Assembly: GCA_050253415.1 (NCBI GenBank) | Contig: JBFWJC010000001.1 | Span: forward strand, 384,001-448,000 | DNA length: 64,000 nucleotides | Source: Pedobacter sp. | Lineage (GTDB): Bacteria > Desulfobacterota > Desulfuromonadia > Desulfuromonadales > Syntrophotaleaceae | Direction of reading: 5' to 3' | Shown: piece after piece, positions 1 through 64,000 of the stretch | How positions within the stretch are numbered: position 1 is the stretch's first letter | Layout: every line of letters begins with the position of its first letter | Translations under genes and position numbers: made by a program | The notes under the pieces: model-generated | The model's input: only the letters and a program-made list of their open reading frames with translations | Told to the model about the DNA's origin: nothing | The model's database searches: none

Positions 1-670
1 AGATTTTTTCGCAGTCGATATGGCGGGCCATCAGCGGCATGGCCACGGTCAGGTCGAGGCGTCTGTACTGGCGCACCCCCATGACTTTGACGTCTTCGCC
101 GGTTTCGGGAAAAAGCTTTTTGAACGCTGCACCGTTGACATAGTGTTCCAGCGCAAGCACCGCTTTCTCCGTGGGGCTTAAGGGGTAGTATCCTACCGCC
201 GCCGAGCTATCGTTGGCGCAGCGCACATGCCCGGCACGAGAGAATATATCGGTCAGTTCCTCCGAGCCGGGGGCCAGCAGTACCCGGCAATTCAGGTGCT
301 GGTCCGGGTCGATAAATCGCATGTGGGCAACCAGCCAGTCGCGCACCGCCTTGTCGGCTATCTCCGCCACCGGCACTTGTTTGCCCTGAACAAGGACGGT
401 CGCCCGGTCGCCGATACTCAGTTCCATCCGTTTGAGCATGCGGCCGCCGCCGAACCATTTCTCGACGCTGCCTGCGGTCAGCAGGCCCTTGTCGATGTTG
501 TGATGCAGGACCGAGCCGAACTCCTTCAGATAGTAGCGTGACAGTTGCTGGGATATGGTCTCCAGCATGGCGTCGCACATGCTGTCGGGATGACCGACCC
601 CTTTACGTTCCACGATCTCGAATGGCTGATCGGCCATCGCCCGGCCTTCAAAAGGTGCTACCAGAATCAT
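1..670 (-). CDS. mat: Archaeal-type methionine adenosyltransferase (SAM synthetase), 5' part; runs off the window edge
   Basis: Manual translation from the ATG at 670 (GGAG upstream): MILVAPFEGRAMADQPFEIVERKGVGHPDSMCDA...HHNIDKGLL...ANDSSAAVGYYPLSPTE...GEDVKVMG. These match archaeal MAT motifs. Not in the ORF track. Confidence 0.9.
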   Translation of the reverse strand, partial: MILVAPFEGRAMADQPFEIVERKGVGHPDSMCDAMLETISQQLSRYYLKEFGSVLHHNIDKGLLTAGSVEKWFGGGRMLKRMELSIGDRATVLVQGKQVPVAEIADKAVRDWLVAHMRFIDPDQHLNCRVLLAPGSEELTDIFSRAGHVRCANDSSAAVGYYPLSPTEKAVLALEHYVNGAAFKKLFPETGEDVKVMGVRQYRRLDLTVAMPLMARHIDCEKI

Positions 671-878
671 TCGATGTCTCCTTATGACACGGTTTCGGGG
701 CTGATTTTCACCACCCTCTGTGTAATTGTACCGTGCCTCTTCCTGGACGCCAGCTACCCTTGGGGACCATTTCCCGTAAATAATCCTCAGGCGTTGATAA
801 GGGCGTAGATTCTGACCGACCTTGATCTTCCCGGATAAACATGTTAGGCCTCAAGGGAACTCTAACCAGCGAGGTGTC

Positions 879-1493
879 ATGCAGGAATTCGTAAGTGCTT
901 CAACCCTTCTGTTTATGCTACTTAACCCCTTTTTACTGGTGGTCTACCTTATCGACGTGTTTCAAAAGCTGTCTACTGCGACGTTCATTCGCGTGATATT
1001 GCGTGCCGGTTTCATCAGTATCGGAGTGTTTTCCGCATCCGCCTTGCTGGGGGATGTGATTTTCGAAGATGTGCTGCAGGCCCGTTTTGCCTCATTCCAG
1101 GTGTTCGGCGGCATCGTTTTCCTGCTCATCGGCCTGCGTTTCGTGTTTGAAGGCAATGCCGCCATCGAAGCATTGCGCGGCGAATCCCAGCATATCGCCG
1201 GTGCCATCGCCATGCCGCTCATGATCGGACCCGGCACCATCGGTGCCAGTATTCTCATCGGCAAGCGCCTGGGTCAGTGGCAGGCGATCCTGGCCATCAC
1301 CCTCACGGTTCTGCTCAGCGTTGTGGTTATGATTATCCTCAAGCGGGTGCACGATTTTGTACGTACGCATAATGAACCGATGGTGCAGCGTTACATCGAG
1401 GTCGCAGGCCGGATTACCGCCTTGATTGTCGGTACGTTTGCCATGGAGATGATTTTTCGGGGAGTGGAGACCTGGGTCAAGGCGTTTGGCTGA
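879..1493 (+). CDS. MarC family inner membrane protein
   Basis: Hydrophobic protein with LLNPF, FQVFGGIVFLLIGL and AMPLMIGPGTI motifs; start moved to ATG 879 after GAGG. Confidence 0.85.
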   Translation: MQEFVSASTLLFMLLNPFLLVVYLIDVFQKLSTATFIRVILRAGFISIGVFSASALLGDVIFEDVLQARFASFQVFGGIVFLLIGLRFVFEGNAAIEALRGESQHIAGAIAMPLMIGPGTIGASILIGKRLGQWQAILAITLTVLLSVVVMIILKRVHDFVRTHNEPMVQRYIEVAGRITALIVGTFAMEMIFRGVETWVKAFG

Positions 1494-1567
1494 AATTTTT
1501 AAAGGTTTACTGCTGAAGACGCGAGGAGCGCGGAGAAGGTGTAACCGCCTGAAAACCCCTTAACAAT

Positions 1568-1640
1568 ACAGGGATATCCAGGATGTACAGGATTAAAACC
1601 AAAGGAGCGGTTTTAAAGACTTTATCCTGATTATCCCTGT
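1568..1640. repeat. Long palindromic REP-like element between convergent genes
   Basis: ACAGGGATATCCAGGAT (1568-1584) is an imperfect inverted repeat of ATCCTGATTATCCCTGT (1624-1640). Inner arms TTAAAACC/GGTTTTAA; CAGGAT recurs at a 9-nt period. Confidence 0.6.
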
Positions 1641-1687
1641 TAGAGCATGTAATTAAAGGGGCAACACCCCGTTGGCTCCAAAATTAA

Positions 1688-4600
1688 TCACCGGAATTCG
1701 ATCTTGTAAAACAGATCGACGCCGCTTTCCTCTCCGGTACTCGATTCCAGTTCCCAGCGCTCGCCCAGGCTGTAACGCAGGCGGAAGGCATGGGTATTGG
1801 TGAACAGGGATTGTCCGATGCTCACATACAGGCTGGGGCTGAGATATTTGCCGATGGTCAGCATGGAACCCGATACCTCGTCCTGGGTAGTGCCTTGTTC
1901 GATACCGAGCACGTCAACCCCCAGTGAGCGTTTAAGGCGGTCGCGCAGCACCACCGATTCCCCTTGGGAGAGCAGCACTCCGCCGGCGGTCATGAGCAAG
2001 TCGGCCTCGCCGGCATTGCGGGCGGTGGCTCGTCCGAGGACGATATATGCCAGCCGATCGCTGTCGGACATGGCCGGATCGGAGGTCAGCTTGACCACTG
2101 GTGACCGTGGTGTTCCGCTGACCTGTACCCCGGCCTTGACCTTGCCGACGGTGCGCAGGGCAAGGATGTCGAGGGTCGGCTGATCGAGAGATCCGTTGAA
2201 TAGCAGGTTGCCGCGGGTGATATCGAGGCGGGTGCCGTAGGCGGCATACTGTCCCTCGGCCACGGTGATGCGTCCTTCAGCGTTCAAAGCCTTGGCACCG
2301 ATGGCCGTCAGGCGCAAGGCCCCGCTCAAGCGGGCATCGAGACCGGAGGCCTTGACCAGTACGTGATCCCCGAGCTCCAGCGTGATATCAGCCTGAATAT
2401 TGAAATCGGAGCGTTGTTTTTCCGGTATTTCCTGGCCGATGATGACGACATCTTCGCTGGGACTGACCACCGAAGGTTTTTTGTTGTCCCGGATCATGAC
2501 CTCCGGCAGGCCGATGGTGCCGGCCACCTTGACTCCGGCAGGACTACCCGTCATGCGCAGCTCCGGATCGGCCAGTACCTGCAATTCCGGCAGGTTGATA
2601 AGCTGGACGCGCGCGCCCTTGAGGGTCATGTCGTAGGTGCCCGGTTTCCAGTCCTGCAATTGCAGGCTGCCGGCACCGCGCAAGGTACCGTCGCCGGAAC
2701 GCAGCGACAGGCTGTCCAGAAGGATGCGATCCCCGTCCAAACGCGCTACCAGCCCGACATCCCGCAGCTCGATGCCGGCTACCGGCAGATAGGCACCTGC
2801 CTCAAGCAGACGTGCCTGGCCTTCGAGCCGCGGTTGCCCCCAGGTGCCGCCGGCATGCAAGTTGATTTCGATGCGGCCACGGGTTTCCTGTACTACCCCC
2901 GGCATCAACACGCTCAACAACCCCAACACCGCGCTACGGCCCTCAAGGGTAACCTCCAAAGGACCTTTGTCCAGAGGGGTTACAGGCAGTCTGGCCGGTA
3001 TGGGCAGCCGGTATTGCCCCTGCAGTCTGCCGTAATCACCCAGTTGCAGGTTGGTGGTACCCGTGAGACTTTGGTCGCGCCAGGACCAGTTGGCCGCGGC
3101 GGTCTGCACCGGAACCGACACCTGGCCCGAGTCGTTGCGGCTCAGGACATAACCGTCGGTGATTTTGATTTGCCCTGCGGCGATCATGTTGCGATCCGCA
3201 AGCAGTTTCCCTTCGCTTGTGCCGGAGAGGATCCCTTTAACCTGAATGTCGGGCGGCAACCAGGGGGCGAGACGTTCCAGATTCAATGCGCTGCAGGACA
3301 ACTCCCAACGGGCCTGCTCGGGCAAAGCCATGCGCGCACTACGCCCTCCTTCCAGGAACCCTTGCAACGCGCCACCGTCTTTAAGGTCGGCGGTCACGTC
3401 GGCGCGCAACCTGTCCGGATTCCAGTGCACACTGGCGGCGGCGTTATTCAACTCCAGTTGCAGGCGCTCCTGTTCAAAACGGCCCGCCAACTGCAACTCG
3501 GCGGAAAGATCAAAAGTCTCCTTGCCTGTTTGCCGCCAGGCTCCCTTGCCGCTGCTGGTGCCGGTGAGTTTGGCATCGGCGATCCAGGGTTGCGCATGGG
3601 CCAGCCGGATATTTTGCCAATCGAGGGCCGCGTTACCGGTCAGCGGGGAAAACTGCAGCTGGGCCAGAGCCGAGAGCTGTTCGTCACCTTTGCCTGTCAG
3701 ACGCAGTGCGTCGAGACGCAGCTCCCGTTGCGAAACGGTCAGCGCGGCCGGACTGGCCAGACGCAAGCTACCGACGGTATCCTGCAATGAAAGCTCGGTA
3801 AGGCTGCCCTGCCACCGGGAGGCGGCATAACCTCCGGCCGCTGCCAGCTGGAGGCGGGTCTGCTTGGGAAGGGTTATGCGGGCCGACAGGCTGTGCCGGT
3901 CAAGACGACCCTGGCCCTGCAAGGTCACGGAGGGGATGTCCAGTTGGTTGTGTTTGACTCCTGCGAGGTCGGCCTTGAGGGTACCGGTGCGGTCGTCTGC
4001 GAGGCTGGCCGTAAAGTTCAACCGCTGGATTTGCAACTTTTCGTATCCCATGCCGCGGCCGTTTCCGGCGATCTGTCCGGCGAACTGATGGTCTCGCCAG
4101 CGCACCCAGCCGCGACCCTGTACGGCACCGGCCAGTTCGGGCACAAATCCGGCGAGATCCTCCACCTTGGCGTTAAAGTCGATTCGCTGCTTCAAGCGCC
4201 CTCTGGCAGAAACATCTACACCACGGCTTTGCAGGTCCAGTGCCTTGATCTGCACGTCCTGACCCTGCAGACGGGCGTCGATGCCCCCGTGCAAGGGGTA
4301 GCCGCGCAGGGTGCTGGGCAACAGTTTGGCCTGCAACTCGGCCGTCACCGGGCCGGTTTGCGGACGGCTCCAGGTGCCTTCGGCCTGCAGGTTGATCTGA
4401 CCCGGCCAGGTCAGGCCCGCCGCTTCAGGATTGAGGCCGCGGCCGGTGAAGGTGCCCTGAATCACCATTTCCGGTGCCCAGTGCGCGGTGAGCTCGCCAC
4501 CGATCTCCCCATCCAGCCCCAGGATTTTGAGACGGGAAAGGGTCAAAACGTCGGGGCTGCCGCTAAAGCTTGTCTTAAGTTCAAGTTTGCGCCAGTCCCG

Positions 4601-5608
4601 CGCCTGGTTGGCCAAAGCCAACTGTCCTTCGAAAGCCTCCAGACCTCCCTTGAATGCCAGGCTGCCGCTGAGGTTGGTAGCCTGCCCGGTGAGTGTCATC
4701 AGATCCAGGTCTTTAAGGGTTGCGGTCAGATCGAGTCGCGGCTCGGGTTGTGCCCAATCGAGTTGCGCCTTGCCGCGCAGAGTGCCGTTGCCGGAGAGGG
4801 AGCGCAGGTCAACGTCTTTCAGGCTGACGTCGGTGGGTGCCAGGGCATAGGGTGTGGCAAGCTGCCAGCTACCCGTAATCGGCGAATGCCCGCTGAGGAT
4901 AAGGCGTCCGGCCAGGGTTTCAGGTTGTTGTGCGGGGTGTGCCGATCCGGCCAGGAGCATGGGGATATCGTTGCCGGGGGATGTTTTCAGCAGCGCCGCC
5001 GCCTGCAGTTGCAGACGCTGTCGCCGCCAGTCGGCTTCCAACCTGGCGGTCACCGTCCCGGCATCGCATAGCACCGTGAGCCAGGGGATGCGCAGTCTGC
5101 GGCGGGTCCAGCGGGCTTTGGTGGCTACCCCTTCAACGTAAAACGGCTCGGCATCCGGCTGTTTCCAGGTCAAGCGTTGCACTTGGACCTCGTCGAGAGC
5201 CACATGCAGCTTATCCAGCCAGCCGGGCAGTACGGGCCAGCTGAAATCCAGGGGTGTATCAGGTTCATCCGGTCTGGACTGTGTGACCAGGGTCACATCA
5301 TCGAGGCTCAAGGAGCGGATCCGTACATTGCGGTGCAGCAGGCCGGTCGCGCGCCAGCGCCATCCCAGCCGGCCGATGGAGATTTCGCCTCCGTCCCAGT
5401 GCAGCGCGACACCGGACAGAATCAGTTCATCCGTGAGACGTCCCTCGACGGATTGCACGGCAAAGGTCTCGGGCGCGCGGTTTGCGAGGGTGCGAATCAG
5501 CCAGTCGGCCCCCGTGGGTGTCGCCATCAGCCAGTAACAGCCAAGCACGAGCGCCAGGGAGATCACCAGCGTCAGACTGCCAAGAATGTAGAATACGTAA
5601 CGTTTCAC
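1688..5608 (-). CDS. tamB: Translocation/assembly module TamB family protein
   Basis: 1306 aa, N-terminal membrane anchor, beta-rich body, C-terminal ...IGKYLSPSLYVS...SGVDLFYKIEF; overlaps the tamA stop. Confidence 0.9.
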   Translation of the reverse strand: MKRYVFYILGSLTLVISLALVLGCYWLMATPTGADWLIRTLANRAPETFAVQSVEGRLTDELILSGVALHWDGGEISIGRLGWRWRATGLLHRNVRIRSLSLDDVTLVTQSRPDEPDTPLDFSWPVLPGWLDKLHVALDEVQVQRLTWKQPDAEPFYVEGVATKARWTRRRLRIPWLTVLCDAGTVTARLEADWRRQRLQLQAAALLKTSPGNDIPMLLAGSAHPAQQPETLAGRLILSGHSPITGSWQLATPYALAPTDVSLKDVDLRSLSGNGTLRGKAQLDWAQPEPRLDLTATLKDLDLMTLTGQATNLSGSLAFKGGLEAFEGQLALANQARDWRKLELKTSFSGSPDVLTLSRLKILGLDGEIGGELTAHWAPEMVIQGTFTGRGLNPEAAGLTWPGQINLQAEGTWSRPQTGPVTAELQAKLLPSTLRGYPLHGGIDARLQGQDVQIKALDLQSRGVDVSARGRLKQRIDFNAKVEDLAGFVPELAGAVQGRGWVRWRDHQFAGQIAGNGRGMGYEKLQIQRLNFTASLADDRTGTLKADLAGVKHNQLDIPSVTLQGQGRLDRHSLSARITLPKQTRLQLAAAGGYAASRWQGSLTELSLQDTVGSLRLASPAALTVSQRELRLDALRLTGKGDEQLSALAQLQFSPLTGNAALDWQNIRLAHAQPWIADAKLTGTSSGKGAWRQTGKETFDLSAELQLAGRFEQERLQLELNNAAASVHWNPDRLRADVTADLKDGGALQGFLEGGRSARMALPEQARWELSCSALNLERLAPWLPPDIQVKGILSGTSEGKLLADRNMIAAGQIKITDGYVLSRNDSGQVSVPVQTAAANWSWRDQSLTGTTNLQLGDYGRLQGQYRLPIPARLPVTPLDKGPLEVTLEGRSAVLGLLSVLMPGVVQETRGRIEINLHAGGTWGQPRLEGQARLLEAGAYLPVAGIELRDVGLVARLDGDRILLDSLSLRSGDGTLRGAGSLQLQDWKPGTYDMTLKGARVQLINLPELQVLADPELRMTGSPAGVKVAGTIGLPEVMIRDNKKPSVVSPSEDVVIIGQEIPEKQRSDFNIQADITLELGDHVLVKASGLDARLSGALRLTAIGAKALNAEGRITVAEGQYAAYGTRLDITRGNLLFNGSLDQPTLDILALRTVGKVKAGVQVSGTPRSPVVKLTSDPAMSDSDRLAYIVLGRATARNAGEADLLMTAGGVLLSQGESVVLRDRLKRSLGVDVLGIEQGTTQDEVSGSMLTIGKYLSPSLYVSIGQSLFTNTHAFRLRYSLGERWELESSTGEESGVDLFYKIEFR

Positions 5609-7410
5609 CAGCCGTACCCGATACTCAAATGGATGCGAAAAGAAGGATTGTCTTCACCGATCTGACGGGCGACATCGAGTCGCACCGGCCCCACCGGCGT
5701 GTAGTAGCGTAAGCCCATGCCGGCCCCTTGGTCCAGCCTGATCTGGCCGGGCTCGTCAAACGCGTTGCCGGCGTCGTAAAATGCTGCCAAGCCCCATTTT
5801 TCGCCCAGGGCGCGTTCCAGTTCCAGGCTGCCGACCAACAGATACTTGCCGCCTATCACGTCGCCGTCGCTGTCTTCGGGCCCCAGCGATTGGTAGGCAT
5901 AGCCACGCACGCTGCGATCGCCGCCGGCAAAAAATCGCAGCGACGGCGGCACGTCTTCCAGGGGTTCGTTCTGCAAAGTCCAGCCTGTGTCCATGCGTGC
6001 CAGCAGAGAGAGTCGGCCGGGCAGGGCCAACAGCACGTTGCCGGAGGCCAACATTTGCAGCAGCCCGGTATCGGAGCCGAGATACTGGTGTCCGCCACGG
6101 ACCTCAAGATTGTAACCGTAACCGTTTTGAGGGCGGACCAGACTGCGATAATGGCGATGGGAAAAGCGCACCCCCGGCAGCACCATGCGCAGGGTATCTG
6201 TTTCTCCACCGACGGTGAAGTGTTCTTGAAAGGCTTGCAGATAGGTGGAAATTTTTCGGCCCTGGCCCAGATCCCAGGCGCGTTCGACCTCGCCGGTCAG
6301 CTTACTGGAGAGAACGGTGTCGACATCCTCCCGTTCGAAGGTCAGCCGGACCGCCGTGAAACTGTTGAGGCTCTGTGTGTCAGGCCAGATGTAGGCAGCT
6401 CCTGCCGTTTGGGCATTTTGCGCCAGGTTGGCTTTAAGTTGCAGTTCATGTCCGTGGTTGAAGATGTTCAGATCTTGGTAGAGCAGCGACATGCGTGCGC
6501 CGGTGTCGGTGCCGTAACCGATGCCGGGGCGCAAGCGCCGGGAAGGGGAAGGCTCGAGAACCACATCGACCGGCACGCGCTGGTCGCTCACCGCCTGGCG
6601 GTCCGGAAGCAGCCGGATTTCCTTGAAACGGTCGGCGTCAAGCAACTGCAGCTGGGTTTCCCCCAGGCTGGCGTAGGAAAAAATATCGCCAGGCTGAAAG
6701 GTCAAAAAGCGTCGCAGGTAGACATCGGGATAATCTTCCGCCCCTTTGAAGCGGGTTTCTCCAAAATAGTACCGAGGTCCGGTGGCCAGTTCCAGTTCGA
6801 CCTCGGCGGACAGATTGTCCAGGTCAATGCGTATTTCATGTACGGCAAAGTCGGCATCCAGGTACCCGAGATCCAGCGCCTGGCTCTGCAGGTCCTTTTT
6901 GGCGCTTTCGTAAGCGGCTTGATCGAGAGGCTCTCCGACCTGTAGCGGAAAAGCCGCCGCCAGTCGCGTCAATGACCCCCGCGCAGTGCCGGGGCCGGTG
7001 ATCTCGACCCTTGATTTGGTGACGCGCACCGGTTCGCCAGGGTCTATGCTGACTTGGAGCACACTCCTGTCGTCGATTTTCTCAAGCCGGGTTTGGATCT
7101 TCGGGGTAAAATATCCAAAGGGCTGCATGGCGCGTGCCGCCTGCTGCGGTACCTGGTTTGTGAAGCGCTCCAACCAGCGGTGGTCGACTTGCCCCTCCCT
7201 TACCAATCCGGGGGGAAAAGCCAGAGCCGCCTCAACGTTGACGCGTAGCGGTCCCTCCAAACCCTGTAAATCAAGGCTTAGCGGTTCCGCTGCGAGCCCC
7301 GCTCCCGGCTGAAAGAAACACAGGATTCCAAGCAACAGGCCGACAACGGCCGACGACCATGAGGATCCTCCGCGAGGCCATGCTTTTTTTACCCGGATGC
7401 CCGCTCTCAT
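5605..7410 (-). CDS. tamA: TamA (Omp85 family) outer membrane protein
   Basis: POTRA-like region, RFFAGGDRSVRGY motif, YTPVGPVRLDVA, terminal aromatic residue; start uncertain (7410 or 7428). Confidence 0.9.
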   Translation of the reverse strand: MRAGIRVKKAWPRGGSSWSSAVVGLLLGILCFFQPGAGLAAEPLSLDLQGLEGPLRVNVEAALAFPPGLVREGQVDHRWLERFTNQVPQQAARAMQPFGYFTPKIQTRLEKIDDRSVLQVSIDPGEPVRVTKSRVEITGPGTARGSLTRLAAAFPLQVGEPLDQAAYESAKKDLQSQALDLGYLDADFAVHEIRIDLDNLSAEVELELATGPRYYFGETRFKGAEDYPDVYLRRFLTFQPGDIFSYASLGETQLQLLDADRFKEIRLLPDRQAVSDQRVPVDVVLEPSPSRRLRPGIGYGTDTGARMSLLYQDLNIFNHGHELQLKANLAQNAQTAGAAYIWPDTQSLNSFTAVRLTFEREDVDTVLSSKLTGEVERAWDLGQGRKISTYLQAFQEHFTVGGETDTLRMVLPGVRFSHRHYRSLVRPQNGYGYNLEVRGGHQYLGSDTGLLQMLASGNVLLALPGRLSLLARMDTGWTLQNEPLEDVPPSLRFFAGGDRSVRGYAYQSLGPEDSDGDVIGGKYLLVGSLELERALGEKWGLAAFYDAGNAFDEPGQIRLDQGAGMGLRYYTPVGPVRLDVARQIGEDNPSFRIHLSIGYGW

Positions 7411-7851
7411 AATAAGATATCCGCGCAATGTTCGTTACCTTTCGACCTTGCAGTGCATCTGATATGTGCTTGCCGTTGATCTAGTCTTCGGCCGGTTTCA
7501 TCATCGCATCAATTGTGGTTTGACGTCCATAACTGTTTGATATGCCCGATCTTTGGGGGTTTGAAAGTTGGGATGTGTAAACCACTATTCTTCCATGATA
7601 ACGCCAAAAATGGCCGTGTACAGTTTTGTTCGAGAGGCGTTTCATACGGAGCGGCAGCTTTGGAATCCGCATTGTGTCTACGCTTTTTGCGATGGGGTCA
7701 ATTGGGGACGGAATGGAACGAATATGTAAAAAAATCCCCTTTCAGGTACAAGAAATCGTGTTAAAATGCTTTCCCTGTTTTGCCCTGTATCCTTTGTTTT
7801 TAAATACGTGCAGTGCCATCTTTGACAGGCGAGGCACAAGGAGGCCATCCC

Positions 7852-9573
7852 ATGACCCTTAGCGATCTTATCGTCCACTATCTTGAACAGTTCGGCGTGG
7901 AATATGTTTTCGGCATTCCCGGTAGTCCGCTTGGTCCCCTGTTCGATGCCCTCAAACGTAGCGAACAGCGTGGCGGGCCGCGCATGGTGCTGACGCGCCA
8001 TGAAGCCGGCGCGGCTTTCATCGCCGACGGTTATGCCCGCGAAAGCGGCAAGCTAGGGGTATGCTGCGCCACCACCGGCCCCGGGGCCACCAACCTTATT
8101 ACCGGGGTGGCTTCCGCTTATGCCGAACAGGTGCCGATGCTGGTCATCACCCCCCAGACCCGCTTGCGCGATCTGGGGTTCGGTTGTTTTCAGGATTCGT
8201 CGCGCAACGGTATCGATACGGTGAGCATGTTCGAGCCATGCACCGTTTACAATGCCAGCGTGACCCATCCCCACCAGTTGGAGAGAAAGCTGACGGCGGC
8301 ACTGACCGCAGCTTTCGGTACACCGAGGGGCCCTGCCCATCTGTGTATCCCCATCGATGTTTTTGCTGCCGAGGCTGAAGTACCGCTGCAATTTCCCCAT
8401 TTGAGGGAACTGCTCGAACGTCCCCGGGCGTTCCTGGATACCCGTGGTGTAACGAGCTTGTGCGAAGAGGTTTCCGGTGCGCTGAATCGCGGTGCCAGAC
8501 TCTGCCTGCTGGCCGGCCATAACAGCATCGGTGCGGGTCGCGAAATCGAAAGGTTTGCGGAGTTGACCGGGGCGTCCCTGCTTACCACACCGCGCGGCAA
8601 GTCGGCCATCAACCCCTACCATCCCCGGGCCCGTGGTGTGTTCGGCATGGCCGGACACAGTTCGGCCCGTGCTGCGCTGGCGGATGAGCAGGTCGAACTG
8701 ATCCTGGCCGTCGGCACCAATCTGGGCGAATGGTCGACCTGCAAGTGGGACCCGGTGCTCATGAACCATAAACTGGTGCACATTCATAATGACCGCCGCT
8801 GTTTCAGCCGGTCCCCCATGGCTCGCCTGCAGGTGGAAGGGGATATTGCCGCTCTGTTCACGCAGCTCAACACCTGCCTGGAAACGTTGCAACACGAAGG
8901 GCGACTGACCCTGCGCAATGCCGGGATGGGTTCTGTGGCGGCTGCAGCCGAGAGCTACCTGCCGGCAGGTATCACCGTTAACAAACCGGCCTGTTGCGAT
9001 ACGGTGCGTAGCGATGCGCCGATCAAGGCTCCCCAGGTGTATGCCGAGTTGATCCGGCGGTTGCCGCAGGAAACCCGGTTTTTTATCGATAACAGCAACA
9101 GCGTGCCCTGGTCGATCCACTACTTTTTCCACCCCCGACCGGAGAACTATCATCTGTCCATCGAATTCGCCACCATGGCCTGGGCGGTGGGCGCTGCAGT
9201 CGGTGGCGCTTTCGGTAACCGCCAGGCGCCGTCGGTGTGCCTGGCCGGAGACGGATGTTACCTGATGAGCGGCCAGGAGATCACCGTGGCGGTGGAAAGG
9301 CAGTTGCCGGTTATTTTTGTGGTGCTCAACGATCAGGGTTACGGGCTCATCAAGCACGGACACCGGCTTGCCGGCAAGGAGCCGGTCGACTTTTCGATTC
9401 CTCCGGTCGATTTTGCCATGATGGGTCGCGCGGCCGGTGCCGATGCCCAGACCATCCGCAGCATGCGGGACTTCGACAATCTGGACTGGCAGGCTCTGGC
9501 CAGCCGTCAGGGACCGACGTTGCTGGAGGTCATTATCGACCCCGAGGAACAACCCACTATCGCCATGTCCTGA
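7852..9573 (+). CDS. Thiamine diphosphate-dependent enzyme (acetolactate synthase large subunit-like)
   Basis: VFGIPG, RHEAGAAFIADGYAR, TTGPGATN and GDG...ND ThDP motif; GGAGG upstream of ATG 7852. Confidence 0.85.
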   Translation: MTLSDLIVHYLEQFGVEYVFGIPGSPLGPLFDALKRSEQRGGPRMVLTRHEAGAAFIADGYARESGKLGVCCATTGPGATNLITGVASAYAEQVPMLVITPQTRLRDLGFGCFQDSSRNGIDTVSMFEPCTVYNASVTHPHQLERKLTAALTAAFGTPRGPAHLCIPIDVFAAEAEVPLQFPHLRELLERPRAFLDTRGVTSLCEEVSGALNRGARLCLLAGHNSIGAGREIERFAELTGASLLTTPRGKSAINPYHPRARGVFGMAGHSSARAALADEQVELILAVGTNLGEWSTCKWDPVLMNHKLVHIHNDRRCFSRSPMARLQVEGDIAALFTQLNTCLETLQHEGRLTLRNAGMGSVAAAAESYLPAGITVNKPACCDTVRSDAPIKAPQVYAELIRRLPQETRFFIDNSNSVPWSIHYFFHPRPENYHLSIEFATMAWAVGAAVGGAFGNRQAPSVCLAGDGCYLMSGQEITVAVERQLPVIFVVLNDQGYGLIKHGHRLAGKEPVDFSIPPVDFAMMGRAAGADAQTIRSMRDFDNLDWQALASRQGPTLLEVIIDPEEQPTIAMS

Positions 9574-9588
9574 CAGGCCCGAATGTTC

Positions 9589-9621
9589 AACGAGGCAGAC
9601 GGTTCACCCGTCTGCCTCGTT
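9589..9621. terminator. Hairpin between convergent ThDP-enzyme and psiE genes
   Basis: AACGAGGCAGACGG-TTCAC-CCGTCTGCCTCGTT, perfect 14-bp stem. Confidence 0.65.
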
Positions 9622-9659
9622 TCCCTCACCGATGTTTACCGCCTTATTTGCCGTCAACC

Positions 9660-10103
9660 TTACGATGAAGACTGCTGCGTTTCTTCACTATCGCCTGGAC
9701 TGAAACGAATAGCCAGCGTACGTACAATACCCAGGGCCAGTATCAACAGGCTGAACCCGGCCATGGTGGATGCGGAGGTGCTGTGCTGCCGGTAAAGCCC
9801 CAGGATCATTTCCCGAATGACAATGACGATGGCCGGATCCATCATGGAATGCAGGCGGATGCGGTGATCCTTGAAGTAATCAATAAAACTGCGAAACAGT
9901 TCAATAATTACCAGGAAATTGAGGATTTCTGCGACGACTCCGGTAAAGGCCCCACCGATGGGACCCCATGAGAGCAGGTCCCTGATGGTGAATACTGTTC
10001 TGCCCAGGCCGATGACCAGTACCGCTACGATATAGACAATCAGGATGTTGACAATATATTGCAGCGATCGATCAAAAATCGGTATCCATTGGCAACGGTG
10101 CAT
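9660..10103 (-). CDS. Phosphate-starvation-inducible PsiE family membrane protein
   Basis: About 4 hydrophobic segments; IIELFRSFIDYF...AIVIVIREMI pattern. Confidence 0.75.
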   Translation of the reverse strand: MHRCQWIPIFDRSLQYIVNILIVYIVAVLVIGLGRTVFTIRDLLSWGPIGGAFTGVVAEILNFLVIIELFRSFIDYFKDHRIRLHSMMDPAIVIVIREMILGLYRQHSTSASTMAGFSLLILALGIVRTLAIRFSPGDSEETQQSSS

Positions 10104-10390
10104 GGTGCCTCGGCTTTCGTGTTGTTTTTAATGGTTTCGTTTCCACCGAAGGTGTCATTATGCCCTGGTTGCAACAGGCAGGTGTAAGCAGTCGGTCAGT
10201 TTTCGGTAAGTGGTTCGGGCTGGTGCATTCCTCCGCAATAAATCCTTTCCCTTTAATGGTTCCCTCCTTATAATAAGCAACCGCCAATCCTTTTGTTGTT
10301 ACGCACAAGGCAAAGGCCTCCTTGCGGAAGTCTTTATGAACCGTTGTGAGAAATTGGCACCTCCCCGTAACAGACACGCAAGGATCCCTC

Positions 10391-11410
10391 ATGCCCCAAT
10401 GTAAACTTTGGCCGATGTGCAAGCCCCGCATTCACTTGATCAATCCGTTCTTCAACGCTGCCGGTGGCTCGGAATGGCGCACGCTGGAATTGGCCCGGCA
10501 ACTTGCGCCCTATGGCCGGGTGCGTATATGGTCTGACCGTCCGCCCGATCCGCGTCTGGCGCATCTTCCCATTCGGTTGATCGAACCGAAAAAATTACGC
10601 TTCCCTGTGGGGGGGACGCTGATTTTCGTGGGGGCCTTTCAGAAACCGGGACGATGGATCAAGTGGAGCCACCCCCATCGGGTTGTGATTCTGGCCAATA
10701 CCTTGTGCCAGTTAAGTCTCGATAACATGATGAGCCGCATTCAACAGCGGACAGGTAGAACTCCCGAGGTGGTTTTTGCCTCGAGCTGGCTGGCCAAAGC
10801 AATGGGACATCAGGTGCGTGTCCACCCTTCTCCCATCGATTTGCATCGTTTTTGTCCTGGAACCGGCAGCCCATCACCTCGCCCTTTTACCATCGGACGC
10901 CACAGCCGCGATACCCTCGAAAAACACGCGATTGGGGACCCTGAACTTTATCGGCGGTTGTTAGCAGACGGCACCAGGGTGCGCATCATGGGGGGAACTT
11001 GCCTGGCCGACTTGCTGCCCTCCGATCGGTCCCTTGAGTTGCTGCCGACACTGGCAGAGCCGGCTGAAGAATTTTTAAGGGGGCTGGACTGCTTTTTCTA
11101 TCGCACCGGTCCTTTGTGGCGGGAACCTTTTGGGCGGGTGGTGCTGGAAGCCATGGCGTGCGGTCTGCCGGTGGTATGCGAAAGGCGTGGCGGATACAGT
11201 GAATGGATTCGTCACGGTGAGAACGGCTTTCTTTTCGAGAAACAGGAAGAAGCCCAGAATATTCTGCAAACGCTCAAACAGGATGCCGAACTGCGCAGCC
11301 GTATCGGTAAGGCGGCCCGTCATAGCGTTGAAGAAATTTATTCCCCGGAGGCTATGCGGCAGCAGGCGGCTTGGTATTGTGCAGGCGATCAGGGGTGGGG
11401 GCAGGAATGA
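10391..11410 (+). CDS. Glycosyltransferase family 4 (GT-B), copy 1
   Basis: GGSE N-terminal motif and EPFGRVVLEAMACGLPVV; start uncertain (10391 or 10415). Confidence 0.85.
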   Translation: MPQCKLWPMCKPRIHLINPFFNAAGGSEWRTLELARQLAPYGRVRIWSDRPPDPRLAHLPIRLIEPKKLRFPVGGTLIFVGAFQKPGRWIKWSHPHRVVILANTLCQLSLDNMMSRIQQRTGRTPEVVFASSWLAKAMGHQVRVHPSPIDLHRFCPGTGSPSPRPFTIGRHSRDTLEKHAIGDPELYRRLLADGTRVRIMGGTCLADLLPSDRSLELLPTLAEPAEEFLRGLDCFFYRTGPLWREPFGRVVLEAMACGLPVVCERRGGYSEWIRHGENGFLFEKQEEAQNILQTLKQDAELRSRIGKAARHSVEEIYSPEAMRQQAAWYCAGDQGWGQE

Positions 11411-12402
11411 TTTTTTCAACAGCCGCAGACGGGAACCCCCCCCTGGTTCATCTTATCAATCCCTTTTTGGATGCTGCTGGCGGTGCCGAGTGGGAAACCC
11501 TGCAACTTTATGAGGAATTGCGGCAATATGCGAAGGTGCGACTCTGGTCGGATCGTGCCCCCGATCCACGCTTGTCACATTTCCCCATTCGCATGATACA
11601 GCCGGCACGTTTCAGGTTTCCTTTCGGAGGGATCCTGGTGTTTGTCGGCGCTTACCAAAAATGCCGATCCTGGTTGCGTTGGTGTCGGCCCCGTCGCGTG
11701 ATCGTTCTGGTCAACACAACCTCCCACCACGATCTGGATCGGATACTGACGCGCCTGGGGATAAGCGGATTGCCACATCCCGAGTTGGTCTTCGTGTCAC
11801 GCTGGCAGGCTGATTTCATGGGACGGGAGGGCGTTATTCACCCATCCCCCATCGATCTTGAGCGTTTCCGTCCCCAACCAGAGAGGCCCGGTGATGGCGT
11901 GTTTACCATCGGCCGGCATAGTCGCGATACACTGGAGAAACACCACTTGCACGACCCGCAATTTTATCGTGACCTGGTCCAGGCGGGCAACCGGATCCGC
12001 ATTATGGGGGGCACCTGTCTCCCAAAGGCGTCACTGCCGCAACAAGGGTGCGAAATCCTGCCGACCATGAGCGAGCCGGCAGAGGATTTTCTACGCAGTC
12101 TGGATTGCTTCTTTTACCGGACCAGTCCTCAGTGGCATGAGCCGTTTGGCCGAGTGGTGTTGGAGGCCATGGCGTGTGGTCTGCCGGTGGTGTGCGAACG
12201 GCGAGGCGGATACAGTGAATGGATTACCGACGGCAAAGATGGGTTTTTATTCGATACCGTGGCGCAGGCCCGCACCATTCTGGCCCGGTTAAAGGAAGAT
12301 GCCCCTTTTCGCGCCAAGGTAGGCAAGGCGGCGCGCATTACGGCGGAAAATATTTATTCTGCACAAAATATGAGGCAGCGTCTGGCTTTTTACTATACCT
12401 GA
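11407..12402 (+). CDS. Glycosyltransferase family 4 (GT-B), copy 2
   Basis: Paralog of the upstream gene with the same motifs; ATGA overlap with the upstream stop. Confidence 0.85.
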   Translation: MIFSTAADGNPPLVHLINPFLDAAGGAEWETLQLYEELRQYAKVRLWSDRAPDPRLSHFPIRMIQPARFRFPFGGILVFVGAYQKCRSWLRWCRPRRVIVLVNTTSHHDLDRILTRLGISGLPHPELVFVSRWQADFMGREGVIHPSPIDLERFRPQPERPGDGVFTIGRHSRDTLEKHHLHDPQFYRDLVQAGNRIRIMGGTCLPKASLPQQGCEILPTMSEPAEDFLRSLDCFFYRTSPQWHEPFGRVVLEAMACGLPVVCERRGGYSEWITDGKDGFLFDTVAQARTILARLKEDAPFRAKVGKAARITAENIYSAQNMRQRLAFYYT

Positions 12403-12480
12403 GCTATGCGCTTGCTTTGCTCTCCATAGGTATTATTTTTTCTACTCTCTCCTGCCATTCTATTATTGTTACCTTCCTGA

Positions 12481-13821
12481 TTAGTCGCAATCCGCCACCA
12501 TTCCAACCTTGTTATCCAGATACACTTTTCGGCGTCGCCACAGATAAAACGGCAGGCCGGCCAAGGTAATCAGGATGCCGAGCAGCGAAAGCCCGGGATT
12601 GGTCCAGCCGATCTGCACCAGGATGCACAGATAGGCGGTCACGAAAACCAGCGGTACCAACGGGTAGCCCCAGGTGCGATAGGGGCGCGGGGCATGCGGT
12701 TGCCGCCGGCGCAAAACGAACAGCGCCACGCCGCTGGCTATGCTGGATAACACCATGACAAACACAACGTAGCTCAGCAGCTGGTCGAAGGTGCCGAGCA
12801 GTACCAGCAGGCAGGCCAGAACCGCTTGAATCAGCACGGCACAAGCCGGAGTTCGGTAAAGAGTGTGAACCTCCTTCAGGCAGGACCAGAAAACCCCATC
12901 CTCCCCCATGGCAAAAGAAACCCGCGCACCGGTCATGATGGTGGCGTTGATGCCGGCTGCAATCGCCAGCACGATGGGGATCGAAACAAGTCCAGCTATG
13001 CCAGATCCGTAAAGCCTGACCATGGCGGCCTGGGCGACGTTGACCACGTTATTCAGTTCGGCCATGGGCAGGGCGAGCAGGTAAACCAGGTTGATCAGAG
13101 TGTAGATCAGCGTCACACTCAGGGTTCCCAGGATCAGTGACAGGGGCAGGTTGCGCTGGGGATTTTGGATTTCGCTGCCCATGTAGGCCGAGGCGAACCA
13201 GCCGCTGTAGGTAAAGATGACCGCGATCATGGGGGTGGCGAACAGCCTGCCAGGGTCCGGTTGCACTGCACCGGCCGCAGACAGATGCCGCCAGTCGCCA
13301 CCTCCGGCCACAAAGCCGGCGACGATCAAAACCAGCAAGGTTAGAATGGTGCCGAGGGTGAAAACATTCTGGGTCGTGCCGCTCAGGCGGATGCCCCGGT
13401 AGTTGATCAAGGAAAACAGCAGGATAAACGCCATTGCCATGAACTGCTTGTCTGCCTCCCTCAGAAACGGCAGGAAAATTTTCAGATAACTGACCAACCC
13501 GATGGCCAGCGCGGCGATGGATCCGGGGTTGATCACCCAGAACAGTACCCAGCCGAGCAGAAAACCGGCCCAGGGGCCATAGGCGGCTTTCAGGTAATGA
13601 TAGTCGCCGCCGGCCTTGGGGTACATACCGGCCAGTTCGGCATAGGTCAGGGCCCCGCAGATGGTCAGCAGGCCGCCCAGCACCCATATGCCGAGGAACA
13701 TCCAGGGGTGGGGCAATTCCCTCGCCAGAAAACCGCTGGTGGTAAAGATCCCGGCCCCGATGACGTTACCGATGATCAACAGGTAGGCATCTCCCAGGTC
13801 GAGCCGACGATTCAGTTGCAC
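12481..13821 (-). CDS. APC family amino acid/polyamine permease
   Basis: IGAGIF TM1 motif, YAELAGMYPKAGGDY, FTYSGW, RPYRTWGYP; GTG start overlaps the end of the upstream gene. Confidence 0.9.
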   Translation of the reverse strand: MQLNRRLDLGDAYLLIIGNVIGAGIFTTSGFLARELPHPWMFLGIWVLGGLLTICGALTYAELAGMYPKAGGDYHYLKAAYGPWAGFLLGWVLFWVINPGSIAALAIGLVSYLKIFLPFLREADKQFMAMAFILLFSLINYRGIRLSGTTQNVFTLGTILTLLVLIVAGFVAGGGDWRHLSAAGAVQPDPGRLFATPMIAVIFTYSGWFASAYMGSEIQNPQRNLPLSLILGTLSVTLIYTLINLVYLLALPMAELNNVVNVAQAAMVRLYGSGIAGLVSIPIVLAIAAGINATIMTGARVSFAMGEDGVFWSCLKEVHTLYRTPACAVLIQAVLACLLVLLGTFDQLLSYVVFVMVLSSIASGVALFVLRRRQPHAPRPYRTWGYPLVPLVFVTAYLCILVQIGWTNPGLSLLGILITLAGLPFYLWRRRKVYLDNKVGMVADCD

Positions 13822-15482
13822 GCTGCGTTTCCTTCCGCCAGGCATGAGCCTATGTAGATCAGGCCGAGCATCTTTTCCTTTTGGTCCTGCGCGGCTTTGC
13901 GCATCTCGCCAAGGGTGATGGATATCTGGTGTTCGCGGCTACGGATGCCGGCGGCATAGACCAGCCGCACCGGCGTATTATCGGCAAAATGGGTCCGTAG
14001 CAACGATTCGAGTTCCGGCACATCCTGCAACCCCATGAAGATGGCCAGGGTGTCGCCGTTTTTCGCTACGGCCGCAAGGAGTTCGTCGTTGCGACGCAGA
14101 CCGCGCGGCGCGGTAATCACGGTGGAGCCGTTGGCGCTGATATCGCGGTTGATAACCGCATTGGCGGCATTAAGGGAGCTGAGCCCGGCCACGGTTTCGA
14201 TTTCGGCCTCATCCAAATATTCCCTGATCCAGCGGGAACTGCCGTAAATCATCGGGTCGCCCCAGTCGAGAAATGCCACGTTCTTCCCCGCATCCAGTGC
14301 CTTGCGGATCTTGCCTGCATTGGTGCGCCACTCCTCTTGCCGCAACCGGTCCCGTTCCGTCTCGGACAGGGGTGTTTTGCGGTCACGATCCGCAAACGCA
14401 AACGGATCGAACAGCACCTCCTTGCCGCTGAGGTAAGTGGCGAAGCGTTTTTGTATATCCCCCGGTACCGCAATGGCATCGGCCCGTGCCAACGCCGAAA
14501 GGGCTTCGAGGGTGATCTGGCAGGTGTCGCCGGCGCCGACGCCGATCACGGTCAGCTTCGGGACATGCCGGGGGCGCAGCACCTCGATGGATGCCACGTC
14601 GCGCACGAAACGGCTGGCAGACGAATCGGGCAGCACCAGCCATCGTGCATGCTTTTCTCCAAGGGGCTGGCCGCCCATGCGGTCAGCAAGCAGAATCCGC
14701 CGACCGAGGGGCGACCAGAACAATTCCCCGTAGGACAGCAGCGATCGATAGCCATCACGAGATCGGACCAAAAAGACGGTTTGGGGTTCCGCGCCCACCC
14801 CGGCCTGTTTCAAAATATCCACCAGCGGCGTACCGGAAAAACGCTTTACGCCGTCAAAACGGGTGCCGTTCCAGACGATCTTGGTAGTGACTTCAGAGAT
14901 CGATTGGTTGGGTCGTTTTGCCAGTGATACGGGCTGTATCGCGGCATCCCGTGTCGGATCGATCACCTCGATGCTGACGATATCGGTCAGGCAGCGGTCG
15001 CTGTAAAAGTCGTTGCCCAGCACCAGGCGTGGCAGGACGAGCGGTTTTGGTACTAGCGTGGGAGTCTCTTTGGTATATATCGGTGTTGCGGAAAAGGCGA
15101 TGATCACATCGGCCGGACGACCATACGCCACCTCCGCCCACGACAACAGGGTGCGTTGGCCTTGACGATTACGCACCACAAGGGCGAGGTCGATGGCCTT
15201 GGGGAAGGTTCCACCTTCTTTTTCCACTCCGGCAGCCTGCAAAAGATATTGCAGAGGTACGCCCTGGTAGCGATAGACACCATGAAAGGTATTCTGGGTG
15301 GCGACCTCGGTGGTGCGGACCTCCACCGTCCGGTAGTTGGCCAAGTCCTTCAGGGTCAGGCGCTGGGGGTGCTTGACCAGACCGGTGATCGTGACTACCG
15401 GTTCGGCTGCTGCCTGGCAGACAGTGAGTCCGCAGGTAAAAAATAGATACGAAATTACCAGCAATAACCGCAGGTATTTCAT
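13812..15482 (-). CDS. Exported protein: two sulfite-oxidase-like (Oxidored_molyb-type) repeats fused to a tetrapyrrole methylase domain; no CxxCH
   Basis: Sec-type signal peptide; ITGLVKHP..LTLKDL, YQGVPL and SRDGY repeats; C-terminal IGVGAGD..ITLEAL..ADAI and FLDWGDPMIYG. Confidence 0.75.
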   Translation of the reverse strand: MKYLRLLLVISYLFFTCGLTVCQAAAEPVVTITGLVKHPQRLTLKDLANYRTVEVRTTEVATQNTFHGVYRYQGVPLQYLLQAAGVEKEGGTFPKAIDLALVVRNRQGQRTLLSWAEVAYGRPADVIIAFSATPIYTKETPTLVPKPLVLPRLVLGNDFYSDRCLTDIVSIEVIDPTRDAAIQPVSLAKRPNQSISEVTTKIVWNGTRFDGVKRFSGTPLVDILKQAGVGAEPQTVFLVRSRDGYRSLLSYGELFWSPLGRRILLADRMGGQPLGEKHARWLVLPDSSASRFVRDVASIEVLRPRHVPKLTVIGVGAGDTCQITLEALSALARADAIAVPGDIQKRFATYLSGKEVLFDPFAFADRDRKTPLSETERDRLRQEEWRTNAGKIRKALDAGKNVAFLDWGDPMIYGSSRWIREYLDEAEIETVAGLSSLNAANAVINRDISANGSTVITAPRGLRRNDELLAAVAKNGDTLAIFMGLQDVPELESLLRTHFADNTPVRLVYAAGIRSREHQISITLGEMRKAAQDQKEKMLGLIYIGSCLAEGNAACN

Positions 15483-15509
15483 TGCAACCTCTCTTTCAAA
15501 TAATATAAA

Positions 15510-15553
15510 GGGCAGGTTCGCGACAGATCATCCCCGTTGTCGCGAACCTGCCC
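15510..15553 (-). terminator. Intra-operon 16-bp hairpin, terminator-like on the minus strand
   Basis: GGGCAGGTTCGCGACA / TGTCGCGAACCTGCCC, followed on the minus strand by TTTATATTATTT. Confidence 0.6.
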
Positions 15554-15609
15554 CTGCTTATCCACTGGCCGTGTTGCTTGCGCTCCGGATGAAGCGTGTT
15601 ATGCCCGGT

Positions 15610-17412
15610 TTAATGGCACTCGCCGAACCGCACATTCAGGCGCGGCCCCATGTAGATCAGGCCGAGGAATTTTTCCGGTTCGGCTGCCAGGTGGGCCGCC
15701 GCTTGTTGCAGGGTGGTGCGTACCAGGCGTTCACTGCCTGCGACGCCGGCACTGTAGACCAGGTTGACCGGAGTCTCGGCGGAATAATGGCTGTCAAACA
15801 AGGGTTGCATGTCCTGGAATTCCTTCAATCCCATAAAGATGGCCAGGGTATCGCCGCTTTTTGCCAGGGCGGCAAGCAACTGCGGATTTTGTTTCAGACC
15901 GCTCGGCACGGTGATGACCACCGATCCTCCGGCTCCGACGTCGCGCTGGATCATGGCATTGGCCACGTTGAAGGCACTCAGGGCGGGGATGGTTTCGAGC
16001 TGGTCGTCGCTGAAGAAGGCCCGGATCCAGCGGGTGCTGCCGTAGATCATCGGATCGCCCCAGTCCAGAAATGCGACGTTTTTCCCCTCCTTCAGCGCCT
16101 GGCGGATTTTGGCCACCCCCGCCTCGCGTTGCAGGCTGCAGCGTTTATCCGCCTCGGCCGGTGTTAGCTCCGGGTGGGATTTGCGATACATGTGCTGGAT
16201 GAGCACCAAGGGGTCGAACAGCACCGGTTTGTCGCCCAGGTAGGGGGCATAGCGCTTGGCGATATCCGCCGGGGCTACCAGCACGTCAGCGCGCGCCAGG
16301 GCGCCGATAGCCTCCAGGGTGATCAGATCGGTATCACCCGGCCCCACGCCGATGATGGAAATTTTTGCCGCCGGTTTCAGGTCGACGACCTCGATACGCG
16401 CGACGGCCAACACATCCCGATCATCGACCAGTTCCTCGGGTACGATAATGCGGTATTTCCCGCCGCGCTGACCTTCCAGAGTTTTGCCATTGTCACTTTC
16501 GGCGATCATGATGCGCCGGCCCTTAAAGGACTGGAACAGTTCGCCGAAGGAAAACAATGCCCGGTATCCGTCCGGGGCGGAGATCATCACGGCTTTGGTC
16601 AGTTGCTCACCGGCGCCGGCCGCCTCAAGAATCTTGGCCAGAGAAATGCCTTTGTAGCGGTGCAGGCCGTGGTATCCCATATGCACGCCGACGACCTTCT
16701 TCATCATTTCCATACGAGGGTAGTCTTTGAGGTCGGACAGTTTCAGTTCTTTGGCCACCGCACCGGTCACCCGGATTTCCCCGGATTCAAGCTTGGCCGC
16801 ACGATCGACCTTGAGTTTGGGATACAGATCGATGACCTCGATGCGGGTAACGTTTTCCAGGCAACGGTCGGTGTAAAAGTCGCCGCTGAGCAGCAATTTG
16901 GGCATGCCTGCCGGGCGGTCGTATTCGATAAGGGACTTCCGGTAGATTTCCGGGCCGTGGCATTTTAGGCAGCGATCCTCGGTCATCATCGGCTTGACCG
17001 GGGTGGCGGCAAAGGCGATGGTCACTTCGGTGGCATTGCTATAGTAGACTTCGCCCCAGGACAGCACCACCTGCTTGCCGGAAGCATCGGTCACCCGGAT
17101 GGCCAGATCGATCGGTTTTTCAAACGGCTGGTCCTGTTTGACGATTTCAGCCATGTCCAGCAGGGTGCGCAGCGGTACGGCTTTGTGCAGATATACGCCA
17201 TGAAACTTGCCGTCTCGGCTGACCTCGTTGAGCTGAATCTCTACCGACTGAAAGCGGGCCAGATCGTCGGTGGATAATTTGAGGGGGCGTTTGACCTCAC
17301 CGGTGATGCTCATGACCCCTTGTGAAGCCGTCTGCTGATCGGCCGCCAGGCTTTGATGAAAGGCCGGCAAAACAGCCAGTAACGTAAGCAGGGTAACGGC
17401 CATGCGTTTCAT
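15610..17412 (-). CDS. Exported monoheme c protein: sulfite-oxidase-like repeats, CxxCH motif and tetrapyrrole methylase domain
   Basis: Signal peptide MKRMAVTLLTLLAVLPAFHQSLAA; CLKCH; IGVGPGDTDLITLEA and FLDWGDPMIYG; ATG at 17412 overlaps the upstream stop. Confidence 0.78.
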   Translation of the reverse strand: MKRMAVTLLTLLAVLPAFHQSLAADQQTASQGVMSITGEVKRPLKLSTDDLARFQSVEIQLNEVSRDGKFHGVYLHKAVPLRTLLDMAEIVKQDQPFEKPIDLAIRVTDASGKQVVLSWGEVYYSNATEVTIAFAATPVKPMMTEDRCLKCHGPEIYRKSLIEYDRPAGMPKLLLSGDFYTDRCLENVTRIEVIDLYPKLKVDRAAKLESGEIRVTGAVAKELKLSDLKDYPRMEMMKKVVGVHMGYHGLHRYKGISLAKILEAAGAGEQLTKAVMISAPDGYRALFSFGELFQSFKGRRIMIAESDNGKTLEGQRGGKYRIIVPEELVDDRDVLAVARIEVVDLKPAAKISIIGVGPGDTDLITLEAIGALARADVLVAPADIAKRYAPYLGDKPVLFDPLVLIQHMYRKSHPELTPAEADKRCSLQREAGVAKIRQALKEGKNVAFLDWGDPMIYGSTRWIRAFFSDDQLETIPALSAFNVANAMIQRDVGAGGSVVITVPSGLKQNPQLLAALAKSGDTLAIFMGLKEFQDMQPLFDSHYSAETPVNLVYSAGVAGSERLVRTTLQQAAAHLAAEPEKFLGLIYMGPRLNVRFGECH

Positions 17413-18176
17413 GATTTTTGTCCTCCGTTGCGAATCTTGCGAATTTGCGGAAAGTACCAGAGCATCAGCAGGCACAGGATCGTATTGCCGATCAGTATCA
17501 GCAACAGACCGGGATCCTTTTTAACGGTGATTTGAAGGGCCGGCAATACGTCAACGCCGGGTTTGCCGGCCATCCCCAGATGCAGGGTGTAGCCCTGCCA
17601 GTAAATTGGTTCGAGAATGGCGATCTGGCGTTGCACGACGTCGGTCCCGTGTTTCAGCTCCAGGGTGGCCGTGCATTGCTTCATGGTTCCCAAAAGAAGG
17701 GGTTCCCGCCAGTATTCGTAGTGGCGTTCGAGCAAGGTAACCTGAAGATCGTTCACGGTGACTTGTTCTCCGACCACGGCCGGCAGGCGTTGCTTGCTGC
17801 CAGTGAATTCGGTAAGGGCATGACCGCCGATAATAAACAAAAAGCAGAAGTGCATGATGGACGGAGCCAGCAGCAGTGCCAAGATGGCGCGGCGATGCTG
17901 ACCTCGGTGTTGCCAGAGCCAGGTCAGGCGTTGCAGGGTACAGGCGGCGGTATTCACGCCCAGCAGGAAAAGCAGGCCGAACAGCGAAAAGATCCACCAG
18001 TTCTGTATTCCGTTGTGGTGCATGATCCAGGAGGGAAAGAGTTGAGCGTTGAGTTTGCCGAATACCGGCATGTACCGGGTGTAAAAGCTACCGATAAATA
18101 GATTGACAGTCAGCAGGCACAGCAACCATAACGTCAGACGAATACTGGCCATGGACGTCCAGAGTCGTTTAATCAT
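17409..18176 (-). CDS. Short ResB/CcsB-like cytochrome c biogenesis protein
   Basis: ASIRLTLWLL, WW..LLGVNTAACT, H-xxFLFIIGG and KKDPG motifs; adjacent to the ccsA-like gene. Confidence 0.7.
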   Translation of the reverse strand: MIKRLWTSMASIRLTLWLLCLLTVNLFIGSFYTRYMPVFGKLNAQLFPSWIMHHNGIQNWWIFSLFGLLFLLGVNTAACTLQRLTWLWQHRGQHRRAILALLLAPSIMHFCFLFIIGGHALTEFTGSKQRLPAVVGEQVTVNDLQVTLLERHYEYWREPLLLGTMKQCTATLELKHGTDVVQRQIAILEPIYWQGYTLHLGMAGKPGVDVLPALQITVKKDPGLLLILIGNTILCLLMLWYFPQIRKIRNGGQKS

Positions 18177-19023
18177 TGCCGACCTCCGTCAGTTTGGAGT
18201 TGCGACAGGCATTCGGTACCGCCCCATGCACCTGCTGGGCTGCGGTAGCCTGAGTGTTGTTGCCGGAGGACTTGGCCGGATTAAGCACGGTAAGATGCGC
18301 CGCCACCTGCAGGGCGTAAGCCACAACCAGCACCACCAGTGCCCCGGACACCGCCCAGCGAGCTTTTTTGCGCAGGTCGAAGGCGCGGTCAAAGTGGGTA
18401 TGCAGGTAGCCGCAGTACAAACACCAGATGGCGGCGGATTGCAGATGCCGTTCTCCCCAGTGAAACGCCGCGCCCCAACCGAGATAACTCCAGACCGCAC
18501 CGATAACCTGGGCCAGGCTGTAAAAGATGAAGCCCCAGATCACCAGTTGGTTGAACAACGGATCGCCGTCGCGACGACGCAGATGGCGCCAGGCGAGCCA
18601 GCCACCGGCCAGGAAACAGGCGATGGCCAGCACTTCAAGGAAGAAAAACAAAGGGGAAGACCAGTTGGCGGTAAACGGTCCGGGTGGCGGAATCTGCACC
18701 GGCAGCGCCAGAGTGGTTAACATCGTCAGCGTCACCAGCCAGCTCAGAGAGGCCGCCTGTTGCCGCTGGCCGCGCCACAGGCATAATAGCGCCAACATAG
18801 CCAGGCACCAAGGCAGAAACAGCGCACCGTTAAAGACTCCGTCGAGGGAGAAAATCCCCCAGCGCCAGCAACGGCCGAGCTGGCTGGTGGTGTGCAGCAT
18901 AAATCCGAGCCCCAGCAGCCAGCATGAAAAACGAAACTTTTTCAGCAGATAAAAGATAAGGCTGCCGGCGTAAACGCCGGCAGCCACATTGAATAACATC
19001 GCGGAGGTAGTCGCTAAAGTCAT
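18169..19023 (-). CDS. CcsA/ResC-like cytochrome c biogenesis protein (divergent WWD domain)
   Basis: Multi-pass membrane protein with GAVWSYLGWGAAFHWGER and YLH; GAGG upstream of ATG 19023. Confidence 0.75.
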   Translation of the reverse strand: MTLATTSAMLFNVAAGVYAGSLIFYLLKKFRFSCWLLGLGFMLHTTSQLGRCWRWGIFSLDGVFNGALFLPWCLAMLALLCLWRGQRQQAASLSWLVTLTMLTTLALPVQIPPPGPFTANWSSPLFFFLEVLAIACFLAGGWLAWRHLRRRDGDPLFNQLVIWGFIFYSLAQVIGAVWSYLGWGAAFHWGERHLQSAAIWCLYCGYLHTHFDRAFDLRKKARWAVSGALVVLVVAYALQVAAHLTVLNPAKSSGNNTQATAAQQVHGAVPNACRNSKLTEVGND

Positions 19024-19065
19024 GCACAATCCCTCGTTGTGGAAGGTTCTGTTTTCATAACAGGA

Positions 19066-21069
19066 TCAGTAGGTGAAGTTGAGGCCGGCCAGGAAGTTGC
19101 GGCCGGGAGCCGGTTGACCGACCTCGTAATAATCACGATCGGTGATATTGTTGACTTCTACAAAAGCAGTCCCTTCCACCCCCAAGAGCTTGCCGAGTTT
19201 CTGCTCGGCCCGGGCATTGAGCAGCAGGAAGTCCGGGGACTGCGTCCACTCTTCAATAAGAGCAGTCGGAGTGTAAGTATTCTTATTAGCGTACTGCCGG
19301 TTTACATAGGAGAGTTGGGTACTGAGGTTGAGCCCGAAGGGGAATCGGTAGCGCAGGTCCAGATTGGCGCGATGGCGCGGCCTCCCTTCCAGCTCGCGGT
19401 CATTTTCCTTGTCTTCGGTGCGCATGTAGGTGTAATTCAGCCCGGCCCAGAACGCCTCGGTGATGTCGGCGCCCAAGGAAACCTCTATCCCTTTGGTGAC
19501 GGCCTCGCCGATATTGATATAAACCGTTTCGCCATCAATTTTATCCTTATCGATGAGGTCTTCGATGTCATTGTAAAAGGCCGCTACCGAAAGAGTTATA
19601 TCCTCGCCGAAGGCTTGGGTCAGGCCGACCTCATAAGTGATGGTTGTCTGGGGGTCGAGATCGGGGTTGCCGCCAATTAATTCGCTGTACAGCTCCTTGA
19701 GATGGGGGAAACGGGTTTTTTTGCCGATGGAGCCGTGGAGGGTAGTGCTCTCCGACAGAGTGATAACCACACCACCCTGGGGATTGATGGCATCGATAGC
19801 TTTCGTCAGCTCCCGACCGGTGGCTTCACGCGGATCGTAATAGTCGTAGCTTACCCCTACCACGAACGCGAGCCAGTCGAGAGGTCGCACCTCGTCTTCG
19901 ATCCCGATGGAGTAGGTATTCGCCGCAAAGGTCTCCCAGGGCGACCAATCGTTTTCATCTAGCGGTTCTTCTTTGTCCCGTTGTTTGGTTTCGTCTCGCA
20001 CAAACGAGCCACCGATCTTGAGGTAACTCCAGCGACCAAAGTCCATGAAAGCCTGCAGTTCACCGCCGGTGCTGTAATTTTCATAAGGGGATAATACATA
20101 AGGTTTCTTTAGACTTTTTGGATATTCACCAAATCGCCCATACATTTCGTCATCGTGGCTGACATAAAATGCGCGGGCTTTGAGCCGCAGCCAGTCGGTC
20201 ACCTGCTGCTCGCCAACCAGGCTCAATTGCCACTGCTCCCATTCGTTAAAACGCCACAGGGGCCGATTCGGCACCCCCTTCTCATTGTTGTAATAGTTGA
20301 AGGTCAGATAGAGTTTAGTCTCCTCGCTGGGCTCATAACCGAGTTTAAAATTGACATGGTGCTGCAGGTAATCGCTTCGATCCCGTTTGCCGCCATCTTC
20401 CGGTGCTTCCAGTTGGTCAGCCCACCAATCCTCATCATAATCGCTGGACAGCCGCCAGCCATTGGAATGGCGGTAGCTGTACCCGGCGTATACAGTGAAG
20501 TCGCCGATCGGAGCTCCGGCACTAACGGAATAGTGCTGGGTGCCGTAGTCACCCCAGGCAGTGCTGGCCGTGGCCATTGGTTTAGACGCGGTCTTGGTGA
20601 TGATATTGATGACCCCGCCCATGGCATTGGGCCCGTACAACACGGATGAGGCGCCTTTGGTGACGGTGATCTTGGCAACATTGTCGATGGGGAATTGGGC
20701 CAAGTCGATAAGACGTGAATATTGCTCGTAAACCGCCACACCATCGATCATTATCTTGACATCTTCACTATTAAAACCACGAATGCTGACGTAGCTTTCG
20801 CCCTTTTTGGAACCTCTCTGCACGAAAACGCCCGGCAATTGTTGCAACGCGTCGGCCACGGTCTGGGCGCCGCGCTGTTTAAAATCCTCCTCGGTTACTT
20901 CCGTAACAGTGGTGGCCAGATTGGCCACCTGTTTTTCCCCGCTGACGATAACCTCGCCCAGGGTAAATACGTCATCAGTGGCTACCTCCTCTGCCGCCAG
21001 CGCCGGCCAAGCTGCCAGTAAACAACCGGCCAGCACCCACGCCGACCACCAAATACGTGTTTTTGTCAT
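19066..21069 (-). CDS. TonB-dependent outer membrane receptor
   Basis: Signal peptide, TonB-box-like FTLGEVIVSG, plug motifs (SIRG, KGASSVLYGPNAMGGVINIIT), C-terminal PGRNFLAGLNFTY; AGGAGG RBS. Confidence 0.92.
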   Translation of the reverse strand: MTKTRIWWSAWVLAGCLLAAWPALAAEEVATDDVFTLGEVIVSGEKQVANLATTVTEVTEEDFKQRGAQTVADALQQLPGVFVQRGSKKGESYVSIRGFNSEDVKIMIDGVAVYEQYSRLIDLAQFPIDNVAKITVTKGASSVLYGPNAMGGVINIITKTASKPMATASTAWGDYGTQHYSVSAGAPIGDFTVYAGYSYRHSNGWRLSSDYDEDWWADQLEAPEDGGKRDRSDYLQHHVNFKLGYEPSEETKLYLTFNYYNNEKGVPNRPLWRFNEWEQWQLSLVGEQQVTDWLRLKARAFYVSHDDEMYGRFGEYPKSLKKPYVLSPYENYSTGGELQAFMDFGRWSYLKIGGSFVRDETKQRDKEEPLDENDWSPWETFAANTYSIGIEDEVRPLDWLAFVVGVSYDYYDPREATGRELTKAIDAINPQGGVVITLSESTTLHGSIGKKTRFPHLKELYSELIGGNPDLDPQTTITYEVGLTQAFGEDITLSVAAFYNDIEDLIDKDKIDGETVYINIGEAVTKGIEVSLGADITEAFWAGLNYTYMRTEDKENDRELEGRPRHRANLDLRYRFPFGLNLSTQLSYVNRQYANKNTYTPTALIEEWTQSPDFLLLNARAEQKLGKLLGVEGTAFVEVNNITDRDYYEVGQPAPGRNFLAGLNFTY

Positions 21070-21268
21070 AACTCCTCCTTGCAATAAAAATGGAATTTCC
21101 CTGACAGGCATGGGTTGCCTGCGGGAAACTCAGGGTTAGTCACACCTCTTACAGAAAACTTTTGGTAAAACATTCATCAAAATCCGAAAGCGACCAGGCG
21201 GGTTAAATCCGCCCGTCTCCAGCAATAAAATTAAAATTCTTTATCTAATTAAGTGTGATGTCTGAATT

Positions 21269-21292
21269 GGATATATTGCTGGGTACATAACG
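21269..21292 (-). promoter_or_regulatory. Putative ModE-type operator upstream of the TonB operon
   Basis: Minus strand CGTTATGT-N8-ATATATCC, preceded by CCTTG; closely matches the site at 47927. Confidence 0.55.
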
Positions 21293-21699
21293 CAAGGCGT
21301 CTCAAATTGCGGATGTGCCGCATTGCCATAGATTCATGGGGGAGAATCGAAGTATTTATGAAGTTGGGTGGATATGGAAGGCAGGAAAGAGCCGCAAGAC
21401 TTGCGACCGCCTCTAGGAGGAAAGACGGTGCAAGACTCTCGCAAAATTTTTCCCAGCTTTCGCTGTATAGCAAACGGAATAACGCCATGCAAGTAAAAAA
21501 GCATTTTAAGTTTAATTATTTAATGTATACCTTGACGAATTCCCAATTCGGCATTCCCATGGCGGGACGGACAGGGGGCTCCGGATCATGCAAGGGTCCT
21601 ATGCCCACCGATAGATCATAAAACGCCAGGATGTTGCAGCATCCTGTGTGTTGCCTGCTACAATCGTAGAAAATGCAGCGCGAGACGAAAGGATGTCCC

Positions 21700-22056
21700 A
21701 TGACCCAAAAAGGTTACCTGTGGATGACGACATTGTTGGTGGTGACGGTGCTGCTTGCCGCCTGTGCGGGCAGGATGGCGGCGCGGTCGCTTCTGGATGA
21801 GGACTATGCCGTCATGAGCGATGAAGAATTATTGGTGTATTACGACCAGGTAAGTGAAGCGATCGCAAAGGAAGAAGGCGGAGGGGGTGGTTTCGGTCTG
21901 GGGTTGGGGCTCGGGGTTGGCAGCGGTTCGTTTTCGGTGGGTGCCAGCCAGGGGATGTATGTGGATGATCCGACCGAGCAGTTGCGAGTCCGACGCAATC
22001 AGGTGCGTCTTGAGTTGGCCAGACGAGGTCTGCAACCCCAAGGCACGCCGCAGTAA
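21700..22056 (+). CDS. Small lipoprotein with Gly-rich segment
   Basis: Lipobox LAAC after a hydrophobic signal; GGGGGFGLGLGLGVGSG segment. Confidence 0.75.
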   Translation: MTQKGYLWMTTLLVVTVLLAACAGRMAARSLLDEDYAVMSDEELLVYYDQVSEAIAKEEGGGGGFGLGLGLGVGSGSFSVGASQGMYVDDPTEQLRVRRNQVRLELARRGLQPQGTPQ

Positions 22057-22065
22057 CTTTTCCCT

Positions 22066-24135
22066 TCAGGTCAGGCCATAAAGAGTCTGCACCTCACTGG
22101 GTGCTTGATCGTAATGGGAGAATTCCATGACAAAGGTGCCGCGCCCTTTGGTGGCACTACGGAGTTCGCCCATGTAGTCGAACAGTTCGGAAAGGGGTAC
22201 GTATGCCTGGATGAGTTCCGTCTCGATGCGGGATTCCAGGCCGTCGATACGACCTCGTTTCTGCTGTAAGGAGCCGATTACCTGGCCGGCAGACTCCACC
22301 GGCACGGTCAACTCGAGTGCCATGACCGGTTCCAGCAACGTCACCCCGGCTTGGGCGGCGACCATGCTCAGACCGCGTTGAGCTGCCGCGCGGAGTCCTA
22401 TCTCGGTGGTTACGCCGGGTTCAAACGGCGCTTCCAGCACGGTGATTTCTGCATCGGTGAGCGGGTAGCCGGTGCGCATGCCTGCCGCGCATGCCTGCCG
22501 CAGGCACTTTTCAAGTTCCTCCCGTAGAGGCGGCAACAGCTGTCCTTCCCCCTCCGGCAAGGTCACTCTCAAACCTTGGCCACGGTCCAGCGGTGCAATT
22601 TCCAGAGTTACATCGCCGCTCTGGACCCTACCCTCCGTTTCTCGGTGGAATTTTTCCTGATGTCTAGCCTTGCCTTGCACCGTCTCACGATAGACAACCT
22701 GTGGCCGACCGGTGCGAACCTCGACGCCGAATTCCCGGTGCAGGCGTTCGGTAATAATCTCGAGATGCAGCTGGCCCATACCGGTCAGGATGGTTTGCCC
22801 CGTATCGGGGTCCTCCCTCATGCGGAAGGTCGGGTCTTCCCACAGCAGTTTTTCCAGAGCGGCCGGTAGTTTGTCGCGATCCTCGATATGTCGCGGCTCA
22901 ACGGCTAGGGAGACAACCGGTTCCGGCACGCGCAGTCCTTCCAGGCGCAGAGGCTGTCCGGAATGGCACAAGGTATCGCCGGTCAGGGCGTGCTTGAGCC
23001 CGACAGCGGCCACGATGTCGCCGGCCTGCACTTCATCCACGCGTTCACGCTTGTGGGCATGCATGCGAAACAGCCTGGCCGGTTTTTCGGGTACACCCCG
23101 CGTACTGTTGAACAGTTCGTCCCCGGCGTGCACGGTGCCGGAATAGACCCGCAGATAGGTGAGCCTACGTCCTTCGTCCGACAATACCTTGAAGGCCAGC
23201 GCGCAAAGCGGTCCCTTAGGATCACAGGTCAGCAACAGCTGTGGGTTATCCCCATGATTGAGGGGGATAGCCTTAATGGGCGGCGTCTCAAGGGGGGAAG
23301 GTAGAAAATCGATGACGGCATCGAGGATGGGTTGGATGCCCTTGTTGCGCAGAGCCGAGCCCAAAAAGACAGGAAACAGGCGGCATTCAAGCACGCCACG
23401 GCGCAGCGCCGCTTTGATCCGTTCGGTGGTGACCGGTGTACTTTCGAGAAAGTCGGTCAGGATGGTATCGTCAAAATCGGCGGCGGCCTCCACGATTTGC
23501 TCGCGCGCTGCAGCCACCTCTGAACGCAAGGCCTCGGGAACCTCGGAGATCTGCACGGTGGCACCGAGATCGTCCTCGGCAAAGGTCAGCAGGCGACCTT
23601 CGAGAATATCGACGACGCCGGCGAAAGTCCCTTCGATCCCGAGAGGCAGCTGCATCAGCACCGGACGGGCGGTAAAGCGACGCTGCATCTGCTCGAGTAC
23701 CCGGCGAAAATCGGAACCGATGCGATCCATCTTGTTGATCAGGCAGATGCGCGGTACCGCATAGCGGTCAGCTTGGCGCCAGACCGATTCGGTCTGGGCC
23801 TGCACCCCTTCCACGGCGCTGAAAATCACCAGCGCACCGTCCAGTACCCGCAGGGAGCGCTCGACCTCGATAGTGAAATCAATATGGCCGGGGGTATCGA
23901 TGAGATTGATGCGTACATCGCGCCAGTGACAACAGGTCGTGGTGGCGGTAATGGTGATACCGCGCTCCTGTTCCTGCTCCATCCAGTCCATAATGGCGTT
24001 GCCATCATGGACTTCCCCCAGACGGTGGCTCTCGCCGGTATAGAACAATACCCGTTCCGAAACGGTGGTTTTCCCGGCGTCGATGTGGGAGATGATTCCG
24101 ATGTTGCGCAGTTTGTTGAGGTCAAGGCGGGTCAT
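22066..24135 (-). CDS. fusA: Elongation factor G paralog (EF-G2-like)
   Basis: [26 protein letters not shown] and NKMD; full length 689 aa; not in an rpsL-rpsG-tuf context. Confidence 0.88.
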
Positions 24136-24163
24136 GACGCCTCACGCTTATGCGGGATTGGCT

Positions 24164-25984
24164 TCAGTCTTGCCGGACCTGGGAAAGAAGTTCCATGTCC
24201 AGCCCGTTATATTCGAAATACTCGCGTTCGAGCTCTTCCACGTAAAAACGGTCCAGTCCGCTGTTTTTGAGGAAGTCGTCGCGTAACGCATCATCTCGAC
24301 CGGCAATAATGCGCGGCAGTAGATTGTGCAGATACAACTCCTCCATCTGGACATGATGCACCACGCGGCGGAAAAGCTTGTGCAGCAATTCTTCATCGAT
24401 GGTTCCGTTAAGACCTGTTTCGCGTACCACTTCTGCCTGCAGTTGTTCCCGTTCCTGGGCAGTGCTGTACCGGGAATAAAAATTGCGAATCCGTTCCTTG
24501 GTGTGGCTCAGCAAGGTGTTGAACAGTTCTTCCTGCTTGCAGATGTCGTTGAGGAGCCGTTGCATCCCTTGCAGGGTCAGTCTGCCTTCCTCTATGGCCG
24601 CCAGTCCCTTACGCAGGGCCAGCAGCTTACGGCGGCCGAATTGCCCAAGATAGTGGTTTTCCAGAATTCCGCTGAAGAAGAGTTCATCGAACAATTCGCC
24701 GCCCAGCACGTCGAATTCTTTTTTGTTATTCAGCAGGCTGCGCACCAGCTCTTCGGTAAATCGTATCTTGTCCATGAAGGCAAGCTGGTTAATATGCTCC
24801 GAGGTACTGTCGAATCGGTCGAAGTAGGTGATGATCCACGAGAAATTTTCTACCAGAAAGACATCGGCGCCATCGCGCATCTTTTCGTCGCAGGCCTTGG
24901 CCGCCTCAAGTAACATCTGTTCAAAAGCGTAGTCGCGGCCTTCCACTGCACGTCGCTTGGCTTTAAGTAATTGTACCAGGTCTTCGCGGTCGATGCGGGC
25001 ATCGATCTGCCGCTCATGTAAAAATATCCCCTCGAGAATCTGGCGCGTTTCCGACAGGTAATCCTGTTCGTCGGCGCTGGTCAACAATTCCGGCTTGAGT
25101 ACTTCGTCCATGGCATAAAACAAAGCCGAAGGGATTTTGCTGCGCACCGACAGGGTCTTGAGGCGGGTTAAACGGGCATTTTCAGCTGTCCCGATACGTC
25201 CTTTGAGCTTGCACTCGACCAGGATGTTTTTGTACTCGTCAACGATGCGTCGATTGGCCGCATGCTTGTACATAACGTCGATGCGGATGCGTTCTTGCTG
25301 GTAACTGTCAATGCCGAGGGTATCAGCCAGTTTTACAAGCTTGGTAAATTCCGGGTCGGGGATGTTCTGGTAGGCGTGATAAAGTTCCCGAAAAGCATCG
25401 TGATAACGTCTGTGCTTGGTGTTGATAAGCTTGATCAGATACAGGGCGCTGCGATGCCCGAGAAGCGGAAGTAGTTCTTCGATCAACTGGGCATCGTCCC
25501 CTTCGCCGATGAAGGGAAAGCGTTTCAGATCCTTGCCCGCCAGGCGCAGAATCTCTGCCTGCTGTTCCTGCAAAAGACCCGATACCGAGCCGAAGATGAA
25601 AAAGTAGTAGTTGTGAACGGCATTGCCTTCCAGAAAAACACGGTCGTATTCCTCGTAGCCGTCGGTGCGGCTGGAAAACATCAGTGCGCCGTCCTCGCGG
25701 CTGCTGGTGCCGAACATGACCAGTCGGTTACGCACTTCTTCCTTTATAAGATCGGCTAGCGGTTGCTCCACACCGAACATGTATTCGCAGAATGAGCCAC
25801 CGTTGCCGCGATGCGTCAGGCCTTCAGCATCGAGAATCAGCTCGTTCCCGGGGGAGAAAATACGCAGGGATTGTCCGGATGCTTCGTAGAAATAACTGCG
25901 ATAGGCCTCGGGCGAGGCAATGGTGACATAGTATTCGATACTGTCGTTGATCTGGCCGTGGAGGCGTACTTCCTGATGTTTCAT
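24164..25984 (-). CDS. Conserved deltaproteobacterial protein of unknown function (resembles the TIGR04442 family; from memory)
   Basis: 606-aa soluble ORF with HRGNGGSFCEYMFG and QQERIRIDVMYKH; overlaps the upstream gene. Confidence 0.65.
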   Translation of the reverse strand: MKHQEVRLHGQINDSIEYYVTIASPEAYRSYFYEASGQSLRIFSPGNELILDAEGLTHRGNGGSFCEYMFGVEQPLADLIKEEVRNRLVMFGTSSREDGALMFSSRTDGYEEYDRVFLEGNAVHNYYFFIFGSVSGLLQEQQAEILRLAGKDLKRFPFIGEGDDAQLIEELLPLLGHRSALYLIKLINTKHRRYHDAFRELYHAYQNIPDPEFTKLVKLADTLGIDSYQQERIRIDVMYKHAANRRIVDEYKNILVECKLKGRIGTAENARLTRLKTLSVRSKIPSALFYAMDEVLKPELLTSADEQDYLSETRQILEGIFLHERQIDARIDREDLVQLLKAKRRAVEGRDYAFEQMLLEAAKACDEKMRDGADVFLVENFSWIITYFDRFDSTSEHINQLAFMDKIRFTEELVRSLLNNKKEFDVLGGELFDELFFSGILENHYLGQFGRRKLLALRKGLAAIEEGRLTLQGMQRLLNDICKQEELFNTLLSHTKERIRNFYSRYSTAQEREQLQAEVVRETGLNGTIDEELLHKLFRRVVHHVQMEELYLHNLLPRIIAGRDDALRDDFLKNSGLDRFYVEELEREYFEYNGLDMELLSQVRQD

Positions 25985-26859
25985 AGTCCGATCCGGTCGT
26001 TGGCTCCACGCTCTGACCGCGACGGTTGCTGCGGCTGGAGGCCGCTATCGACGGCATCCTCAACGAAGAGACTGAAACATTGGCCGTCGTAGGCCAGCTC
26101 GATACCAGGCGGTAATTCATGGTTGTCGCGTGAGTGGCTGACCTCGTGACAGAGGTGGGTTAATAAAGTGCGGCGGGCCCCGATCCTTTGCGCCATCTCG
26201 ATGGCTTCGGAAATACAGAAATGGCTGGGGTGGGAACGAAACCGCAACCCATCAAGGACCAGGATATCCAGGCCACGAAGACGGTCTTGCGAATGTTCCG
26301 GGATAGCATTGCAGTCGGTCAGATAGGCAAACGGGCCGATGCGGTAGCCGCTGGCTTCACCTGGTCCATGCTCGAGGAGGATCGGTTCGATGGGCAGCCC
26401 GAACAGGCTGAATGGGCCCCCGACCTGCCAGGGATCGAGCCGGGGGCGAAATCCCACGCTCGATTCGGAATTGAAAATATATTGGAAGTTCTGCTGAATT
26501 ATAGCCATGGTGGCAGGTGACCCGTAGATAGGTATCGAATCTTTGGTCACCATGTTGAAGGCTCTCAGGTCATCTATGCCATGCACATGATCGGCATGTG
26601 CGTGTGTATACAGTACCCCGTCCACGTGCCCCAAATGCTCCCGCAAGGCCTGTTGGTGCAGGTCGGTGCTGGTGTCGATCAGTATGTTGCGCTCACCCCA
26701 TGAAATCAAAGCGCTGCAACGTGTACGCCGATCACGCGGATCCGTCGATCGGCACACCTCGCATGTGCACCCCAGCATGGGAACGCCGGTGCTGGTGCCC
26801 GTGCCGAGAAGCACAATGTTTATGGGGTGTGAGGAACTCAAAGCAGACTCCGGTGCCAT
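25981..26859 (-). CDS. Metallo-beta-lactamase fold hydrolase (PhnP-like)
   Basis: LGTGTSTGVP..GCxCxxC, THAHADHVHG, AYLTD and LTHLCH. Confidence 0.88.
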   Translation of the reverse strand: MAPESALSSSHPINIVLLGTGTSTGVPMLGCTCEVCRSTDPRDRRTRCSALISWGERNILIDTSTDLHQQALREHLGHVDGVLYTHAHADHVHGIDDLRAFNMVTKDSIPIYGSPATMAIIQQNFQYIFNSESSVGFRPRLDPWQVGGPFSLFGLPIEPILLEHGPGEASGYRIGPFAYLTDCNAIPEHSQDRLRGLDILVLDGLRFRSHPSHFCISEAIEMAQRIGARRTLLTHLCHEVSHSRDNHELPPGIELAYDGQCFSLFVEDAVDSGLQPQQPSRSERGANDRIGL

Positions 26860-27205
26860 TCAGTTATGTTGCCCGTTGCGGTTGAGAGATTTAATGCCTC
26901 GATATTTACATTAACGCAGCATTACGAACAGGCAAAATAGCATTTTTATTAAGGATGTGGCAATAACCTAGTATTCCGTGAAAAGCGTTCTGAAAAAAAT
27001 CTTGAGATTCCTTTTATAACTGTCAAAGTGTCGGCATGGGAAAACGGGGTGGCCTGCGCTGAGTCCTTGGCCGCGGGGCCGGTTTGTGACGGCAAGGCAT
27101 TGCATCCTGGGCCAAACGGCATTAGACTCAGTTCAATTCTTCCCCCCCACAACATCATTATGTTCTCCAGTGCAGCAGACCTGAAGCCTGTGAAAGGATA
27201 AAACT

Positions 27206-28702
27206 ATGCAAATCGTCGCTGTCAGCACCCCTGCTTTGACCCTGAAAACCAACTGCCTGGTGCTCGGCGTCTGGCAGGGTCAAACCGATACACCACTTCT
27301 GAATTCTCTCGATATTTCCCTGAACGGTGCTTTGCGTCAGTCCGTCGACAGCAAAGCGTTTGTCGGTAAGGAAAGTGAAACGCTTTTATTCCAAACCGGT
27401 ACCGCTTTGCCGGCGTCACGTATTCTTCTGGTTGGGCTCGGACCCTGGGCCGAAGCCGGTACCGGTACGCTGCGCAGCGGTGCCGCCGACGCCTGTCGTG
27501 TCCTGCAGCAACAGCGTGTGACCGATGCCGCCCTGGCCTTGTGCGAACCGCCACCGGGTAGCTGCAAGCCAAGCCAGGTTTTGCAGGCGCTGGCCGAAGG
27601 ATTACTGCTCTCAGCGTACCGATTCGATCGTTATCTCACGCAAAAACGCGATGAATTGCCCCTTCCGCTCGAAACCGTTCTCATATTGGTCGACCGGGAG
27701 TCAGAGGTCGATTCAGCTGTCGGTGCCATAGGCAAGGCGCAACAGATATGCCGGGGTGTGGCGTTGGCACGGGATCTGGTTAATGAGCCGGGCAATGTCA
27801 AATCCCCGGAATATCTGGCTGCCCAGGCGCAAGCACTGGCTGAAAAGCATTCTCTCGCCTGTACCGTGCTGGATCAGGAGCAGTTAGGCCGTGAAGGATT
27901 TGGAGCTCTGCTGGCTGTGGCTCAGGGCAGCGCACGACCACCACGACTTATTGTTCTCGAATATCGCGGAGGGGATCCGCAGGACAAGCCCCTGGTGCTG
28001 GTCGGTAAGGGGGTGGTGTTCGATTCCGGTGGGATCTCTCTGAAGCCGGGTGAAAAAATGGATGAAATGAAAATGGACATGGCTGGCGCGGCCGCCGTGT
28101 TTGGCGCCATGGATGCCGTTGCGGGGATGCGTTTGCCCGTTAATCTTGTTGTTATTGTGCCCGCTGTGGAAAATCTTCCGTCCGCCACCGCATATCGTCC
28201 TGGCGATATCATTTCGTCGTTGTCCGGTCAGACCATCGAGGTTCTGAATACCGATGCCGAAGGCCGTTTGATCCTGGCAGACGCCCTGACTTACGCCGGT
28301 CGCTTTGAACCGCGCGCCATCATCGACCTGGCCACCCTCACCGGAGCCTGTGTGATTGCTCTGGGTCACGAAGCATCGGCCGTATTCAGCAACCGCGATG
28401 AGCTTGCCCGGCAACTTGTTGCGGTCGGGGAAAGCAGCGGCGAGCGCCTGTGGCAATTGCCCCTGTGGGAAAGCTATGGCAAGCAGATTAAAAGCGATAT
28501 CGCCGATGTGAAAAATACCGGCGGCCGTCCCGCGGGTACGATTACGGCTGCGGCGTTTCTGCAAAAATTTGTTCCCGACTGCGCCTGGGCCCATATCGAC
28601 ATTGCCGGTACCGCCTGGGAGGAAAAAGGCACCGCCTGTTGTGCCAAGGGGGCTACGGGGGTTGGTGTGCGGTTGCTTGTCGATTTCATACAGCAGGCCT
28701 GA
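27206..28702 (+). CDS. pepA: Leucyl aminopeptidase (M17)
   Basis: VGKGVVFDSGGISLKP, MKMDMAG, NTDAEGRL, DLATLTGA, WAHIDIAGT. Confidence 0.95.
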   Translation: MQIVAVSTPALTLKTNCLVLGVWQGQTDTPLLNSLDISLNGALRQSVDSKAFVGKESETLLFQTGTALPASRILLVGLGPWAEAGTGTLRSGAADACRVLQQQRVTDAALALCEPPPGSCKPSQVLQALAEGLLLSAYRFDRYLTQKRDELPLPLETVLILVDRESEVDSAVGAIGKAQQICRGVALARDLVNEPGNVKSPEYLAAQAQALAEKHSLACTVLDQEQLGREGFGALLAVAQGSARPPRLIVLEYRGGDPQDKPLVLVGKGVVFDSGGISLKPGEKMDEMKMDMAGAAAVFGAMDAVAGMRLPVNLVVIVPAVENLPSATAYRPGDIISSLSGQTIEVLNTDAEGRLILADALTYAGRFEPRAIIDLATLTGACVIALGHEASAVFSNRDELARQLVAVGESSGERLWQLPLWESYGKQIKSDIADVKNTGGRPAGTITAAAFLQKFVPDCAWAHIDIAGTAWEEKGTACCAKGATGVGVRLLVDFIQQA

Positions 28703-29001
28703 GCCCGGCAGGTGGCTGCTCTCTTTCTGGTCCGTGAAGCATGTCGTTAAAGGTTATCCGGCTCTGTTGCCGACACCCGCTGGTGAAAAAAAAGGTTTGT
28801 TAATCGAAAAAAATGTTCCTCTGCGGTTGCGACCCCGCATCCCTGTGATATTAGGTTTTGTTGATTATCCCCCTCTCTGGTGAGGCGGCATGGCCACCGA
28901 CCGGGACCACGGCGGGTTGTGCACAAGGAGGGGAATCAGCGAGAAAGTGGTCCGGATAACACAGGCCATCAGGGCCGGAACAGCGGAAGGAGCAAGCAGG
29001 T

Positions 29002-29208
29002 ATGATTCAGATTCAAGGTACGGTTAAGTGGTTCAACGATGCCAAAGGTTACGGTTTTATCACGCAGGATGATGGTCCTGATGTTTTCGTGCATTATTCC
29101 GCCATTCAGATCGAGGGGTATAAATCCCTTGCCGAAGGGGACCGGGTTCGCTTTGAGGTTACCGAAGGTAATAAAGGGCCGCAGGCGACCAATGTAGCTA
29201 AAGTTTGA
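29002..29208 (+). CDS. Cold-shock protein
   Basis: [15 protein letters not shown] (RNP1) and DVFVHYSAI (RNP2). Confidence 0.95.
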
Positions 29209-29230
29209 TCCTTCCGGGTTTAAATTATTC

Positions 29231-29260
29231 GGGCTCCGCAGTTTTTGCGGGGCCTTTTTT
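29231..29260 (+). terminator. Rho-independent terminator after csp
   Basis: GGCTCCGCA-gtttt-TGCGGGGCC followed by a T6 tract. Confidence 0.8.
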
Positions 29261-29300
29261 ATTTGATAGGTAACAATTCACGTTTAAACTGCCCTTCATC

Positions 29301-29329
29301 TTGACATTCTGCGGGGGGATTGATAGTTT
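29301..29329 (+). promoter_or_regulatory. Sigma70-like promoter for hisZ-purA
   Basis: TTGACA-17 bp-TAGTTT. Confidence 0.55.
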
Positions 29330-29404
29330 CACTGTTTGGTGATTTTTGAATCATCCAGACCTGTCGCCGGACCTGATGTCACCGGAAAGGAATGCACATT
29401 GCCC

Positions 29405-32009
<2,605 letters not shown>

Positions 32010-32112
32010 GTCGAAATAGGGTAGAAATCTCTTCATTCGGAGGCAACGAGCGAGTCCGTAGCACGATTTAAAAAAACTAATCGCGCAACGCAAAAAAAAG
32101 TAAAAAAAAAGA

Positions 32113-32141
32113 TTGACTCGGCGGAACCTTTCACGTATAAA
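32113..32141 (+). promoter_or_regulatory. Sigma70 promoter of the tRNA pair, with A-tract UP-like element
   Basis: TTGACT-17 bp-TATAAA, preceded by A-runs. Confidence 0.75.
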
Positions 32142-32158
32142 GTGGCCTCCGTAGCAAG

Positions 32159-32234
32159 GAGCCGCTAGCTCAGTTGGTAGAGCATCTGACTTTTAATCAG
32201 ATGGTCGTAGGTTCGATCCCTACGCGGCTCACCA
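32159..32234 (+). tRNA. tRNA-Lys(TTT)
   Basis: Acceptor GAGCCGC/GCGGCTC, anticodon arm TCTGA-CTTTTAA-TCAGA, GGTTCGA T-loop, encoded CCA. Confidence 0.95.
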
Positions 32235-32239
32235 TTTAA

Positions 32240-32317
32240 GTCCCTATCGTCTAGCCCGGCCTAGGACACCGCCCTTTCACGGCGGCGACGGGGGTTCGAA
32301 TCCCCCTGGGGACGCCA
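32240..32317 (+). tRNA. tRNA-Glu(TTC)
   Basis: Anticodon arm CCGCC-CTTTCAC-GGCGG, GGTTCGAATCC, encoded CCA. Confidence 0.95.
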
Positions 32318-32323
32318 AAGTCA

Positions 32324-32356
32324 ACAGCCCCACTGCCTAATTGGCGGTGGGGCTGT
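32324..32356 (+). terminator. Hairpin after the tRNAs
   Basis: ACAGCCCCACTGCC-TAATT-GGCGGTGGGGCTGT; U-tract is weak. Confidence 0.55.
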
Positions 32357-32414
32357 CTGCGTTTCAGTTCACTGATGCGTATCGGCTATGGTTCATTCTC
32401 TTTGGAAGGCTCGT

Positions 32415-32876
32415 ATGTCCGAATCCAGCCCGATAGTTGAAATTTTCAGCGATGGTGCCTGTTCCGGTAATCCTGGGCCTGGCGGTTATGGCACCCTGTT
32501 GCGTTGTGGTGATCGTGTTCGCGAGTTGTCGGGATTTGAACCTGAGACCACCAACAACCGTATGGAGATGCTCGGGGCCATTGCCGGCCTTGAGGCGCTG
32601 ACACGTCCCTGTCTCGTGCGTGTGACCACCGATTCCCAGTATGTCTGCAAGGGGATGACGGAGTGGATCCATGGTTGGCGTAAAAAGGGGTGGAAAAACT
32701 CCAAAAAAGAGGATGTCGCCAATCGGGACCTATGGGAAAGGCTTCTGGACCTGAGTTGCAAACACCAGGTCACGTGGCAATGGGTGCGCGGTCACGCCGG
32801 CCATCCGGAGAATGAACGCTGCGATGAGCTTGCCCGTCAGGCAATCGCTGATGGTTGTTGCGCTTCGCTTGGTTGA
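32415..32876 (+). CDS. rnhA: Ribonuclease HI
   Basis: [42 protein letters not shown]. Confidence 0.96.
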
Positions 32877-32979
32877 ACTCCCTCTTCGTTAAAACTCCCA
32901 CCTTGGATAAAGCTTAAAACTGTGTTATTCTTGGCAGTATTTGCTGTTGATCGGCTTCACTGCCCGAGGGAATGACCGC

Positions 32980-33405
32980 ATGGCTTCTGAACACATCTCC
33001 ACGCAACTGGTCGGCCCTGATGCGCTGTTGTCGCCTCTGGGATGGGATCTTGTGGCCTTGGCCTTATACGTCGGACTGGCTTGTGTCATTGTTGTCAGTC
33101 TTCTGTTGGCCGCCCGATTTTTAGGTCGTCGTACCCGTTCTCCCCTTAAAAGCCAGCCCTACGAATGCGGGGTGGAACCTACCGGCCCGACGCGGCCGGG
33201 ATTTCCGGTTCCCTTTTATCTTACTGCCATCTTTTTTGTGGTTTTCGATGTTGAAGTGGCATTCATTGCCTCCTGGGCGGTTGCTTATGACCTGTTGAGC
33301 TGGCAGGGCCTGGCGCAAATCGCTTTTTTCATCATCACCTTGCTGATTGCACTGTTCTACCTGTGGCGTCGTGGAGCTCTCGACTGGGGCCCGCAGCGCC
33401 GTTAA
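32980..33405 (+). CDS. nuoA: NADH-quinone oxidoreductase subunit A
   Basis: PYECG, FFVVFDVE, WRRGALDW. Confidence 0.93.
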   Translation: MASEHISTQLVGPDALLSPLGWDLVALALYVGLACVIVVSLLLAARFLGRRTRSPLKSQPYECGVEPTGPTRPGFPVPFYLTAIFFVVFDVEVAFIASWAVAYDLLSWQGLAQIAFFIITLLIALFYLWRRGALDWGPQRR

Positions 33406-33420
33406 AGGACGCCGTAACGG

Positions 33421-35802
33421 ATGAGCGAGACAATTCCAAAAAATATCATCCTTACCACTTTGGATGATGCCATCAACTGGGGGCGAAAGAATAGCATGTG
33501 GCCGATGTTTTTCGGTCTGTCGTGCTGTTTTGTCGAGATGATGGGCAGCATGACGCCGCGTTTCGATCTGGCGCGTTTTGGTGCCGAGGTCCTGCGCGGT
33601 ACGCCGCGCGAGGCGGACCTGATGGTTATCGCAGGCACTCCATTTAAAAAAATGGCGGCCAGCATGCTGCGTGTTTACGAGGAGATGGCTAATCCCAAGT
33701 GGGTTATCGCCATGGGCAGCTGCGCCAACTCCGGTGGCATGTACGACGTTTACAGTGTCATGCAGGGGGTCAATCAGATCCTGCCGGTGGATGTCTATAT
33801 CCCCGGTTGTCCGCCGCGCCCGGAGGCCTTTATCCAGGGGTTGATGGTGCTGCAGGACAAAGTTGCCCGCAACGAGCGGCCGGCCAGATCGGTACTCAAC
33901 ATGCAGGGCGGCTGCGAAGGCACGACCGTGCCGATTCTCATCGATGGTCATAGCAAGTCCCGTGATACGCGCGGCCCGGGATACGGGCACTGCCCTATTC
34001 GCGGCACATCCCAGCAGCCCCCGGATTTCCAGGGTAGTCGCGCCGCCGGCCTCTGGACCCCGCCGCAGCCACAAATCGTCTTCCCCGATGGGACCGTACC
34101 TCTGTTGGAACAGGTCAGGCAACGTTTCGGCGAAACCGTCAAACAGGAGCAGACCGCCGATATGCCGACCCTGGTGGCCGAACCTGATCAGGTTCCGGAA
34201 CTGCTGCGGTTTCTCAAGCAGGACATCGATCAACCGTACCAGCGTCTCGAGGACTTGACTGCCGTGGATGAAACCGCGCGTAGCAGCCGTCCTTCCCACG
34301 ACCTGACTCTGGTCTACCACCTGCTGTCTTTTGAGCGTTCCGGCTATCTGCGTGTCAAGGCTCCTTTAGCCACCGCCCAGACTGAGGCGCCGTCGATCAC
34401 CGACTTGTGGCCTGCAGCCAACTGGTATGAGCGCGAGGCTTTCGACATGTTCGGTGTGCGTTTTGCCGGACACCCCAATCTGCGCCGTATTCTGATGCCG
34501 GAAGGCTGGCAGGGACACCCGCTACTCAAGTCCCACCCCGGTCGGGCTACCGACATGCCGCCTTTCACCCGGGACACCGCCACCACCATGGTGCCGCCAG
34601 AGGGCTCTCATTTTTTCAGCCGCCAGGAGAATTCCGACAACACGCTGTCTATCCTCAACCTCGGCCCCCAGCATCCAGGTACCCATGGGATTCTTCGGGT
34701 TATCCTGAAACTGGCTGGCGAGGAGATCGTCGATCTCGATTCGGAAATCGGCTACCATCACCGTGGGGCGGAAAAGATCGCCGAGCGTCAGCACTGGAAT
34801 CAGTATATCCCCTATACCGACCGCATCGACTATCTGGCCGGATCCCTGAATAATCTGGCTTATCTGCATACAGTTGAAACCCTCTGTGGTGTCGATGTGC
34901 CGCCGCGGGCCCGCTACATCCGCATTCTGCTTAGTGAACTGTTCCGTATCGCCAGTCACCTGGTATGGCTGGGTACCTTCGCCCATGACGTTGGTGCCAT
35001 GACGCCGGTATTCTATGCTTTCGACAGTCGCGAAAAGATCTTCGATATCATTGAAATGGTTACCGGCGGACGGATGCATCCCGCCTGGTTCCGTATCGGT
35101 GGCGTTCCGGAAGATCTGCCCGAAGGCTGGCGCGCAGCAGTGGATGCTTTTACCAAGGATTTCGAGGCGCGCATCGATGAGTTTGACCGTTTGTTGACCG
35201 ATGGCCCTATTTTTCGCGCCCGTACGGAAGGAATCGGTGTCGTCAGCCGGCAGCAGGCCATTGAACTCGGCTTTAGCGGACCTAACCTTCGCGCCACCGG
35301 GCTTGCCTGGGATTTGCGCAAAACCATGCCCTACGCCGGGTATGAGGAGTTTGATTTCGACGCCGTTACTGCCGAGGGAGGGGACTGTTTTGCCCGTTAC
35401 CTGGTACGTCTCGGGGAATTGCGCCAGAGCCTGCGCATCGTACGCCAGGCAGCGGAGCGCATGCCGGAAGGCCGCTGGGGCAGTAGCGACTATCGCTACG
35501 CGTTCCCCAAAAGACAGGACGGCCTGCAGGATATCGAAAGCTTGATCCACCATTTTCTGCATGTCAGCCGGGGGCCGACGGCGCCCCGCGGTGAATGCTA
35601 CCGGGCCACCGAATCGAGCAAAGGCGAATGCGGTTACTATGCCGTCAGCGACGGTGGGACCGGCGCCTATCGCCTGCGGATTCGAACACCGAGTTTCCCT
35701 CATCTGCAGGCCTTGCCCCAACTGAGTCGTGGCCGGCTGGTGGCCGACGTCATTACTATTCTCGGCTCGCTCGATTACGTGCTGGCCGATCTGGACCGCT
35801 GA
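33421..35802 (+). CDS. nuoBCD: Fused NADH-quinone oxidoreductase subunits B/C/D
   Basis: NuoB ([15 protein letters not shown]), NuoC ([15 protein letters not shown]) and NuoD ([21 protein letters not shown]) in one ORF. Confidence 0.93.
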
Positions 35803-35803
35803 G

Positions 35804-36292
35804 ATGGCGATGTTACTATCTGAAAAACAAATCACGCAGCTTAAACGCCGCGTACGGGAAACCCCCCATCCCCGGGAAATGATCCTTGATGTGCTGCATG
35901 CCATCCAGGATGCCAACGGTTGGGTCTCGGACGAGGGGGTCGAACTGGCCGCCATCATCCTGGGGCTTTCGCCGTTGCAGGTCGAAGAGGTCGCGACTTT
36001 TTACGACAAGATCTACCGTCGCCCCGTGGGCCGGAAGGTTATTCATATTTGTGATTCAATCTGTTGCTGGAGTCGCGGCAGCGAAGCCCTTATGCTGCGG
36101 TTGCAGCAGCTTCTCGGTGTCGCTGCAGGAGAAACCACGAGCGACGGCATGTTCACCCTGCTGCCGACCTGCTGCCTGGGAGCCTGTGCCGATGCGCCGG
36201 CATTGCGGATCGGTAAAACCTTGTACGGCAAGGTCGCACCCGAGCAGCTCGAAACGATATTGGACAGCGAGCGGACCGAGGTGAAACCATGA
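35804..36292 (+). CDS. nuoE: NADH-quinone oxidoreductase subunit E
   Basis: VATFY; CDSIC...CLGAC [2Fe-2S] ligands. Confidence 0.92.
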   Translation: MAMLLSEKQITQLKRRVRETPHPREMILDVLHAIQDANGWVSDEGVELAAIILGLSPLQVEEVATFYDKIYRRPVGRKVIHICDSICCWSRGSEALMLRLQQLLGVAAGETTSDGMFTLLPTCCLGACADAPALRIGKTLYGKVAPEQLETILDSERTEVKP

Positions 36293-37566
36293 GAACCTGT
36301 GAACCGCTGCTATTTAAAAACCGCCGTATCGGTGAAACGGTTTTTCTTGAAGGTTATCGCAAAACCGGTGGGTACCAGGGCCTGGAAAAAGCTCTCAGGG
36401 AGATGACTCCGGCAAGCGTGCGGGAAGAAGTTAAGGCATCAGGCCTGCGTGGACGTGGCGGGGCCGGCTTTTCAACCGGACTCAAGTGGTCGTTCTTTCC
36501 CAGTGACGACCCGGGTGAAAAATACCTGGTGTGCAACGGCGACGAAATGGAGCCGGGTACCTTCAAAGATCGTCAGCTGTTGTTGGCCGATCCGCATCAA
36601 CTGTTGGAAGGGGTGCTGATTGCCTGCTATGCTCTTGGCATCGGGACCGCGTACATCTTTTTGCGTGATGCCTATCGGCAATGTGCTGCCAATCTTGAGC
36701 ATGCCATGGACGAGGCCCGTGAGGCAGGCCTGCTGGGTGAAAATATCCTCGGCAGCGGATTCTCCTGCGAGGTGCATGTGCACCGCAGCGCCGGACGTTA
36801 CATCTGCGGCGAGGAAACCGCCTTGCTCAACAGTCTGGAGGGGTTACGACCCAACCCCCGATCCAAGCCGCCCTTCCCGGCGGTCAAAGGATTGTTCGGC
36901 AAGCCGACCGCGCTGAACAATATCGAAACTCTGGCAAATGTGCCGCATATCATTACCGGTGGAGCAGCCTGGTATAAGAGTCTGGCTTTGACGGAGAAGG
37001 GCTCCGGTACCAAACTTTACGGGTTGGCCGGTCATCTCGAAACACCCTGCTGCGTGGAGTTGCCTCTGGGCATGCCGCTGGGAGAACTGATTCGGGATTT
37101 CGGCGGTGGCGTCTGGCGGCAGCGTTCTTTCAAAGCCTGTCTTCCCGGCGGTGCTTCGACCCCTTATCTGACCGCCGAGCATCTGGACGTAGCTCTTGAT
37201 TACGAAACCCTGGAGCAGGTCGGCACACGGCTGGGAACAGGAGGTGTGGTAGTATTCGATGATCGCACCTGCATGGTGGCCGCGACCCTGAACCTGCTGC
37301 GGTTTTTTGCCCGAGAGAGCTGCGGGTGGTGCACCCCCTGTCGCGATGGCTTGCCCCTGGTATGCTGGTTGCTGGAACGTATCGAACTTGGGCAGGGCAC
37401 GCGCGAGGATATGACCATGCTGCAGGAGCAGCTGCGCTATATCAATGGACGGTCTTTCTGCGCCCTGGCCCTGGGGGCCATGGGTCCCGTGGACGGGTTG
37501 CTGCGGCATTTCGCCGAAGAGGTGGAGGATCATATTCGCCTGGGACGTTGCCCTTTGCAAGCTTAA
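36289..37566 (+). CDS. nuoF: NADH-quinone oxidoreductase subunit F
   Basis: GRGGAGF, DEMEPGTFKDR, YICGEETAL, ESCGWCTPCR. Confidence 0.95.
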   Translation: MRTCEPLLFKNRRIGETVFLEGYRKTGGYQGLEKALREMTPASVREEVKASGLRGRGGAGFSTGLKWSFFPSDDPGEKYLVCNGDEMEPGTFKDRQLLLADPHQLLEGVLIACYALGIGTAYIFLRDAYRQCAANLEHAMDEAREAGLLGENILGSGFSCEVHVHRSAGRYICGEETALLNSLEGLRPNPRSKPPFPAVKGLFGKPTALNNIETLANVPHIITGGAAWYKSLALTEKGSGTKLYGLAGHLETPCCVELPLGMPLGELIRDFGGGVWRQRSFKACLPGGASTPYLTAEHLDVALDYETLEQVGTRLGTGGVVVFDDRTCMVAATLNLLRFFARESCGWCTPCRDGLPLVCWLLERIELGQGTREDMTMLQEQLRYINGRSFCALALGAMGPVDGLLRHFAEEVEDHIRLGRCPLQA

Positions 37567-37724
37567 GACTGTTTGACGATAACGCCTCGGATTTATTGGC
37601 TTGAGTTCGGGTTGAAGTGAAATGGCAATAATCGCGCTTTTCGTGTGCAGTCCGCAGTTTCCGTACTTTTTGCGGTAACTTTGGTTTTTCAGACCATCAT
37701 TCTTAATCCTTTGAGTTGTTAAGC

Positions 37725-40121
37725 ATGCCGACTTTGATTATCGACAACCAGACCGTCACCGTGCCCGAGGGAACCAATGTTCTCGAAGCGGCAAAGCGAC
37801 TTGGCATCGAGATTCCGCATTTCTGTCACCATGAGGCGCTCGGTTCCGTTGGCGCCTGCCGGTTGTGTGCCGTGGAGTTTCGTGAGGGACCGGTCAAGGG
37901 CATACAGATGTCTTGCATGATTCCGGCAAAGGACGACATGGTGGTCGATACCGGCAGTGCCAAGGTCCTCGCCTACCGCGCCCAGGTCATCGAATGGCTG
38001 ATGACCAACCATCCTCACGATTGTCCGGTTTGCGACGAAGGCGGTGAGTGCCAGTTGCAGGATATGACTGTGGCCGGCGGCCACGGTATCAGGCGGTATA
38101 CCGGACCCAAGCGCACTTACCAGAATCAGAATCTGGGGCCCTTCATTGTCCATGAAATGAACCGCTGCATTCAGTGTTACCGCTGCGTGCGAACGTATCA
38201 GGACTATTGCGGTGGCACCGATTTTGGAGTTCTCGGTTCACGCCAGAGGCTTTACTTCGGACGTTTCAGCGACGGTCCATTGGAAAGCCCCTTCGCAGGG
38301 AATCTGGTAGACGTGTGTCCGACCGGGGTGCTGACGGATAAAACCTACCGGTTCAAAAGTCGTATCTGGGATTTGCAGGAAGCACCTTCCATCTGCCCCC
38401 ACTGTTCGCTGGGCTGTGCCGTCACTCCTGGCGCCCGCTACCGGCAATTACAGCGCCGTCGGGCGCGCACCAATAACCAGACCAATGGTCACTTTATCTG
38501 TGATCGAGGGCGTTTCGGCTACGGTTATGTCAATCATCCGGACCGGCCCCGCTACCCTCAGCTCGGTCATCGGCGAGTCACTTGGCAGGAAGCCCTGGCG
38601 GCTTTGCAAAACAAGCTGCAGGAGCTCGGAGAGCTGTTTGGCCCTGGCAGTATCGGATTACTGACATCGTCGCGGGCCACTCTCGAAACCCAATTTTTGA
38701 CCAAACGGTGGGCTACAGCCCTGGGCAGTGATCAGCTTTGCTTTGAAGCGCACCCCGGCCGCGACCTGGGCGCGCGCGTGGCGGCGTCACAACGGCTCGA
38801 TCGTACCGCCAGTCTGGAAGATGTTCGCAACTGTGATCTTGCGGTACTGATCGGAGCCGATCCCCTGTCTGAAGCACCGATGCTGGCATTGGCACTACGC
38901 CAGGCCGCGCGGCGCGGCGCACGGATCGTGGTTATCGATCCGCGACCGGTAGAGCTTCCGGTGGCCTTCGAGCGGCATGCGGTCTCGGTGGATAAGCTGG
39001 GCCAGTTGTTACGGGGGTTGAGTCGGCCACAGCAAAGCGAGTTTCCCTCCAGCATGGAAGAACTGGGCGGATCACTGGCCAGCGCATTGCTGGCGGCCAA
39101 AAGTCCGCTGCTCATCGGCGGCACCGATTTGCTTGGGCCGCAAGGAACGGAAGCTATGCAGCAAGCGGCGGAAGCTTGCTCGCAACCTGAAACCCCCTGT
39201 CGGACCATGTTTCTGCTTGCTGGACCCAACAGTTTTGGCGGTGCCCTGTTAAGCGCCGAGGGACCGTGTTTCAGCAGCCTGCTGGAAGGCATGGAACAGG
39301 GGCGTATCAAAGCCCTGCTGTGTTTTGAAGCCGACCCCCTTGCGGATTACCCGGATAGAAAGCGGAGCCGCGCTGCCTTGGCGCGTCTGGATATGCTGGC
39401 GGTTTTTGACTGTTCCGCCACCGCTACGTTGCAGGAAGCGGATCTTTTCTTCCCGACAACAACCGTGGAAGAATCGGCTGGGACTTTGGTTAACAACGAA
39501 GGGCGCATGCAAACCTTCGAGCAGGTATTTTCGGCCGGGACGCCTCTTGCCGAGAGTGCCGGTGGCAGTCATCCTCCGCGCTTTTTTACCCGCGATATCC
39601 CGGGTTCCGAGCCGCAGTCGGCCTGGGGAATTCTGGGTACTCTGATGGGGCGGAGCGCTGATCTTGGTGCGTTGCGCCGTGAAATAGAAAAAACCGAAAG
39701 TCGCTTCGCCGGATTATCGTTTCTGGAAGCCAACGGCGAAGGGCGACGTATCGCTGCCCCGCGTCAGCACCCGGCGCCACTCCAAGCCACTATCGCCGGC
39801 ATTACCGGTTCCGATCAGCTGCAATTGCTGGTGACAGAAACCCTGTACGGTTCTGAATTGCTCAGCAACCTGTCATCCTGCCTGCAGGAGCCCACTCCCT
39901 CACCCTTTGTGATGTTGCATCCGCAGGATGCGACGCGGTTCAAGTTGGAAGAGGGCAAAAAGGTGCTACTCGGCACTCCGGTGGGGGATTTGACGCTGAC
40001 ATTGCGGATTGAGGGGGATATGGTTCCCGGGGTTGCCATTGTTCCGAGACTACGGGGAACCGTGCTTGACCCGCTGGTACCCGGCACCGAACCGCTGCCT
40101 TGCCGCATCGAGAAAGCCTGA
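37725..40121 (+). CDS. nuoG: NADH-quinone oxidoreductase subunit G
   Basis: IPHFC..GACRLC, HPHDCPVCDEGGECQLQD, RCIQCYRC, CPHCSLGC. Confidence 0.93.
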   Translation: MPTLIIDNQTVTVPEGTNVLEAAKRLGIEIPHFCHHEALGSVGACRLCAVEFREGPVKGIQMSCMIPAKDDMVVDTGSAKVLAYRAQVIEWLMTNHPHDCPVCDEGGECQLQDMTVAGGHGIRRYTGPKRTYQNQNLGPFIVHEMNRCIQCYRCVRTYQDYCGGTDFGVLGSRQRLYFGRFSDGPLESPFAGNLVDVCPTGVLTDKTYRFKSRIWDLQEAPSICPHCSLGCAVTPGARYRQLQRRRARTNNQTNGHFICDRGRFGYGYVNHPDRPRYPQLGHRRVTWQEALAALQNKLQELGELFGPGSIGLLTSSRATLETQFLTKRWATALGSDQLCFEAHPGRDLGARVAASQRLDRTASLEDVRNCDLAVLIGADPLSEAPMLALALRQAARRGARIVVIDPRPVELPVAFERHAVSVDKLGQLLRGLSRPQQSEFPSSMEELGGSLASALLAAKSPLLIGGTDLLGPQGTEAMQQAAEACSQPETPCRTMFLLAGPNSFGGALLSAEGPCFSSLLEGMEQGRIKALLCFEADPLADYPDRKRSRAALARLDMLAVFDCSATATLQEADLFFPTTTVEESAGTLVNNEGRMQTFEQVFSAGTPLAESAGGSHPPRFFTRDIPGSEPQSAWGILGTLMGRSADLGALRREIEKTESRFAGLSFLEANGEGRRIAAPRQHPAPLQATIAGITGSDQLQLLVTETLYGSELLSNLSSCLQEPTPSPFVMLHPQDATRFKLEEGKKVLLGTPVGDLTLTLRIEGDMVPGVAIVPRLRGTVLDPLVPGTEPLPCRIEKA

Positions 40122-40124
40122 CCG

Positions 40125-41117
40125 ATGAATGACGTGCTGCTGACCTTCATTCTGATTGTGACCAAACTGGGACTGGTGCTGGGAACGGTACTTAGTCTGG
40201 CGGCCTATATGGTGCTGGCCGAGCGCAAAATCCTCGGACGCATGCAGATGCGCCATGGTCCCAACCGGGTCGGACCGTTCGGTCTCCTGCAGCCCCTGGC
40301 CGATCTGATTAAACTGCTCTGCAAGGAGGATCTGATCCCGGAGCGGGCCGATCGCTGGGTGTTCATGCTGGCTCCGGCTATCTCGATCATGACGGCGCTA
40401 CTGGCGTTTGCCGTCATCCCGTTTGCGGCTCCCTTGCATCTGTTCGGCCGCACCATCCCGATGGTGATCTGTGACCTGAATATCGGAGTCTTATATCTGT
40501 TTGCCCTGTCGTCCCTTGCGGTTTACGGGGTTGCCCTGGGCGGCTGGGCTTCTCAGAGCAAATACGCCCTGCTGGGCGGCTTGCGTGCCATGGCGCAGAT
40601 GATCTCCTACGAACTGGCCATGGGGTTGGCGATTGTGCCGGTAGTGATGGCTGCCAAGTCCTTTTCCCTGACCGCCATCGTTGCCGCCCAACAGCCTTGG
40701 CCTAACGCCATCAGACATCCGCTGGCTTTTTTGATATTTGTTATTGCCATCATGGCCGAATCGAAACGTACCCCTTTCGATATGCCCGAGGCCGAAAACG
40801 AATTGGTGGCCGGTTTTCATACGGAATACTCCGGCATGCGTTTCGGGATGTTTTTTGTCGGCGAATATCTCAATCTGATCGTGCTCGGCGCCATGCTGAC
40901 CGTATTGTTTCTCGGCGGCTGGCACGGTCCATTGCTGCCGTCGGTCTGTTGGTTTCTCATCAAGGTCCTTGGCGTAGCTTTCTTTTTTATCTGGGTCCGA
41001 GGCACCATGCCGCGGCTGCGCTACGACCAGCTAATGGCTTTCGGCTGGAAAATTCTGGTGCCTCTGGGTTTGCTGAATGTTCTGGTCACGGCCGTATGGC
41101 TGTTATGGCGAGGCTGA
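40125..41117 (+). CDS. nuoH: NADH-quinone oxidoreductase subunit H
   Basis: [41 protein letters not shown]. Confidence 0.95.
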
Positions 41118-41118
41118 T

Positions 41119-41649
41119 ATGAGTTTGTGGAGAGACATCCGGGGAACCATCCTGCCGTTCTGGGTAACCCTGCGCTATTTGTTCCGCCGGCCGGTGACCG
41201 TGTGTTATCCCGAGCGCAAACAGACCCCCGCGCCGCGCTACCGTGGGCGGTTGGTTCTGACCCGCGATCCGGACGGCGAAGAGCGGTGCGTCGCCTGCCA
41301 CCTGTGCAGCGCCGCCTGCCCGGTCGACTGCATTTCCATGCAGGCCGCCGAGCGAGAAGACGGCCGTCGTCATGCTGCCTGGTTCCGCATTAATTTTTCC
41401 CGCTGCATTTTTTGTGGCCTGTGTACAGAGGCTTGTCCCACCCTGGCTTTGCAGATGACAGCTGAATATGAGCTGGCAACCCGCGAGTTATTACAGGTGA
41501 TATGCGAAAAAGACGAGCTACTCATCGATGGGTGCGGCAAAAACGACCAGTATAACTTCTATCGTTTGGCCGGCATCGGCGTCGCTGCTCCGCGGGGCTC
41601 CAATCCGGGCGAGACGCCGCCGGTGGACATCAGGAGCAACCTGCCGTAA
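41119..41649 (+). CDS. nuoI: NADH-quinone oxidoreductase subunit I
   Basis: Two CxxCxxCxxxCP motifs. Confidence 0.93.
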
Positions 41650-41774
41650 TGCGGCGTGCGGAAGGTTCATGCCTGGAGATGAAGTTTTGAGGGGCTAATA
41701 TCGCCTCCCAGGTGGTCGAAGGTCGTAAGAGGTTTCAGATTTGCACCAACCCTGATTGTATGTAAGGAAGAGAC

Positions 41775-42290
41775 ATGACCACCCTGCTTTTCTACATTCT
41801 GGCGGCAATCACCCTGTTGTCGACGATTTTGTGTCTGACGCGCAAAAATCCGGTGCATGCCGTGCTTTACCTGGTGCAAGCCCTGTTCGCTTTGGCACTG
41901 TTGTATTTTCTGCTCGGCGCACCACTGCTTGCGGCCTGGCAGATCATCCTGTATGCCGGAGCGATCATGGTCCTGTTTCTTTTCATCATCATGCTTATCG
42001 ACCCCCCGGTGGCCGAGTCCCGACTCCCCTTCCGTATCAGTCGTTGGCTACCTTCCGCGATCCTAAGCGGCCTATTGCTGGCTTGCGGCGGTGCTCTGAT
42101 TGTCATGGATCCGGCTGCGACAGCCGCTATCGTCCCTTACTGGCTGACCCCGCGGGATTTTGGCCGCACCTTGTTTGAACACTACGGCATGGCAGTGGAA
42201 ATTATTTCGTTGATTCTGCTGTTTGCAGCTGTAGGCGCCTTCCATCTCGGCCGGCGTTATCGCTCCACGACCAAGGAGGATGTTTCATGA
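41775..42290 (+). CDS. nuoJ: NADH-quinone oxidoreductase subunit J
   Basis: NPVHAVL; QIILYAGAIMVLFLF. Confidence 0.93.
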   Translation: MTTLLFYILAAITLLSTILCLTRKNPVHAVLYLVQALFALALLYFLLGAPLLAAWQIILYAGAIMVLFLFIIMLIDPPVAESRLPFRISRWLPSAILSGLLLACGGALIVMDPAATAAIVPYWLTPRDFGRTLFEHYGMAVEIISLILLFAAVGAFHLGRRYRSTTKEDVS

Positions 42291-42592
42291 TCGTGCCCCT
42301 CGGCCATGTATTGATCCTGGCCGGCCTGCTGTTCGTGGCCGGGCTTGCAGGAGTGCTGCTGCGTCGCAACCTGATCATGATATTGATCGGCGTGGAGATC
42401 ATGCTTAATGCCGTCGGGCTCACTCTGGTCGGTGCTTCGGCCTATTGGCGGAATCCCGATGGTCAGCTGTTTGCCCTGTTGCTGATGGCCGTTGCGGCGG
42501 CTGAAGTAACCGTAGCCCTGGCTCTGGTTGTCTATCTGAAGCGCAGCCGCGGCACGATCGATGTCAATCGCTTTGATGGGATGCAGGGATGA
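42287..42592 (+). CDS. nuoK: NADH-quinone oxidoreductase subunit K
   Basis: RRNLI..EIMLNA; VAAAE. Confidence 0.93.
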   Translation: MIVPLGHVLILAGLLFVAGLAGVLLRRNLIMILIGVEIMLNAVGLTLVGASAYWRNPDGQLFALLLMAVAAAEVTVALALVVYLKRSRGTIDVNRFDGMQG

Positions 42593-44445
42593 TGGCCGAG
42601 TTGCTGTTTCTGATACCGTTACTGCCGCTGTGTGGGGCTTTGATTGTTTTGTTTGCCGGTGGGCGCATGCCCCGTCGCCTGCTGACTGGCGTGGCGATCG
42701 CTTCTGTGGCCGCTTCGGCCGCAGTGACTTTGTGGTTGTGGCCGCTGGCCGCTGACCGCACCCGGGTAACGCTGTTCACCTGGTTTGACGCCGGTTCGTT
42801 GCAGGTGCCGATGGAATTGTTATTCTCCCCGCTGGCGGCCTGTATGGCGTTGATGGTGACCGGCGTTTCGGCTCTGATCCATGTCTACGCTGCTTGCTAC
42901 CTGCATCACGAACCCGATATCCGACGCTTCTTCACCTTGTTCAACCTGTTTGTGTTCGCCATGCTGGTGATAGTTCTGGCGGATAATCTATTGCTGTTGT
43001 TTCTTGGCTGGGAAGGGGTCGGATTCTGTTCCTATGCCCTGATCGGCTTCTGGTATCGCAATCCCGTTTTTGCGGCTGCCGGGCGTAAAGCATTTCTGGT
43101 TACGCGCGCCGCAGATGTGCTGTTCGGCATTGCACTGTTGTGGTTGTTCCACCTGACCGGTACCTTATCCATTTCGGCAATAAACCTGCAGGCCGCGTCG
43201 CTACCTCCGGGTAACGTAACCTTCCTGGCCTTATTGCTGTTGGCCGGCGCCTGCGGAAAATCGGCCCAGTTGCCTTTCAGCTCCTGGCTGCCGGATGCCA
43301 TGGCCGGCCCCACCCCGGTGTCGGCCTTGATCCATGCCGCCACCATGGTTACCGCTGGCGTGTATCTGCTGTGTCGGTTATTCCCGCTGATCTCATTGTC
43401 GCCAATCGCCCTTTGCGTCATCGGGCTGGTTGGTGCCTCTACCGCTTTTTACGGCGCCACTTGTGCGCTGGTGCAGAGAGACATCAAGAAAGTCCTGGCC
43501 TATTCAACCATCAGTCAGGTCGGTTACATGTTTCTTGCGGTTGGCGCCGGTACCATTACCGGGGCCATGTTCCACCTGCTCACTCATGCCTTTTTCAAAG
43601 CCTTGCTGTTCATGGTGGCCGGTGCGGTCATCCATCTGGCTTCCGGCGAACAGGATCTGTTTCGCCTTGGCCGGCTGTCCAAGCGGTCGCCGATGCTTTT
43701 CTGGCTGTTGCTGGCCGGATCTGTGGCCCTGGCCGGGGTTCCGTTGACGGCTGGTTTCTTTTCCAAGGATGCCATTCTGGCAGCCTGCTTCGCCCGACAC
43801 ACGCTATGGTGGACAAGCCTTGGCGTCGCCGGGTTGGTAACCGCTTTCCTGACCGCTATGTATGCTTTGCGGCTAGTGTATCTGCTTGTTGCCGACCGTG
43901 AGGTTGTATCGGGGTACGGCCCCGCACCGCGAGGACTGGTTTGGCCTTTGCTGCCCTTGGGTGTACTTGCCCTGGTTGGCGGACTACTTAATCTCCCCGA
44001 AGTTTGGGGTGGACATGCAGGTTTGGGGCGCTGGCTGGCAACCCCATCAGGGTTGTCACCCTCGCACGGCCTCGAATGGGGGCTTGCTGCCGTCACATTT
44101 TTATTGGTAGCGGGGGCCTGGTTTGTTATTCGAAATCGCTACCGGGTGCCGGCTTCACCAGTACCTGAGGGACCTTGGGTAGATTTTTTCATCACAGGTT
44201 GGCAGATTGATTCGCTGATCCGCTTTGCCGTTACGGCGCCCTTTGAAAGGCTCGGCGACCTGCTGGAAAGCTCCCTTGAGCGAAGTTTTACCACGACTTG
44301 GCCCGCCGGTCTCGGTCGGCTGTGTCAGGCTACCGGGCAGAAGCTGCGTGTATTTACCTCCGGTTCTGTAAGTCTTTACCTCGCCGCCATGGCTTGGGGC
44401 ATAATCCTGCTATTGACGATATTGCTGGTTTTTTTGACTTTATGA
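42589..44445 (+). CDS. nuoL: NADH-quinone oxidoreductase subunit L
   Basis: GWEGVG; GKSAQLP..WLPDAMAGPTPVSALIHAATMV. Confidence 0.95.
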   Translation: MMAELLFLIPLLPLCGALIVLFAGGRMPRRLLTGVAIASVAASAAVTLWLWPLAADRTRVTLFTWFDAGSLQVPMELLFSPLAACMALMVTGVSALIHVYAACYLHHEPDIRRFFTLFNLFVFAMLVIVLADNLLLLFLGWEGVGFCSYALIGFWYRNPVFAAAGRKAFLVTRAADVLFGIALLWLFHLTGTLSISAINLQAASLPPGNVTFLALLLLAGACGKSAQLPFSSWLPDAMAGPTPVSALIHAATMVTAGVYLLCRLFPLISLSPIALCVIGLVGASTAFYGATCALVQRDIKKVLAYSTISQVGYMFLAVGAGTITGAMFHLLTHAFFKALLFMVAGAVIHLASGEQDLFRLGRLSKRSPMLFWLLLAGSVALAGVPLTAGFFSKDAILAACFARHTLWWTSLGVAGLVTAFLTAMYALRLVYLLVADREVVSGYGPAPRGLVWPLLPLGVLALVGGLLNLPEVWGGHAGLGRWLATPSGLSPSHGLEWGLAAVTFLLVAGAWFVIRNRYRVPASPVPEGPWVDFFITGWQIDSLIRFAVTAPFERLGDLLESSLERSFTTTWPAGLGRLCQATGQKLRVFTSGSVSLYLAAMAWGIILLLTILLVFLTL

Positions 44446-44482
44446 TGTTTATTGATCTCCCTAACATACTTGCGAGCCAAGC

Positions 44483-45958
44483 ATGAATGGTCTGTCAAAC
44501 ATACCCTGGTTGTCCGTTTTGTTTTTCCTGCCGATCGTTGGGGCGCTGGCCTCCCTGGCTTGGGGCCGACGTGTCGCCGTGGTTACGGTTTTGCTGGAAG
44601 CAACTGTCGCCCTGCTCCTGCCTATTCAGATGGAATCCCGGTTTTCTCCCTGGATCCGTTTTGAGGATTGGGCCTGGATCGAACGTTACGGCGCTCGGCT
44701 TACCCTGGGGCTTGATGGCCTTTCGCTGCTATTGGTGTGGCTGACCGTTATCCTGCTGGCGGTTGCCGTGGGTCTTTCCTGGTCACGTTATCGGCAATCC
44801 GGTTTTTACGCTTTGCTGTTGACCAGTTGTAGCGGTATCCTGGGCGTTTTTCTGGCTCAGGATCTGCTGTTGTTCTATGTCTGCTGGGAAATTATGTTGC
44901 TGCCGCTGATCCTCTGCATTGCCTTATGGGGTGGCGCCAAGCGCGTTGAGGCCGCTTTTAAGCTGCTGCTGTTCACCCTGGCTGGCAGTCTGCTGATGTT
45001 GCTGGCTCTTTTGGGATTGTTTTTACTGCATGGTCGCCAGACCGGTGACTACATCTTTGCGCTGCAGGCTTTGAGGACCACGGTTATTCCTCCCGATCTT
45101 GCCCCCTGGCTGTTTGGATGTCTGGCGCTTGCATTTCTGGTCAAAGTTCCCGTTGTACCTTTGCATGGCTGGTTGCCAGATGCTTACCAGGAAGCACCTG
45201 CCGCGGTTACTTTGCTGCTCTCTGGCGTATTGGCCAAGGCTGGCATATTCGGTTTGGTACGTGTGGCGCTGCCATTGTTTCCCGAAACCTGGCCCAGCTT
45301 TGTGCCTGTATTGGGTGTCCTGGCGTTGGTGAGTATCGGTTACGGTGGCTGGCTGGCTTTTGTGCAGAACGATCTTAAACGCCTGGTGGCGTATGTTTCC
45401 GTCGCTCACCTCGGTTTTATCGCATTGGGTGTGGCAGCCTTTAATGCCATGGCTTTGCAGGGCGCGATGCTGCAACTGTTCAATCATGGCATAACCACGG
45501 CCGCACTATTCGTTCTTGTTGCACTGGTGGAACGTCGTACCGGCAGTCGTCAATTGCCTGAGCTGGGTGGACTCTGGTCCCGCACTCCGCAGCTTGGGGC
45601 CATGCTGCTGTTTTTTTCTCTGGCCACTCTGGGCCTTCCGGGTCTGAATATTTTCACCGGTGAAATCCTCATTCTACTAGGCTCTTTCGCTGCTCATCCC
45701 TGGTGGGGTGTCGCCGGTATGTTTGGAGTTTTACTGGCGGCTTGTTATACGCTGCGCATGACGCAGGGAGTGTTGTGGGGCGTGCCCCGTGGCCCGGATA
45801 TTATGAAGGATTTGAATCGCGGTGAGACGCTCCTTTTAGCTCCGCTGGTTGGCCTGGTTTTGTGGTTCGGGCTTTATCCTCTGCCTTTTTTGAGGTTACT
45901 TCGCGGTCCCGTTGAACAACTCCTTGCCCGTCTCGTCACGACAGGGGGGCTGCCATGA
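44483..45958 (+). CDS. nuoM: NADH-quinone oxidoreductase subunit M
   Basis: LGLDGLS; KVPVVPLHGWLPDA; LGLPG. Confidence 0.92.
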   Translation: MNGLSNIPWLSVLFFLPIVGALASLAWGRRVAVVTVLLEATVALLLPIQMESRFSPWIRFEDWAWIERYGARLTLGLDGLSLLLVWLTVILLAVAVGLSWSRYRQSGFYALLLTSCSGILGVFLAQDLLLFYVCWEIMLLPLILCIALWGGAKRVEAAFKLLLFTLAGSLLMLLALLGLFLLHGRQTGDYIFALQALRTTVIPPDLAPWLFGCLALAFLVKVPVVPLHGWLPDAYQEAPAAVTLLLSGVLAKAGIFGLVRVALPLFPETWPSFVPVLGVLALVSIGYGGWLAFVQNDLKRLVAYVSVAHLGFIALGVAAFNAMALQGAMLQLFNHGITTAALFVLVALVERRTGSRQLPELGGLWSRTPQLGAMLLFFSLATLGLPGLNIFTGEILILLGSFAAHPWWGVAGMFGVLLAACYTLRMTQGVLWGVPRGPDIMKDLNRGETLLLAPLVGLVLWFGLYPLPFLRLLRGPVEQLLARLVTTGGLP

Positions 45959-47349
45959 CCTGGAACACCTTATTGGCGCTGCTGCCGTTACTGGTGCTTT
46001 TTATCGGTTCCGTGTCCGTATTGTTTGTATCGGGACGAAGAGCTCTGTTGTATGGCATTTTCTGCGCCTTGCTTGCCGCAGGACTTGCCTGGTGGCCTTG
46101 CGTCTCAGCCGTATCCGACACGCCATTAGTCTCGAGTGGACTATTTGCCCGGGGTTGCTGGACTGCATGGGCGCTGCTTGGTGCAGCGACCTGCTCTCTG
46201 TCGGAGCGTTACAGGGCAAGTCGTCGGTTTGCGCCGCAGGAATTTGCCGCGCTGGTACTGTTTTGCGTTCTTGGGATGTCGATCCTGTCGGCCAGCACCT
46301 CTTTGGTCAGCCTGTTTCTTGGTCTGGAGGCGATGACCCTGGCGTTTTATGTGCTTATTGCTTTTGATCGGGACAACCCTACCGGCGCCGAAGCCGGTCT
46401 CAAATACCTGCTGCCCGGATTTCTGGCCAGTGCTCTGCTGGCTTTTGGCATCGCACTCGTGTATGCCGCCACCGGTACTTTTTCCCTTCATGGTAATGTA
46501 TCCCTGCCGGTTACAGGGACTACCATGCATACCATTGCGATTCTGGGATGGACCCTGTTCCTTTGTGCCATCGCGTTTAAGGCATCCCTGGCGCCCTTTC
46601 ACCTGTGGACGCCCGATGTCTACCAGGGCGCGCCAGCGCCGGTGGCCGGATTGCTCGCCAGCGGGTCCAAGGGTGCGGTGTTTGCTGTGTTGCTAGCCAG
46701 TATTCCCTTAGCGCTTATCGCTCCTTTGCGACCGCTTTTGGCAGCCCTGGCGGCGTTGTCCATGCTTGCCGGAACATTTGCCGCGCTGCCTCAGACCAAT
46801 CTCAAGCGCATGTTGGCTTACTCCTCCGTGGTCCATATGGGATACATGGTGCTGGCGCTACTGACGGGACAGCAGGCAGGGCTTGAAGCCGGCTTGTTTT
46901 ACCTGCTCAGTTACGGAGCTGCAACCGTGGCCGCTTTTGGGCTGTTGGCCTCCATGTCTGACTCCAGTGGCGAACCTCAGAACTACGCCGCTTTGGAAGG
47001 GTTAGCCGGCAGGTCTCCATGGCGGGCGGCCCTGCTTACGGTTCTGCTTCTGTCGCTGGCCGGCTTCCCCCCTTTGGCTGGGTTTATGGGCAAATTCGTT
47101 CTTTTTAGCGCGGCCCTGGATGCCGGTTATGTGTGGCTGGTTGCGCTGGCCTTATTTTCTTCCTTGGTTTCCTGCTATTACTATTTGCGTCCGATTGTGC
47201 GCCTTTTCCGTTCAGGTCCCACCTCTGCACACTCCGTGGCCGCTAACGGCGGTGAGGGGGTGGTGTTTGTGCTTTGCACTATTATTATTGTGACCGCAGG
47301 AATTTACCCCGGTCCATTTTTCCGGATGATTTCCGCAATTGCGCCTTGA
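45955..47349 (+). CDS. nuoN: NADH-quinone oxidoreductase subunit N
   Basis: EAGLKY; FKASLAPFHLWTPDVYQGAP; LSLAGFPPLAGFMGK. Confidence 0.93.
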   Translation: MTWNTLLALLPLLVLFIGSVSVLFVSGRRALLYGIFCALLAAGLAWWPCVSAVSDTPLVSSGLFARGCWTAWALLGAATCSLSERYRASRRFAPQEFAALVLFCVLGMSILSASTSLVSLFLGLEAMTLAFYVLIAFDRDNPTGAEAGLKYLLPGFLASALLAFGIALVYAATGTFSLHGNVSLPVTGTTMHTIAILGWTLFLCAIAFKASLAPFHLWTPDVYQGAPAPVAGLLASGSKGAVFAVLLASIPLALIAPLRPLLAALAALSMLAGTFAALPQTNLKRMLAYSSVVHMGYMVLALLTGQQAGLEAGLFYLLSYGAATVAAFGLLASMSDSSGEPQNYAALEGLAGRSPWRAALLTVLLLSLAGFPPLAGFMGKFVLFSAALDAGYVWLVALALFSSLVSCYYYLRPIVRLFRSGPTSAHSVAANGGEGVVFVLCTIIIVTAGIYPGPFFRMISAIAP

Positions 47350-47367
47350 TCCGTCGTGCGAGGGCCC

Positions 47368-47772
47368 ATGAATATCACCGAACGCATTGCACAGTTTCTG
47401 TCGGCTGAAGGTTTTGCTGTCGCCGGCGCTTCGACCAATCGTGACAAATACGGCAACAAGGTCCTGCGTTGCTACATGCAGCATAGCAAGCGCGTTGTAC
47501 CCGTCAATCCGCATGTCTCGGCTGTGGAAGGCCTAGCCAGCGTCGCCAGTGTTTCGGATTTGCCGGGTAATATTCAAAGTCTCTCCATTATCACCCCACC
47601 CCGCATTACCGAGCAGGTTGTAGAAGAAGCCATCGCCAAAGGAATCCCTAATATCTGGATGCAGCCTGGAGCTCAAAGCGATGAAGCCATACGTCGTTGT
47701 GAGGACGCTGGCATCAACCTGATTGCTGACGGAAGCTGTCTGTTGGTGGTGCTCGGTTACCACGAAGTCTGA
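47368..47772 (+). CDS. CoA-binding protein (YccU-like)
   Basis: AVAGAS..DKYG, PVNP, IWMQPG. Confidence 0.85.
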   Translation: MNITERIAQFLSAEGFAVAGASTNRDKYGNKVLRCYMQHSKRVVPVNPHVSAVEGLASVASVSDLPGNIQSLSIITPPRITEQVVEEAIAKGIPNIWMQPGAQSDEAIRRCEDAGINLIADGSCLLVVLGYHEV

Positions 47773-47926
47773 TGGGTGATAAAAACCAGTTTTCATTTTT
47801 GGAATCTGTTGGTTTTCGGTGTAAACGGCCCCATATATGATTTTGGTGCAGCGGCTTTGTTTCTGATTGTGGTGTATACTGCCACGGAGTGCTAACTTCT
47901 TTTTTTACAATTCTTTCTTGCCCTTG

Positions 47927-47950
47927 CGTTATGTCCTGTGATATATAGCC
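47927..47950 (+). promoter_or_regulatory. Putative ModE-type operator upstream of the Mo-related region
   Basis: CGTTATGT-N8-ATATAGCC imperfect palindrome, preceded by CCTTG. Confidence 0.6.
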
Positions 47951-48193
47951 ATGGTGCCTTAGTGAAAGTTTATAAACAGAACACAGGTTCTTCCTGTTAC
48001 TAAAATATGCTTCAACGCATATTCCTTTCACCTCTAACTATCCTTTCTCATTATTCTTTTTGAGAGTGGACGGTTTTGACCTTTTATTTCGCGTAGATTT
48101 TTGGTCATACCGCTACTTCTTTTAGGCACAGTTGATCCTTGCAATTGAACGAGTAATTCATAGTGTCTTTAAAGGTAAGACAGGATATCTGGA

Positions 48194-48391
48194 ATGCATG
48201 ATAGTGGCGAGCGCGACGTTCGTAGGCAGGTAGTCACCAATATCAGAGTGCCTAACTCCGTTTGGAAAAAACGCGTATGCGAGACCTTGCTCGATTTAAA
48301 TATAATCCCTGAACATTTTTCAGGTAAATTGGTGATCTCCTTTAAAAATGGGGGCATCAGCTACATAGAGAAGACTCAGACATTTAAATAA
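48194..48391 (+). CDS. Small YezD/DUF2292-like protein, copy 1
   Basis: C-terminus FSGKLVISFKNGGISYIEKTQTFK is near-identical to the paralog at 50417; family call is inferred from motif shape. Confidence 0.65.
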   Translation: MHDSGERDVRRQVVTNIRVPNSVWKKRVCETLLDLNIIPEHFSGKLVISFKNGGISYIEKTQTFK

Positions 48392-48394
48392 GTT

Positions 48395-48482
48395 GCGCTA
48401 ATTTCGACCTCTGCCTGATCAACAGACCTAACGAAACCCGCACCCAATACCAAAATCAATGGTATTGGTGCGGGTTTTTTTT
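48395..48482 (+). ncRNA. Conserved attenuator-like cis RNA element, copy 1
   Basis: GCGCTaATTTCGaCCTCTGC..CAGACcTAaCGAAACCCGCA-[stem]-TGCGGGTTTTTTTT; repeated at 50681. Confidence 0.6.
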
Positions 48483-49011
48483 GTTTATTTTTTTCTACGA
48501 TCCTAAGGGAAAGAATTTTATTAATTTACGAAATCAACAACCTTGAGTTGTTGGCAACATCGGAGGTTTTATGGCTATTGTAAAATGTGCATTTTGTGGG
48601 GAAGACGCGGATAGTGAAAATTACGGAGTTAAGCAATGTTCGAAATGTGGCTTGTGGTTTTGCCATAAACACCTTGGTCAGTACAAGTCGCAATGCATAG
48701 TGTGTAAAGAATATGCTCTCAAAAATAAGTACGGGAGATGAAATTTGCAAAAGTACTTTTAAAGTAACGTACATTTAAAATTAAATTTTGGATTGATCTC
48801 AGGAGTCAATAGCGAGGGTTTCATAAAGAAGTCTTTTTATTCTGGCCTCGTGCCCTCTCTTTTTAATCCTCGCTGCCTGATTTTCGAGGCAATTATCGTT
48901 ACGTTACCGAGTGGTGTGAGTCTAATCCAACGTCGAATGCTTGGCATTTTTTGCTCCCCCCAATGGAAACGCAACTTTTTCTAAACGTATAATGATAAAG
49001 GAGTCTGAATT

Positions 49012-49431
49012 ATGAAAGTTTGCTTTCCTATATCAGAAGATTTTGGTGTGAAAAGTACTGTTTATGGACATTTCAATTCTGCCCCTTTCTTTCTTGTCGT
49101 AGATACCGATACAAAGGAAACCCTGACTATAGCTAATTGCGATCCAAAAAATCCTTTAGCAGGGTGCGATCCATTCAGTGCTCTTAAGGTTTACGATATC
49201 GATGGTATTATTGCCGGATGTATGGGAGATAGTGCTCTTCAAGCCATGAACCTCTGCGGGTTCCGGGTATATGAGGCAGAATCCGAAAATCTTATTGAAA
49301 ATATGGAACTGTTTAACCAAGAGAAGCTTCAGGAAAGCGTCGTGCAAAATAGTGCTGCCGAGGGAAGATGCTCTGATGGCGAAAGTTCTTCAGGCGAGGG
49401 TTGCGGTCACGATCATGATCACGAGCTTTGA
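49012..49431 (+). CDS. NifB/NifX family (dinitrogenase Fe-Mo cofactor-binding fold) protein
   Basis: MKVCFP..VYGHFNSAPFFLVVD; Cys/His-rich tail GCGHDHDH; AAGGAG RBS. Confidence 0.8.
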   Translation: MKVCFPISEDFGVKSTVYGHFNSAPFFLVVDTDTKETLTIANCDPKNPLAGCDPFSALKVYDIDGIIAGCMGDSALQAMNLCGFRVYEAESENLIENMELFNQEKLQESVVQNSAAEGRCSDGESSSGEGCGHDHDHEL

Positions 49432-50416
49432 CCATCAAAATTAATGCGATAGCAAAAAATCCTGCGATAGAAGAAAAAAATTCCTAAAAGTCCTGGTTAT
49501 TCCCAGGGAAGAGGGCATTCCTGGTATCTGAGAACATGAAGAAACGCGGTAATACGGTAGCTCTGGATTTAATTGGGCGGTTCGCTCTAGATGCTCTCTA
49601 GGGCGAACCCGCCGTCAATTAATGCAACCATGACTTCAGCCCAACAAGAGCTCCATACTTTCCCCCTCATCTCTCTGGGCGACAAGGAACATTATGCTCG
49701 ATGCCTTCGGTTAGTTACGGGCGCATTTGGATATGTCCTTTTTACGCTGGCAGTGACATCTGCAAAATTACTAAAAAAGGATTTAGGTATGTAAAGCCTA
49801 CTTCGCACGACCCAATTATTGAATACAGATATCAAATGTCTAATTGTTTATCTAAATCGGCTCCGCTTGCCGATTATCTGACTAGCGAAAAACGATGTAG
49901 AATCTCTACCTCGTTGTAGCGGAAACCTGTCGAGTACCATAATCACTTCAATTTACCTGTTCTTCAAATCCCGATACCGTCTGTAATGCCGTATTAACAT
50001 AAAGCTTGTTTTGAAGATTTGGTTCGCTGGGCGGAAGGAATACCCAGCTAATGTGAATATGTAAAGAGCTGTGAAAATCACCAAAAAAAGTTCGTTTACA
50101 CAAAACCATGTGTTGGAAATAGTTGTTTACGGTAACTAATAGTCTTTTTTGTCTTTTACTGTTATTTTTACCTTGCTTGTTATTATCTGCTTTGTTAAAA
50201 AGATTGCCACACTGCTTGATTCTTTGGAAAAAAACAGCGTTCGAAAGTTTTTTATTTTGAACTTCTCCCTGGATCGAAAATTTGTGAAGGGGGGATATAG
50301 CCCCAAGCAGCGGGGCGTTGGCGGATTGGCCTCTACGGACTGTTTGTGAAGTATGGAAACTGACGAACATGAAGTTTCCGCCGCAAAATTCATCGCCAAA
50401 CACGCAGGTGATAATT

Positions 50417-50650
50417 ATGCATATCCCTGAACTTTGTTATCAGGACAAACTATTGGAAGAAAAATCACGGACCCGAACACAAAAGTACTCTGGCCAGGCT
50501 GGGCCCAAAAATGTGGCTGTCTGCAAGAGATCTATAGCAACTTTTTTGGCAAATACCGAATTGATTACGCCGAACTTCTCAGGGAAACTTATTATCTCTT
50601 TTAAGGAGGGTGGCATCAGCTATATAGAAAAGGTAGAGCAAATCAAGTAA
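50417..50650 (+). CDS. Small YezD/DUF2292-like protein, copy 2
   Basis: C-terminus FSGKLIISFKEGGISYIEKVEQIK; AGGTG upstream of ATG 50417. Confidence 0.65.
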   Translation: MHIPELCYQDKLLEEKSRTRTQKYSGQAGPKNVAVCKRSIATFLANTELITPNFSGKLIISFKEGGISYIEKVEQIK

Positions 50651-50680
50651 CTTCCCTCTACATAAAAAATAAATAGTCAC

Positions 50681-50764
50681 GCGCTTATTTCGTCCTCTGC
50701 TTAGTCAGACTTAGCGAAACCCGCATCGATTCCTGAAATTCAGGATATCAATGCGGGTTTTTTT
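50681..50764 (+). ncRNA. Conserved attenuator-like cis RNA element, copy 2
   Basis: GCGCTtATTTCGtCCTCTGC..CAGACtTAgCGAAACCCGCA-[stem]-TGCGGGTTTTTTT, ending about 18 nt before the next ATG. Confidence 0.62.
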
Positions 50765-50782
50765 ATTATCAGAACATAAGGA

Positions 50783-51817
50783 ATGAAGAGCATGCAACAA
50801 ATCGTCCCCGTTGAACAAGCTGTAGGTAAAATTCTTTCTCATGATATCACGCGTATAGTACCCGGAGAATTCAAGGGGCGAGCCTATAAAAAAGGGCACA
50901 TGATTACAGCCGAGGATGTTCCACAGCTCAAAAAACTTGGCAAGGACCACATTTATATTCTTAACCTCGGTGATGGCCTGGTGCATGAGAATGAAGCAGC
51001 TCAACGTATTGCGAAGGCGATCAGCGGGCCGTTCCTTCATTTCGGAGAGCCGAATCAAGGTAAAATTGAATTAACCTCGGAGCTGGATGGGCTGCTTAAA
51101 ATAAACCTTAACCTATTGAATCAGCTAAATGAAATTCCGGACGTTACCATCGCAACAGTATTAACCAACCAGCCCGTGCGCGTCGGGTCGACGGTTGCCG
51201 GCACGCGCATTATCCCCCTGTATACCCAAGAAGAAAATCTTCTTCAGCTAGAAAATCTCTGCCGCCAAAATTCTGCGTTAATCACTGTAAAACCTTACCA
51301 GCACTTTCGTGTGGGATTGATTACTACTGGAACCGAAGTGTTTCTTGGGCGTATCCCAGACGGTTTCGGGCCAATAGTAAAAAGCAAATTTGAAGCATAT
51401 GGAAGTGAAGTTTGTCGCCAAGATATCGTTCCTGACGATATATCAAAAATAGCCTCTGCTATTCATGGTCAGATTGCAGAAGGTGCGCAAATGGTCATTT
51501 TGACAGGAGGAATGTCTGTTGATCCAGACGATCTTACCCCCGCTTCTATACGGGCCACAGGCGCGAAAATCGTAATCTATGGTGCCCCTACCTATCCCGG
51601 TGCCATGTTCATGTTGGCAGAATTGCATGGTGTTCCCATTATCGGCCTTCCTGGCTGCACGATGTATCACAAAGCTACAATTTTTGAACTCGTAGTTACT
51701 CGCCTGCTTGCTGGCGAAACCATTACGCGTTCGGACGTTATCGCATTGGGCCATGGAGGATTATGCGCCGGTTGCCAGGATTGCCATTACCCCAATTGCG
51801 GATTCGGCAAAAGCTGA
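50783..51817 (+). CDS. MoeA/MogA-like molybdopterin-binding protein with C-terminal Cys cluster
   Basis: LSHDITRIVPG, TGGMSVDPDDLTP, PGAMF, CAGCQDCHYPNC. Confidence 0.85.
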   Translation: MKSMQQIVPVEQAVGKILSHDITRIVPGEFKGRAYKKGHMITAEDVPQLKKLGKDHIYILNLGDGLVHENEAAQRIAKAISGPFLHFGEPNQGKIELTSELDGLLKINLNLLNQLNEIPDVTIATVLTNQPVRVGSTVAGTRIIPLYTQEENLLQLENLCRQNSALITVKPYQHFRVGLITTGTEVFLGRIPDGFGPIVKSKFEAYGSEVCRQDIVPDDISKIASAIHGQIAEGAQMVILTGGMSVDPDDLTPASIRATGAKIVIYGAPTYPGAMFMLAELHGVPIIGLPGCTMYHKATIFELVVTRLLAGETITRSDVIALGHGGLCAGCQDCHYPNCGFGKS

Positions 51818-51881
51818 GGTTCCGTAATACGAGAAACATCCCTTTTCTAACTGAAAACGACCAACAAGGAGGAAGACAGGA

Positions 51882-54737
51882 ATGATCAAGAAGACTCTAA
51901 ATGTCAACGGTATCGACCGTGTCCTGATCATCGATCAGGAGTCACTGCTTAGCGATGTTTTGCGCAAGCAGTTACAGCTGACAGGTACCAAGGTAGGTTG
52001 CGGTACCGGTCAATGCGGTGCTTGCAGTGTCATCGTGGATGGCAAACTGGTGCGCTCTTGCGTAACCAAGATGAAACGGATTCCGGACCTGGCCAAAATC
52101 ACTACCATCGAAGGGATCGGTTCGCCTCTCAATTTGCATCCCATTCAGAAGGCTTTTGTCAAAAACGGAGCGATCCAATGCGGGTTCTGTACTCCCGGCT
52201 TTGTTGTGTCGACCAAGCTGCTGCTTGATGAGAACCCCGATCCGACCCGTGAGGAAGTGCGTGATTGGTTTCAGAAGCATCGCAATGCCTGCCGCTGCAC
52301 CGGCTATGTCATGATCGTCGACTCGGTCATGGACGCCGCCAAGGTGCTGCGCGGTGAAATGGCGGAATCCGCCCTTGACTTTAAATTGCCGTCTGATGGC
52401 AAAGTCTACGGTACTTGTATGCCGCGTCCGACTTCGGTACCCAAGGTTTGCGGTCTGTGGGACTTCGGCGAAGACATGCGCCAGCAACTTCCGGACAATA
52501 CCTTGGAATGCGCCCTCGTGCAGGCGGAAGTAGCCCATGCCAATATCAGGGGCATCGATACCTCCGAAGCGGAAAAGATGCCCGGCGTTGTGAAAGTGGT
52601 AACGCACAAGGACATCAAAGGTAAAAACCGCATTACCGGTCTGATCACCTTCCCCACCAACAAGGGGGACGGCTGGGATCGCCCCATTCTTAACGATGAA
52701 AAGATCTTCCAGTTCGGCGACGTTCTGGCCATCGTTTGCGCCGATACCCGCGAACACGCCAAGGCGGCAGCCAAGAAGGTGGTACTCGATCTCGAGGTCC
52801 TGCCGGCTTACATGAACGCTCTCGCAGCCAAGGCCGAGGATGCCATCGAGATTCATCCCGGCACTCCGAATGTCTACTACGATTGCATTGTCAAGAAAGG
52901 CGAGGAAACCAAGCCGTATTTTGATAAAGCCGCTCACGTTATCGAAGGCAGCTACTACCTTGGCCGCCAGCCTCATATGCCCCTCGAGCCCGATGTCGGT
53001 TTTGCCTATATCGATGACGAGGATCGTGTTGTCGTGCATTCCAAGTCGATCGGCATCCATCTGCATCACGCCATGATCTGTCCGGGACTCGGCCTCGAGC
53101 CTGAAAAACTGGTCATACGGCAGAACCCTACCGGCGCTACCTTCGGTTATAAGTTCAGCCCGACCATGGAAGCTTTGGTCGCTGCCGCCACCATGGCTAC
53201 CGGCCGCCCCTGTTTCCTGGGTTACGACTGGTTTCAGCAGCAGACCTACACCGGCAAGCGTTCCCCGGCATTCTTGAATGTGCGTCTGGCCGCCGACGAG
53301 GAAGGCAATTTCCTCGCTCTGGAAACCGACTGGGATCTCGACCATGGTCCCTATTCCGAGTTTGGTGACCTGGTTACCTGCCGCCAGGCCCAGTTCACTG
53401 GGGCTGGTTACGATATCAAGCATATCCGCGGCCATGGTCGTACCGTCGCCACCAACCATGCCTGGGGCTCCGCTTTCCGCGGTTATGGCTCGCCGCAGGC
53501 GTTCTTGGCTTCGGAATCGTTGGTCGACGAACTCGCCAAGAAAATGGGTGTGGATCCCTTGGAACTTCGTTACAAGAACATTTATCGTCCCGGCGCCACC
53601 ACCCCGACCGGGCAGACACCGGAAGTTTTCTGTTTCGAAGAGATGTTCGACATTCTGCGTCCCAAATACAAGGATGCACTGGAGCGGGCAAGAACCGGTT
53701 CCACGGAAACCAAGAAGCGCGGCGTCGGCATTTCCCTCGGGATTTACGGCTGCGGCCTTGACGGCCCGGACACCTCCGGTGCCTGGGCTCAGTTGGAAGA
53801 AGATGGCAGCGTTACCATCGGTACCGCCTGGGAATGCCATGGCCAGGGCGCGGATATGGGCACGGTTGCTTTCGCGCACGAAGCCCTGCGTCCGCTTGGT
53901 CTGACCCCCGAGCAGATCCACCTGAGCATGTGCGACACATCTCTGCACCCGAATGCCGGTCCCTCCGGCGGCAGCCGCCAGAATGTCGTTTCCGGGAATG
54001 CCATCCACGCAGCCAGTGTCAATTTGCTCAATGCCATGCGCAAAAACAATGGCACCTATCGAACCTACGGAGAAATGATCGCCGAAGGGATCGATGTCAG
54101 GCATGAGGGGACCTATACCACCCCTTGCACACATATGGATCTCGATGATCAACAAGGCAATCCTTTCTGCATCTACATGTATGCCTTGTTCATGTCCGAG
54201 GTAGTCGTGGATATCACCACCGGTAAGACCGAAGTGGTTAAAATGACCTATGTTGGCGACAACGGTACCATCACCAATCGTCTGTTGGTTGACGGCCAGG
54301 TCTATGGCGGTCTGGCCCAAGGCATAGGCCTGGGTCTTAGCGAAGACTTCGAATTTATCAAAGCCCATTCGAATATGATCGGTGCCGGGTTCCCCTTCAT
54401 CAAGGACGTTCCCGATGACTTGGAGCTGATCTACGTCGAAACGCCGCGTAAAGACGGAGCTCTCGGACAAGGTGGTTGTGGCGAAGGTCCGCTGACTTCT
54501 CCGCACGTCTCCATTATTAATGCCATCGACCATGCTTGCGGGGCACGTATCCGCTCCCTTCCTGCATACCCCGAGAAGGTTCTGCAGGCATTGCAGTCCG
54601 AGAAGAAGTCTTTCGACATTGAGGATGCACTGGAAGGCGGCTGGATTTCCGACAGCGTTGATGCGGAACCGCCTACCAAGAAGAAAGCAGCCAAAAAAGC
54701 AGCCGCGACGGGTTCCCAGCCTGCAGCTGCCGAGTGA
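51882..54737 (+). CDS. mop: Molybdopterin-dependent aldehyde oxidoreductase (xanthine oxidase family, Mop-like)
   Basis: Two [2Fe-2S] sites (GCGTGQCGAC; QCGFCTPG..CRC), TFGYK, AFRGYG, GCGEG; AGGAGG RBS. Confidence 0.92.
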   Translation: MIKKTLNVNGIDRVLIIDQESLLSDVLRKQLQLTGTKVGCGTGQCGACSVIVDGKLVRSCVTKMKRIPDLAKITTIEGIGSPLNLHPIQKAFVKNGAIQCGFCTPGFVVSTKLLLDENPDPTREEVRDWFQKHRNACRCTGYVMIVDSVMDAAKVLRGEMAESALDFKLPSDGKVYGTCMPRPTSVPKVCGLWDFGEDMRQQLPDNTLECALVQAEVAHANIRGIDTSEAEKMPGVVKVVTHKDIKGKNRITGLITFPTNKGDGWDRPILNDEKIFQFGDVLAIVCADTREHAKAAAKKVVLDLEVLPAYMNALAAKAEDAIEIHPGTPNVYYDCIVKKGEETKPYFDKAAHVIEGSYYLGRQPHMPLEPDVGFAYIDDEDRVVVHSKSIGIHLHHAMICPGLGLEPEKLVIRQNPTGATFGYKFSPTMEALVAAATMATGRPCFLGYDWFQQQTYTGKRSPAFLNVRLAADEEGNFLALETDWDLDHGPYSEFGDLVTCRQAQFTGAGYDIKHIRGHGRTVATNHAWGSAFRGYGSPQAFLASESLVDELAKKMGVDPLELRYKNIYRPGATTPTGQTPEVFCFEEMFDILRPKYKDALERARTGSTETKKRGVGISLGIYGCGLDGPDTSGAWAQLEEDGSVTIGTAWECHGQGADMGTVAFAHEALRPLGLTPEQIHLSMCDTSLHPNAGPSGGSRQNVVSGNAIHAASVNLLNAMRKNNGTYRTYGEMIAEGIDVRHEGTYTTPCTHMDLDDQQGNPFCIYMYALFMSEVVVDITTGKTEVVKMTYVGDNGTITNRLLVDGQVYGGLAQGIGLGLSEDFEFIKAHSNMIGAGFPFIKDVPDDLELIYVETPRKDGALGQGGCGEGPLTSPHVSIINAIDHACGARIRSLPAYPEKVLQALQSEKKSFDIEDALEGGWISDSVDAEPPTKKKAAKKAAATGSQPAAAE

Positions 54738-54822
54738 TGTGATTAGTCTGTAATACCCCCGTCTCTGGCACCGGTTTTTTTCCGGGTGCCGGTTGCCAGA
54801 GGTGTCTTAGAGGGTGTGAGGT

Positions 54823-54864
54823 CGATGGGGAGTAGCCCAACTGTACTCCCCATCGCCTTCTTTT
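54823..54864 (+). terminator. Hairpin after mop
   Basis: CGATGGGGAGTA / TACTCCCCATCG, then CCTTCTTTT. Confidence 0.55.
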
Positions 54865-54920
54865 ATCTTAAACCAGGGGATCCTTGTTGGAGCAAGCAAT
54901 CGAAGGGGAGGAAGTACTCG

Positions 54921-57239
54921 ATGGAAAAGGAACAACGCATAGCGTGGGAGGCGCAATGTATTCAGGAAGAGCCTCCGGCGTGTTCGGCGAACTGTCCTCT
55001 CCATGTAGACGTTCGTCAGTTCATGGGGGAAATGGCCAAGGGTAACCTGGAGGAGGCCTACCGGCTTTTGACCAGGAATATGCCTTTCCCCGGAATATTG
55101 GGACGTATTTGCAACCATCCCTGTGAGACGAAATGCCGCCGGCGTGAAGTCGGCGAGGCCCTCGCCATCGGTTCTCTGGAACGGCTTTGTGTGCAACATC
55201 ACGGATCACCTGACAAGGTCAAACTCCTGCCGCGCAAAAGTAAGAATGTGGTGGTTATCGGTGGCGATGTTGCCGGTCTTGTCGCTGCTCATGATCTGCG
55301 GAAAAAAGGATTCGGTGTCACGTTGCTGGAGACCGGAACTCAACTGGGGGAAACTTTTCGTACATTCCGCGAAGATTTGCTGCCGGGTGCGGTGATCGAC
55401 GAAGAACTGGCCGTTCTGAAGGAGATGCGGGTAGAAATTCAACTAGGCGCATCCCTGGACGATGTTGAGTTCGAGCGCCTTTGCACTGAATTTGATGCCG
55501 TGTTCATTGATCGCACCTCCCCAACCTGCGCGTCCCTGAACCTAGAGAAAGATGATGCCGGCCTGATTGCCATCGATCCTGTTACCGGTGGCACCCCACG
55601 TCCGGAAGTGTTTGCCGGTGGTCAAGACGGTGATGCGCCGATCATGCTGGCCGCGGCCGGTCGCAAAGGGGCGTTGTCCATCGAGCGTTTTTTGCAGCTG
55701 GCTCATATGACCATCGGTCGGGAAAATGATGGACCCTACGAAACCAGACTTTACACCAATCTTGAAGGGATCGCTCCTCTTGACCGGGTTCGTCCCGCTA
55801 ACCCTGATGCCGGTTATTCGCTCGCCGAGGCAACACAGGAAGCGGCTCGTTGTATTCAGTGTGAGTGTATGGAGTGCGTCAAGGTCTGTCAGTACATGGC
55901 TCACTACAAGAAGTATCCGAAAAAATATATCCGCCAGTTCTTCAATAACGAAAAGGTTTTGCTCGGAGCTTCCCACAGTTCCAATCAGATGATCAACTCC
56001 TGTACAAATTGCGGGTTGTGCGCCACCGTCTGCCCCAATAACCTTTCCATGGGGGAGGTTTGTCTTGCGGGACGGCACGCCATGTTGCAGGGCAACTATA
56101 TGCCCCCCTCTGCCCACGAATTCGCCTTGCAGGATATGGCTTTCAGCACCAGTGAGGAGTTCGTACTCAGCCGTCACCAACCGGGTATGCAACAGAGCAA
56201 ATATCTCTATTTTCCAAGTTGCCAGTTGAGCGCTACCGCTCCTGCGGAGGTGGTGGAATCGTATCGTGCCCTGTGTGACAACCTCTCCGGCGGCGTCGGT
56301 ATTCTGCTCGGTTGCTGTGGGGCGCCCGCTTTCTGGTCCGGTCGCGAGACCTTGTTCCGCGAGACCCTGGACACCATTTGCCAACAATGGCAGTCCATGG
56401 GTAAACCTGAAGTAATTACCGCCTGTTGTACTTGCCAGAGCGTGTTCAAGGAGCACTTGCCCGAGATTACCGTGAAGCCTCTTTGGCAGATACTTGAGAC
56501 GGGGTCGCTGATCGACTCTGTCTGCCAGAAAGAAGCCTCCTCCGGGCGGCCCATCGCCGTGGTCGACCCCTGTGTCAGTCGCAGCGATCCGGAAACTCAG
56601 AGCGGGGTGCGCCTGATCCTCGAAAAACTTGGTTTCACCCTTGAAGAGTTGCCTCTTTCCGGCGAAATGGCAGAGTGCTGCGGTTACGGCGGGCTGGTAT
56701 TCAATGCCAACCCTAAACTTGATAACGCCATTGTGGCCCGTCGGGCCGCCGAAAGTGATAAGGACTATTTGGCGTACTGTGCCATGTGCCGAGATAAGTT
56801 CGTAAGTGCCGGAAAGCGTACCGCCCACCTTCTTGAACTGTTATTCCCATCGGTAGCCGGCAACGATCCCTGGTCGCGCGGCTGGATATCCTGGTCTGAC
56901 CGGCGTGCTAACAGGCAGCGCGTGAAGCGGGAACTGCTTGACAGCTTGGGCGAAAACAGGGAGCGTGCCATGGAGCCTTACGAAAAAATTGTTCTTTATA
57001 TCGAACCCGAACTACTTCGCATTCTTGACAATCGCCGTATTCTGGAAAGTGACCTGCGGCAGGTCGTCCTTTATGCCGAAGAGACAGGTCGACGACTGCG
57101 TCACAATCTGAGCGGCCTGTATCGCGCTAATTTTAAACTGGGCAATACCACCTTCTGGGTTGATTACGCCCCCGAAATCGAAGGTTACCGTATTCACAAT
57201 GCATACTGTCACCGTATGAACGTAACGGGGGTGAAATAA
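54921..57239 (+). CDS. GltD-like / ferredoxin dicluster / CCG-domain fusion oxidoreductase
   Basis: PACSANCP..GRICNHPCE; two CxxCxxCxxxC motifs; two CCG motifs. Confidence 0.82.
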   Translation: MEKEQRIAWEAQCIQEEPPACSANCPLHVDVRQFMGEMAKGNLEEAYRLLTRNMPFPGILGRICNHPCETKCRRREVGEALAIGSLERLCVQHHGSPDKVKLLPRKSKNVVVIGGDVAGLVAAHDLRKKGFGVTLLETGTQLGETFRTFREDLLPGAVIDEELAVLKEMRVEIQLGASLDDVEFERLCTEFDAVFIDRTSPTCASLNLEKDDAGLIAIDPVTGGTPRPEVFAGGQDGDAPIMLAAAGRKGALSIERFLQLAHMTIGRENDGPYETRLYTNLEGIAPLDRVRPANPDAGYSLAEATQEAARCIQCECMECVKVCQYMAHYKKYPKKYIRQFFNNEKVLLGASHSSNQMINSCTNCGLCATVCPNNLSMGEVCLAGRHAMLQGNYMPPSAHEFALQDMAFSTSEEFVLSRHQPGMQQSKYLYFPSCQLSATAPAEVVESYRALCDNLSGGVGILLGCCGAPAFWSGRETLFRETLDTICQQWQSMGKPEVITACCTCQSVFKEHLPEITVKPLWQILETGSLIDSVCQKEASSGRPIAVVDPCVSRSDPETQSGVRLILEKLGFTLEELPLSGEMAECCGYGGLVFNANPKLDNAIVARRAAESDKDYLAYCAMCRDKFVSAGKRTAHLLELLFPSVAGNDPWSRGWISWSDRRANRQRVKRELLDSLGENRERAMEPYEKIVLYIEPELLRILDNRRILESDLRQVVLYAEETGRRLRHNLSGLYRANFKLGNTTFWVDYAPEIEGYRIHNAYCHRMNVTGVK

Positions 57240-57446
57240 GTGAAATTTTCCGAAGAAGAAGTCCAGAACTGGAATTGCGAGGCATGTGGCGAGGCCCTGG
57301 TCATGAGGGAGATTGAATTTTCTTATATGAAGGGTTCTTTCCATGTGGAATTGCCGGCCTGTCCCAAGTGCGCCCTGGTGTTGATTACCGAAGAACTGGC
57401 CATGGGCAAGATGGCCGAGGCGGAAAAGGCCCTTGAAGACAAATAG
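57240..57446 (+). CDS. Small double-CxxC redox/zinc-ribbon protein (DVU_1557-like)
   Basis: WNCEACG..CPKC..AEKALEDK; GTG start directly after the upstream stop. Confidence 0.75.
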   Translation: MKFSEEEVQNWNCEACGEALVMREIEFSYMKGSFHVELPACPKCALVLITEELAMGKMAEAEKALEDK

Positions 57447-58167
57447 CGCCCCAGATGCTTGTCCTCTTTCCAGGTCAAACCTGTATGAATCCGTGGATCT
57501 GCATAGAGCCACAGGCAAAACAATTCGTCCCGGCGGTCTGTCGCTGCTGGAATACGTTTTGACGTTGTATCCCTTCAAGGCCGATTCCAGGATTCTGGAT
57601 GTTGGTTGCGGCATGGGGGCGACGGTTTCTTATTTGCGTGAGAGGTATGGTTTGCGTGCCGCAGGTCTTGACCTGTCACGAAAACTGTTGGCTCAATGCA
57701 TGCCATTCTTGCCGCGGCTTCGAGCGCATGCCGAAGTTCTGCCGGTGGCCAGTTGTTGTCTGGAGGGCGTGGTGTGCGAGTGTGTGTTGTCGCTGGTCAC
57801 GGATCCGCTGAGAGCCTTGTCCGAGTTTTCTCGTGTTCTGACTCCGGGAGGTTTGATTATCCTCAGCGATATATACCGCCGTGACCCGCGAAATAACACT
57901 CAGGATCTGATAACCGATTGCTGCCTGGCCGGGGCTGTGACTCGCGAGGAAGTCCTGGAATGGTTAACAAAGGCGGGATTCAGCATTATCCTATGGGAAG
58001 ATCATTCGCGATTGCTTGCGGAATTGGCAGCAAAACTCATTTTCATCTATGGCTCGATGGCGGCCTTTTGGGGGCAATTTACTCAGGGAGACGAAGGCGA
58101 GAAGATGGAAAAGGCTGTCAAAGCCATGCGTCCTGGATATTATCTGATCGTTGCCTCAAAACCTTAA
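57433..58167 (+). CDS. Class I SAM-dependent methyltransferase (DVU_1556-like)
   Basis: RPGG, ILDVGCGMG, ECVLS, RVLTPGG. Confidence 0.85.
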   Translation: MKTNSAPDACPLSRSNLYESVDLHRATGKTIRPGGLSLLEYVLTLYPFKADSRILDVGCGMGATVSYLRERYGLRAAGLDLSRKLLAQCMPFLPRLRAHAEVLPVASCCLEGVVCECVLSLVTDPLRALSEFSRVLTPGGLIILSDIYRRDPRNNTQDLITDCCLAGAVTREEVLEWLTKAGFSIILWEDHSRLLAELAAKLIFIYGSMAAFWGQFTQGDEGEKMEKAVKAMRPGYYLIVASKP

Positions 58168-58410
58168 TTTGCGCGTTGAGGCTGTAGTAAAAGGTCAGGA
58201 TATTTCAAAAGGCGATTTTCAAGGGCACTAAACCATTGGTTTTTCCAAGAAAATGGATCTTAGGCGAGATTTAAGGGGCAACTACTTTCAACCATTGGGT
58301 TGTAGGGTTTTTCCCTGGTCTCGTTAGATTGGTAAGCGGTAGTTCCATGCCTACCGTTATGTTGTTTTTTATATAACCAAATAGTCCTGTCTAACCAAGA
58401 GGGTCACACT

Positions 58411-58857
58411 ATGAGCAATGAAATGTCTCGTATGCTGGAACTTTCCACCAAAGGTTACTTTTGCAGTCAGATCCTGCTGGCACTCGGACTCGACAATCGT
58501 GGTCAGACCAATCCTGATTTGATTCGTACCATGGCTGGCCTGGCCCATGGCGCCGGATTTGGTGGGGGCACCTGCGGAGCCCTCACCGGCGGCGCTTGCC
58601 TGCTGGCCTATTATTCCGGTAAGGGCAGTGATGAAGAGAGTCAGCATGAAGGTTTCATGTCGATGCGTAGTCAACTGGCTGAATGGTTTTCAGAATCCGT
58701 CGGAGAACAATACGGTGGTATCGATTGTGAAACGATCGTCGGCGATGGTGAAGATATGCAACTGCGGTGCGGCCAGATTGTAGGCGGCGTCTATGCCAGG
58801 GTAATGGCGTTGCTGAAGGAACACGGCATTGATGCCAAGGCAAACCCACATGAGTGA
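58411..58857 (+). CDS. C-GCAxxG-C-C family putative redox protein (DVU_1555-like)
   Basis: YFCSQ, TCGALTGG, IDC, RC. Confidence 0.85.
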   Translation: MSNEMSRMLELSTKGYFCSQILLALGLDNRGQTNPDLIRTMAGLAHGAGFGGGTCGALTGGACLLAYYSGKGSDEESQHEGFMSMRSQLAEWFSESVGEQYGGIDCETIVGDGEDMQLRCGQIVGGVYARVMALLKEHGIDAKANPHE

Positions 58858-60256
58858 ACAAGAGTACACTCGCTGGATGACCGAAAGTCTTTGTCCCACC
58901 TGCCTGACCCGTGTGCCTGCCGAAAGGGTTGTCGAGGGACAAGATGTCTGGTTGGTCAAGGCCTGTCCGGAGCATGGCGAAACCCGTACCATTATGTGGC
59001 GCGGTACCCCCGATTTGCCGGGTTGGCAGCGACCGAAGATACCCTCCCGGCCGCCGGTTTGTTACACCGAACCGAACCGCGGTTGTCCCTACGATTGCGG
59101 TCTGTGTACCAATCATGGTCAGCATACCTGCTCGGCATTGTTGGAGATCACCCAACGTTGCAATATGAATTGTCCGGTATGTTTTGCCGATAGCGGTTCA
59201 GTTGCGGAGCCGGACCCCACCCTTGATGCTATTGGAAAGTGGCTCGCCTCCGTCCGTCATGCCTGCGGTGATCATATCGTCATTCAACTTTCCGGCGGGG
59301 AGCCCACCGTGCGCGAGGATCTCCCCGACATTATCCGGTTGGCGCGCAGTTACGGTTTCGGATTTGTGCAGATCAACACCAATGGGCTTCGGCTGGCAGA
59401 GGATCCCGCTTATGCATGGCAGTTGCGTGAAGCAGGATTAAGCTCGGTTTTTCTGCAATTCGATGGCACCCGCGATGCGATTTATCAAAAATTGCGTGGT
59501 CGGGATATGATGGCTGAAAAAATCCGCGCAATCGATCACTGTCTGCAAAATCACCTGGGAGTGGTGCTTGTGCCGACCCTTGTCCCCGGCATCAACCAGC
59601 AGGATATTGGGGCTATTCTGCGCTTCGGTATGGAGCGCGCGCCCGGCATTCGTGGAGTGCATTTCCAACCGATCAGTTATTTCGGCCGGTTTCCGGATAT
59701 CCCGGACAATACACAACGGCTGACCCTGCCAGAGATTATCCGGGCGATCGAACAACAGACCGATAGGCTGATGAAGGTCGAGCATTTTGCACCGCCGGGT
59801 TGTGAACACAGTCATTGCTCTTTCCACGGGAACTTCGTGTTAATGGAAAACGGAGCCGTGACCGCCATGACCAGTAAAAGTTCTTCCTGTTGCAATAAAC
59901 CGGTGGTGGCGGCCGAGGGGGCCGAGAAGTCTACGCTATTTTTAACGCGACAATGGGCTGCTCCAGAGGGGGCTCACGCGATATCGACACCGCTCCCCAC
60001 CAAAAAACCTTGTTGCGAGACATCTCAATCTCCAAGCCTGGATGAGTTTTTACAACGGATCAAGACCCACACTTTCGCGGTGTCGGGCATGGCGTTTCAG
60101 GATGTCTGGAATGTCGACCTGGAACGCACTCGGAATTGCTGTATCCATGTGGTGACCCCGGAAGGGAAGCTGGTGCCGTTCTGTTTGTACAATCTGACTT
60201 CGGCGAGTGGGCAAACCCTTCATCGTGGACATGTTCATGCAAATCTCACCCCTTGA
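58850..60256 (+). CDS. Radical SAM protein (TrsS-like, all-cysteine form)
   Basis: TESLCPTC, KACPEHG, GCPYDCGLC, CNMNCPVC (CxxxCxxC), SGGEPT, CCIHV..PFC. Confidence 0.88.
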   Translation: MSEQEYTRWMTESLCPTCLTRVPAERVVEGQDVWLVKACPEHGETRTIMWRGTPDLPGWQRPKIPSRPPVCYTEPNRGCPYDCGLCTNHGQHTCSALLEITQRCNMNCPVCFADSGSVAEPDPTLDAIGKWLASVRHACGDHIVIQLSGGEPTVREDLPDIIRLARSYGFGFVQINTNGLRLAEDPAYAWQLREAGLSSVFLQFDGTRDAIYQKLRGRDMMAEKIRAIDHCLQNHLGVVLVPTLVPGINQQDIGAILRFGMERAPGIRGVHFQPISYFGRFPDIPDNTQRLTLPEIIRAIEQQTDRLMKVEHFAPPGCEHSHCSFHGNFVLMENGAVTAMTSKSSSCCNKPVVAAEGAEKSTLFLTRQWAAPEGAHAISTPLPTKKPCCETSQSPSLDEFLQRIKTHTFAVSGMAFQDVWNVDLERTRNCCIHVVTPEGKLVPFCLYNLTSASGQTLHRGHVHANLTP

Positions 60257-61586
60257 TGCCTGGGTTGCGGATCAGATTGGGCTGGTTGAGAACCAGACGC
60301 TTTCGATTGAAAATCTGCGCGATTATCAACGAACACGTCTGAATGCGACTCTTGAACATGCCGTGTTTAACAGTCCCTTTTATCGTCAACGATTAGGGGC
60401 GTATCAACCCCTGGCGGCCCTGGATGACTTGAAGCAACTGCCGTTCACTACGTCTTTGGATCTGGTCAAACAAGGACTGCAGATGCTTGCCGTTTCCCAG
60501 GGGGAAATCGAGCGAATTGTTACCCTGCGCAGTTCCGGTACGACCGGACAGCCCAAACGCATCTATTTTACACGGTCGGATCTGGAGCGGACCCGGACAT
60601 TCTTTCGTTGCGGGATGTCTCAGATGCTGAAGGCGGGGGACCGGGTGCTGGTGCTTCTGCCAGGAGAGCTGCCGGATAGCGCTGGGCGTCTGCTGGCGGA
60701 TGCTCTTCAAGTAGCAGGCATCGAATCGGAGGTCTTCGGTCTGGTGACTGATCCGGGGCAGGTGGCCGCGCTGCTGGCAAGCCAATCATTTGACTGTGTG
60801 GTGGGGATTCCGACCCAGGTATTGGGGGTGGTGCGTCATCCCGCGGCGGCTGTGCCCTGTGGGCGCATCGGCAGTGTGTTTCTCACCTCCGATTACGTTC
60901 CCTCGGCCCTGGTCCAGGATATCCGCCGAATATGGAACTGCCCGGCCATCAATCACTACGGCATGACGGAACTGGGACTGACTGGCGGTGTGGAATGCCA
61001 GGCCCTGGCCGGCTATCACCTGCGGGAGCCAGATTTATATTTCGAGGTGATCGATCCTCTGTCCGGTGCGGTTTTACCAGAGGGAGATCTGGGTGAAGTG
61101 GTTGTGACCACCCTGTCCCGTACCGGTATGCCGTTGATTCGCTATCGAACCGGTGATCTTGCCCGGTTTCTTCCGGATCCCTGTCCATGTGGCAGCCGTT
61201 TGCCGCGACTGAGTAAGTTACAGGGCCGCCTGACCGGGAAAATCGATATAGGAGGGCCTTTGAAGCTCGGTATGCCCGAATTGGATGAGGCCTTGTTCAG
61301 TTTGCCAGGCCTGATCAATTTCAATGCCAATCTGGCGGTTATGGACTCCGGTTTAAATTGGTTCCAAGTTACTATCGAAACCCGCCCGGGAGTCGAACAG
61401 AAGACCCGGGTTAACGTTGACCGGCGTTTGCCGACCATTCCGGCGTTGCGGGCAGCGGTTGCTGCCGGTGGTCTGTCTCTGCGGCCAACCTCCCTGGCCA
61501 AACAACCCCTGGCGGTATCCGCAACCGCCAAACGACTCATCGAACAATCAAACAAGGAGTACGTTCATCTTGAAACAGTTAATTGA
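60237..61586 (+). CDS. Phenylacetate-CoA ligase-like AMP-dependent ligase (DVU_1553-like)
   Basis: SSGTTGQPK, YGMTE, PLIRYRTGD. Confidence 0.87.
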   Translation: MQISPLDAWVADQIGLVENQTLSIENLRDYQRTRLNATLEHAVFNSPFYRQRLGAYQPLAALDDLKQLPFTTSLDLVKQGLQMLAVSQGEIERIVTLRSSGTTGQPKRIYFTRSDLERTRTFFRCGMSQMLKAGDRVLVLLPGELPDSAGRLLADALQVAGIESEVFGLVTDPGQVAALLASQSFDCVVGIPTQVLGVVRHPAAAVPCGRIGSVFLTSDYVPSALVQDIRRIWNCPAINHYGMTELGLTGGVECQALAGYHLREPDLYFEVIDPLSGAVLPEGDLGEVVVTTLSRTGMPLIRYRTGDLARFLPDPCPCGSRLPRLSKLQGRLTGKIDIGGPLKLGMPELDEALFSLPGLINFNANLAVMDSGLNWFQVTIETRPGVEQKTRVNVDRRLPTIPALRAAVAAGGLSLRPTSLAKQPLAVSATAKRLIEQSNKEYVHLETVN

Positions 61587-62625
61587 AAAGCTTTGCAGTT
61601 TCCTCGATGCTGGAGAGGATATGGCCGTCGCGACCATTCTTACCCGGAGCGGTTCGGCGCCACGCACTGCCGGCACCAAGATGATTATCCGTAACAACGG
61701 CGAAATTTTCGGAACCATCGGCGGTGGCTTGGTAGAGGCCCAAGCCCAGAAAACAGCGCAGGAAATCTTCAACACGCGCCAGTCCCGTACGTTTGTTTTC
61801 GATATGACCGGTGCAAATGCCGACACCATGGACATGATCTGTGGTGGTGAAGTTGAGATCCTGTTGGAATACATTCCCGCCATTGAGGAAAATCGTACGG
61901 TATTTGATGCATGGCAGGATGCGCTGCAAACCGGTCGGCAGTGTCTGTTGGTTACCCCTTTGTCTACGGAAAAGCTTAACCAACCGGCGCAGCGATGTCT
62001 TTTGCACGCAGATGCTTCCTGTTTCGGGCCCGTGCCCTTGCCGAGGGATGTTCGGGAGGCGTTGTTGGCTGAGACTCAGTGCAGTCGTTACCCAACTATG
62101 ATGAACCTGGAGGATCGGCTGTTTTTTGTCGAGCCTAGCTATGCACCCGCAACCCTGTTTCTGTTCGGGGCAGGGCATGTTTGTCAGCCGACCGCCGCCT
62201 TGGCCACGATGGTCGGGTTCAACACCGTGGTTCTTGATGACCGCGAGGAATTTGCCAACCAGAAACGATTTCCCAAGGCGAATCAGATCGTGGTGGTTCC
62301 TACCTATGAAGATTGTATGTCACATCTGGACATCGATGATCACAGCTATTTGGTCATCATCAGTCGCGGCCACCGTCATGATCAGACCCTGTTGCGCCAG
62401 GCCGTGCAGACCGGTGCCGGATATATCGGCATGATCGGTAGTCGCGGCAAGCGGGATAAAATCTATCGCAATCTGCTGGACGAGGGAATTCCCCAGGAGA
62501 CTATCGATAAGGTTTATTCACCGATCGGTATGTCCATCAACGCGGAAACTCCCGAGGAAATCGCTGTCAGTATCGTTGGTGAATTGATCAAGGTTCGCGC
62601 CGAACTGCAGAAAACCGATGACTGA
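61570..62625 (+). CDS. XdhC family Mo-enzyme maturation factor
   Basis: GSAPR, GTIGGG, MICGG, FGAGHV, YIGMIGS, ETPEEIAVSI; TTG start after AAGGAG. Confidence 0.9.
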   Translation: MKQLIEKLCSFLDAGEDMAVATILTRSGSAPRTAGTKMIIRNNGEIFGTIGGGLVEAQAQKTAQEIFNTRQSRTFVFDMTGANADTMDMICGGEVEILLEYIPAIEENRTVFDAWQDALQTGRQCLLVTPLSTEKLNQPAQRCLLHADASCFGPVPLPRDVREALLAETQCSRYPTMMNLEDRLFFVEPSYAPATLFLFGAGHVCQPTAALATMVGFNTVVLDDREEFANQKRFPKANQIVVVPTYEDCMSHLDIDDHSYLVIISRGHRHDQTLLRQAVQTGAGYIGMIGSRGKRDKIYRNLLDEGIPQETIDKVYSPIGMSINAETPEEIAVSIVGELIKVRAELQKTDD

Positions 62626-63760
62626 GTCGTTTGCCGCCATCATACTTGCCGCCGGATTTTCTTCGCGCATGGGCGATTTTAAGCCGCTGCTGCATTTTGG
62701 CGAGGAGACTGCGCTGGAAAAATCGGTACAGATGTTCCGCGGAGCAGGTATTGAGCATCTGCAGGTCATCATTGGCCATCAGGCCGAGTATCTCATCCCG
62801 CTACTTGAAAAGCTTGGCGTCGCCTGGAAAGAAAATCCCCGCTATCAGGAAGGCATGTTTACTTCGGTGCAATGTGCTATGCACTCTCTGCCTGAGCAGG
62901 TTAAAGCCTTTTTCCTGATACCGGTGGATATTCCTCTGGTGCGGACTCAGACTCTGGAGACCTTGTGTCAAGCCTGGCATGCTACCGGCCAGGGGATCAT
63001 TCACCCGGTATTCTGGGGCAAACGCGGCCACCCCCCGCTGATTAGTGCGGACTATCGCGATACGATTCTGCAGAGCCATGGGGAAGGTGGCCTGAAGGCG
63101 GTATTGCTGCCGTTTAGCGAGGATATTCTGGAAATCGAGGTACCGGATGAACATTGCGTCCTCGATATGGATACTCCTCAGGATTATGCCTATCTTCAAC
63201 GTCGCTGGGAGCATTATGCGAGCCCGTCCTATCGGGAATGCGAACATATGCTGGCATACCAATTTGCTGTACCCACCCCGGTTGTTGAGCATAGTCGGCA
63301 GGTTGCCCGGGTAGCCATTACTCTGTCTGACGCGTTGGACAGGAGTCGAGTCTGCCTTGACCGGGAACTGTTGCGGGCCGCAGCCTTGCTGCACGATTGC
63401 TGCCGTGATCAAGAAAATCACGCTGCGGCTGGTGCAAAGGCTTTGTACCAACTGGGTTTCGGGCAGGTGGCCACACTGGTTGAGACGCACATGGATATTG
63501 TCCCTTCGCCAGCCAGCGTGCCGTTGCCGCAGGAGGTGTTGTATCTGGCCGATAAACTGGTTGCTGGCCAGCGGTTGGTTGGCCTGGAAGAACGCTTTGC
63601 TTCGGCATTGGGACGCTTTGCCGGACAACCGCCGGTGCTTGCAGCGGTTCAGCGGCGTCTGGCTGCAGCTACCTGTATTCGTAACAAATGCGAGAGGGTG
63701 TTAAAGCAGTCGCTTGACAAAGTGCTGGCGATGGATGTTTTGCGGACTTTGGAAGGATAA
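62618..63760 (+). CDS. MocA-like nucleotidyltransferase fused to an HD domain
   Basis: ILAAGFSSRMG..KPLL, GHPPLI, DMDTPQDY; H...LLHD...ADK. Confidence 0.87.
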   Translation: MTESFAAIILAAGFSSRMGDFKPLLHFGEETALEKSVQMFRGAGIEHLQVIIGHQAEYLIPLLEKLGVAWKENPRYQEGMFTSVQCAMHSLPEQVKAFFLIPVDIPLVRTQTLETLCQAWHATGQGIIHPVFWGKRGHPPLISADYRDTILQSHGEGGLKAVLLPFSEDILEIEVPDEHCVLDMDTPQDYAYLQRRWEHYASPSYRECEHMLAYQFAVPTPVVEHSRQVARVAITLSDALDRSRVCLDRELLRAAALLHDCCRDQENHAAAGAKALYQLGFGQVATLVETHMDIVPSPASVPLPQEVLYLADKLVAGQRLVGLEERFASALGRFAGQPPVLAAVQRRLAAATCIRNKCERVLKQSLDKVLAMDVLRTLEG

Positions 63761-63766
63761 TCCGCC

Positions 63767-64000
63767 ATGCCCACGCCAGTTTTCGACAATGATGGCTGCA
63801 CCCTTTACCTGGTACGGCACGGCGATTCCCGGCAGGATCAGGTGAAACGCTATATCGGCCAGATCGATCTGCCCCTTAATGCTGCCGGCCGGACCCAGAT
63901 AAAAGCACTGCAGAGGGAACTGGCCGGGATTGACTTTGCGCACGTCTACAGCAGTGATTTGCGTCGCTGCCTGGAAACGGCCGAAATTATTGCCCGTCCC
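63767..64000 (+). CDS. Histidine phosphatase family protein (partial; runs off the window)
   Basis: Manual translation MPTPVFDNDGCTLYLVRHGDS...DLPLNAAG...YSSDLRRCLETA; not in the ORF track. Confidence 0.85.
   Translation, partial: MPTPVFDNDGCTLYLVRHGDSRQDQVKRYIGQIDLPLNAAGRTQIKALQRELAGIDFAHVYSSDLRRCLETAEIIARP

Follow-up and report, generated by a model that had tools for sequence, protein, structure and literature searches.

What does a bacterium accomplish with an operon that joins a TonB-dependent receptor, heme-handling membrane proteins, exported proteins carrying methyltransferase domains and an amino-acid-type permease? This question is raised by six genes of Pedobacter sp., found within a 64,000-nt stretch of DNA (hereafter the window), which a preliminary description had viewed as a pipeline for importing a metal chelate, pterin or tetrapyrrole, processing it in the periplasm and passing a product through the permease. 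The features on which the analysis below is based are as follows, in window coordinates:

12481-21069, minus strand: six-gene cluster, all genes co-directional
12481-13845, minus strand: gene for a LAT-type APC permease (454 aa; AA_permease_2)
13812-15482, minus strand: FusB gene, exported FusA paralogue without CxxCH (556 aa; Oxidored_molyb and TP_methylase)
about 13902-14558, minus strand: FusB methyltransferase domain
about 14583-15404, minus strand: FusB SUOX-like region
15610-17412, minus strand: FusA gene, exported fusion (600 aa; Oxidored_molyb and TP_methylase)
15613-16365, minus strand: FusA class III methyltransferase domain
16375-16779, minus strand: FusA SUOX-like domain 2
16813-17322, minus strand: FusA SUOX-like domain 1
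16957-16971, minus strand: FusA CLKCH heme c attachment motif (residues 148-152), in a helical insert of domain 1
17344-17412, minus strand: FusA signal peptide
17409-18176, minus strand: gene for a ResB-like small four-helix membrane protein (255 aa; named from position and weak similarity)
18169-19023, minus strand: gene for a CcsA-like heme-handling membrane protein (284 aa; PF01578)
19066-21069, minus strand: gene for a TonB-dependent receptor (667 aa; plug and barrel domains)
21070-21463, minus strand: long 5' leader of the operon, about 390 nt
21396-21440, minus strand: conserved leader hairpin with a CCUCC-containing loop (RNAalifold)
21464-21492, minus strand: conserved sigma-70-type promoter (TTGCAT 21487-21492, spacer of 17 nt, TATACA 21464-21469)

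Organisation and conservation of the gene cluster

Gene calls, family matches and coordinates all confirmed the initial observation of six co-directional genes, several with overlapping starts and stops. The receptor gene likely starts at the ATG at 21069, which is preceded by AAGGAGG, and is separated from the CcsA-like gene by 42 nt; the CcsA-like and ResB-like genes overlap by 8 nt and the ResB-like and FusA genes by 4 nt (ATGA). A gap of 127 nt, in which a terminator-like site was looked for and none found, lies between FusA and FusB, and the FusB and permease genes overlap by 34 nt; as judged from the sequence, the permease is translationally coupled to FusB. The promoter block is kept in the window and five related loci and precedes the receptor gene in another three genomes as well. 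Within the leader, 5 of the 24 pairs of the conserved hairpin are preserved by changes on both sides (RNAalifold, 5 sequences); comparison of the window leader with Rfam up to E 10 gave no family and matches at chance level only.

A search with a FusA profile returned 79 related loci, two of which were dropped because their match is confined to part of the methylase domain, leaving 77; 36 of these extend at least 5 kb on both sides and form the full-context set. Within this set, 33 loci carry the receptor, 22 the permease, 21 the ResB-like gene and 18 the CcsA-like gene, with ExbB, ExbD and TonB genes following in 9-10 of the 36. The homologues thus co-localise as one conserved module in relatives from three phyla (Desulfobacterota, Nitrospirota and Spirochaetota), and from this recurrence it can be concluded that the six-gene arrangement is not due to chance. 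Identity between the window and its relatives amounts to 72-76% for FusA and 58-60% for the receptor. Gene order differs among the lineages: permease and receptor may lie on either side, or be divergent, as in L042, L043, L046 and L061. When PMC and bioRxiv were searched for earlier accounts of the system, a single source emerged, a 2012 genome paper on Pelobacter carbinolicus that, in its available text, had already noticed a homologous cluster (PMC3543383); no characterisation was found, in agreement with the initial statement that no characterised pathway has this layout.

Domain architecture of the encoded proteins

The receptor scores above the cut-offs for both the plug (PF07715, 100.4 bits) and barrel (PF00593, 148.8 bits) families and exhibits a signal peptide and a TonB-box-like GEVIVSG sequence, whilst reaching none of the NCBIfam equivalog or subfamily cut-offs (TonB-hemin 183 vs 317, TonB-B12 173 vs 600, siderophore 177.5 vs 223.5). 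Its best similarities below threshold are to heme and B12 receptors; in relation to the heme, B12 and siderophore receptor subfamilies, a FRAP motif was also looked for in the receptor and is absent. The plug-and-barrel receptor, together with the ExbB, ExbD and TonB genes present in the same operon in relatives, resembles TonB-dependent operons for trace-metal or cofactor acquisition such as those of BtuB, the heme receptors and PqqU. Unlike these operons, the present one has no classical binding protein as the partner in the periplasm, and in the window the place of an inner-membrane ABC importer is taken by a predicted secondary exchanger.

The CcsA-like protein matches PF01578 with 33.9 bits (cut-off 29.9), falls below the TIGR03144 cut-off (41.7 vs 187.6) and is shorter than usual by about half; of 23 family members, 19 match PF01578, and a W..GWG....W motif and one histidine are invariant in the 23 relatives. 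Its neighbour has no Pfam or NCBIfam match in the window and owes the label ResB-like to its position beside the CcsA-like gene; PF05140 is weakly matched by 5 of 27 relatives (best E 3e-5), and H109, H119 and C79 are invariant. Wolinella NrfI and CcsA1 exemplify system II cytochrome c synthases that are dedicated to a target cytochrome encoded next to them, and the combination of a CcsA-family protein with a partner membrane protein beside a heme c gene is reminiscent of such systems. However, both proteins here reach only about half of the size typical for such synthases, the heme site is of the ordinary CxxCH type, and two loci (L010 and L033) retain the pair with a fusion that lacks CxxCH. 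The idea of a lyase dedicated to the FusA heme site only thus finds no support.

FusA and FusB, which are 44% identical, each combine two truncated sulfite-oxidase-fold (SUOX-like) domains with a class III SAM-methyltransferase domain. The export that had been proposed for these fusions is borne out by the hydrophobic N-terminal signal found in 63/63 assessable homologues; a loose RR is found in 6/63, and the signal peptides in the window, beginning MKRMAV (FusA) and MKYLRL (FusB), are Sec-like and not twin-arginine. The CxxCH motif is present in 59/67 full-length homologous ORFs, with C148, C151 and H152 of FusA nearly invariant among 76 homologues. The N-terminal part falls into unnamed or Oxidored_molyb clusters only in the Protein Atlas; a single-sequence search against the PDB gave no match, and a profile search was required. 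Based on a structure model with a pLDDT of 91.9, Foldseek found SorA (7.6e-8) and further matches in chicken sulfite oxidase and YedY; in size the truncated domains correspond to PruR, and their fold is SUOX/PruR-like. In the profile alignment, the molybdenum ligand C104 of SorA aligns with V64 of FusA, and domain 2 of FusA contains no cysteine at all. As both the ligand cysteine and a Tat signal are missing, the SUOX-like domains do not appear to be ordinary Moco enzymes. According to the available text of the source, PruR of Agrobacterium is a secreted, cysteine-less SUOX-fold pterin binder in the periplasm (PMC11194511), and thus shares with the present domains secretion, truncation and absence of the molybdenum-binding cysteine; here, by contrast, two copies of the domain are joined to a methyltransferase, in most cases with a heme c site, and neither the PW motif in the fusions nor a gene for the DcpA partner in the loci, both features of PruR in that text, is present.

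The methyltransferase domains of the two fusions match PF00590 with 133.9 and 139 bits and are closest in fold to CbiF/CobM (CbiF 1.3e-12); they keep the SAM motifs GxGPGD and GDPxxYG, both of which align to 1cbf/2cbf and show almost no variation. Fold and SAM-binding motifs thus link the C-terminal domain to CbiF/CobM, CbiL and CobA, from which it differs in being exported behind a Sec signal, in being fused to SUOX-like domains and in scoring far below every equivalog cut-off; against the named cobalamin and siroheme methylases, the best scores are 80.6 for FusA (cut-off 259.65) and 79 for FusB (cut-off 163.25).

The permease matches AA_permease_2 (PF13520) with 196 bits, remains below the TIGR00911 subfamily cut-off (207 vs 701.8 bits) and finds its nearest solved structures in BasC (7e-55) and the human LAT exchangers LAT1/2 and xCT (E 7e-55 to 1e-39 overall). 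Its best sequence matches are to the LAT family, from which it is also set apart by the coupling of its gene to that of an exported methylase. A predicted complex of permease and mature FusB was uninformative either way (score 0.00, mark 0.32). Entry of the product through the permease, as initially suggested, is not favoured, given that the protein is closest to obligate amino-acid exchangers and that TupABC-like or WtpABC systems provide the obvious route for metal in relatives.

Riboswitches and transporters in relatives

The Moco/Tuco riboswitch (RF01055) is found directly upstream of the receptor gene in 7 genomes from two phyla: in L002, L003 and L005 (63-72 bits vs a cut-off of 36), in the Spirochaetota loci L025, L061 and L073 (60-69 bits) and in a further genome, G030. 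This corresponds to only 6 of the 77 loci, plus G030. A motif regex run on all loci recovered three close relatives only, and a custom covariance model identified the three further loci, which Rfam confirmed. All receptor-linked copies lack P3 and are hence of the Tuco type, a class that, in the available text, Regulski et al. 2008 (PMC2408646) tied to tungsten cofactor metabolism. In a sister clade, riboswitch and terminator occupy the leader position described above for the window, whose operon has no RF01055 or Moco riboswitch by either Rfam or the custom covariance model. On folding, aptamer and terminator of the riboswitch leader coexist in the minimum-energy structure, with no clear exclusive anti-terminator. 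In the window genome, all four RF01055 copies lie just upstream of aldehyde:ferredoxin oxidoreductase (AFOR) genes, covering 4 of its 6; since the riboswitch also precedes cofactor-using enzymes, control by RF01055 alone cannot separate uptake from use.

Genes for TupA-like, TupB-like, WtpA or WtpB-like proteins or for HTH_17+PBP_like regulators (which we take to be TunR-like) occur in 22/77 loci and 17/36 full-context loci. The other 19/36 have no Mo/W gene, L002 with its riboswitch being among them, and seven loci carry ABC parts of the siderophore/heme/B12 type instead (Peripla_BP_2 and FecCD; BtuF/FecCD-type). The WtpA proteins pass both curated cut-offs in 4/4 cases; the TupA-like proteins match TupA alone, with 226-265 bits, which is below the NCBI equivalog cut-off of 400. 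No Tup, Wtp or HTH+PBP regulator gene lies within the 64,000-nt window: the absence of an ABC transporter noted in the preliminary description thus holds for the window, but not for many of the related loci.

A profile of the double domain identified a protein in which it is fused to a WtpA domain (P0262, 288 bits vs 242.75). At least 10 Bacteroidales clusters contain this fusion, which occurs without any methylase, and the Bacteroidales double-domain/WtpA genes adjoin tungsten-type aldehyde oxidoreductase genes. Amongst metagenome loci, double domain and WtpA are fused in L092 and adjacent in L094-L096; in L092, L095 and L096 these genes are 2-4 kb from an AFOR-family gene, with a ThiF-like gene also nearby in L092 and L096. 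The host genome itself encodes two WtpA proteins (contig 3) in addition to its six AFOR genes, and by its gene content the host is a user of tungsten. As the window operon has neither its own riboswitch nor adjacent ABC genes, its link to tungsten is by homology to its relatives. The likeness to TupABC/WtpABC tungstate uptake, which is controlled by Moco/Tuco riboswitches or tungstate-responsive regulators, lies in the shared class of regulatory RNA, in transporter genes beside or inside the cluster in relatives and in the WtpA fusion of Bacteroidales. The known Tup and Wtp systems are, unlike the module described here, inner-membrane ABC importers only, and the literature searched assigns them neither an outer-membrane receptor nor a periplasmic SUOX-like protein, a methylase or an APC exchanger.

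A proposed role in tungsten acquisition

Taken together, the operon is probably an envelope system that acquires tungsten, possibly molybdenum, with processing in the periplasm. For a module conserved in relatives and encoding exported fusions, import followed by processing remains the most economical reading; of the substrates originally listed, Mo/W, and specifically tungsten, is backed by the riboswitch, Tup/Wtp and WtpA-fusion context, the others are not. The TonB-dependent receptor would take up a scarce form of tungsten through the outer membrane, and the exported fusions would bind and process it in the periplasm, where the paired cysteine-less sulfite-oxidase-fold domains may serve as the handling module. 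Electrons may be supplied or removed by the c-type heme of FusA, whose attachment is probably the task of the neighbouring CcsA/ResB-like pair, and the methyltransferase domain could modify a ligand or sulfur atom such that tungstate is freed for a Tup/Wtp ABC importer, which is encoded next door in many relatives and on another contig in this genome. The LAT-type exchanger would serve this periplasmic chemistry, our guess being SAM out and S-adenosylhomocysteine in, or transport of an amino-acid-like ligand; here we infer both the methylase chemistry and the permease substrate. Against this reading counts that a periplasmic supply of SAM is, to our knowledge, not known. A bolder version, which we consider rather unlikely, is a periplasmic SAM-dependent methylation pathway that would be the first of its kind: the receptor would import sulfur-ligated tungsten, either as thiotungstate from sulfidic water or as tungstopterin/molybdopterin shed by other cells, the SUOX-like domains would hold it whilst the heme shuttles electrons, S-methylation of the sulfur ligands by the exported methyltransferase would free tungstate for the Tup/Wtp importer, and the LAT-type permease would feed the methylation as a SAM/S-adenosylhomocysteine antiporter.

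The alternatives are each less probable. A tetrapyrrole pathway, in which heme, a corrinoid or another tetrapyrrole enters via the receptor or is exported by the CcsA/ResB-like pair, and in which the periplasmic methylase domains bind or methylate it, corresponds to the novel porphyrins proposed in the available text of the 2012 genome paper (PMC3543383). It would account for the class III methylase fold nearest to CbiF/CobM, the leaning of the receptor towards heme and B12 receptors, the heme handling of CcsA-type proteins, the retention of the pair in L010 and L033 and the BtuF/FecCD-type ABC parts of seven loci. We nevertheless regard it as improbable: a cobalamin riboswitch is absent from the window and from the 17 loci scanned with Rfam, the receptor lacks the FRAP motif, no tetrapyrrole-methylase equivalog cut-off is reached, the recurrent context is tungsten-related instead, and the double SUOX-like domain exists methylase-free in fusion with WtpA.

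The chances are slimmer still that the fusions are periplasmic Mo/W-pterin redox enzymes, comparable to sulfite dehydrogenase with its cytochrome c and controlled by the riboswitch as users of the cofactor. Top fold matches to SorA and sulfite oxidase, a c-type heme site beside an SUOX-like domain and RF01055 ahead of cofactor-using AOR genes in the same genome all agree with this, yet the molybdenum-ligand cysteine is replaced, the domains are cut down to PruR size and the signal peptides are Sec-like rather than twin-arginine in 57/63, so that a cofactor loaded in the cytoplasm could not travel with the protein; receptor, permease and WtpA fusion would also be left unexplained. We place at the same low level a pterin system in which a pterin, either excreted or imported, is bound by the PruR-like domains and is methylated or sensed in the periplasm. 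Entire PruR structures can indeed be aligned with the domains by Foldseek (TM 0.69-0.75, with PruR as the reference for normalisation), PruR is itself a secreted pterin binder of this cysteine-less fold as far as the source text goes (PMC11194511) and a weak PDB profile match to 7rkb (E 0.47) was obtained; identity to PruR is, however, 15-18%, the tryptophan that the same text gives PruR at the cysteine position is valine in FusA, and a DcpA-type partner gene is absent. Were the pterin molybdopterin or tungstopterin, this idea would overlap with the tungsten reading. Least credible of all is that the genes are neighbours by descent only, with no joint function: gene order indeed varies among lineages, but the association survives rearrangement (L042, L043, L046 and L061) and spans three phyla, and several genes of the window overlap at their start and stop codons.

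A large part of carbon turnover under anaerobic conditions is driven by tungsten enzymes, among them aldehyde oxidoreductases, formate dehydrogenases, class II benzoyl-CoA reductase and acetylene hydratase, and the tungstate importers described in the literature searched are of the inner-membrane ABC type only. The operon is most likely, on present sequence evidence, an undescribed tungsten acquisition system, and the module bears on the passage of tungsten through the outer membrane and on the chemical form in which cells obtain it in sulfidic habitats. Its presence in at least three phyla, together with the WtpA-fused relative in Bacteroidales, provides concrete genes for testing. Regardless of the substrate, the pairing of an exported SAM-type methyltransferase with an amino-acid exchanger would likewise represent new envelope biochemistry.

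Gene content of the operon and architecture of the fusion proteins

Gene calls confirmed the six co-directional genes of the preliminary description, which are arranged in tandem on the minus strand:

19066-21069, minus strand: TonB-dependent receptor with plug and barrel domains, first gene of the operon
second gene, minus strand: CcsA-like protein, 284 residues (PF01578: 33.9 bits, cut-off 29.9)
third gene, minus strand: ResB-like membrane protein, 255 residues, labelled from a weak family match in relatives
fourth gene, minus strand: FusA, 600 aa
fifth gene, minus strand: FusB, 556 aa
last gene, minus strand: APC permease, by family match

The receptor probably starts at the ATG at 21069, ahead of which lies AAGGAGG. 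Three neighbouring pairs overlap: 8 nt are shared between the CcsA-like and ResB-like genes, 4 nt (ATGA) between ResB-like and FusA, and 34 nt between FusB and the permease. No terminator-like site was found in the 127-nt gap between FusA and FusB. Family profile searches returned no match for the ResB-like protein of the window itself, with 5 of 27 relatives touching the ResB family weakly.

FusA and FusB both begin with a Sec-type signal peptide and end in a class III SAM methyltransferase domain, whose nearest relatives are the precorrin-4 methylases CbiF/CobM: GxGPGD and GDPxxYG are kept and are nearly invariant across the family, and the domain missed every equivalog cut-off. The N-terminal part displays the sulfite-oxidase (SUOX-like) fold twice, with each copy reduced to the size of PruR, a pterin-binding protein; the predicted model of FusA, built from 76 homologues, has a mean pLDDT of 85.9, and that of residues 1-346 reaches 91.9. 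In the alignment, the molybdenum-holding cysteine of SorA (C104) falls on valine 64 of FusA, and the second SUOX-like domain of FusA contains zero cysteines. Of 67 full-length homologous ORFs, 63 were assessable for export signals: all 63 exhibit a hydrophobic N-terminal signal and just six a loose RR pair. Given the replaced cysteine and Sec-like signals in which RR is rare, the fusions are predicted to be exported and to be unable to carry cytoplasmically inserted Moco. A helical insert in domain 1 of FusA bears the CLKCH motif; of the 67 ORFs, 59 have the heme motif.

The nearest homologue with a name bears the annotation 'molybdopterin-binding tetrapyrrole methyltransferase, one heme-binding site, putative'. 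According to the P. carbinolicus genome paper (PMC3543383), three such methyltransferases adjoin ligand-gated channels, and novel porphyrins are the authors' guess. The earlier statement that no characterised pathway has this layout agrees with our searches of PMC and bioRxiv, which turned up no functional study.

Conservation of the cluster among relatives

A FusA profile search of one-genome-per-species contigs returned 79 loci, of which L078 and L079 were left out, as they matched part of the methylase domain only; the 77 that remained, some of them on truncated contigs, comprise 50 with the receptor, 42 with the permease, 37 with a ResB-like gene and 30 with a CcsA-like gene. For the 36 loci flanked by 5 kb or more on each side, the numbers are 33, 22, 21 and 18, and three contain neither receptor nor permease. 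By record titles the loci belong to Desulfobacterota, Nitrospirota and Spirochaetota, and in many of them ExbB, ExbD and TonB genes come after the cluster. Gene order differs among lineages, and the association is kept nonetheless. The fusion occurs in 11 of 121 sampled genomes of the window's taxonomic order (own genome counted) and in 8 of 12 genomes of its family (own genome left out). The expected co-localisation in relatives thus held, and the cluster is real and conserved.

Several related loci contain extra proteins. Five encode an exported, stand-alone TP_methylase-like protein whose glycine loop is altered (GMGTxPDL), its gene being flanked by the TonB gene and TupA-like genes in L033, L070 and L072; Spirochaetota loci encode an additional lipoprotein-like protein of ~353-385 aa with two SUOX-like domains, lacking methylase and CxxCH, between the receptor and CcsA-like genes:

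L033 8946-9899, L039 11696-12607, L066 7892-8791, L070 16935-17861, L072 16881-17804: stand-alone TP_methylase-like protein
L023 7274-8335, L030 2735-3796, L057 7204-8340, L061 3411-4568, L066 5099-6160: additional SUOX-like protein

Further features of the window are:

21673-22056, plus strand: small protein, lipoprotein-like signal, glycine-rich stretch
24164-25984, minus strand: TIGR04442-family protein (1004.5 bits)
33421-35802, plus strand: NuoB-C-D fusion in a single 793-residue ORF, with complex I 20-kDa, 30-kDa and 49-kDa subunit domains
48394-48441 and 50680-50724, plus strand: a pair of Moco-II RNA motifs scoring 43.1 and 45.9 bits against a cut-off of 35

The small protein, divergent and 5' of the operon, gave no family match and is kept in five close relatives. 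The TIGR04442-family gene lies 5' of EF-G, as in related loci L001 and L009. Both Moco-II motifs fall within a low-GC stretch (0.41-0.44), one 5' of a Nitro_FeMo-Co-domain gene and the other 5' of genes for a MoCF_biosynth protein and a molybdoenzyme of xanthine-dehydrogenase type.

Tungsten genes and riboswitches at the cluster

Genes for TupA-like, TupB-like, WtpA, WtpB-like or HTH_17+PBP_like regulator proteins occur in 22 of the 77 loci, and in 17 of 36 when only fully flanked loci are counted; the other 19 of these 36 contain no Mo/W gene. All four WtpA genes exceed both curated cut-offs. For ten TupA-like proteins TupA is the sole match (226-265 bits), with two more at 123 and 192 bits, all under the strict cut-off of 400; six contain TTTS, a TupA signature. 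No Tup or Wtp genes were found in the window; two WtpA genes are encoded elsewhere in the genome, on a different contig.

When searched against 1.84 billion representatives, the double-domain profile matched many stand-alone two-domain proteins. The library protein P0262, also matched, joins the double domain to a WtpA domain (288 bits, cut-off 242.75), a fusion common to at least ten Bacteroidales clusters. Among metagenome loci, the two are fused in L092 and adjacent in L094-L096; an AFOR-family gene lies 2-4 kb away in L092, L095 and L096, and a ThiF-like gene is also near in L092 and L096. Another protein of the representative library, P0236 (1556 residues), matched the SUOX-like domain profile over ten stretches.

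In L002, L003 and L005, the Rfam scan, which covered 17 of the 77 loci, placed RF01055 (the Moco/Tuco riboswitch; 63-72 bits, cut-off 36) 3' of a conserved promoter and 5' of the receptor gene, each copy being followed by a terminator. Genome G030 has RF01055 in the same position; G099 does likewise, but its contig is that of L002. With a covariance model from 21 such riboswitches we searched all 77 loci, the window and seven metagenome loci; this yielded three more, all from Spirochaetota (L025, L061, L073; Rfam-confirmed, 60-69 bits), those of L025 and L061 lying directly 5' of the receptor gene. All seven lack the P3 stem, and Regulski et al. (PMC2408646) tie the P3-less class to tungsten cofactor metabolism. 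The window's own genome has four RF01055 copies, each 5' of an AOR-family gene. These lie at 727300, 1063628 and 1369619 of contig C1 and 12346 of C3, ~700 nt 5' of the AFOR_C match, and precede four of six aldehyde:ferredoxin oxidoreductase genes. At L056, a c-di-GMP-I riboswitch (7210-7290, 47.8 bits) lies ~370 nt 5' of the receptor gene.

Rfam and covariance-model searches found no riboswitch in the window's own leader, which has the promoter of the riboswitch loci (TTGCAT, 17 nt, TATACA; 21464-21492, minus strand):

21396-21492, minus strand: conserved promoter block and, 3' of it, a conserved hairpin with CCUCC loop in the position of the sister clade's Tuco-type riboswitch

The promoter block is kept across two clades, with the hairpin in the window's clade and the riboswitch in its sister; across five sequences, 5 of 24 hairpin pairs are maintained through double changes.

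A possible role in tungsten acquisition

In the mechanism that we propose, the receptor would import a tungsten species, which the double SUOX-like module would handle. The FusA heme, whose attachment probably falls to the small CcsA/ResB-like pair, would provide redox capacity, and the methyltransferase domain would modify a ligand or sulfur, freeing tungstate for a Tup or Wtp importer. The pair is kept in L010 and L033 though the fusion there lacks CxxCH, and so its role may exceed heme attachment. The permease is nearest to obligate amino-acid exchangers (BasC, 7e-55; human LATs); as SAM and S-adenosylhomocysteine are amino acids, this suggests by analogy that it could exchange the two and feed periplasmic methylation.

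Riboswitch control also fits an enzyme that uses the cofactor. In minimum-energy folds of the riboswitch leaders the aptamer and terminator occur side by side and no clear exclusive anti-terminator was seen, so that folding favoured neither an on nor an off switch. We lean towards acquisition: with far less confidence in its specific chemistry, we consider it fairly likely that the general function of the cluster is acquisition linked to tungsten, by a system whose periplasmic parts are without precedent.

Follow-up and report, generated by a model that had tools for sequence, protein, structure and literature searches.

Results

The MT1 and MT2 operon

The window, a stretch of 64,000 nucleotides, contains a six-gene operon on the minus strand, which encodes a TonB-dependent receptor, a divergent CcsA-like protein, a short ResB-like protein, MT2, MT1, and an APC/LAT permease. 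The CcsA-like and ResB-like genes overlap by 8 nt, the ResB-like and MT2 genes by 4 nt, and the MT1 and permease genes by 34 nt. This operon setting was absent from the preliminary description of MT1 and MT2.

MT1 (13812–15482, minus strand; 556 aa) is composed of a Sec-type leader (residues 1–24; 15411–15482), two repeats with the sulfite oxidase (SUOX) fold (residues ~23–306; 14563–15416), and a TP_methylase domain (residues 309–556; 13815–14558), and it lacks the CXXCH loop. Similarly, MT2 (15610–17412, minus strand; 600 aa) begins with a Sec-type signal peptide (residues 1–23, ending in SLA/AD; 17344–17412), assigned from the sequence and a family heuristic. This is followed by tandem truncated, PruR-like SUOX-fold repeats (residues 29–346; 16375–17328; AF2 and Foldseek) and a domain of the class III methyltransferase (TP_methylase) fold (residues 350–600; 15613–16365; PF00590, HMMER, and Foldseek). 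A loop inserted in repeat 1 bears CLKCH (residues 148–152; 16957–16971), a candidate site of covalent haem c attachment. The MT2 reading frame spans 15610–17475, and the start at 17412 agrees with the N-termini of homologues.

The two proteins are paralogues with 41% identity over their full length, and a quick tree groups their methylase domains as sisters (SH-aLRT 97). In Pfam, TP_methylase (PF00590, cut-off 27.8) scores 139 bits for MT1 (residues 309–527) and 134 bits for MT2 (residues 350–571), and Oxidored_molyb (PF00174, cut-off 24) is called in two stretches of MT1 (43.9 bits) and in a single stretch of MT2 (residues 212–344, 47 bits). The AF2 model of MT2 (pLDDT 89.4, pTM 0.84) and an internal alignment nevertheless show both repeats in MT1 and MT2, as the preliminary description had stated. 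Both Pfam domains are present in 119 of 120 listed homologues, with the leader and the 300-aa N-terminal module kept.

The receptor gene (19066–21111, minus strand; 681 aa as the longest ORF) likely starts at the ATG at 21069, behind GGAGGA, as judged by alignment with its counterpart in locus L005. The protein matches Plug (PF07715, 100 bits) and TonB_dep_Rec_b-barrel (PF00593, 149 bits), and its closest solved relative is Escherichia coli BtuB (E 6e-30), chiefly across the plug. It falls below the cut-off of every NCBIfam haem, siderophore, and B12 subfamily model. The idea that MT1 and MT2 act on an imported compound fits this TonB context in silico.

Export of MT1 and MT2

The leaders, MKYLRLLLVISYLFFTCGLTVCQA/AAEP and MKRMAVTLLTLLAVLPAFHQSLA/ADQQ, combine a basic n-region with a hydrophobic core free of charged residues and an AxA motif, and thus look Sec-type. 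A crude heuristic recognized a Sec-like leader in 125 of 141 full-length homologues, the 16 misses being mostly N-terminally truncated or carrying P/Q in the core, and a loose twin-arginine pattern occurred in 1 of 141. These results agree with the proposed Sec-type signals without a twin-arginine motif. In relatives, a TupA-like PBP_like_2 domain (119.5 bits) is fused directly to repeats with CNKCH (L068), and DUF4198 is fused to TP_methylase in three proteins (P0223, P0247, P0266). Haem c attachment occurs only outside the cytoplasmic membrane. In silico, export of MT1 and MT2 by the Sec route to the periplasm is supported by their leaders, the conservation of CXXCH, the receptor and CcsA-like genes of the operon, and the periplasmic binding-protein fusions in relatives.

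The methylase domain

The PF00590 profile is matched by MT1 and MT2 over positions 1–211 of 212. The motifs read GVGAGD (MT1) and GVGPGD (MT2), and GDPMIYG, in line with the GxGxGD and GDPxxYG noted earlier. In the HMMER alignment of the MT2 domain with CbiF (2cbf), GxGPGD, GDPxxYG, and the P-x-S/T motif are kept. Among 120 homologues, GDPxxxG is found in 112 and GxGxGD (motif I) in 89; motif I is degenerate in the other 31 and reads GMGTSPD in some stand-alone forms. SAM binding by this domain may be inferred from these motifs. The AlphaFold and Foldseek comparison suggested in the preliminary description placed the CobM/CbiF structures 3ndc, 4e16, and 1cbf on top for the MT2 model (E 3e-14 to 1e-12), and the repeats matched SorA, YedY, and PruR.

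Against NCBIfam equivalog models with cut-offs of 163–260, MT1 and MT2 reach 79–80 bits at best, and the genome holds four other TP_methylase genes elsewhere. These in silico data support the view that MT1 and MT2 are not ordinary precorrin methyltransferases, a role that had been named as one challenge to the proposal.

The SUOX-fold repeats and the molybdenum ligand

The AF2 model of the MT2 repeats (pLDDT 94, pTM 0.91) gave SorA (2ca4) as the best Foldseek match (E 8.5e-8), together with chicken sulfite oxidase (1sox) and YedY (1xdq/1xdy). Each repeat is ~150 aa, and the TM-score normalized to SorA is 0.31. The repeats also match PruR (7kom, TM 0.76, rmsd 2.9 Å; further matches 7kou, 7kos, 7rkb, and 7kp2), with PruR-normalized TM-scores of 0.70–0.76 and rmsd values of 2.6–2.9 Å.

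Profile alignments with SorA and YedY place V or K, from the consensus LNEVskd of the family, at the position of the Mo-ligand Cys, which bears out the reported lack of Cys; the hairpin that follows is deleted in the family. No Cys is invariant or even 90% conserved in the family alignment. In contrast to the earlier claim that a Cys is kept in DFYxDRCL, this position is variable (C 60, S 43, Y 5, N/T/F/A 1 each, no match 8; n = 120) and is not a conserved ligand. As far as the excerpt of PMC11194511 goes, PruR is a secreted, Cys-less periplasmic pterin binder, and truncation of its type is said to remove the Moco cleft. Because the repeats match this secreted, Cys-less protein, we favour the view that they have been repurposed as binding modules, one of the options that the preliminary description had offered.

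The candidate haem c site and the CcsA-like/ResB-like pair

Of the 93 homologues that do not belong to the MT1 clade, 73 have CXXCH at the equivalent position, as do 20 of 29 repeat-only proteins; none of the 27 members of the MT1 clade (P0001–P0027) has it. The CLKCH of MT2 was absent from the preliminary description.

Upstream of MT2 lies the gene of a short ResB-like membrane protein (17409–18176, minus strand; 255 aa), whose stop overlaps the MT2 start, preceded by that of a divergent CcsA-like haem-handling membrane protein (18169–19029, minus strand; 286 aa). The CcsA-like protein matches Cytochrom_C_asm (PF01578) at 33.9 bits (cut-off 29.9) and CcsB (TIGR03144) at 41.7 bits, below the cut-off of 187.6. 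Its Trp-rich motif GWGAAFHWGERH aligns with the WWD region of the genome's canonical CcsA, and the His of the following YLHTH aligns with LH of that protein, with a long loop deleted; the canonical CcsA and ResB genes lie elsewhere (C4:152658–154816). The ResB-like protein matches no Pfam or NCBIfam model, and its label denotes only its position after the CcsA-like gene and its N-terminal membrane segment. Homologues occupy the equivalent position in ten loci (L001, L002, L005, L010, L011, L049, L050, L054, L064, and L066).

We compared 33 loci, namely, the window, 12 related loci, and 20 further related loci; loci from related genomes are not independent, and the counts overstate support. CcsA-like genes occur in 16 of the 33. 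Since the pair also accompanies MT proteins without CXXCH (L002, L054), its role is not simply haem attachment to MT.

The APC permease

The APC-superfamily (LAT-like) amino acid permease (12481–13845, minus strand; 454 aa), whose start overlaps the MT1 end, matches AA_permease_2 (PF13520) at 196 bits, and its top NCBIfam match is the L-type amino acid transporter TIGR00911 at 207 bits (cut-off 701.8). Such a permease is found in 17 of 29 loci with a methylase-bearing MT, and is absent from the other 12; none of the 4 loci that encode a repeat-only protein has one. A search starting from the permease in 400 genomes, of which 32 encode an MT as a baseline, returned 16 other genomes with a match of at least 326 bits, and an exported TP_methylase gene adjoins the permease in 12 of them. 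These include tandem methylase–methylase proteins without SUOX repeats (L071–L074). The permease lacks an adjoining exported methylase in L069, L070 (a 4.6-kb contig), L076, and L077. Collectively, the permease tracks the exported methylase domain. This co-transcribed gene, which was absent from the preliminary description, offers an answer to the objection that SAM is not available in the periplasm.

Uptake and tungsten/molybdenum genes in related loci

A TonB-dependent receptor is encoded in 21 of the 33 loci, and ExbB/ExbD/TonB sets are present in many. TupA-like or ModA binding proteins occur in 11 loci and in none of the other 22; the TupA-like proteins match only TupA (NF041772) at 87–252 bits, below the cut-off of 400, and ModA (TIGR01256) is matched at 202–204 bits, above the cut-off of 62.5. 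HTH+PBP_like regulators are present in 4 loci and FmdE in 5. The operon in the window contains no Tup/Mod gene, and the nearest ModA-like gene is ~50 kb away. The link to tungstate/molybdate transport was absent from the preliminary description.

A second type of context (L003, L006–L009) combines DUF364, Peripla_BP_2, FecCD, an ABC protein, MT, and a lipoprotein deaminase, without an APC permease. In the excerpt of PMC2954201, DUF364 neighbours were tied by context to tungstate/molybdate transport and pterin-like chelators. The chelate-type ABC importer of this context would be just as suitable for haem, siderophores, or corrinoids. Of the 33 loci, 7 encode a Peripla_BP_2/FecCD/ABC importer, CobO is next door in L006, and an ECF CbiQ component is present in L010. 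A search of the 32 related loci for Moco and cobalamin riboswitches was negative, as was that of the window for a cobalamin riboswitch.

Discussion

A literature search found no description of the MT1/MT2 family. We regard the family as unstudied; its members probably act outside the cytoplasm and process trace-metal cargo that has been imported. As a working model, somewhat short of an even chance, we propose that MT1 and MT2 process cargo in the periplasm as part of a TonB-dependent system for the uptake of trace metals. The cargo would probably be W/Mo chelates, and the permease would supply SAM. The two truncated, Moco-cysteine-less SUOX-fold domains of PruR type would bind a small planar, pterin-like or oxyanion-bearing ligand, and a c-type haem on the MT2 module could transfer electrons to the bound cargo, with the CcsA-like/ResB-like pair delivering haem. 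The class III domain, with its SAM-site motifs kept, would most likely use SAM to modify either the cargo taken up or the chelator of that cargo. The LAT-type permease, whose gene is translationally coupled, would most likely swap SAM for SAH across the inner membrane, which would make periplasmic methyl transfer feasible; alternatively, it may carry another amino-acid-type co-substrate or product. We know of no APC-family SAM transporter in bacteria. The neighbouring genes in relatives point to a trace-metal complex as the most likely cargo, with tungsten or molybdenum as the leading candidate metal, and the released oxyanion would be passed to the Tup/Mod ABC importers. Several results weigh against this model: the operon in the window has no Tup/Mod gene and 22 of the 33 loci encode no Tup/Mod binding protein, the second type of context carries a chelate-type importer and no permease, 12 of 29 methylase-bearing loci lack the permease, Moco and cobalamin riboswitches are missing from the 32 related loci, the CcsA-like/ResB-like pair also adjoins CXXCH-less MTs, and motif I is degenerate in part of the family.

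Other readings account for parts of these data. The receptor might import haem or a corrinoid, with the exported methylase-fold domain holding or modifying the macrocycle, the CcsA-like/ResB-like pair handling haem, and the chelate-type importers taking the product in. Tetrapyrroles are the normal ligands of the TP_methylase fold, exported CbiK homologues provide a precedent, and the BtuB relationship of the receptor, the CcsA-like genes beside CXXCH-less MTs, and the importers, CobO, and CbiQ of some loci point the same way. However, this reading is unlikely, given the lack of a cobalamin riboswitch in the window and in 32 related loci and a receptor below the haem, B12, and siderophore cut-offs alike; it gives no reason for an amino acid permease to track the methylase domain and leaves the Tup/Mod proteins, the TupA-like repeat fusion, FmdE, and the DUF4198 fusions unaccounted for. 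The DUF4198 fusions and the Tup/Mod link, as well as the haem and the PruR-like repeats, are equally unexplained if the methylase fold merely binds SAM or another adenosyl/amino-acid-type nutrient, passed from the receptor to the APC permease without periplasmic chemistry. We consider such binding a little less probable still, although it would suit the minimal recurrent trio of receptor, exported methylase-fold protein, and permease (L071, L073, L074, L075), the degenerate motif I of part of the family, Asp loss included, and the existence of a eukaryotic APC-family SAM importer, yeast Sam3. To our knowledge, APC transporters do not use soluble binding proteins, and the frequent GDPxxxG and the wholly matched profile fit a preserved active cleft as well as mere binding.

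The PruR matches also raise the reading of a periplasmic sensor or carrier, whose repeats bind an excreted pterin and which regulates or answers a signalling pathway; export and the missing Mo-ligand Cys are common to PruR in the excerpt of PMC11194511. This is improbable, since the neighbours are transport genes, a DcpA-type GGDEF/EAL partner occurs in 0 of the 33 loci inspected, and PruR is a single domain of 135–150 aa without haem or methylase. Slightly more improbable is a true molybdo- or tungsto-enzyme of SorAB type that scavenges external Moco and reduces the haem c that it carries itself. Classical sulfite dehydrogenases likewise combine a SUOX fold with haem, SorA tops the Foldseek list, and a TonB receptor and W/Mo genes lie nearby in relatives, yet the Mo-ligand Cys, the hairpin, and a Tat signal are missing, each repeat has only ~150 aa with a SorA-normalized TM-score of 0.31, and the PruR-type truncation would remove the Moco cleft (PMC11194511, excerpt). 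Finally, ordinary cytoplasmic precorrin/sirohaem methyltransferases with mis-called starts, as the database names of homologues ("precorrin-2/-4 methylase") imply, were rejected on the equivalog scores. The retained leader and N-terminal module, the conserved CXXCH, the TonB rather than cob/cbi context, and the other TP_methylase genes already contradict this identity, to which we give almost no weight.

Comparison with known systems

In their C-terminal 250 aa, MT1 and MT2 have the fold of the (cobalt-)precorrin-4 C11-methyltransferases CbiF/CobM and of other class III tetrapyrrole methylases (CobA/SUMT, CysG, NirE, and CbiL; Foldseek E 3e-14 to 1e-10, target-normalized TM 0.70–0.81), with the whole PF00590 profile, GxGxGD, GDPxxYG, and the P-x-S motif. 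In contrast, MT1 and MT2 appear exported rather than cytoplasmic, are joined to a SUOX-fold module (putatively haem-bearing in MT2), score below every equivalog cut-off, and are encoded beside TonB uptake genes and an APC permease instead of in cob/cbi/cys operons.

PruR of Agrobacterium, Vibrio, and Klebsiella (PDB 7kou, 7kos, 7kom, 7kp2, and 7rkb) shares the secreted, truncated SUOX fold of ~140–150 aa without a Mo-ligand Cys (PMC11194511, excerpt). However, the MT domain is duplicated, carries an inserted CXXCH loop in MT2, and is fused to a methylase fold, and the MT genes adjoin transport genes, whereas PruR occurs with a DcpA-type c-di-GMP enzyme. The pterin sandwich of PruR uses Asn/Tyr/Trp; a DGY is conserved in MT repeat 2 and ADRW is part of the family consensus, but the place of the Trp is taken by D in MT2 and F in MT1. 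With SorAB and sulfite oxidase, which provide the top fold matches, the MT proteins share an extracytoplasmic SUOX-fold domain, combined in MT2 with a putative haem, but the domain is truncated, the Mo-ligand Cys, Tat signal, and dimerization domain are lacking, and the inserted loop of MT2 puts the haem site on the chain of the SUOX-fold domain itself.

In TonB-dependent uptake, Porphyromonas gingivalis IhtB and Desulfovibrio vulgaris CbiK-P are exported proteins homologous to enzymes of the cobalamin pathway. By analogy, MT1 and MT2 may represent a fold of cytoplasmic tetrapyrrole enzymes that has been relocated to the periplasm beside a TonB-dependent receptor. In contrast, their fold is that of class III methylases rather than the CbiK chelatase, and the family has additional modules (PruR-like and putative haem) and is accompanied by an APC permease and by Tup/Mod instead of iron/haem genes. 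Wolinella NrfI and CcsA1 are cytochrome c synthases of System II, each devoted to a single substrate. Similarly, the operon has an extra divergent CcsA-type gene beside a particular putative haem protein, with canonical CcsA/ResB elsewhere; unlike in Wolinella, the motif is an ordinary CXXCH, the pair also adjoins CXXCH-less MT proteins, and the ResB-like partner, which fits no model, has only half the size.

Genomic organization of the operon

Based on the open reading frames of the window, six minus-strand genes with overlapping or closely spaced ends constitute an operon. These genes encode a TonB-dependent receptor (19066–21111), a CcsA-like membrane protein (18169–19029), a 255-aa membrane protein named ResB-like by position (17409–18176), the paralogous proteins MT2 (15610–17412) and MT1 (13812–15482), and an APC-family permease of 454 aa (12481–13845). 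The CcsA-like and ResB-like genes overlap by 8 nt, the ResB-like gene and MT2 by 4 nt, and MT1 and the permease by 34 nt, and the gap between MT2 and MT1 is 127 nt. MT1 (556 aa) and MT2 (600 aa) each comprise a leader, two SUOX-fold repeats and a C-terminal TP_methylase domain, and are 41% identical over their full length. The preliminary description of these two frames is borne out by Pfam, which assigns both TP_methylase and Oxidored_molyb similarity.

At the Rfam gathering threshold, neither this operon nor the 32 related loci showed a cobalamin or Moco riboswitch. A permissive Rfam scan of the receptor leader (21000–21750) returned a chance snoRNA as its sole match (E 0.54); this leader is 83% identical to that of locus L005, which is too near a relative for judging RNA structure. 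A promoter and terminator scan yielded nothing usable above the shuffled expectation.

Divergent from the receptor gene lies a small lipoprotein-like ORF (21673–22056, +) with a LLAAC lipobox and a Gly-rich middle, which is without a Pfam family and has a 91% identical counterpart at the same place in L005. A lone full-length EF-G paralogue with all five EF-G domains (22066–24135, −) also adjoins the operon. Convergent with the permease are tandem paralogous GT4 glycosyltransferases of 354 and 343 aa (10346–12402, +), adjoined by a PsiE-family protein (9660–10103).

Export signals and a candidate haem c site

In both MT1 and MT2, the N-terminus begins with basic residues, followed by a hydrophobic core without charges and an AxA-type site. 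With a crude heuristic of our own for leaders and a loose twin-arginine pattern, 125 of 141 full-length homologues were scored as Sec-like, most of the misses being truncated at the N-terminus or containing Pro or Gln in the core, and the twin-arginine pattern occurred in a single one of the 141. These predictions agree with the earlier view that both signals are of the Sec type and have no twin-arginine motif.

A CLKCH motif, not noticed previously, is located at residues 148–152 of MT2, within an insertion loop of the first repeat. Outside the MT1 clade, 73 of 93 homologues have CXXCH at the same place, as do 20 of 29 repeat-only proteins; the loop has been lost from MT1 and all 27 proteins of its clade. 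Haem is attached covalently outside the cytoplasmic membrane, on Sec-exported apoproteins. The conserved CXXCH therefore speaks for a periplasmic location, more strongly than the leaders do, and against a Moco-loaded protein leaving through Tat, and the CLKCH of MT2 is a candidate haem c site in a protein predicted to be exported. One homologue bears the database name 'molybdopterin-binding tetrapyrrole methyltransferase, one heme-binding site, putative'; in the open-access literature, no paper was found for the phrase 'molybdopterin-binding tetrapyrrole methyltransferase'.

Structural comparison of the N-terminal module

PF00174 (Oxidored_molyb) matches MT1 at 43.9 bits and MT2 at 47 bits (cut-off 24) with partial coverage. 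Residues 29–346 of MT2 were modeled with AlphaFold2 from a 38-row alignment, giving a pLDDT of 94 and a pTM of 0.91. In Foldseek comparisons of this repeat module with the PDB, SorA, chicken sulfite oxidase and YedY were matched at E 1e-7 to 1e-5 with one third of the chain covered and a target-normalised TM of about 0.3. PruR proteins were covered almost entirely (7kom, target-normalised TM 0.76, rmsd 2.9 Å; 7kos, 0.71, 2.6 Å), and further PruR matches gave TM values of 0.70 (7kou), 0.68 (7rkb) and 0.71 (7kp2). According to excerpts of PMC11194511, PruR is a secreted, truncated SUOX fold that has neither the Mo-ligand Cys nor its hairpin, is unable to take Moco and binds pterin in the periplasm.

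When the family profile is aligned with SorA and YedY, the place of the Mo-ligand Cys is taken by V or K of the consensus 'LNEVskd', with the hairpin missing. This alignment agrees with the earlier statement that Cys is missing from the Mo-ligand position; moreover, no Cys is conserved at 90% in the family. The Cys of DFYxDRCL had been described as kept. Among 120 homologues, however, this position is C in 60, S in 43 and another residue in 9, with no match in 8, a variability that rules it out as a conserved ligand.

DGYR is nearly invariant in repeat 2 and missing from repeat 1. In PruR, conserved Tyr and Trp residues sandwich the pterin, and Asn provides a hydrogen bond. The family consensus reads ADRW, with the Trp replaced by D in MT2 and by F in MT1. 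The PW motif, which replaces the Cys in PruR, was not seen in the family alignment.

The C-terminal methylase domain

PF00590 (TP_methylase) matches MT1 at 139 bits and MT2 at 134 bits (cut-off 27.8), over profile positions 1–211 of 212. The full-length AlphaFold2 model of MT2 (pLDDT 89.4, pTM 0.84) matches CobM/CbiF, CysG, NirE, SUMT, CbiL and CobJ in Foldseek at E 3e-14 to 2e-10, and the two-lobed alpha/beta CbiF/CobA fold is represented by 3ndc, 4e16, 1cbf, 2ybq and 1s4d at E 3e-14 to 8e-12. Both proteins contain GxGxGD, GDPxxxG and P-G/A-x-S, which we take to be the SAM-site motifs of class III methyltransferases. In the HMMER alignment with CbiF, the GxGPGD, GDPxxYG and P-x-S/T stretches are all kept, and at the family level GDPxxxG is present in 112 and GxGxGD in 89 of 120 proteins. 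The domain is predicted to have a SAM site with its motifs kept.

The best NCBIfam equivalogs are cobI_cbiL for MT1 (79 bits versus a cut-off of 163) and cobM_cbiF for MT2 (80.5 bits versus 260), and four further TP_methylase genes lie elsewhere in the genome. Because the equivalog scores are far under cut-off and these other genes are present, MT1 and MT2 are not the pathway enzymes. Identity with the named precorrin and sirohaem methyltransferases (CobI/CbiL, CobM/CbiF, CobA/CysG, CobJ, CbiE, CobF) was rejected since all of these equivalogs score far below cut-off, and a role as cytoplasmic cob/cbi/cys enzymes was rejected given the Sec leaders, the CXXCH and the TonB operon. The preliminary description would have been refuted by proteins acting as ordinary precorrin methyltransferases; the equivalog scores, leaders and TonB context all speak against such a role.

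Distribution and architectures of the family

Searching a representative library of 1.84 billion proteins with MT2 gave 1612 matches at E ≤ 1e-3 and 94 at E ≤ 1e-30. The best 150 of the 1612 include full-length forms, repeat-only proteins of 330–380 aa, stand-alone or tandem TP_methylase proteins (leaders in 24 of 30 by the same heuristic) and DUF4198-TP_methylase fusions, three of which were checked by Pfam. The forms seen among these best 150 matches indicate that exported proteins with the methylase fold make up a distinct family that occurs in several architectures. Within the phylum, 33 of 401 sampled genomes, including the present one, contain the family at E ≤ 1e-40, and it also occurs in Spirochaetota and Nitrospirota records; none of 13 same-order or same-class genomes gave an MT match at E ≤ 1e-40.

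In a quick tree, the methylase domains of MT1 and MT2 are sisters (SH-aLRT 97). Of the genome's four cytoplasmic methylases, three are placed outside the exported group (SH-aLRT 92), and the fourth, on a long branch, is placed within it. The relation of the exported methylases to the cytoplasmic enzymes, including monophyly, is left unsettled by this tree. In the ESM Atlas, the methylase domain matched only unnamed or generic TP_methylase clusters.

Exported proteins with two tandem TP_methylase domains are encoded in L071 (4459–6156), L072 (3492–5171), L073 (3513–5174) and L074 (4274–5980), where each gene adjoins an APC permease; in three of these loci a TonB receptor is adjacent as well. 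The two checked by Pfam, from L071 and L074, score 263–271 bits. Motif I of the first domain is partly degenerate in these tandem proteins. A split form is found in L064 (9409–11194, −), in which neighbouring genes encode the repeat module (316 aa, with CXXCH) and the methylase domain (282 aa) separately; after its TonB gene, this locus encodes one more exported methylase, which stands alone (307 aa).

Gene neighbourhoods and a possible link to tungsten and molybdenum

Gene company was compared in 33 loci, namely the window, 12 loci from named genomes and 20 regions from the 401-genome phylum sample, with neighbours assigned by local phmmer using Pfam- or NCBIfam-checked examples as queries. 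A TonB-dependent receptor is present in 21 loci, a CcsA-like gene in 16, a TupA-like or ModA binding protein in 11, a chelate-type FecCD ABC importer in seven, and an HTH+PBP_like regulator in four; DUF364, FmdE and a lipoprotein cytidine-deaminase-fold protein each occur in five. ExbB/ExbD/TonB sets are found in many of these loci, and no DcpA-type GGDEF/EAL protein, the operon partner of PruR, is among their annotated neighbours.

The SBP_bac_11 proteins match ModA above the NCBIfam cut-off, and TupA is the sole NCBIfam match of the PBP_like_2 proteins, at 87–252 bits, below its cut-off of 400. With about ten ModA/TupA-type genes in the 4.1 Mb of the present genome, the chance of one in a 16-kb neighbourhood is roughly 4%, so that 11 of 33 is a clear excess among loci that are not independent. 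In L001 and L002, which share the gene order of the window, a ModA gene follows the permease. The window's own operon contains no Tup/Mod gene, and none was seen in two thirds of the 33 loci. Excerpts of PMC2954201 describe a contextual association of DUF364 with the transport of tungstate, molybdate, vanadium and iron, and with chelators resembling pterins or flavins.

In L068 (9003–10796, +), a TupA-like domain (PBP_like_2, 119.5 bits) is naturally fused to both SUOX-fold repeats with CNKCH. This fusion gene is flanked by a TonB receptor and a Tup-type ABC transporter, and downstream of it are genes for a ModE-type HTH protein, a TupA-like SBP, a permease and an ABC ATPase. The TTTS stretch usual in TupA-type domains reads ATGSPGE in this protein.

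The 'type B' loci (L003, L006–L009) combine a chelate importer with a putative periplasmic deaminase and have no APC permease. Their genes for this cytidine-deaminase-fold protein lie on the plus strand just downstream of the MT homologue (L003, 8835–9545; L006, 11752–12441; L007, 2439–3140; L008, 11812–12546; L009, 11787–12497), and the products have lipoprotein leaders (..AGCEH), intact HAE and PCxxC zinc motifs and no NCBIfam match. These features suggest a deaminase located in the periplasm, whose substrate may be a pterin or a purine-like ring.

Elsewhere in the window, two Moco-II RNA motifs (RF01713; 48394–48441 and 50680–50724, both +) score 43.1 and 45.9 bits (cut-off 35) in a low-GC stretch (41–44% GC, 48–52 kb). 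They precede genes for a Nitro_FeMo-Co-like small protein (49012–49431) and a MoCF_biosynth protein (50783–51817), the latter followed by an XDH-family aldehyde oxidoreductase (51882–54737). Genes for a radical SAM protein with an HMPTM zinc ribbon, an AMP-binding enzyme, XdhC and a MobA-like/HD protein stand together at 58829–63760 (+) in what looks like a Moco maturation cluster, and a ModA-type gene lies just past the window end (C1:448542). Additionally, a single 793-aa ORF (33421–35802, +) with Oxidored_q6, Complex1_30kDa and Complex1_49kDa domains (NuoB, NuoC, NuoD) heads the nuo operon, and AT skew is −0.2 to −0.4 at 40–48 kb, where the nuo membrane subunits lie.

The CcsA-like and ResB-like pair

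The CcsA-like protein matches PF01578 at 33.9 bits, just above the cut-off of 29.9, and TIGR03144 far below its cut-off. Its W-rich motif is conserved, as is one His after it, and HWGERH stands in place of the WDPKE core. The 255-aa protein gave no match to the ResB profile PF05140, against which the genome's canonical ResB reaches 270 bits. In L002 and L054, the pair also stands beside MT homologues without CXXCH. This weakens a role of the pair solely as a dedicated cytochrome synthase and means that haem handling is not explained by the MT's own haem site alone. Six later-found loci with stand-alone methylases have no CcsA-like gene.

Linkage of the permease to the methylase fold

The permease matches AA_permease_2 at 196 bits and the LAT subfamily model at 207 bits, below the latter's cut-off of 701.8. 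It is present in 17 of 29 loci with a methylase-bearing MT and in none of the four with a repeat-only protein (L065–L068). As a reverse test, we searched for the permease in the same 401 genomes and inspected the neighbours of every match of at least 326 bits, in 16 genomes besides the present one. Six of the 16 were MT loci already known, and in six more (L071–L075, L078) an exported TP_methylase gene adjoins the permease; four of these new loci encode tandem methylase-methylase proteins without SUOX repeats, and most have a TonB receptor. No adjoining exported methylase was found in L069, L070 (a 4.6-kb contig), L076 or L077, and the L077 genome has an MT at another locus. Collectively, the counts from both search directions indicate that the permease goes with the methylase fold whatever its fusion partner. 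The simplest reading of this linkage is that the permease supplies or removes something that the methylase domain needs. For a fold with its SAM motifs kept, the compound would be SAM, exchanged for SAH. LAT-type transporters are exchangers, and yeast Sam3 is reportedly an APC-family SAM permease; we know of no bacterial APC-family SAM carrier. The preliminary description had objected that SAM is not normally supplied to the periplasm, and to this the linked permease offers a candidate solution.

Discussion

We tentatively read the system as TonB-dependent uptake with a periplasmic cargo-processing protein, with a real chance that its chemistry is categorically new. As to the cargo, we tentatively prefer a metal chelate of tungsten or molybdenum, at somewhat below even chances, an estimate limited by the lack of a Tup/Mod gene in the window's own operon and in two thirds of the loci, the type B loci, the lack of a riboswitch, and the CcsA-like pair beside MTs without CXXCH. 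That pair, in L002 and L054, keeps a tetrapyrrole in play, and processing of haem or a corrinoid is accordingly weighed here, although we consider it unlikely. That the proteins merely bind their ligand without catalysis seems more unlikely still, and minor rivals and an unexplained remainder take up what is left.

The preferred W/Mo reading can be extended to a specific chemistry, which we regard as a long shot: periplasmic SAM methylation fed by a LAT-type SAM/SAH exchanger, in which an imported pterin-type metal complex is alkylated and tungstate or molybdate is freed. The imported complex, for example a molybdenum or tungsten cofactor obtained by scavenging or a 'tungstophore' resembling a pterin, would be held by the PruR-like haem-bearing module. 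The methylase domain would then alkylate the metal-binding groups, leaving tungstate or molybdate free for TupABC or ModABC, and the LAT-type permease would exchange SAM for SAH, a step suggested by gene linkage. If true, this scheme would be the first periplasmic SAM economy in bacteria, the first TonB-dependent pathway for W/Mo chelates (or cofactor salvage), and the first case of a chelator giving up its metal through methylation instead of reduction or hydrolysis.

Periplasmic Moco-type folds are expected to arrive folded via Tat, and SAM-dependent enzymes are expected in the cytoplasm; this family breaks both expectations, and does so conservedly. An active methylase domain would imply methylation chemistry in the bacterial periplasm that has so far not been looked for. 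Syntrophs and metal reducers of sulfidic habitats depend on W/Mo enzymes, and a W/Mo complex as cargo would provide the missing high-affinity route for both metals in such habitats. The minimal reading is useful as well, as annotators could drop the name 'precorrin methylase' for these genes.

In the open-access literature, we found no description of an exported class III methylase fold, of its fusion to a haem-bearing PruR-like tandem, or of its company with an APC permease or Tup/Mod proteins. Searches for a periplasmic methyltransferase and for TonB-dependent W/Mo uptake with TupA likewise gave no relevant paper there, judged by title and abstract start. Each domain is known, and precedents exist. 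CbiK-type proteins are said to be exported homologues of B12-pathway enzymes beside TonB receptors. With the SUOX-family molybdoenzymes, the MT proteins share the profile match, but the Cys ligand on its beta-hairpin is absent from them, and Tat export is not supported by the loose twin-arginine pattern. PruR, itself a Cys-less secreted SUOX fold, is the precedent for the repeats, which have in common with it the truncated fold (~140 aa in PruR), secretion and the missing Cys.

Follow-up and report, generated by a model that had tools for sequence, protein, structure and literature searches.

The window, meaning the whole 64,000-nucleotide stretch of DNA analysed here, contains a molybdenum gene cluster in which two small-protein genes each precede a structured RNA and an intrinsic terminator. 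The features of the locus are as follows.

48194..48391, + strand: type B small-protein gene (65 aa; pI 9.65; YezD-like, predicted one helix plus beta-hairpin)
48394..48441, + strand: Moco-II motif copy 1 (cmscan RF01713: 43.1 bits, E 4.6e-05, model 1-46 of 46)
48434..48482, + strand: intrinsic terminator 1 (-28.4 kcal/mol, then 8 U; left arm GAAACCCGCACC overlaps the motif 3' end)
48571..48741, + strand: four-cysteine zinc-ribbon protein, 56 aa (weak zinc-finger Pfam matches only)
49012..49431, + strand: NifX-like protein with a Nitro_FeMo-Co domain, 139 aa (PF02579, E 1.2e-10)
50417..50650, + strand: type A small-protein gene (77 aa from ATG; pI 9.23)
50680..50724, + strand: Moco-II motif copy 2 (cmscan RF01713: 45.9 bits, E 1e-05, model 1-46 of 46)
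50716..50764, + strand: intrinsic terminator 2 (-26.3 kcal/mol, then 7 U; left arm overlaps the motif 3' end)
50783..51817, + strand: MoCF_biosynth (molybdopterin-binding) domain protein, the first gene behind the putative gate (PF00994, E 1.8e-25)
51882..54737, + strand: molybdopterin-dependent aldehyde oxidoreductase (NF045668: 1615.6 bits, cut-off 1100)
54786..57239, + strand: pyridine nucleotide-disulfide oxidoreductase / dicluster-binding protein (NF045663: 1005.3 bits, cut-off 530), likely the redox partner in the aldehyde oxidoreductase operon

Zinc-ribbon orthologues lie at the same place in five compared loci, making this gene a conserved member of the cluster, and the position of the NifX-like gene is likewise conserved among the compared loci.

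Two paralogous small proteins, each followed by a Moco-II RNA

The two ORFs (48194-48391 and 50417-50650) have the C-terminal stretch FSGKL(V/I)ISFK(N/E)GGISYIEK in common, as an earlier note on this DNA had read from the letters, and their products are paralogues within a family of basic proteins of 57-84 aa (pI 9.2-9.7). Type A combines the C-terminal hairpin found in type B with an extra N-terminal helix segment, MxVPE(I/L); its gene has AGGTGA 6 nt before the ATG, and a longer TTG frame begins at 50318. Among 13 type B genes, the differences at the three codon positions numbered 482/214/2223, and 1886 codon differences were synonymous and 647 non-synonymous, as against ~180 and ~2300 in shifted frames. 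The AlphaFold2 model of type B (pLDDT 77.9) places a helix at residues 21-34 and strands at 44-51 and 54-62. Based on the codon statistics, the confident helix and hairpin model and the basic pI, the small ORFs are real protein genes under purifying selection. For the two window proteins, Pfam and NCBIfam returned only sub-threshold Flavodoxin_4 matches. Foldseek with the small-protein model gave no match in the PDB at E<=0.001, and a structural search of the PDB reached a best Z of 2.3 (GnsA, rmsd 4.7, 48 aligned). A protein-atlas search, taken as a lead only, scored at best 0.84 to unnamed clusters and named DUF2292 only with a low 0.76. Prediction of an A/B heterodimer scored 0.37 versus a best of 0.00 in three controls, with runs agreeing in at least 78% of contacts and partner pLDDT of at least 55; the mark used for it is passed by 116/157 solved complexes and 2/215 mismatched pairs, and at scores <=0.60 by only 18/157 solved complexes together with both passing mismatched pairs. 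The prediction lends weak support to contact between the two small proteins.

Downstream of both ORFs, 2 nt past the type B gene and 29 nt past the type A gene, lies the same non-coding element, GCGCUwAUUUCGwCCUCUG...CAGACyUArCGAAACCCGCA, followed by a GC-rich hairpin and a U-run. The observation that the same motif stands behind each ORF thus holds and goes well beyond a chance resemblance, and cmscan assigned both copies, over the full model and above the gathering score of 35 bits, to Moco-II (RF01713), each with its own terminator. The earlier note had considered the system possibly undescribed and had itself named an Rfam match as the finding that would speak against this; such a match was obtained for both copies, and the RNA is therefore not new. 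It did place copy 2 correctly just before the Mo cluster, since the U-run ends at 50764 and the next ORF begins at 50783. Two further Moco-II copies stand in tandem elsewhere in the same genome. The Moco riboswitch (RF01055), reportedly the subject of Regulski et al. in 2008, gave no match in 44000-56000 at E<=10. It resembles the window RNAs as a leader before molybdenum-cofactor genes and is a much larger multi-helix RNA.

Moco-II is located before Mo-cofactor-related genes and has an intrinsic terminator downstream. It was listed by Weinberg et al. (2010, Genome Biol 11:R31; PMC2864571), whose supplementary files carry the entry 'Y TT' and a seed-alignment consensus identical to the window copies. 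The window RNAs have the same hairpin, flanks, fused terminator, downstream Mo genes and bacterial group, and what they add to the catalogued family is not a difference at the RNA level but a coupled small-protein gene. No mention of such a gene occurs in the table passage or in supplementary files 2-6 of PMC2864571, and our literature search found Moco-II named in no paper besides the 2010 survey. Within these sources, the RNA is already catalogued and its link to a protein was not found in print.

Folding of the 94- and 101-nt stretches gave -30.4 and -30.5 kcal/mol (z -4.9 and -5.0), and 0/200 shuffles folded as well. When the motif is folded alone, it forms an outer GCG/CGC helix, P1 (UUUCG/CGAAA) and P2 with -7.4 (copy 1) and -9.6 (copy 2) kcal/mol, and in this fold the terminator's left arm is sequestered; the terminator hairpin itself reaches -28.4 and -26.3 kcal/mol. 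The gating by a terminator with competing structures that the note had envisaged is supported by these folds, as is its reading that the inner terminator stems differ in sequence yet both pair. The outer helix, P1 and P2 are present in the minimum-energy fold of 69 of the 72 distinct motifs. Covariation among homologs, proposed earlier as a check, was found for P2, in which three of the five pairs are changed on both sides (in 15, 6 and 8 cells). P1, the outer GCG/CGC helix and the flanks (GCGC...UUCG and CGAAACCCGC) are invariant across the 72 motifs, so P1 and the outer helix yield no covariation evidence in either direction. CGAAACCCGC, the most conserved stretch of Moco-II, is the terminator arm itself. 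An extra base pair flanking the outer helix, which only 29/72 motifs can form, was dropped. By a strict script test a terminator is lacking at 17/72 motifs, among them the leading members of tandem pairs. A simple scan of 47700-51000 counted 9 promoter-like sites (7.4 in shuffles) and 3 terminator-like sites (2.9 in shuffles), neither of which exceeds chance, the latter count coming from a scan that misses the long-loop Moco-II terminators; no promoter was assigned.

Distribution of the protein family, its RNA and its putative DUF2292/YezD relatives

Across genomes, the small-protein family and Moco-II are coupled. In a sample of 151 genomes of the order, Moco-II was detected in 12, and protein matches (E<=3e-17) occurred in exactly those 12; in 151 genomes of the class, the motif was present in 11 and protein matches (E<=2e-19) in exactly the same 11. 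The search for co-occurrence suggested earlier returned protein and motif in the same genomes within each sample; together the two samples' positive genomes span 4 families and 8 genera; among 18 distinct motif-bearing genomes none was without the protein, and no motif-less genome gave a strong protein match. The counted genomes are related and so not independent of one another. Since the protein and the RNA are physically linked, joint inheritance or loss of one segment could produce much of this phyletic pattern.

The coupling extends to gene order. For 22/23 strong protein genes of the order sample a Moco-II motif lies <=261 nt downstream on the same strand (<=80 nt for 21 of them), the same layout is found in 5/5 genome-contig loci, and in the metagenome loci the motif stands behind the protein gene in 24/33 at the gathering score, with a degenerate copy in 4 more. 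Each paralogue has its own motif directly downstream, and so does a third, degenerate copy of the gene in genome G070. Four genomes retain the zinc-ribbon, NifX-like, MoCF and aldehyde oxidoreductase genes and have neither Moco-II, nor a gap that could accommodate it, nor a small-protein gene. The earlier suggestion that the small protein is involved is supported by its co-occurrence with the motif across genomes, by their adjacency and by the loss of both together. Close adjacency is not universal, because in five genomes (two families and part of a third) 0.7-1 kb and two intervening genes separate the one protein gene from the motif downstream of it. One further strong protein gene has no motif within ~14 kb. 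Moco-II is also found before operons without a small ORF, namely NAD-formate-dehydrogenase-like genes, MobB, a second aldehyde oxidoreductase and a methyltransferase/TonB-receptor/binding-protein operon. The putative regulon comprises up to 9-10 leaders per genome; one genome has 9 motifs and 1 protein gene.

The idea that the small protein is a mere accessory of the aldehyde oxidoreductase cluster was discarded, as the four genomes above keep the cluster without it.

Profile comparisons and predicted models suggest that the family is a distant relative of DUF2292/YezD. None of 13 family members matched PF10055 (DUF2292; gathering score 22 bits) at E<=10, and 2 of 41 distant relatives scored 18.2 and 17.3 bits, below the cut-off. 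By hhalign, the family alignment matched the DUF2292 alignment with E 0.034, and a broadened profile did so with probability 63.6 and E 6.7e-5 over 44 columns, a value reached only with this profile, which includes the two sequences with sub-threshold DUF2292 matches. The two groups have the same size, the same predicted topology in AlphaFold2 models (a helix, then two strands) and the common pattern W, helix, G-x-[VL]-x-[IL], G-x-[IV]-x-x-[IV]-[ED]-K-x-E. The small-protein family has six extra residues in the stretch that links helix to hairpin. Their neighbourhoods also differ, with Mo/W enzymes around the small-protein family versus cysK, sulfate-transport and NifH/NifB-like genes around DUF2292, and so do their partner RNAs, which are Moco-II in the former and CUGACCGGAAAAACCGGAGGCC in the latter. 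Downstream of true DUF2292 genes, the hairpin CUGACCGGAAAAACCGGAGGCC is fused to a terminator in 9/16 loci; it has no Rfam match at E<=1 and was detected in 17/101 genomes, 16 of which carry DUF2292. The DUF2292 model reached a best Z of 3.1 against the PDB and no fold was assigned, and PDB sequence searches with the broadened and the DUF2292 profiles returned only spurious LRR and TMAO-reductase matches. Searched in the literature, DUF2292 and YezD yielded passing mentions and no functional study.

Candidate mechanisms for control by Moco-II

In the reading that we regard as on balance probable, the locus would work in a manner like that of HutP, with the small protein binding Moco-II and blocking the terminator. 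In Bacillus subtilis, HutP is a ligand-activated RNA-binding protein that keeps the hut terminator from forming, and hutP is the first gene of the Bacillus hut operon, directly upstream of the terminator that it controls. The arrangement of the strong protein genes, with 21/23 having a motif within 80 nt, resembles this placement of a regulator gene upstream of its own terminator. The small protein differs from HutP in being about half the size and in its putative RNA site, and the system differs in having two paralogous units and a regulon of many leaders per genome. HutP was not among the structural matches of the small-protein model, an absence that does not exclude a relation, and Pfam gave no significant match; more broadly, no fold or sequence match to known RNA-binding proteins was obtained (best Z 2.3 and 3.1; Foldseek E<=0.001).

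The region would then consist of two units, each running from a small basic YezD-like gene through Moco-II into a much stronger intrinsic terminator, in which the motif's own fold would serve as a weak antiterminator; motif and terminator have the segment GAAACCCGC in common. As the terminators are far more stable than the motif fold, read-through calls for a stabilising factor. By itself or within an A/B oligomer, and probably carrying a molybdenum- or tungsten-related signal, the small protein may bind the nearly invariant Moco-II sequence and hold the shared segment, so that the terminator hairpin could not form and RNA polymerase would read on, into the zinc-ribbon and NifX-like genes at copy 1 and into the MoCF-domain, aldehyde oxidoreductase and partner genes at copy 2. 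The genome's remaining Moco-II leaders may be under its control in trans as well. We infer here that the protein binds the RNA physically, that it switches read-through on and not off, and what signal it responds to.

The same protein could instead bind Moco-II and promote termination, as do TRAP and PyrR, or act on RNA stability or translation. TRAP and PyrR are leader-bound proteins that decide between antiterminator and terminator in favour of termination, and their folds are unrelated to that of the small protein. A protein bound at the conserved 5' strand GCGCnnAUUUCG, a possible binding site, would free the terminator arm, and the 17/72 motifs without a terminator hint at a role beyond termination. 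The energetics nevertheless suggest a factor opposing a dominant terminator: the terminator already exceeds the motif fold in stability by ~17-21 kcal/mol, so helping termination would add little. Moreover, the most conserved stretch is the terminator arm itself. We consider this option quite improbable. Even less credit is due to translation-coupled attenuation, in which a ribosome stopping at the ORF end would mask the motif's 5' strand and thereby decide between terminator and antiterminator, the peptide itself being secondary. In 10 of the 11 genomes of the window's family, 4-15 nt separate the type B stop from the motif, so that a terminating ribosome would cover GCGCnnAUUUCG. Elsewhere the spacing does not fit, with type A stops 25-80 nt and other type B stops 62-260 nt before the motif, or 0.7-1 kb with genes between, and up to 26/72 distinct motifs have no adjoining small ORF by script count. 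Moreover, the ORFs contain no runs of regulatory codons and encode conserved proteins of 57-84 aa under strong purifying selection with a predicted fold, which is not what leader-peptide attenuation calls for. The earlier proposal that translation of the ORF controls read-through therefore finds no support as a general mechanism, given stop-to-motif distances from 1 to ~260 nt, and of 0.7-1 kb with two intervening genes in other lineages, and the many operons in which the motif is preceded by no small ORF.

A riboswitch proper, the foremost of the rival readings, is a somewhat unlikely alternative that draws on several features of the motif. Here the RNA would bind a Mo/W-related small molecule and the small proteins would be co-inherited without touching it, for example as carriers or chaperones for the ligand or cofactor, or as cluster accessories. 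The survey lists Moco-II as cis-regulatory, with a '?' in one column of the table (Weinberg et al., PMC2864571). Its conserved core is fused to a terminator that could serve as expression platform, and it occurs in the 5' leaders of several Mo/W operons without an adjacent small gene. We take the '?' column to be the riboswitch call. Small aptamers exist, and an RNA of 46 nt may yet be enough to bind a ligand by itself; a protein and an RNA in one DNA segment would be gained and lost together, and the YezD family is one without known activity. A riboswitch needs no dedicated protein, however, yet the protein is missing from none of the 18 distinct motif genomes and strongly matched in no motif-less one, and the four motif-less clusters lost exactly the small-protein gene while keeping the zinc-ribbon, NifX-like, MoCF and aldehyde oxidoreductase genes. 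Both paralogues and the degenerate G070 copy are each followed by a motif of their own, DUF2292 genes show this layout again with another RNA, and most of the conserved nucleotides of Moco-II lie in linear stretches that flank a single short covarying helix.

Extending the HutP-like reading to the relatives, we tentatively propose, with the case for and against nearly in balance, that Moco-II does not suffice as a riboswitch by itself but is the RNA half of a two-part switch with the YezD-like mini-protein as the other half, and that the DUF2292/YezD superfamily, so far without an assigned function, is a widespread class of small antitermination factors that bind RNA. In each branch the protein would pair with a terminator-embedded hairpin of its own, Moco-II for Mo/W enzymes and CUGACCGGAAAAACCGGAGGCC for sulfur genes, and the availability of tetrahedral oxyanions, e.g. 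molybdate/tungstate and sulfate, may be what these factors signal.

Neither a ligand nor a mechanism has been known for Moco-II from the time of its cataloguing, and a dedicated protein partner, if true, would explain the lack of a known ligand. Such a partner would, in addition, assign a function for the first time to a widespread family of tiny proteins, which are annotated as hypothetical or missed. For the syntrophic and metal-reducing Desulfuromonadia, it would define a Mo/W-enzyme regulon whose members include aldehyde oxidoreductase, NAD-formate-dehydrogenase-like enzymes, MobB and an outer-membrane uptake operon. If the DUF2292 parallel is true as well, the same principle would apply to sulfur genes in other lineages.

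The two units and their RNA family

The arrangement in two units is genuine and conserved; each consists of a small ORF, a Moco-II RNA (Rfam RF01713) and a fused intrinsic terminator.

Features of the two units in the window
48194-48391, + strand: small ORF, type B, 65 aa
48394-48441, + strand: Moco-II copy 1, 43.1 bits (cmscan)
50417-50650, + strand: small ORF, type A, 77 aa counted from the ATG behind AGGTGA
50680-50724, + strand: Moco-II copy 2, 45.9 bits (cmscan)

The common C-terminus described in the earlier note was found in both small ORFs, as FSGKL(V/I)ISFK(N/E)GGISYIEK, and so was the motif behind each, a near-identical stretch of 46-48 nt followed by a GC-rich hairpin and a U-run. 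The note had also suggested a possibly undescribed attenuation system, which did not hold for the RNA: cmscan against Rfam 15 assigned both repeats to the catalogued family RF01713 over the full model (gathering score 35), and neither the RF01055 Moco riboswitch nor any other credible Rfam family matched within 44000-56000 at E<=10. Because of this match and the listing in Weinberg et al. 2010 (PMC2864571), the Moco-II RNA is already known. The main-text table of that paper lists it for Proteobacteria with the entry '?', the supplementary table marks it 'TT' with 8 members, the supplement also gives a consensus drawing, and the seed alignment contains sites in NC_007498.2, NC_009483.1, NC_008609.1 and NC_007404.1. 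A full-text literature search for the name 'Moco-II' returned this paper alone.

Both small ORFs are genuine genes. In pairwise comparison of 13 type B genes, differences at the three codon positions numbered 482/214/2223, with 1886 synonymous and 647 non-synonymous codon differences, versus ~180 and ~2300 in the two shifted frames. Homologues come from metagenomes and from MAGs with the titles Pelobacter, Syntrophotalea and Desulfuromonadales, and split into two subfamilies: type B follows the pattern MRRQVVTD.RVPNSVWKKKVSDTL.ELNI....FSGKVVISFKDGGISYIEKTETFK, and type A adds an MSVPEIL..LE.QL segment, with a linker that varies. With a pI of 9.2-9.7 the proteins are basic, and they gave no match in Pfam and NCBIfam scans. 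An AlphaFold2 model from a 30-row alignment (pLDDT 77.9) predicts a single helix (21-34) followed by a beta-hairpin (44-51 and 54-62), and contact prediction between types A and B scored 0.37 against 0.00 for the best control, giving weak support.

Sister genera carry a third Moco-II with terminator in the spacer ahead of type A, 90-150 nt before the ATG; the ~1 kb window spacer between the NifX-like and type A genes (49432-50416) contains no convincing gene and no third Moco-II at E<=10. The G+C content is 38-44% over the regulatory module (48000-51500) and 54-59% in the flanking nuo and oxidoreductase genes.

The motif fold and the terminator

Motif plus hairpin folded at -30.4 and -30.5 kcal/mol in the two copies (z ~-5), and none of 200 shuffles was as stable. 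The inner stems of the terminators differ in sequence between the copies with pairing kept in both, and the motif's own fold occupies GAAA and CGC of the terminator left arm; the claims of compensated stems and competing structures were thereby borne out. Across the 72 distinct Moco-II sequences gathered over every retrieved locus, helix P2 changed on both sides in 3 of 5 pairs (15, 6 and 8 cells), a covariation score reached by 0 of 500 shuffles. P1 (UUUCG/CGAAA) and the outer GCG/CGC helix are invariant, and covariation is therefore uninformative on both. When the terminator right arm was removed, outer helix, P1 and P2 folded in 69/72, and the motif's own fold is the predicted antiterminator. 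A strict script test found a terminator behind 55 of the 72 motifs, some of the misses having interrupted U-runs. The window motifs fold at -7.4 and -9.6 kcal/mol versus -28.4 and -26.3 kcal/mol for the terminators, so that the antiterminator would lose unless it is stabilised or the shared segment is held.

Companions and relatives of the small protein

Moco-II lies 30-40 nt behind the small ORF at all five genome-contig loci and, at gathering score, within ~140 nt at 24 of 33 metagenome loci. Four further metagenome loci (L022, L025, L026, L027) have a degenerate Moco-II with terminator at the same place; of the rest, one is truncated where its contig stops, two have nothing and two hold only distant relatives. 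Among 151 sampled genomes of the order, Moco-II occurs in 12, precisely those in which the protein matches strongly (E<=3e-17); neither is present in six other genomes of the same family, and two genomes have only weak protein matches (~1e-7) and no motif. The motif is at most 261 nt downstream of 22 of the 23 strong protein genes (at most 80 nt for 21), the exception being genome G035 (754 nt). Both types occur in 11 of the 12 carriers, spaced 1.6-4.7 kb, and six of these 11 have a third motif just upstream of type A. In the class sample, Moco-II and strong matches (E<=2e-19) again coincide in precisely 11 of 151 genomes, ten others having only weak matches (2e-8 to 4e-4). Strong matches are confined to Moco-II genomes in both samples, and together the carriers represent 4 families and 8 genera. 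In genomes G179, G193, G205 and G219, the motif follows the single protein gene only after 0.7-1 kb, and the zinc-ribbon and NifX-like genes lie between them.

The aldehyde oxidoreductase (NF045668) exceeded the cut-off in the same 12 genomes of the order sample and in G133, where the contig breaks off 489 nt upstream of that gene; ties to RNA and to enzyme are therefore not separable there. Four class genomes (G170, G189, G218, G221) have the oxidoreductase (1660-1680 bits) without Moco-II or a strong protein match. Their clusters run zinc-ribbon (56-57 aa), NifX-like (131-134 aa), MoCF (340 aa) and aldehyde oxidoreductase; they leave no leader-sized gap ahead of MoCF, and a small-protein gene is missing upstream. 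These four speak against a tie of the protein to the enzyme cluster; in its distribution the small protein thus follows the RNA rather than the enzyme. The zinc-ribbon protein (48571-48741, 56 aa, four cysteines) is strictly conserved in the cluster, also where Moco-II and the small protein are missing.

A profile search of 1.84 billion representative proteins gave 92 matches at E<=1e-3, only 20 of them at E<=1e-10. The weaker ones are 42-95 aa long with the pattern WKK..L..L..I...FTGK..I.F..GG....EK.E..K; six longer proteins, which matched repeatedly over short stretches, were left out. In a Pfam scan of 41 distant relatives, two touched DUF2292 (YezD), below cut-off. Against an alignment of 16 true DUF2292 proteins taken from the sampled class genomes, the narrow profile gave E 0.034 and the broadened one a probability of 63.6 and E 6.7e-5 over 44 columns; the DUF2292 model has the same helix-strand-strand order. 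Remote homology to DUF2292, rather than membership, is probable.

Upstream of the true DUF2292 genes are cysK, sulfate-transporter or sulfate-binding-protein genes, and at 9 of 16 loci a conserved hairpin, CUGACCGGAAAAACCGGAGGCC, is joined to a terminator behind the DUF2292 gene.

DUF2292 genes followed by hairpin CUGACCGGAAAAACCGGAGGCC
Loci: L111, L112, L115-L120, L123
Class genomes: G154, G159, G167, G174, G178, G185, G189, G195, G200

The hairpin matched no Rfam family at E<=1. Its strict pattern occurs 1-7 times per genome in 5/5 tested genomes, with stem changes from CCGG/CCGG to CCAG/CUGG. It was present in 17 of 101 class genomes, 16 of them among the 22 with DUF2292; a reversed control pattern gave one match.

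Paired mini-genes with terminators also recur beyond the Mo context: at L085 6021-6506 (-) in G024, tandem distant homologues (71 and 75 aa frames) adjoin hypD/hypE-like genes, with a terminator (GACCCGCGCC...GGUGCGGGUCUUUU) between the frames and no Moco-II. In G070 (C1:2352716-2352906 (-), L074), Moco-II with terminator stands 44 nt after the remnant of a third small ORF, now truncated to a 37-aa open frame (E 5e-9), and ahead of a second aldehyde oxidoreductase paralogue; apparently the entire ORF and Moco-II unit was duplicated before the ORF decayed. Group II intron domains lie near DUF2292 loci of two Geobacter-like genomes, at L109 12-186 (-) and L123 2164-2235 (-) (RF02001, 144 bits; RF00029, 48 bits).

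Proposed read-through and its alternatives

The family's other Moco-II sites have no small ORF nearby, and in G209 a single protein gene accompanies 9 motifs.

Genes preceded by Moco-II leaders without a small ORF
Second aldehyde oxidoreductase
NuoE/NuoF/molybdopterin-oxidoreductase genes, NAD-dependent formate dehydrogenase-like
MobB
MoCF-domain genes
URO-D-like gene with ABC transporter
LUD/TPP pair
Methyltransferase/TonB receptor/periplasmic binding-protein operon (tandem leader), beside an HTH_3 + PBP_like regulator

The window's genome (G000) has two more, tandem copies of this last kind beyond the window, at C1:20260-20379 (-) (loci L001/L084; 60.7 and 43.2 bits), with a terminator only after the second. 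They precede a methyltransferase/TonB-dependent receptor/Peripla_BP_2 operon, divergent from a regulator that combines HTH_3 and PBP_like domains; the tandem-motif operon is also found in G004, G105, G120, G090 and G110.

Since such sites have no small ORF nearby, the motif's reader must act in trans or diffuse. Translation-coupled attenuation is a very improbable account. A true riboswitch, with the protein co-inherited despite its precise match to Moco-II genomes, is unlikely, though it carries the most weight among the alternatives; the '?' for Moco-II in the published table stands in what we read as the riboswitch column. Protein control that instead promotes termination, or that acts post-transcriptionally, is considerably more doubtful than the riboswitch.

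In Bacillus subtilis, the regulator gene hutP precedes its target RNA, a terminator and the structural genes, and the layout here is alike. This layout, together with a dominant terminator that needs an opposing factor, favours reading the small protein as RNA-binding. By analogy, we favour a read-through factor, inferring binding, direction and signal alike: a small RNA-binding protein loaded with a Mo/W-related signal would bind the invariant Moco-II motif and permit read-through past the terminator, and type A, at loci where two motifs flank it, would exert feedback on its own expression. The favoured interpretation is a new variant of protein-controlled antitermination through putative Moco-II binding. 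In the literature searched, the coupling of a YezD-like mini-protein to Moco-II appears not to have been described; it opens the function of an orphan RNA motif to direct testing.
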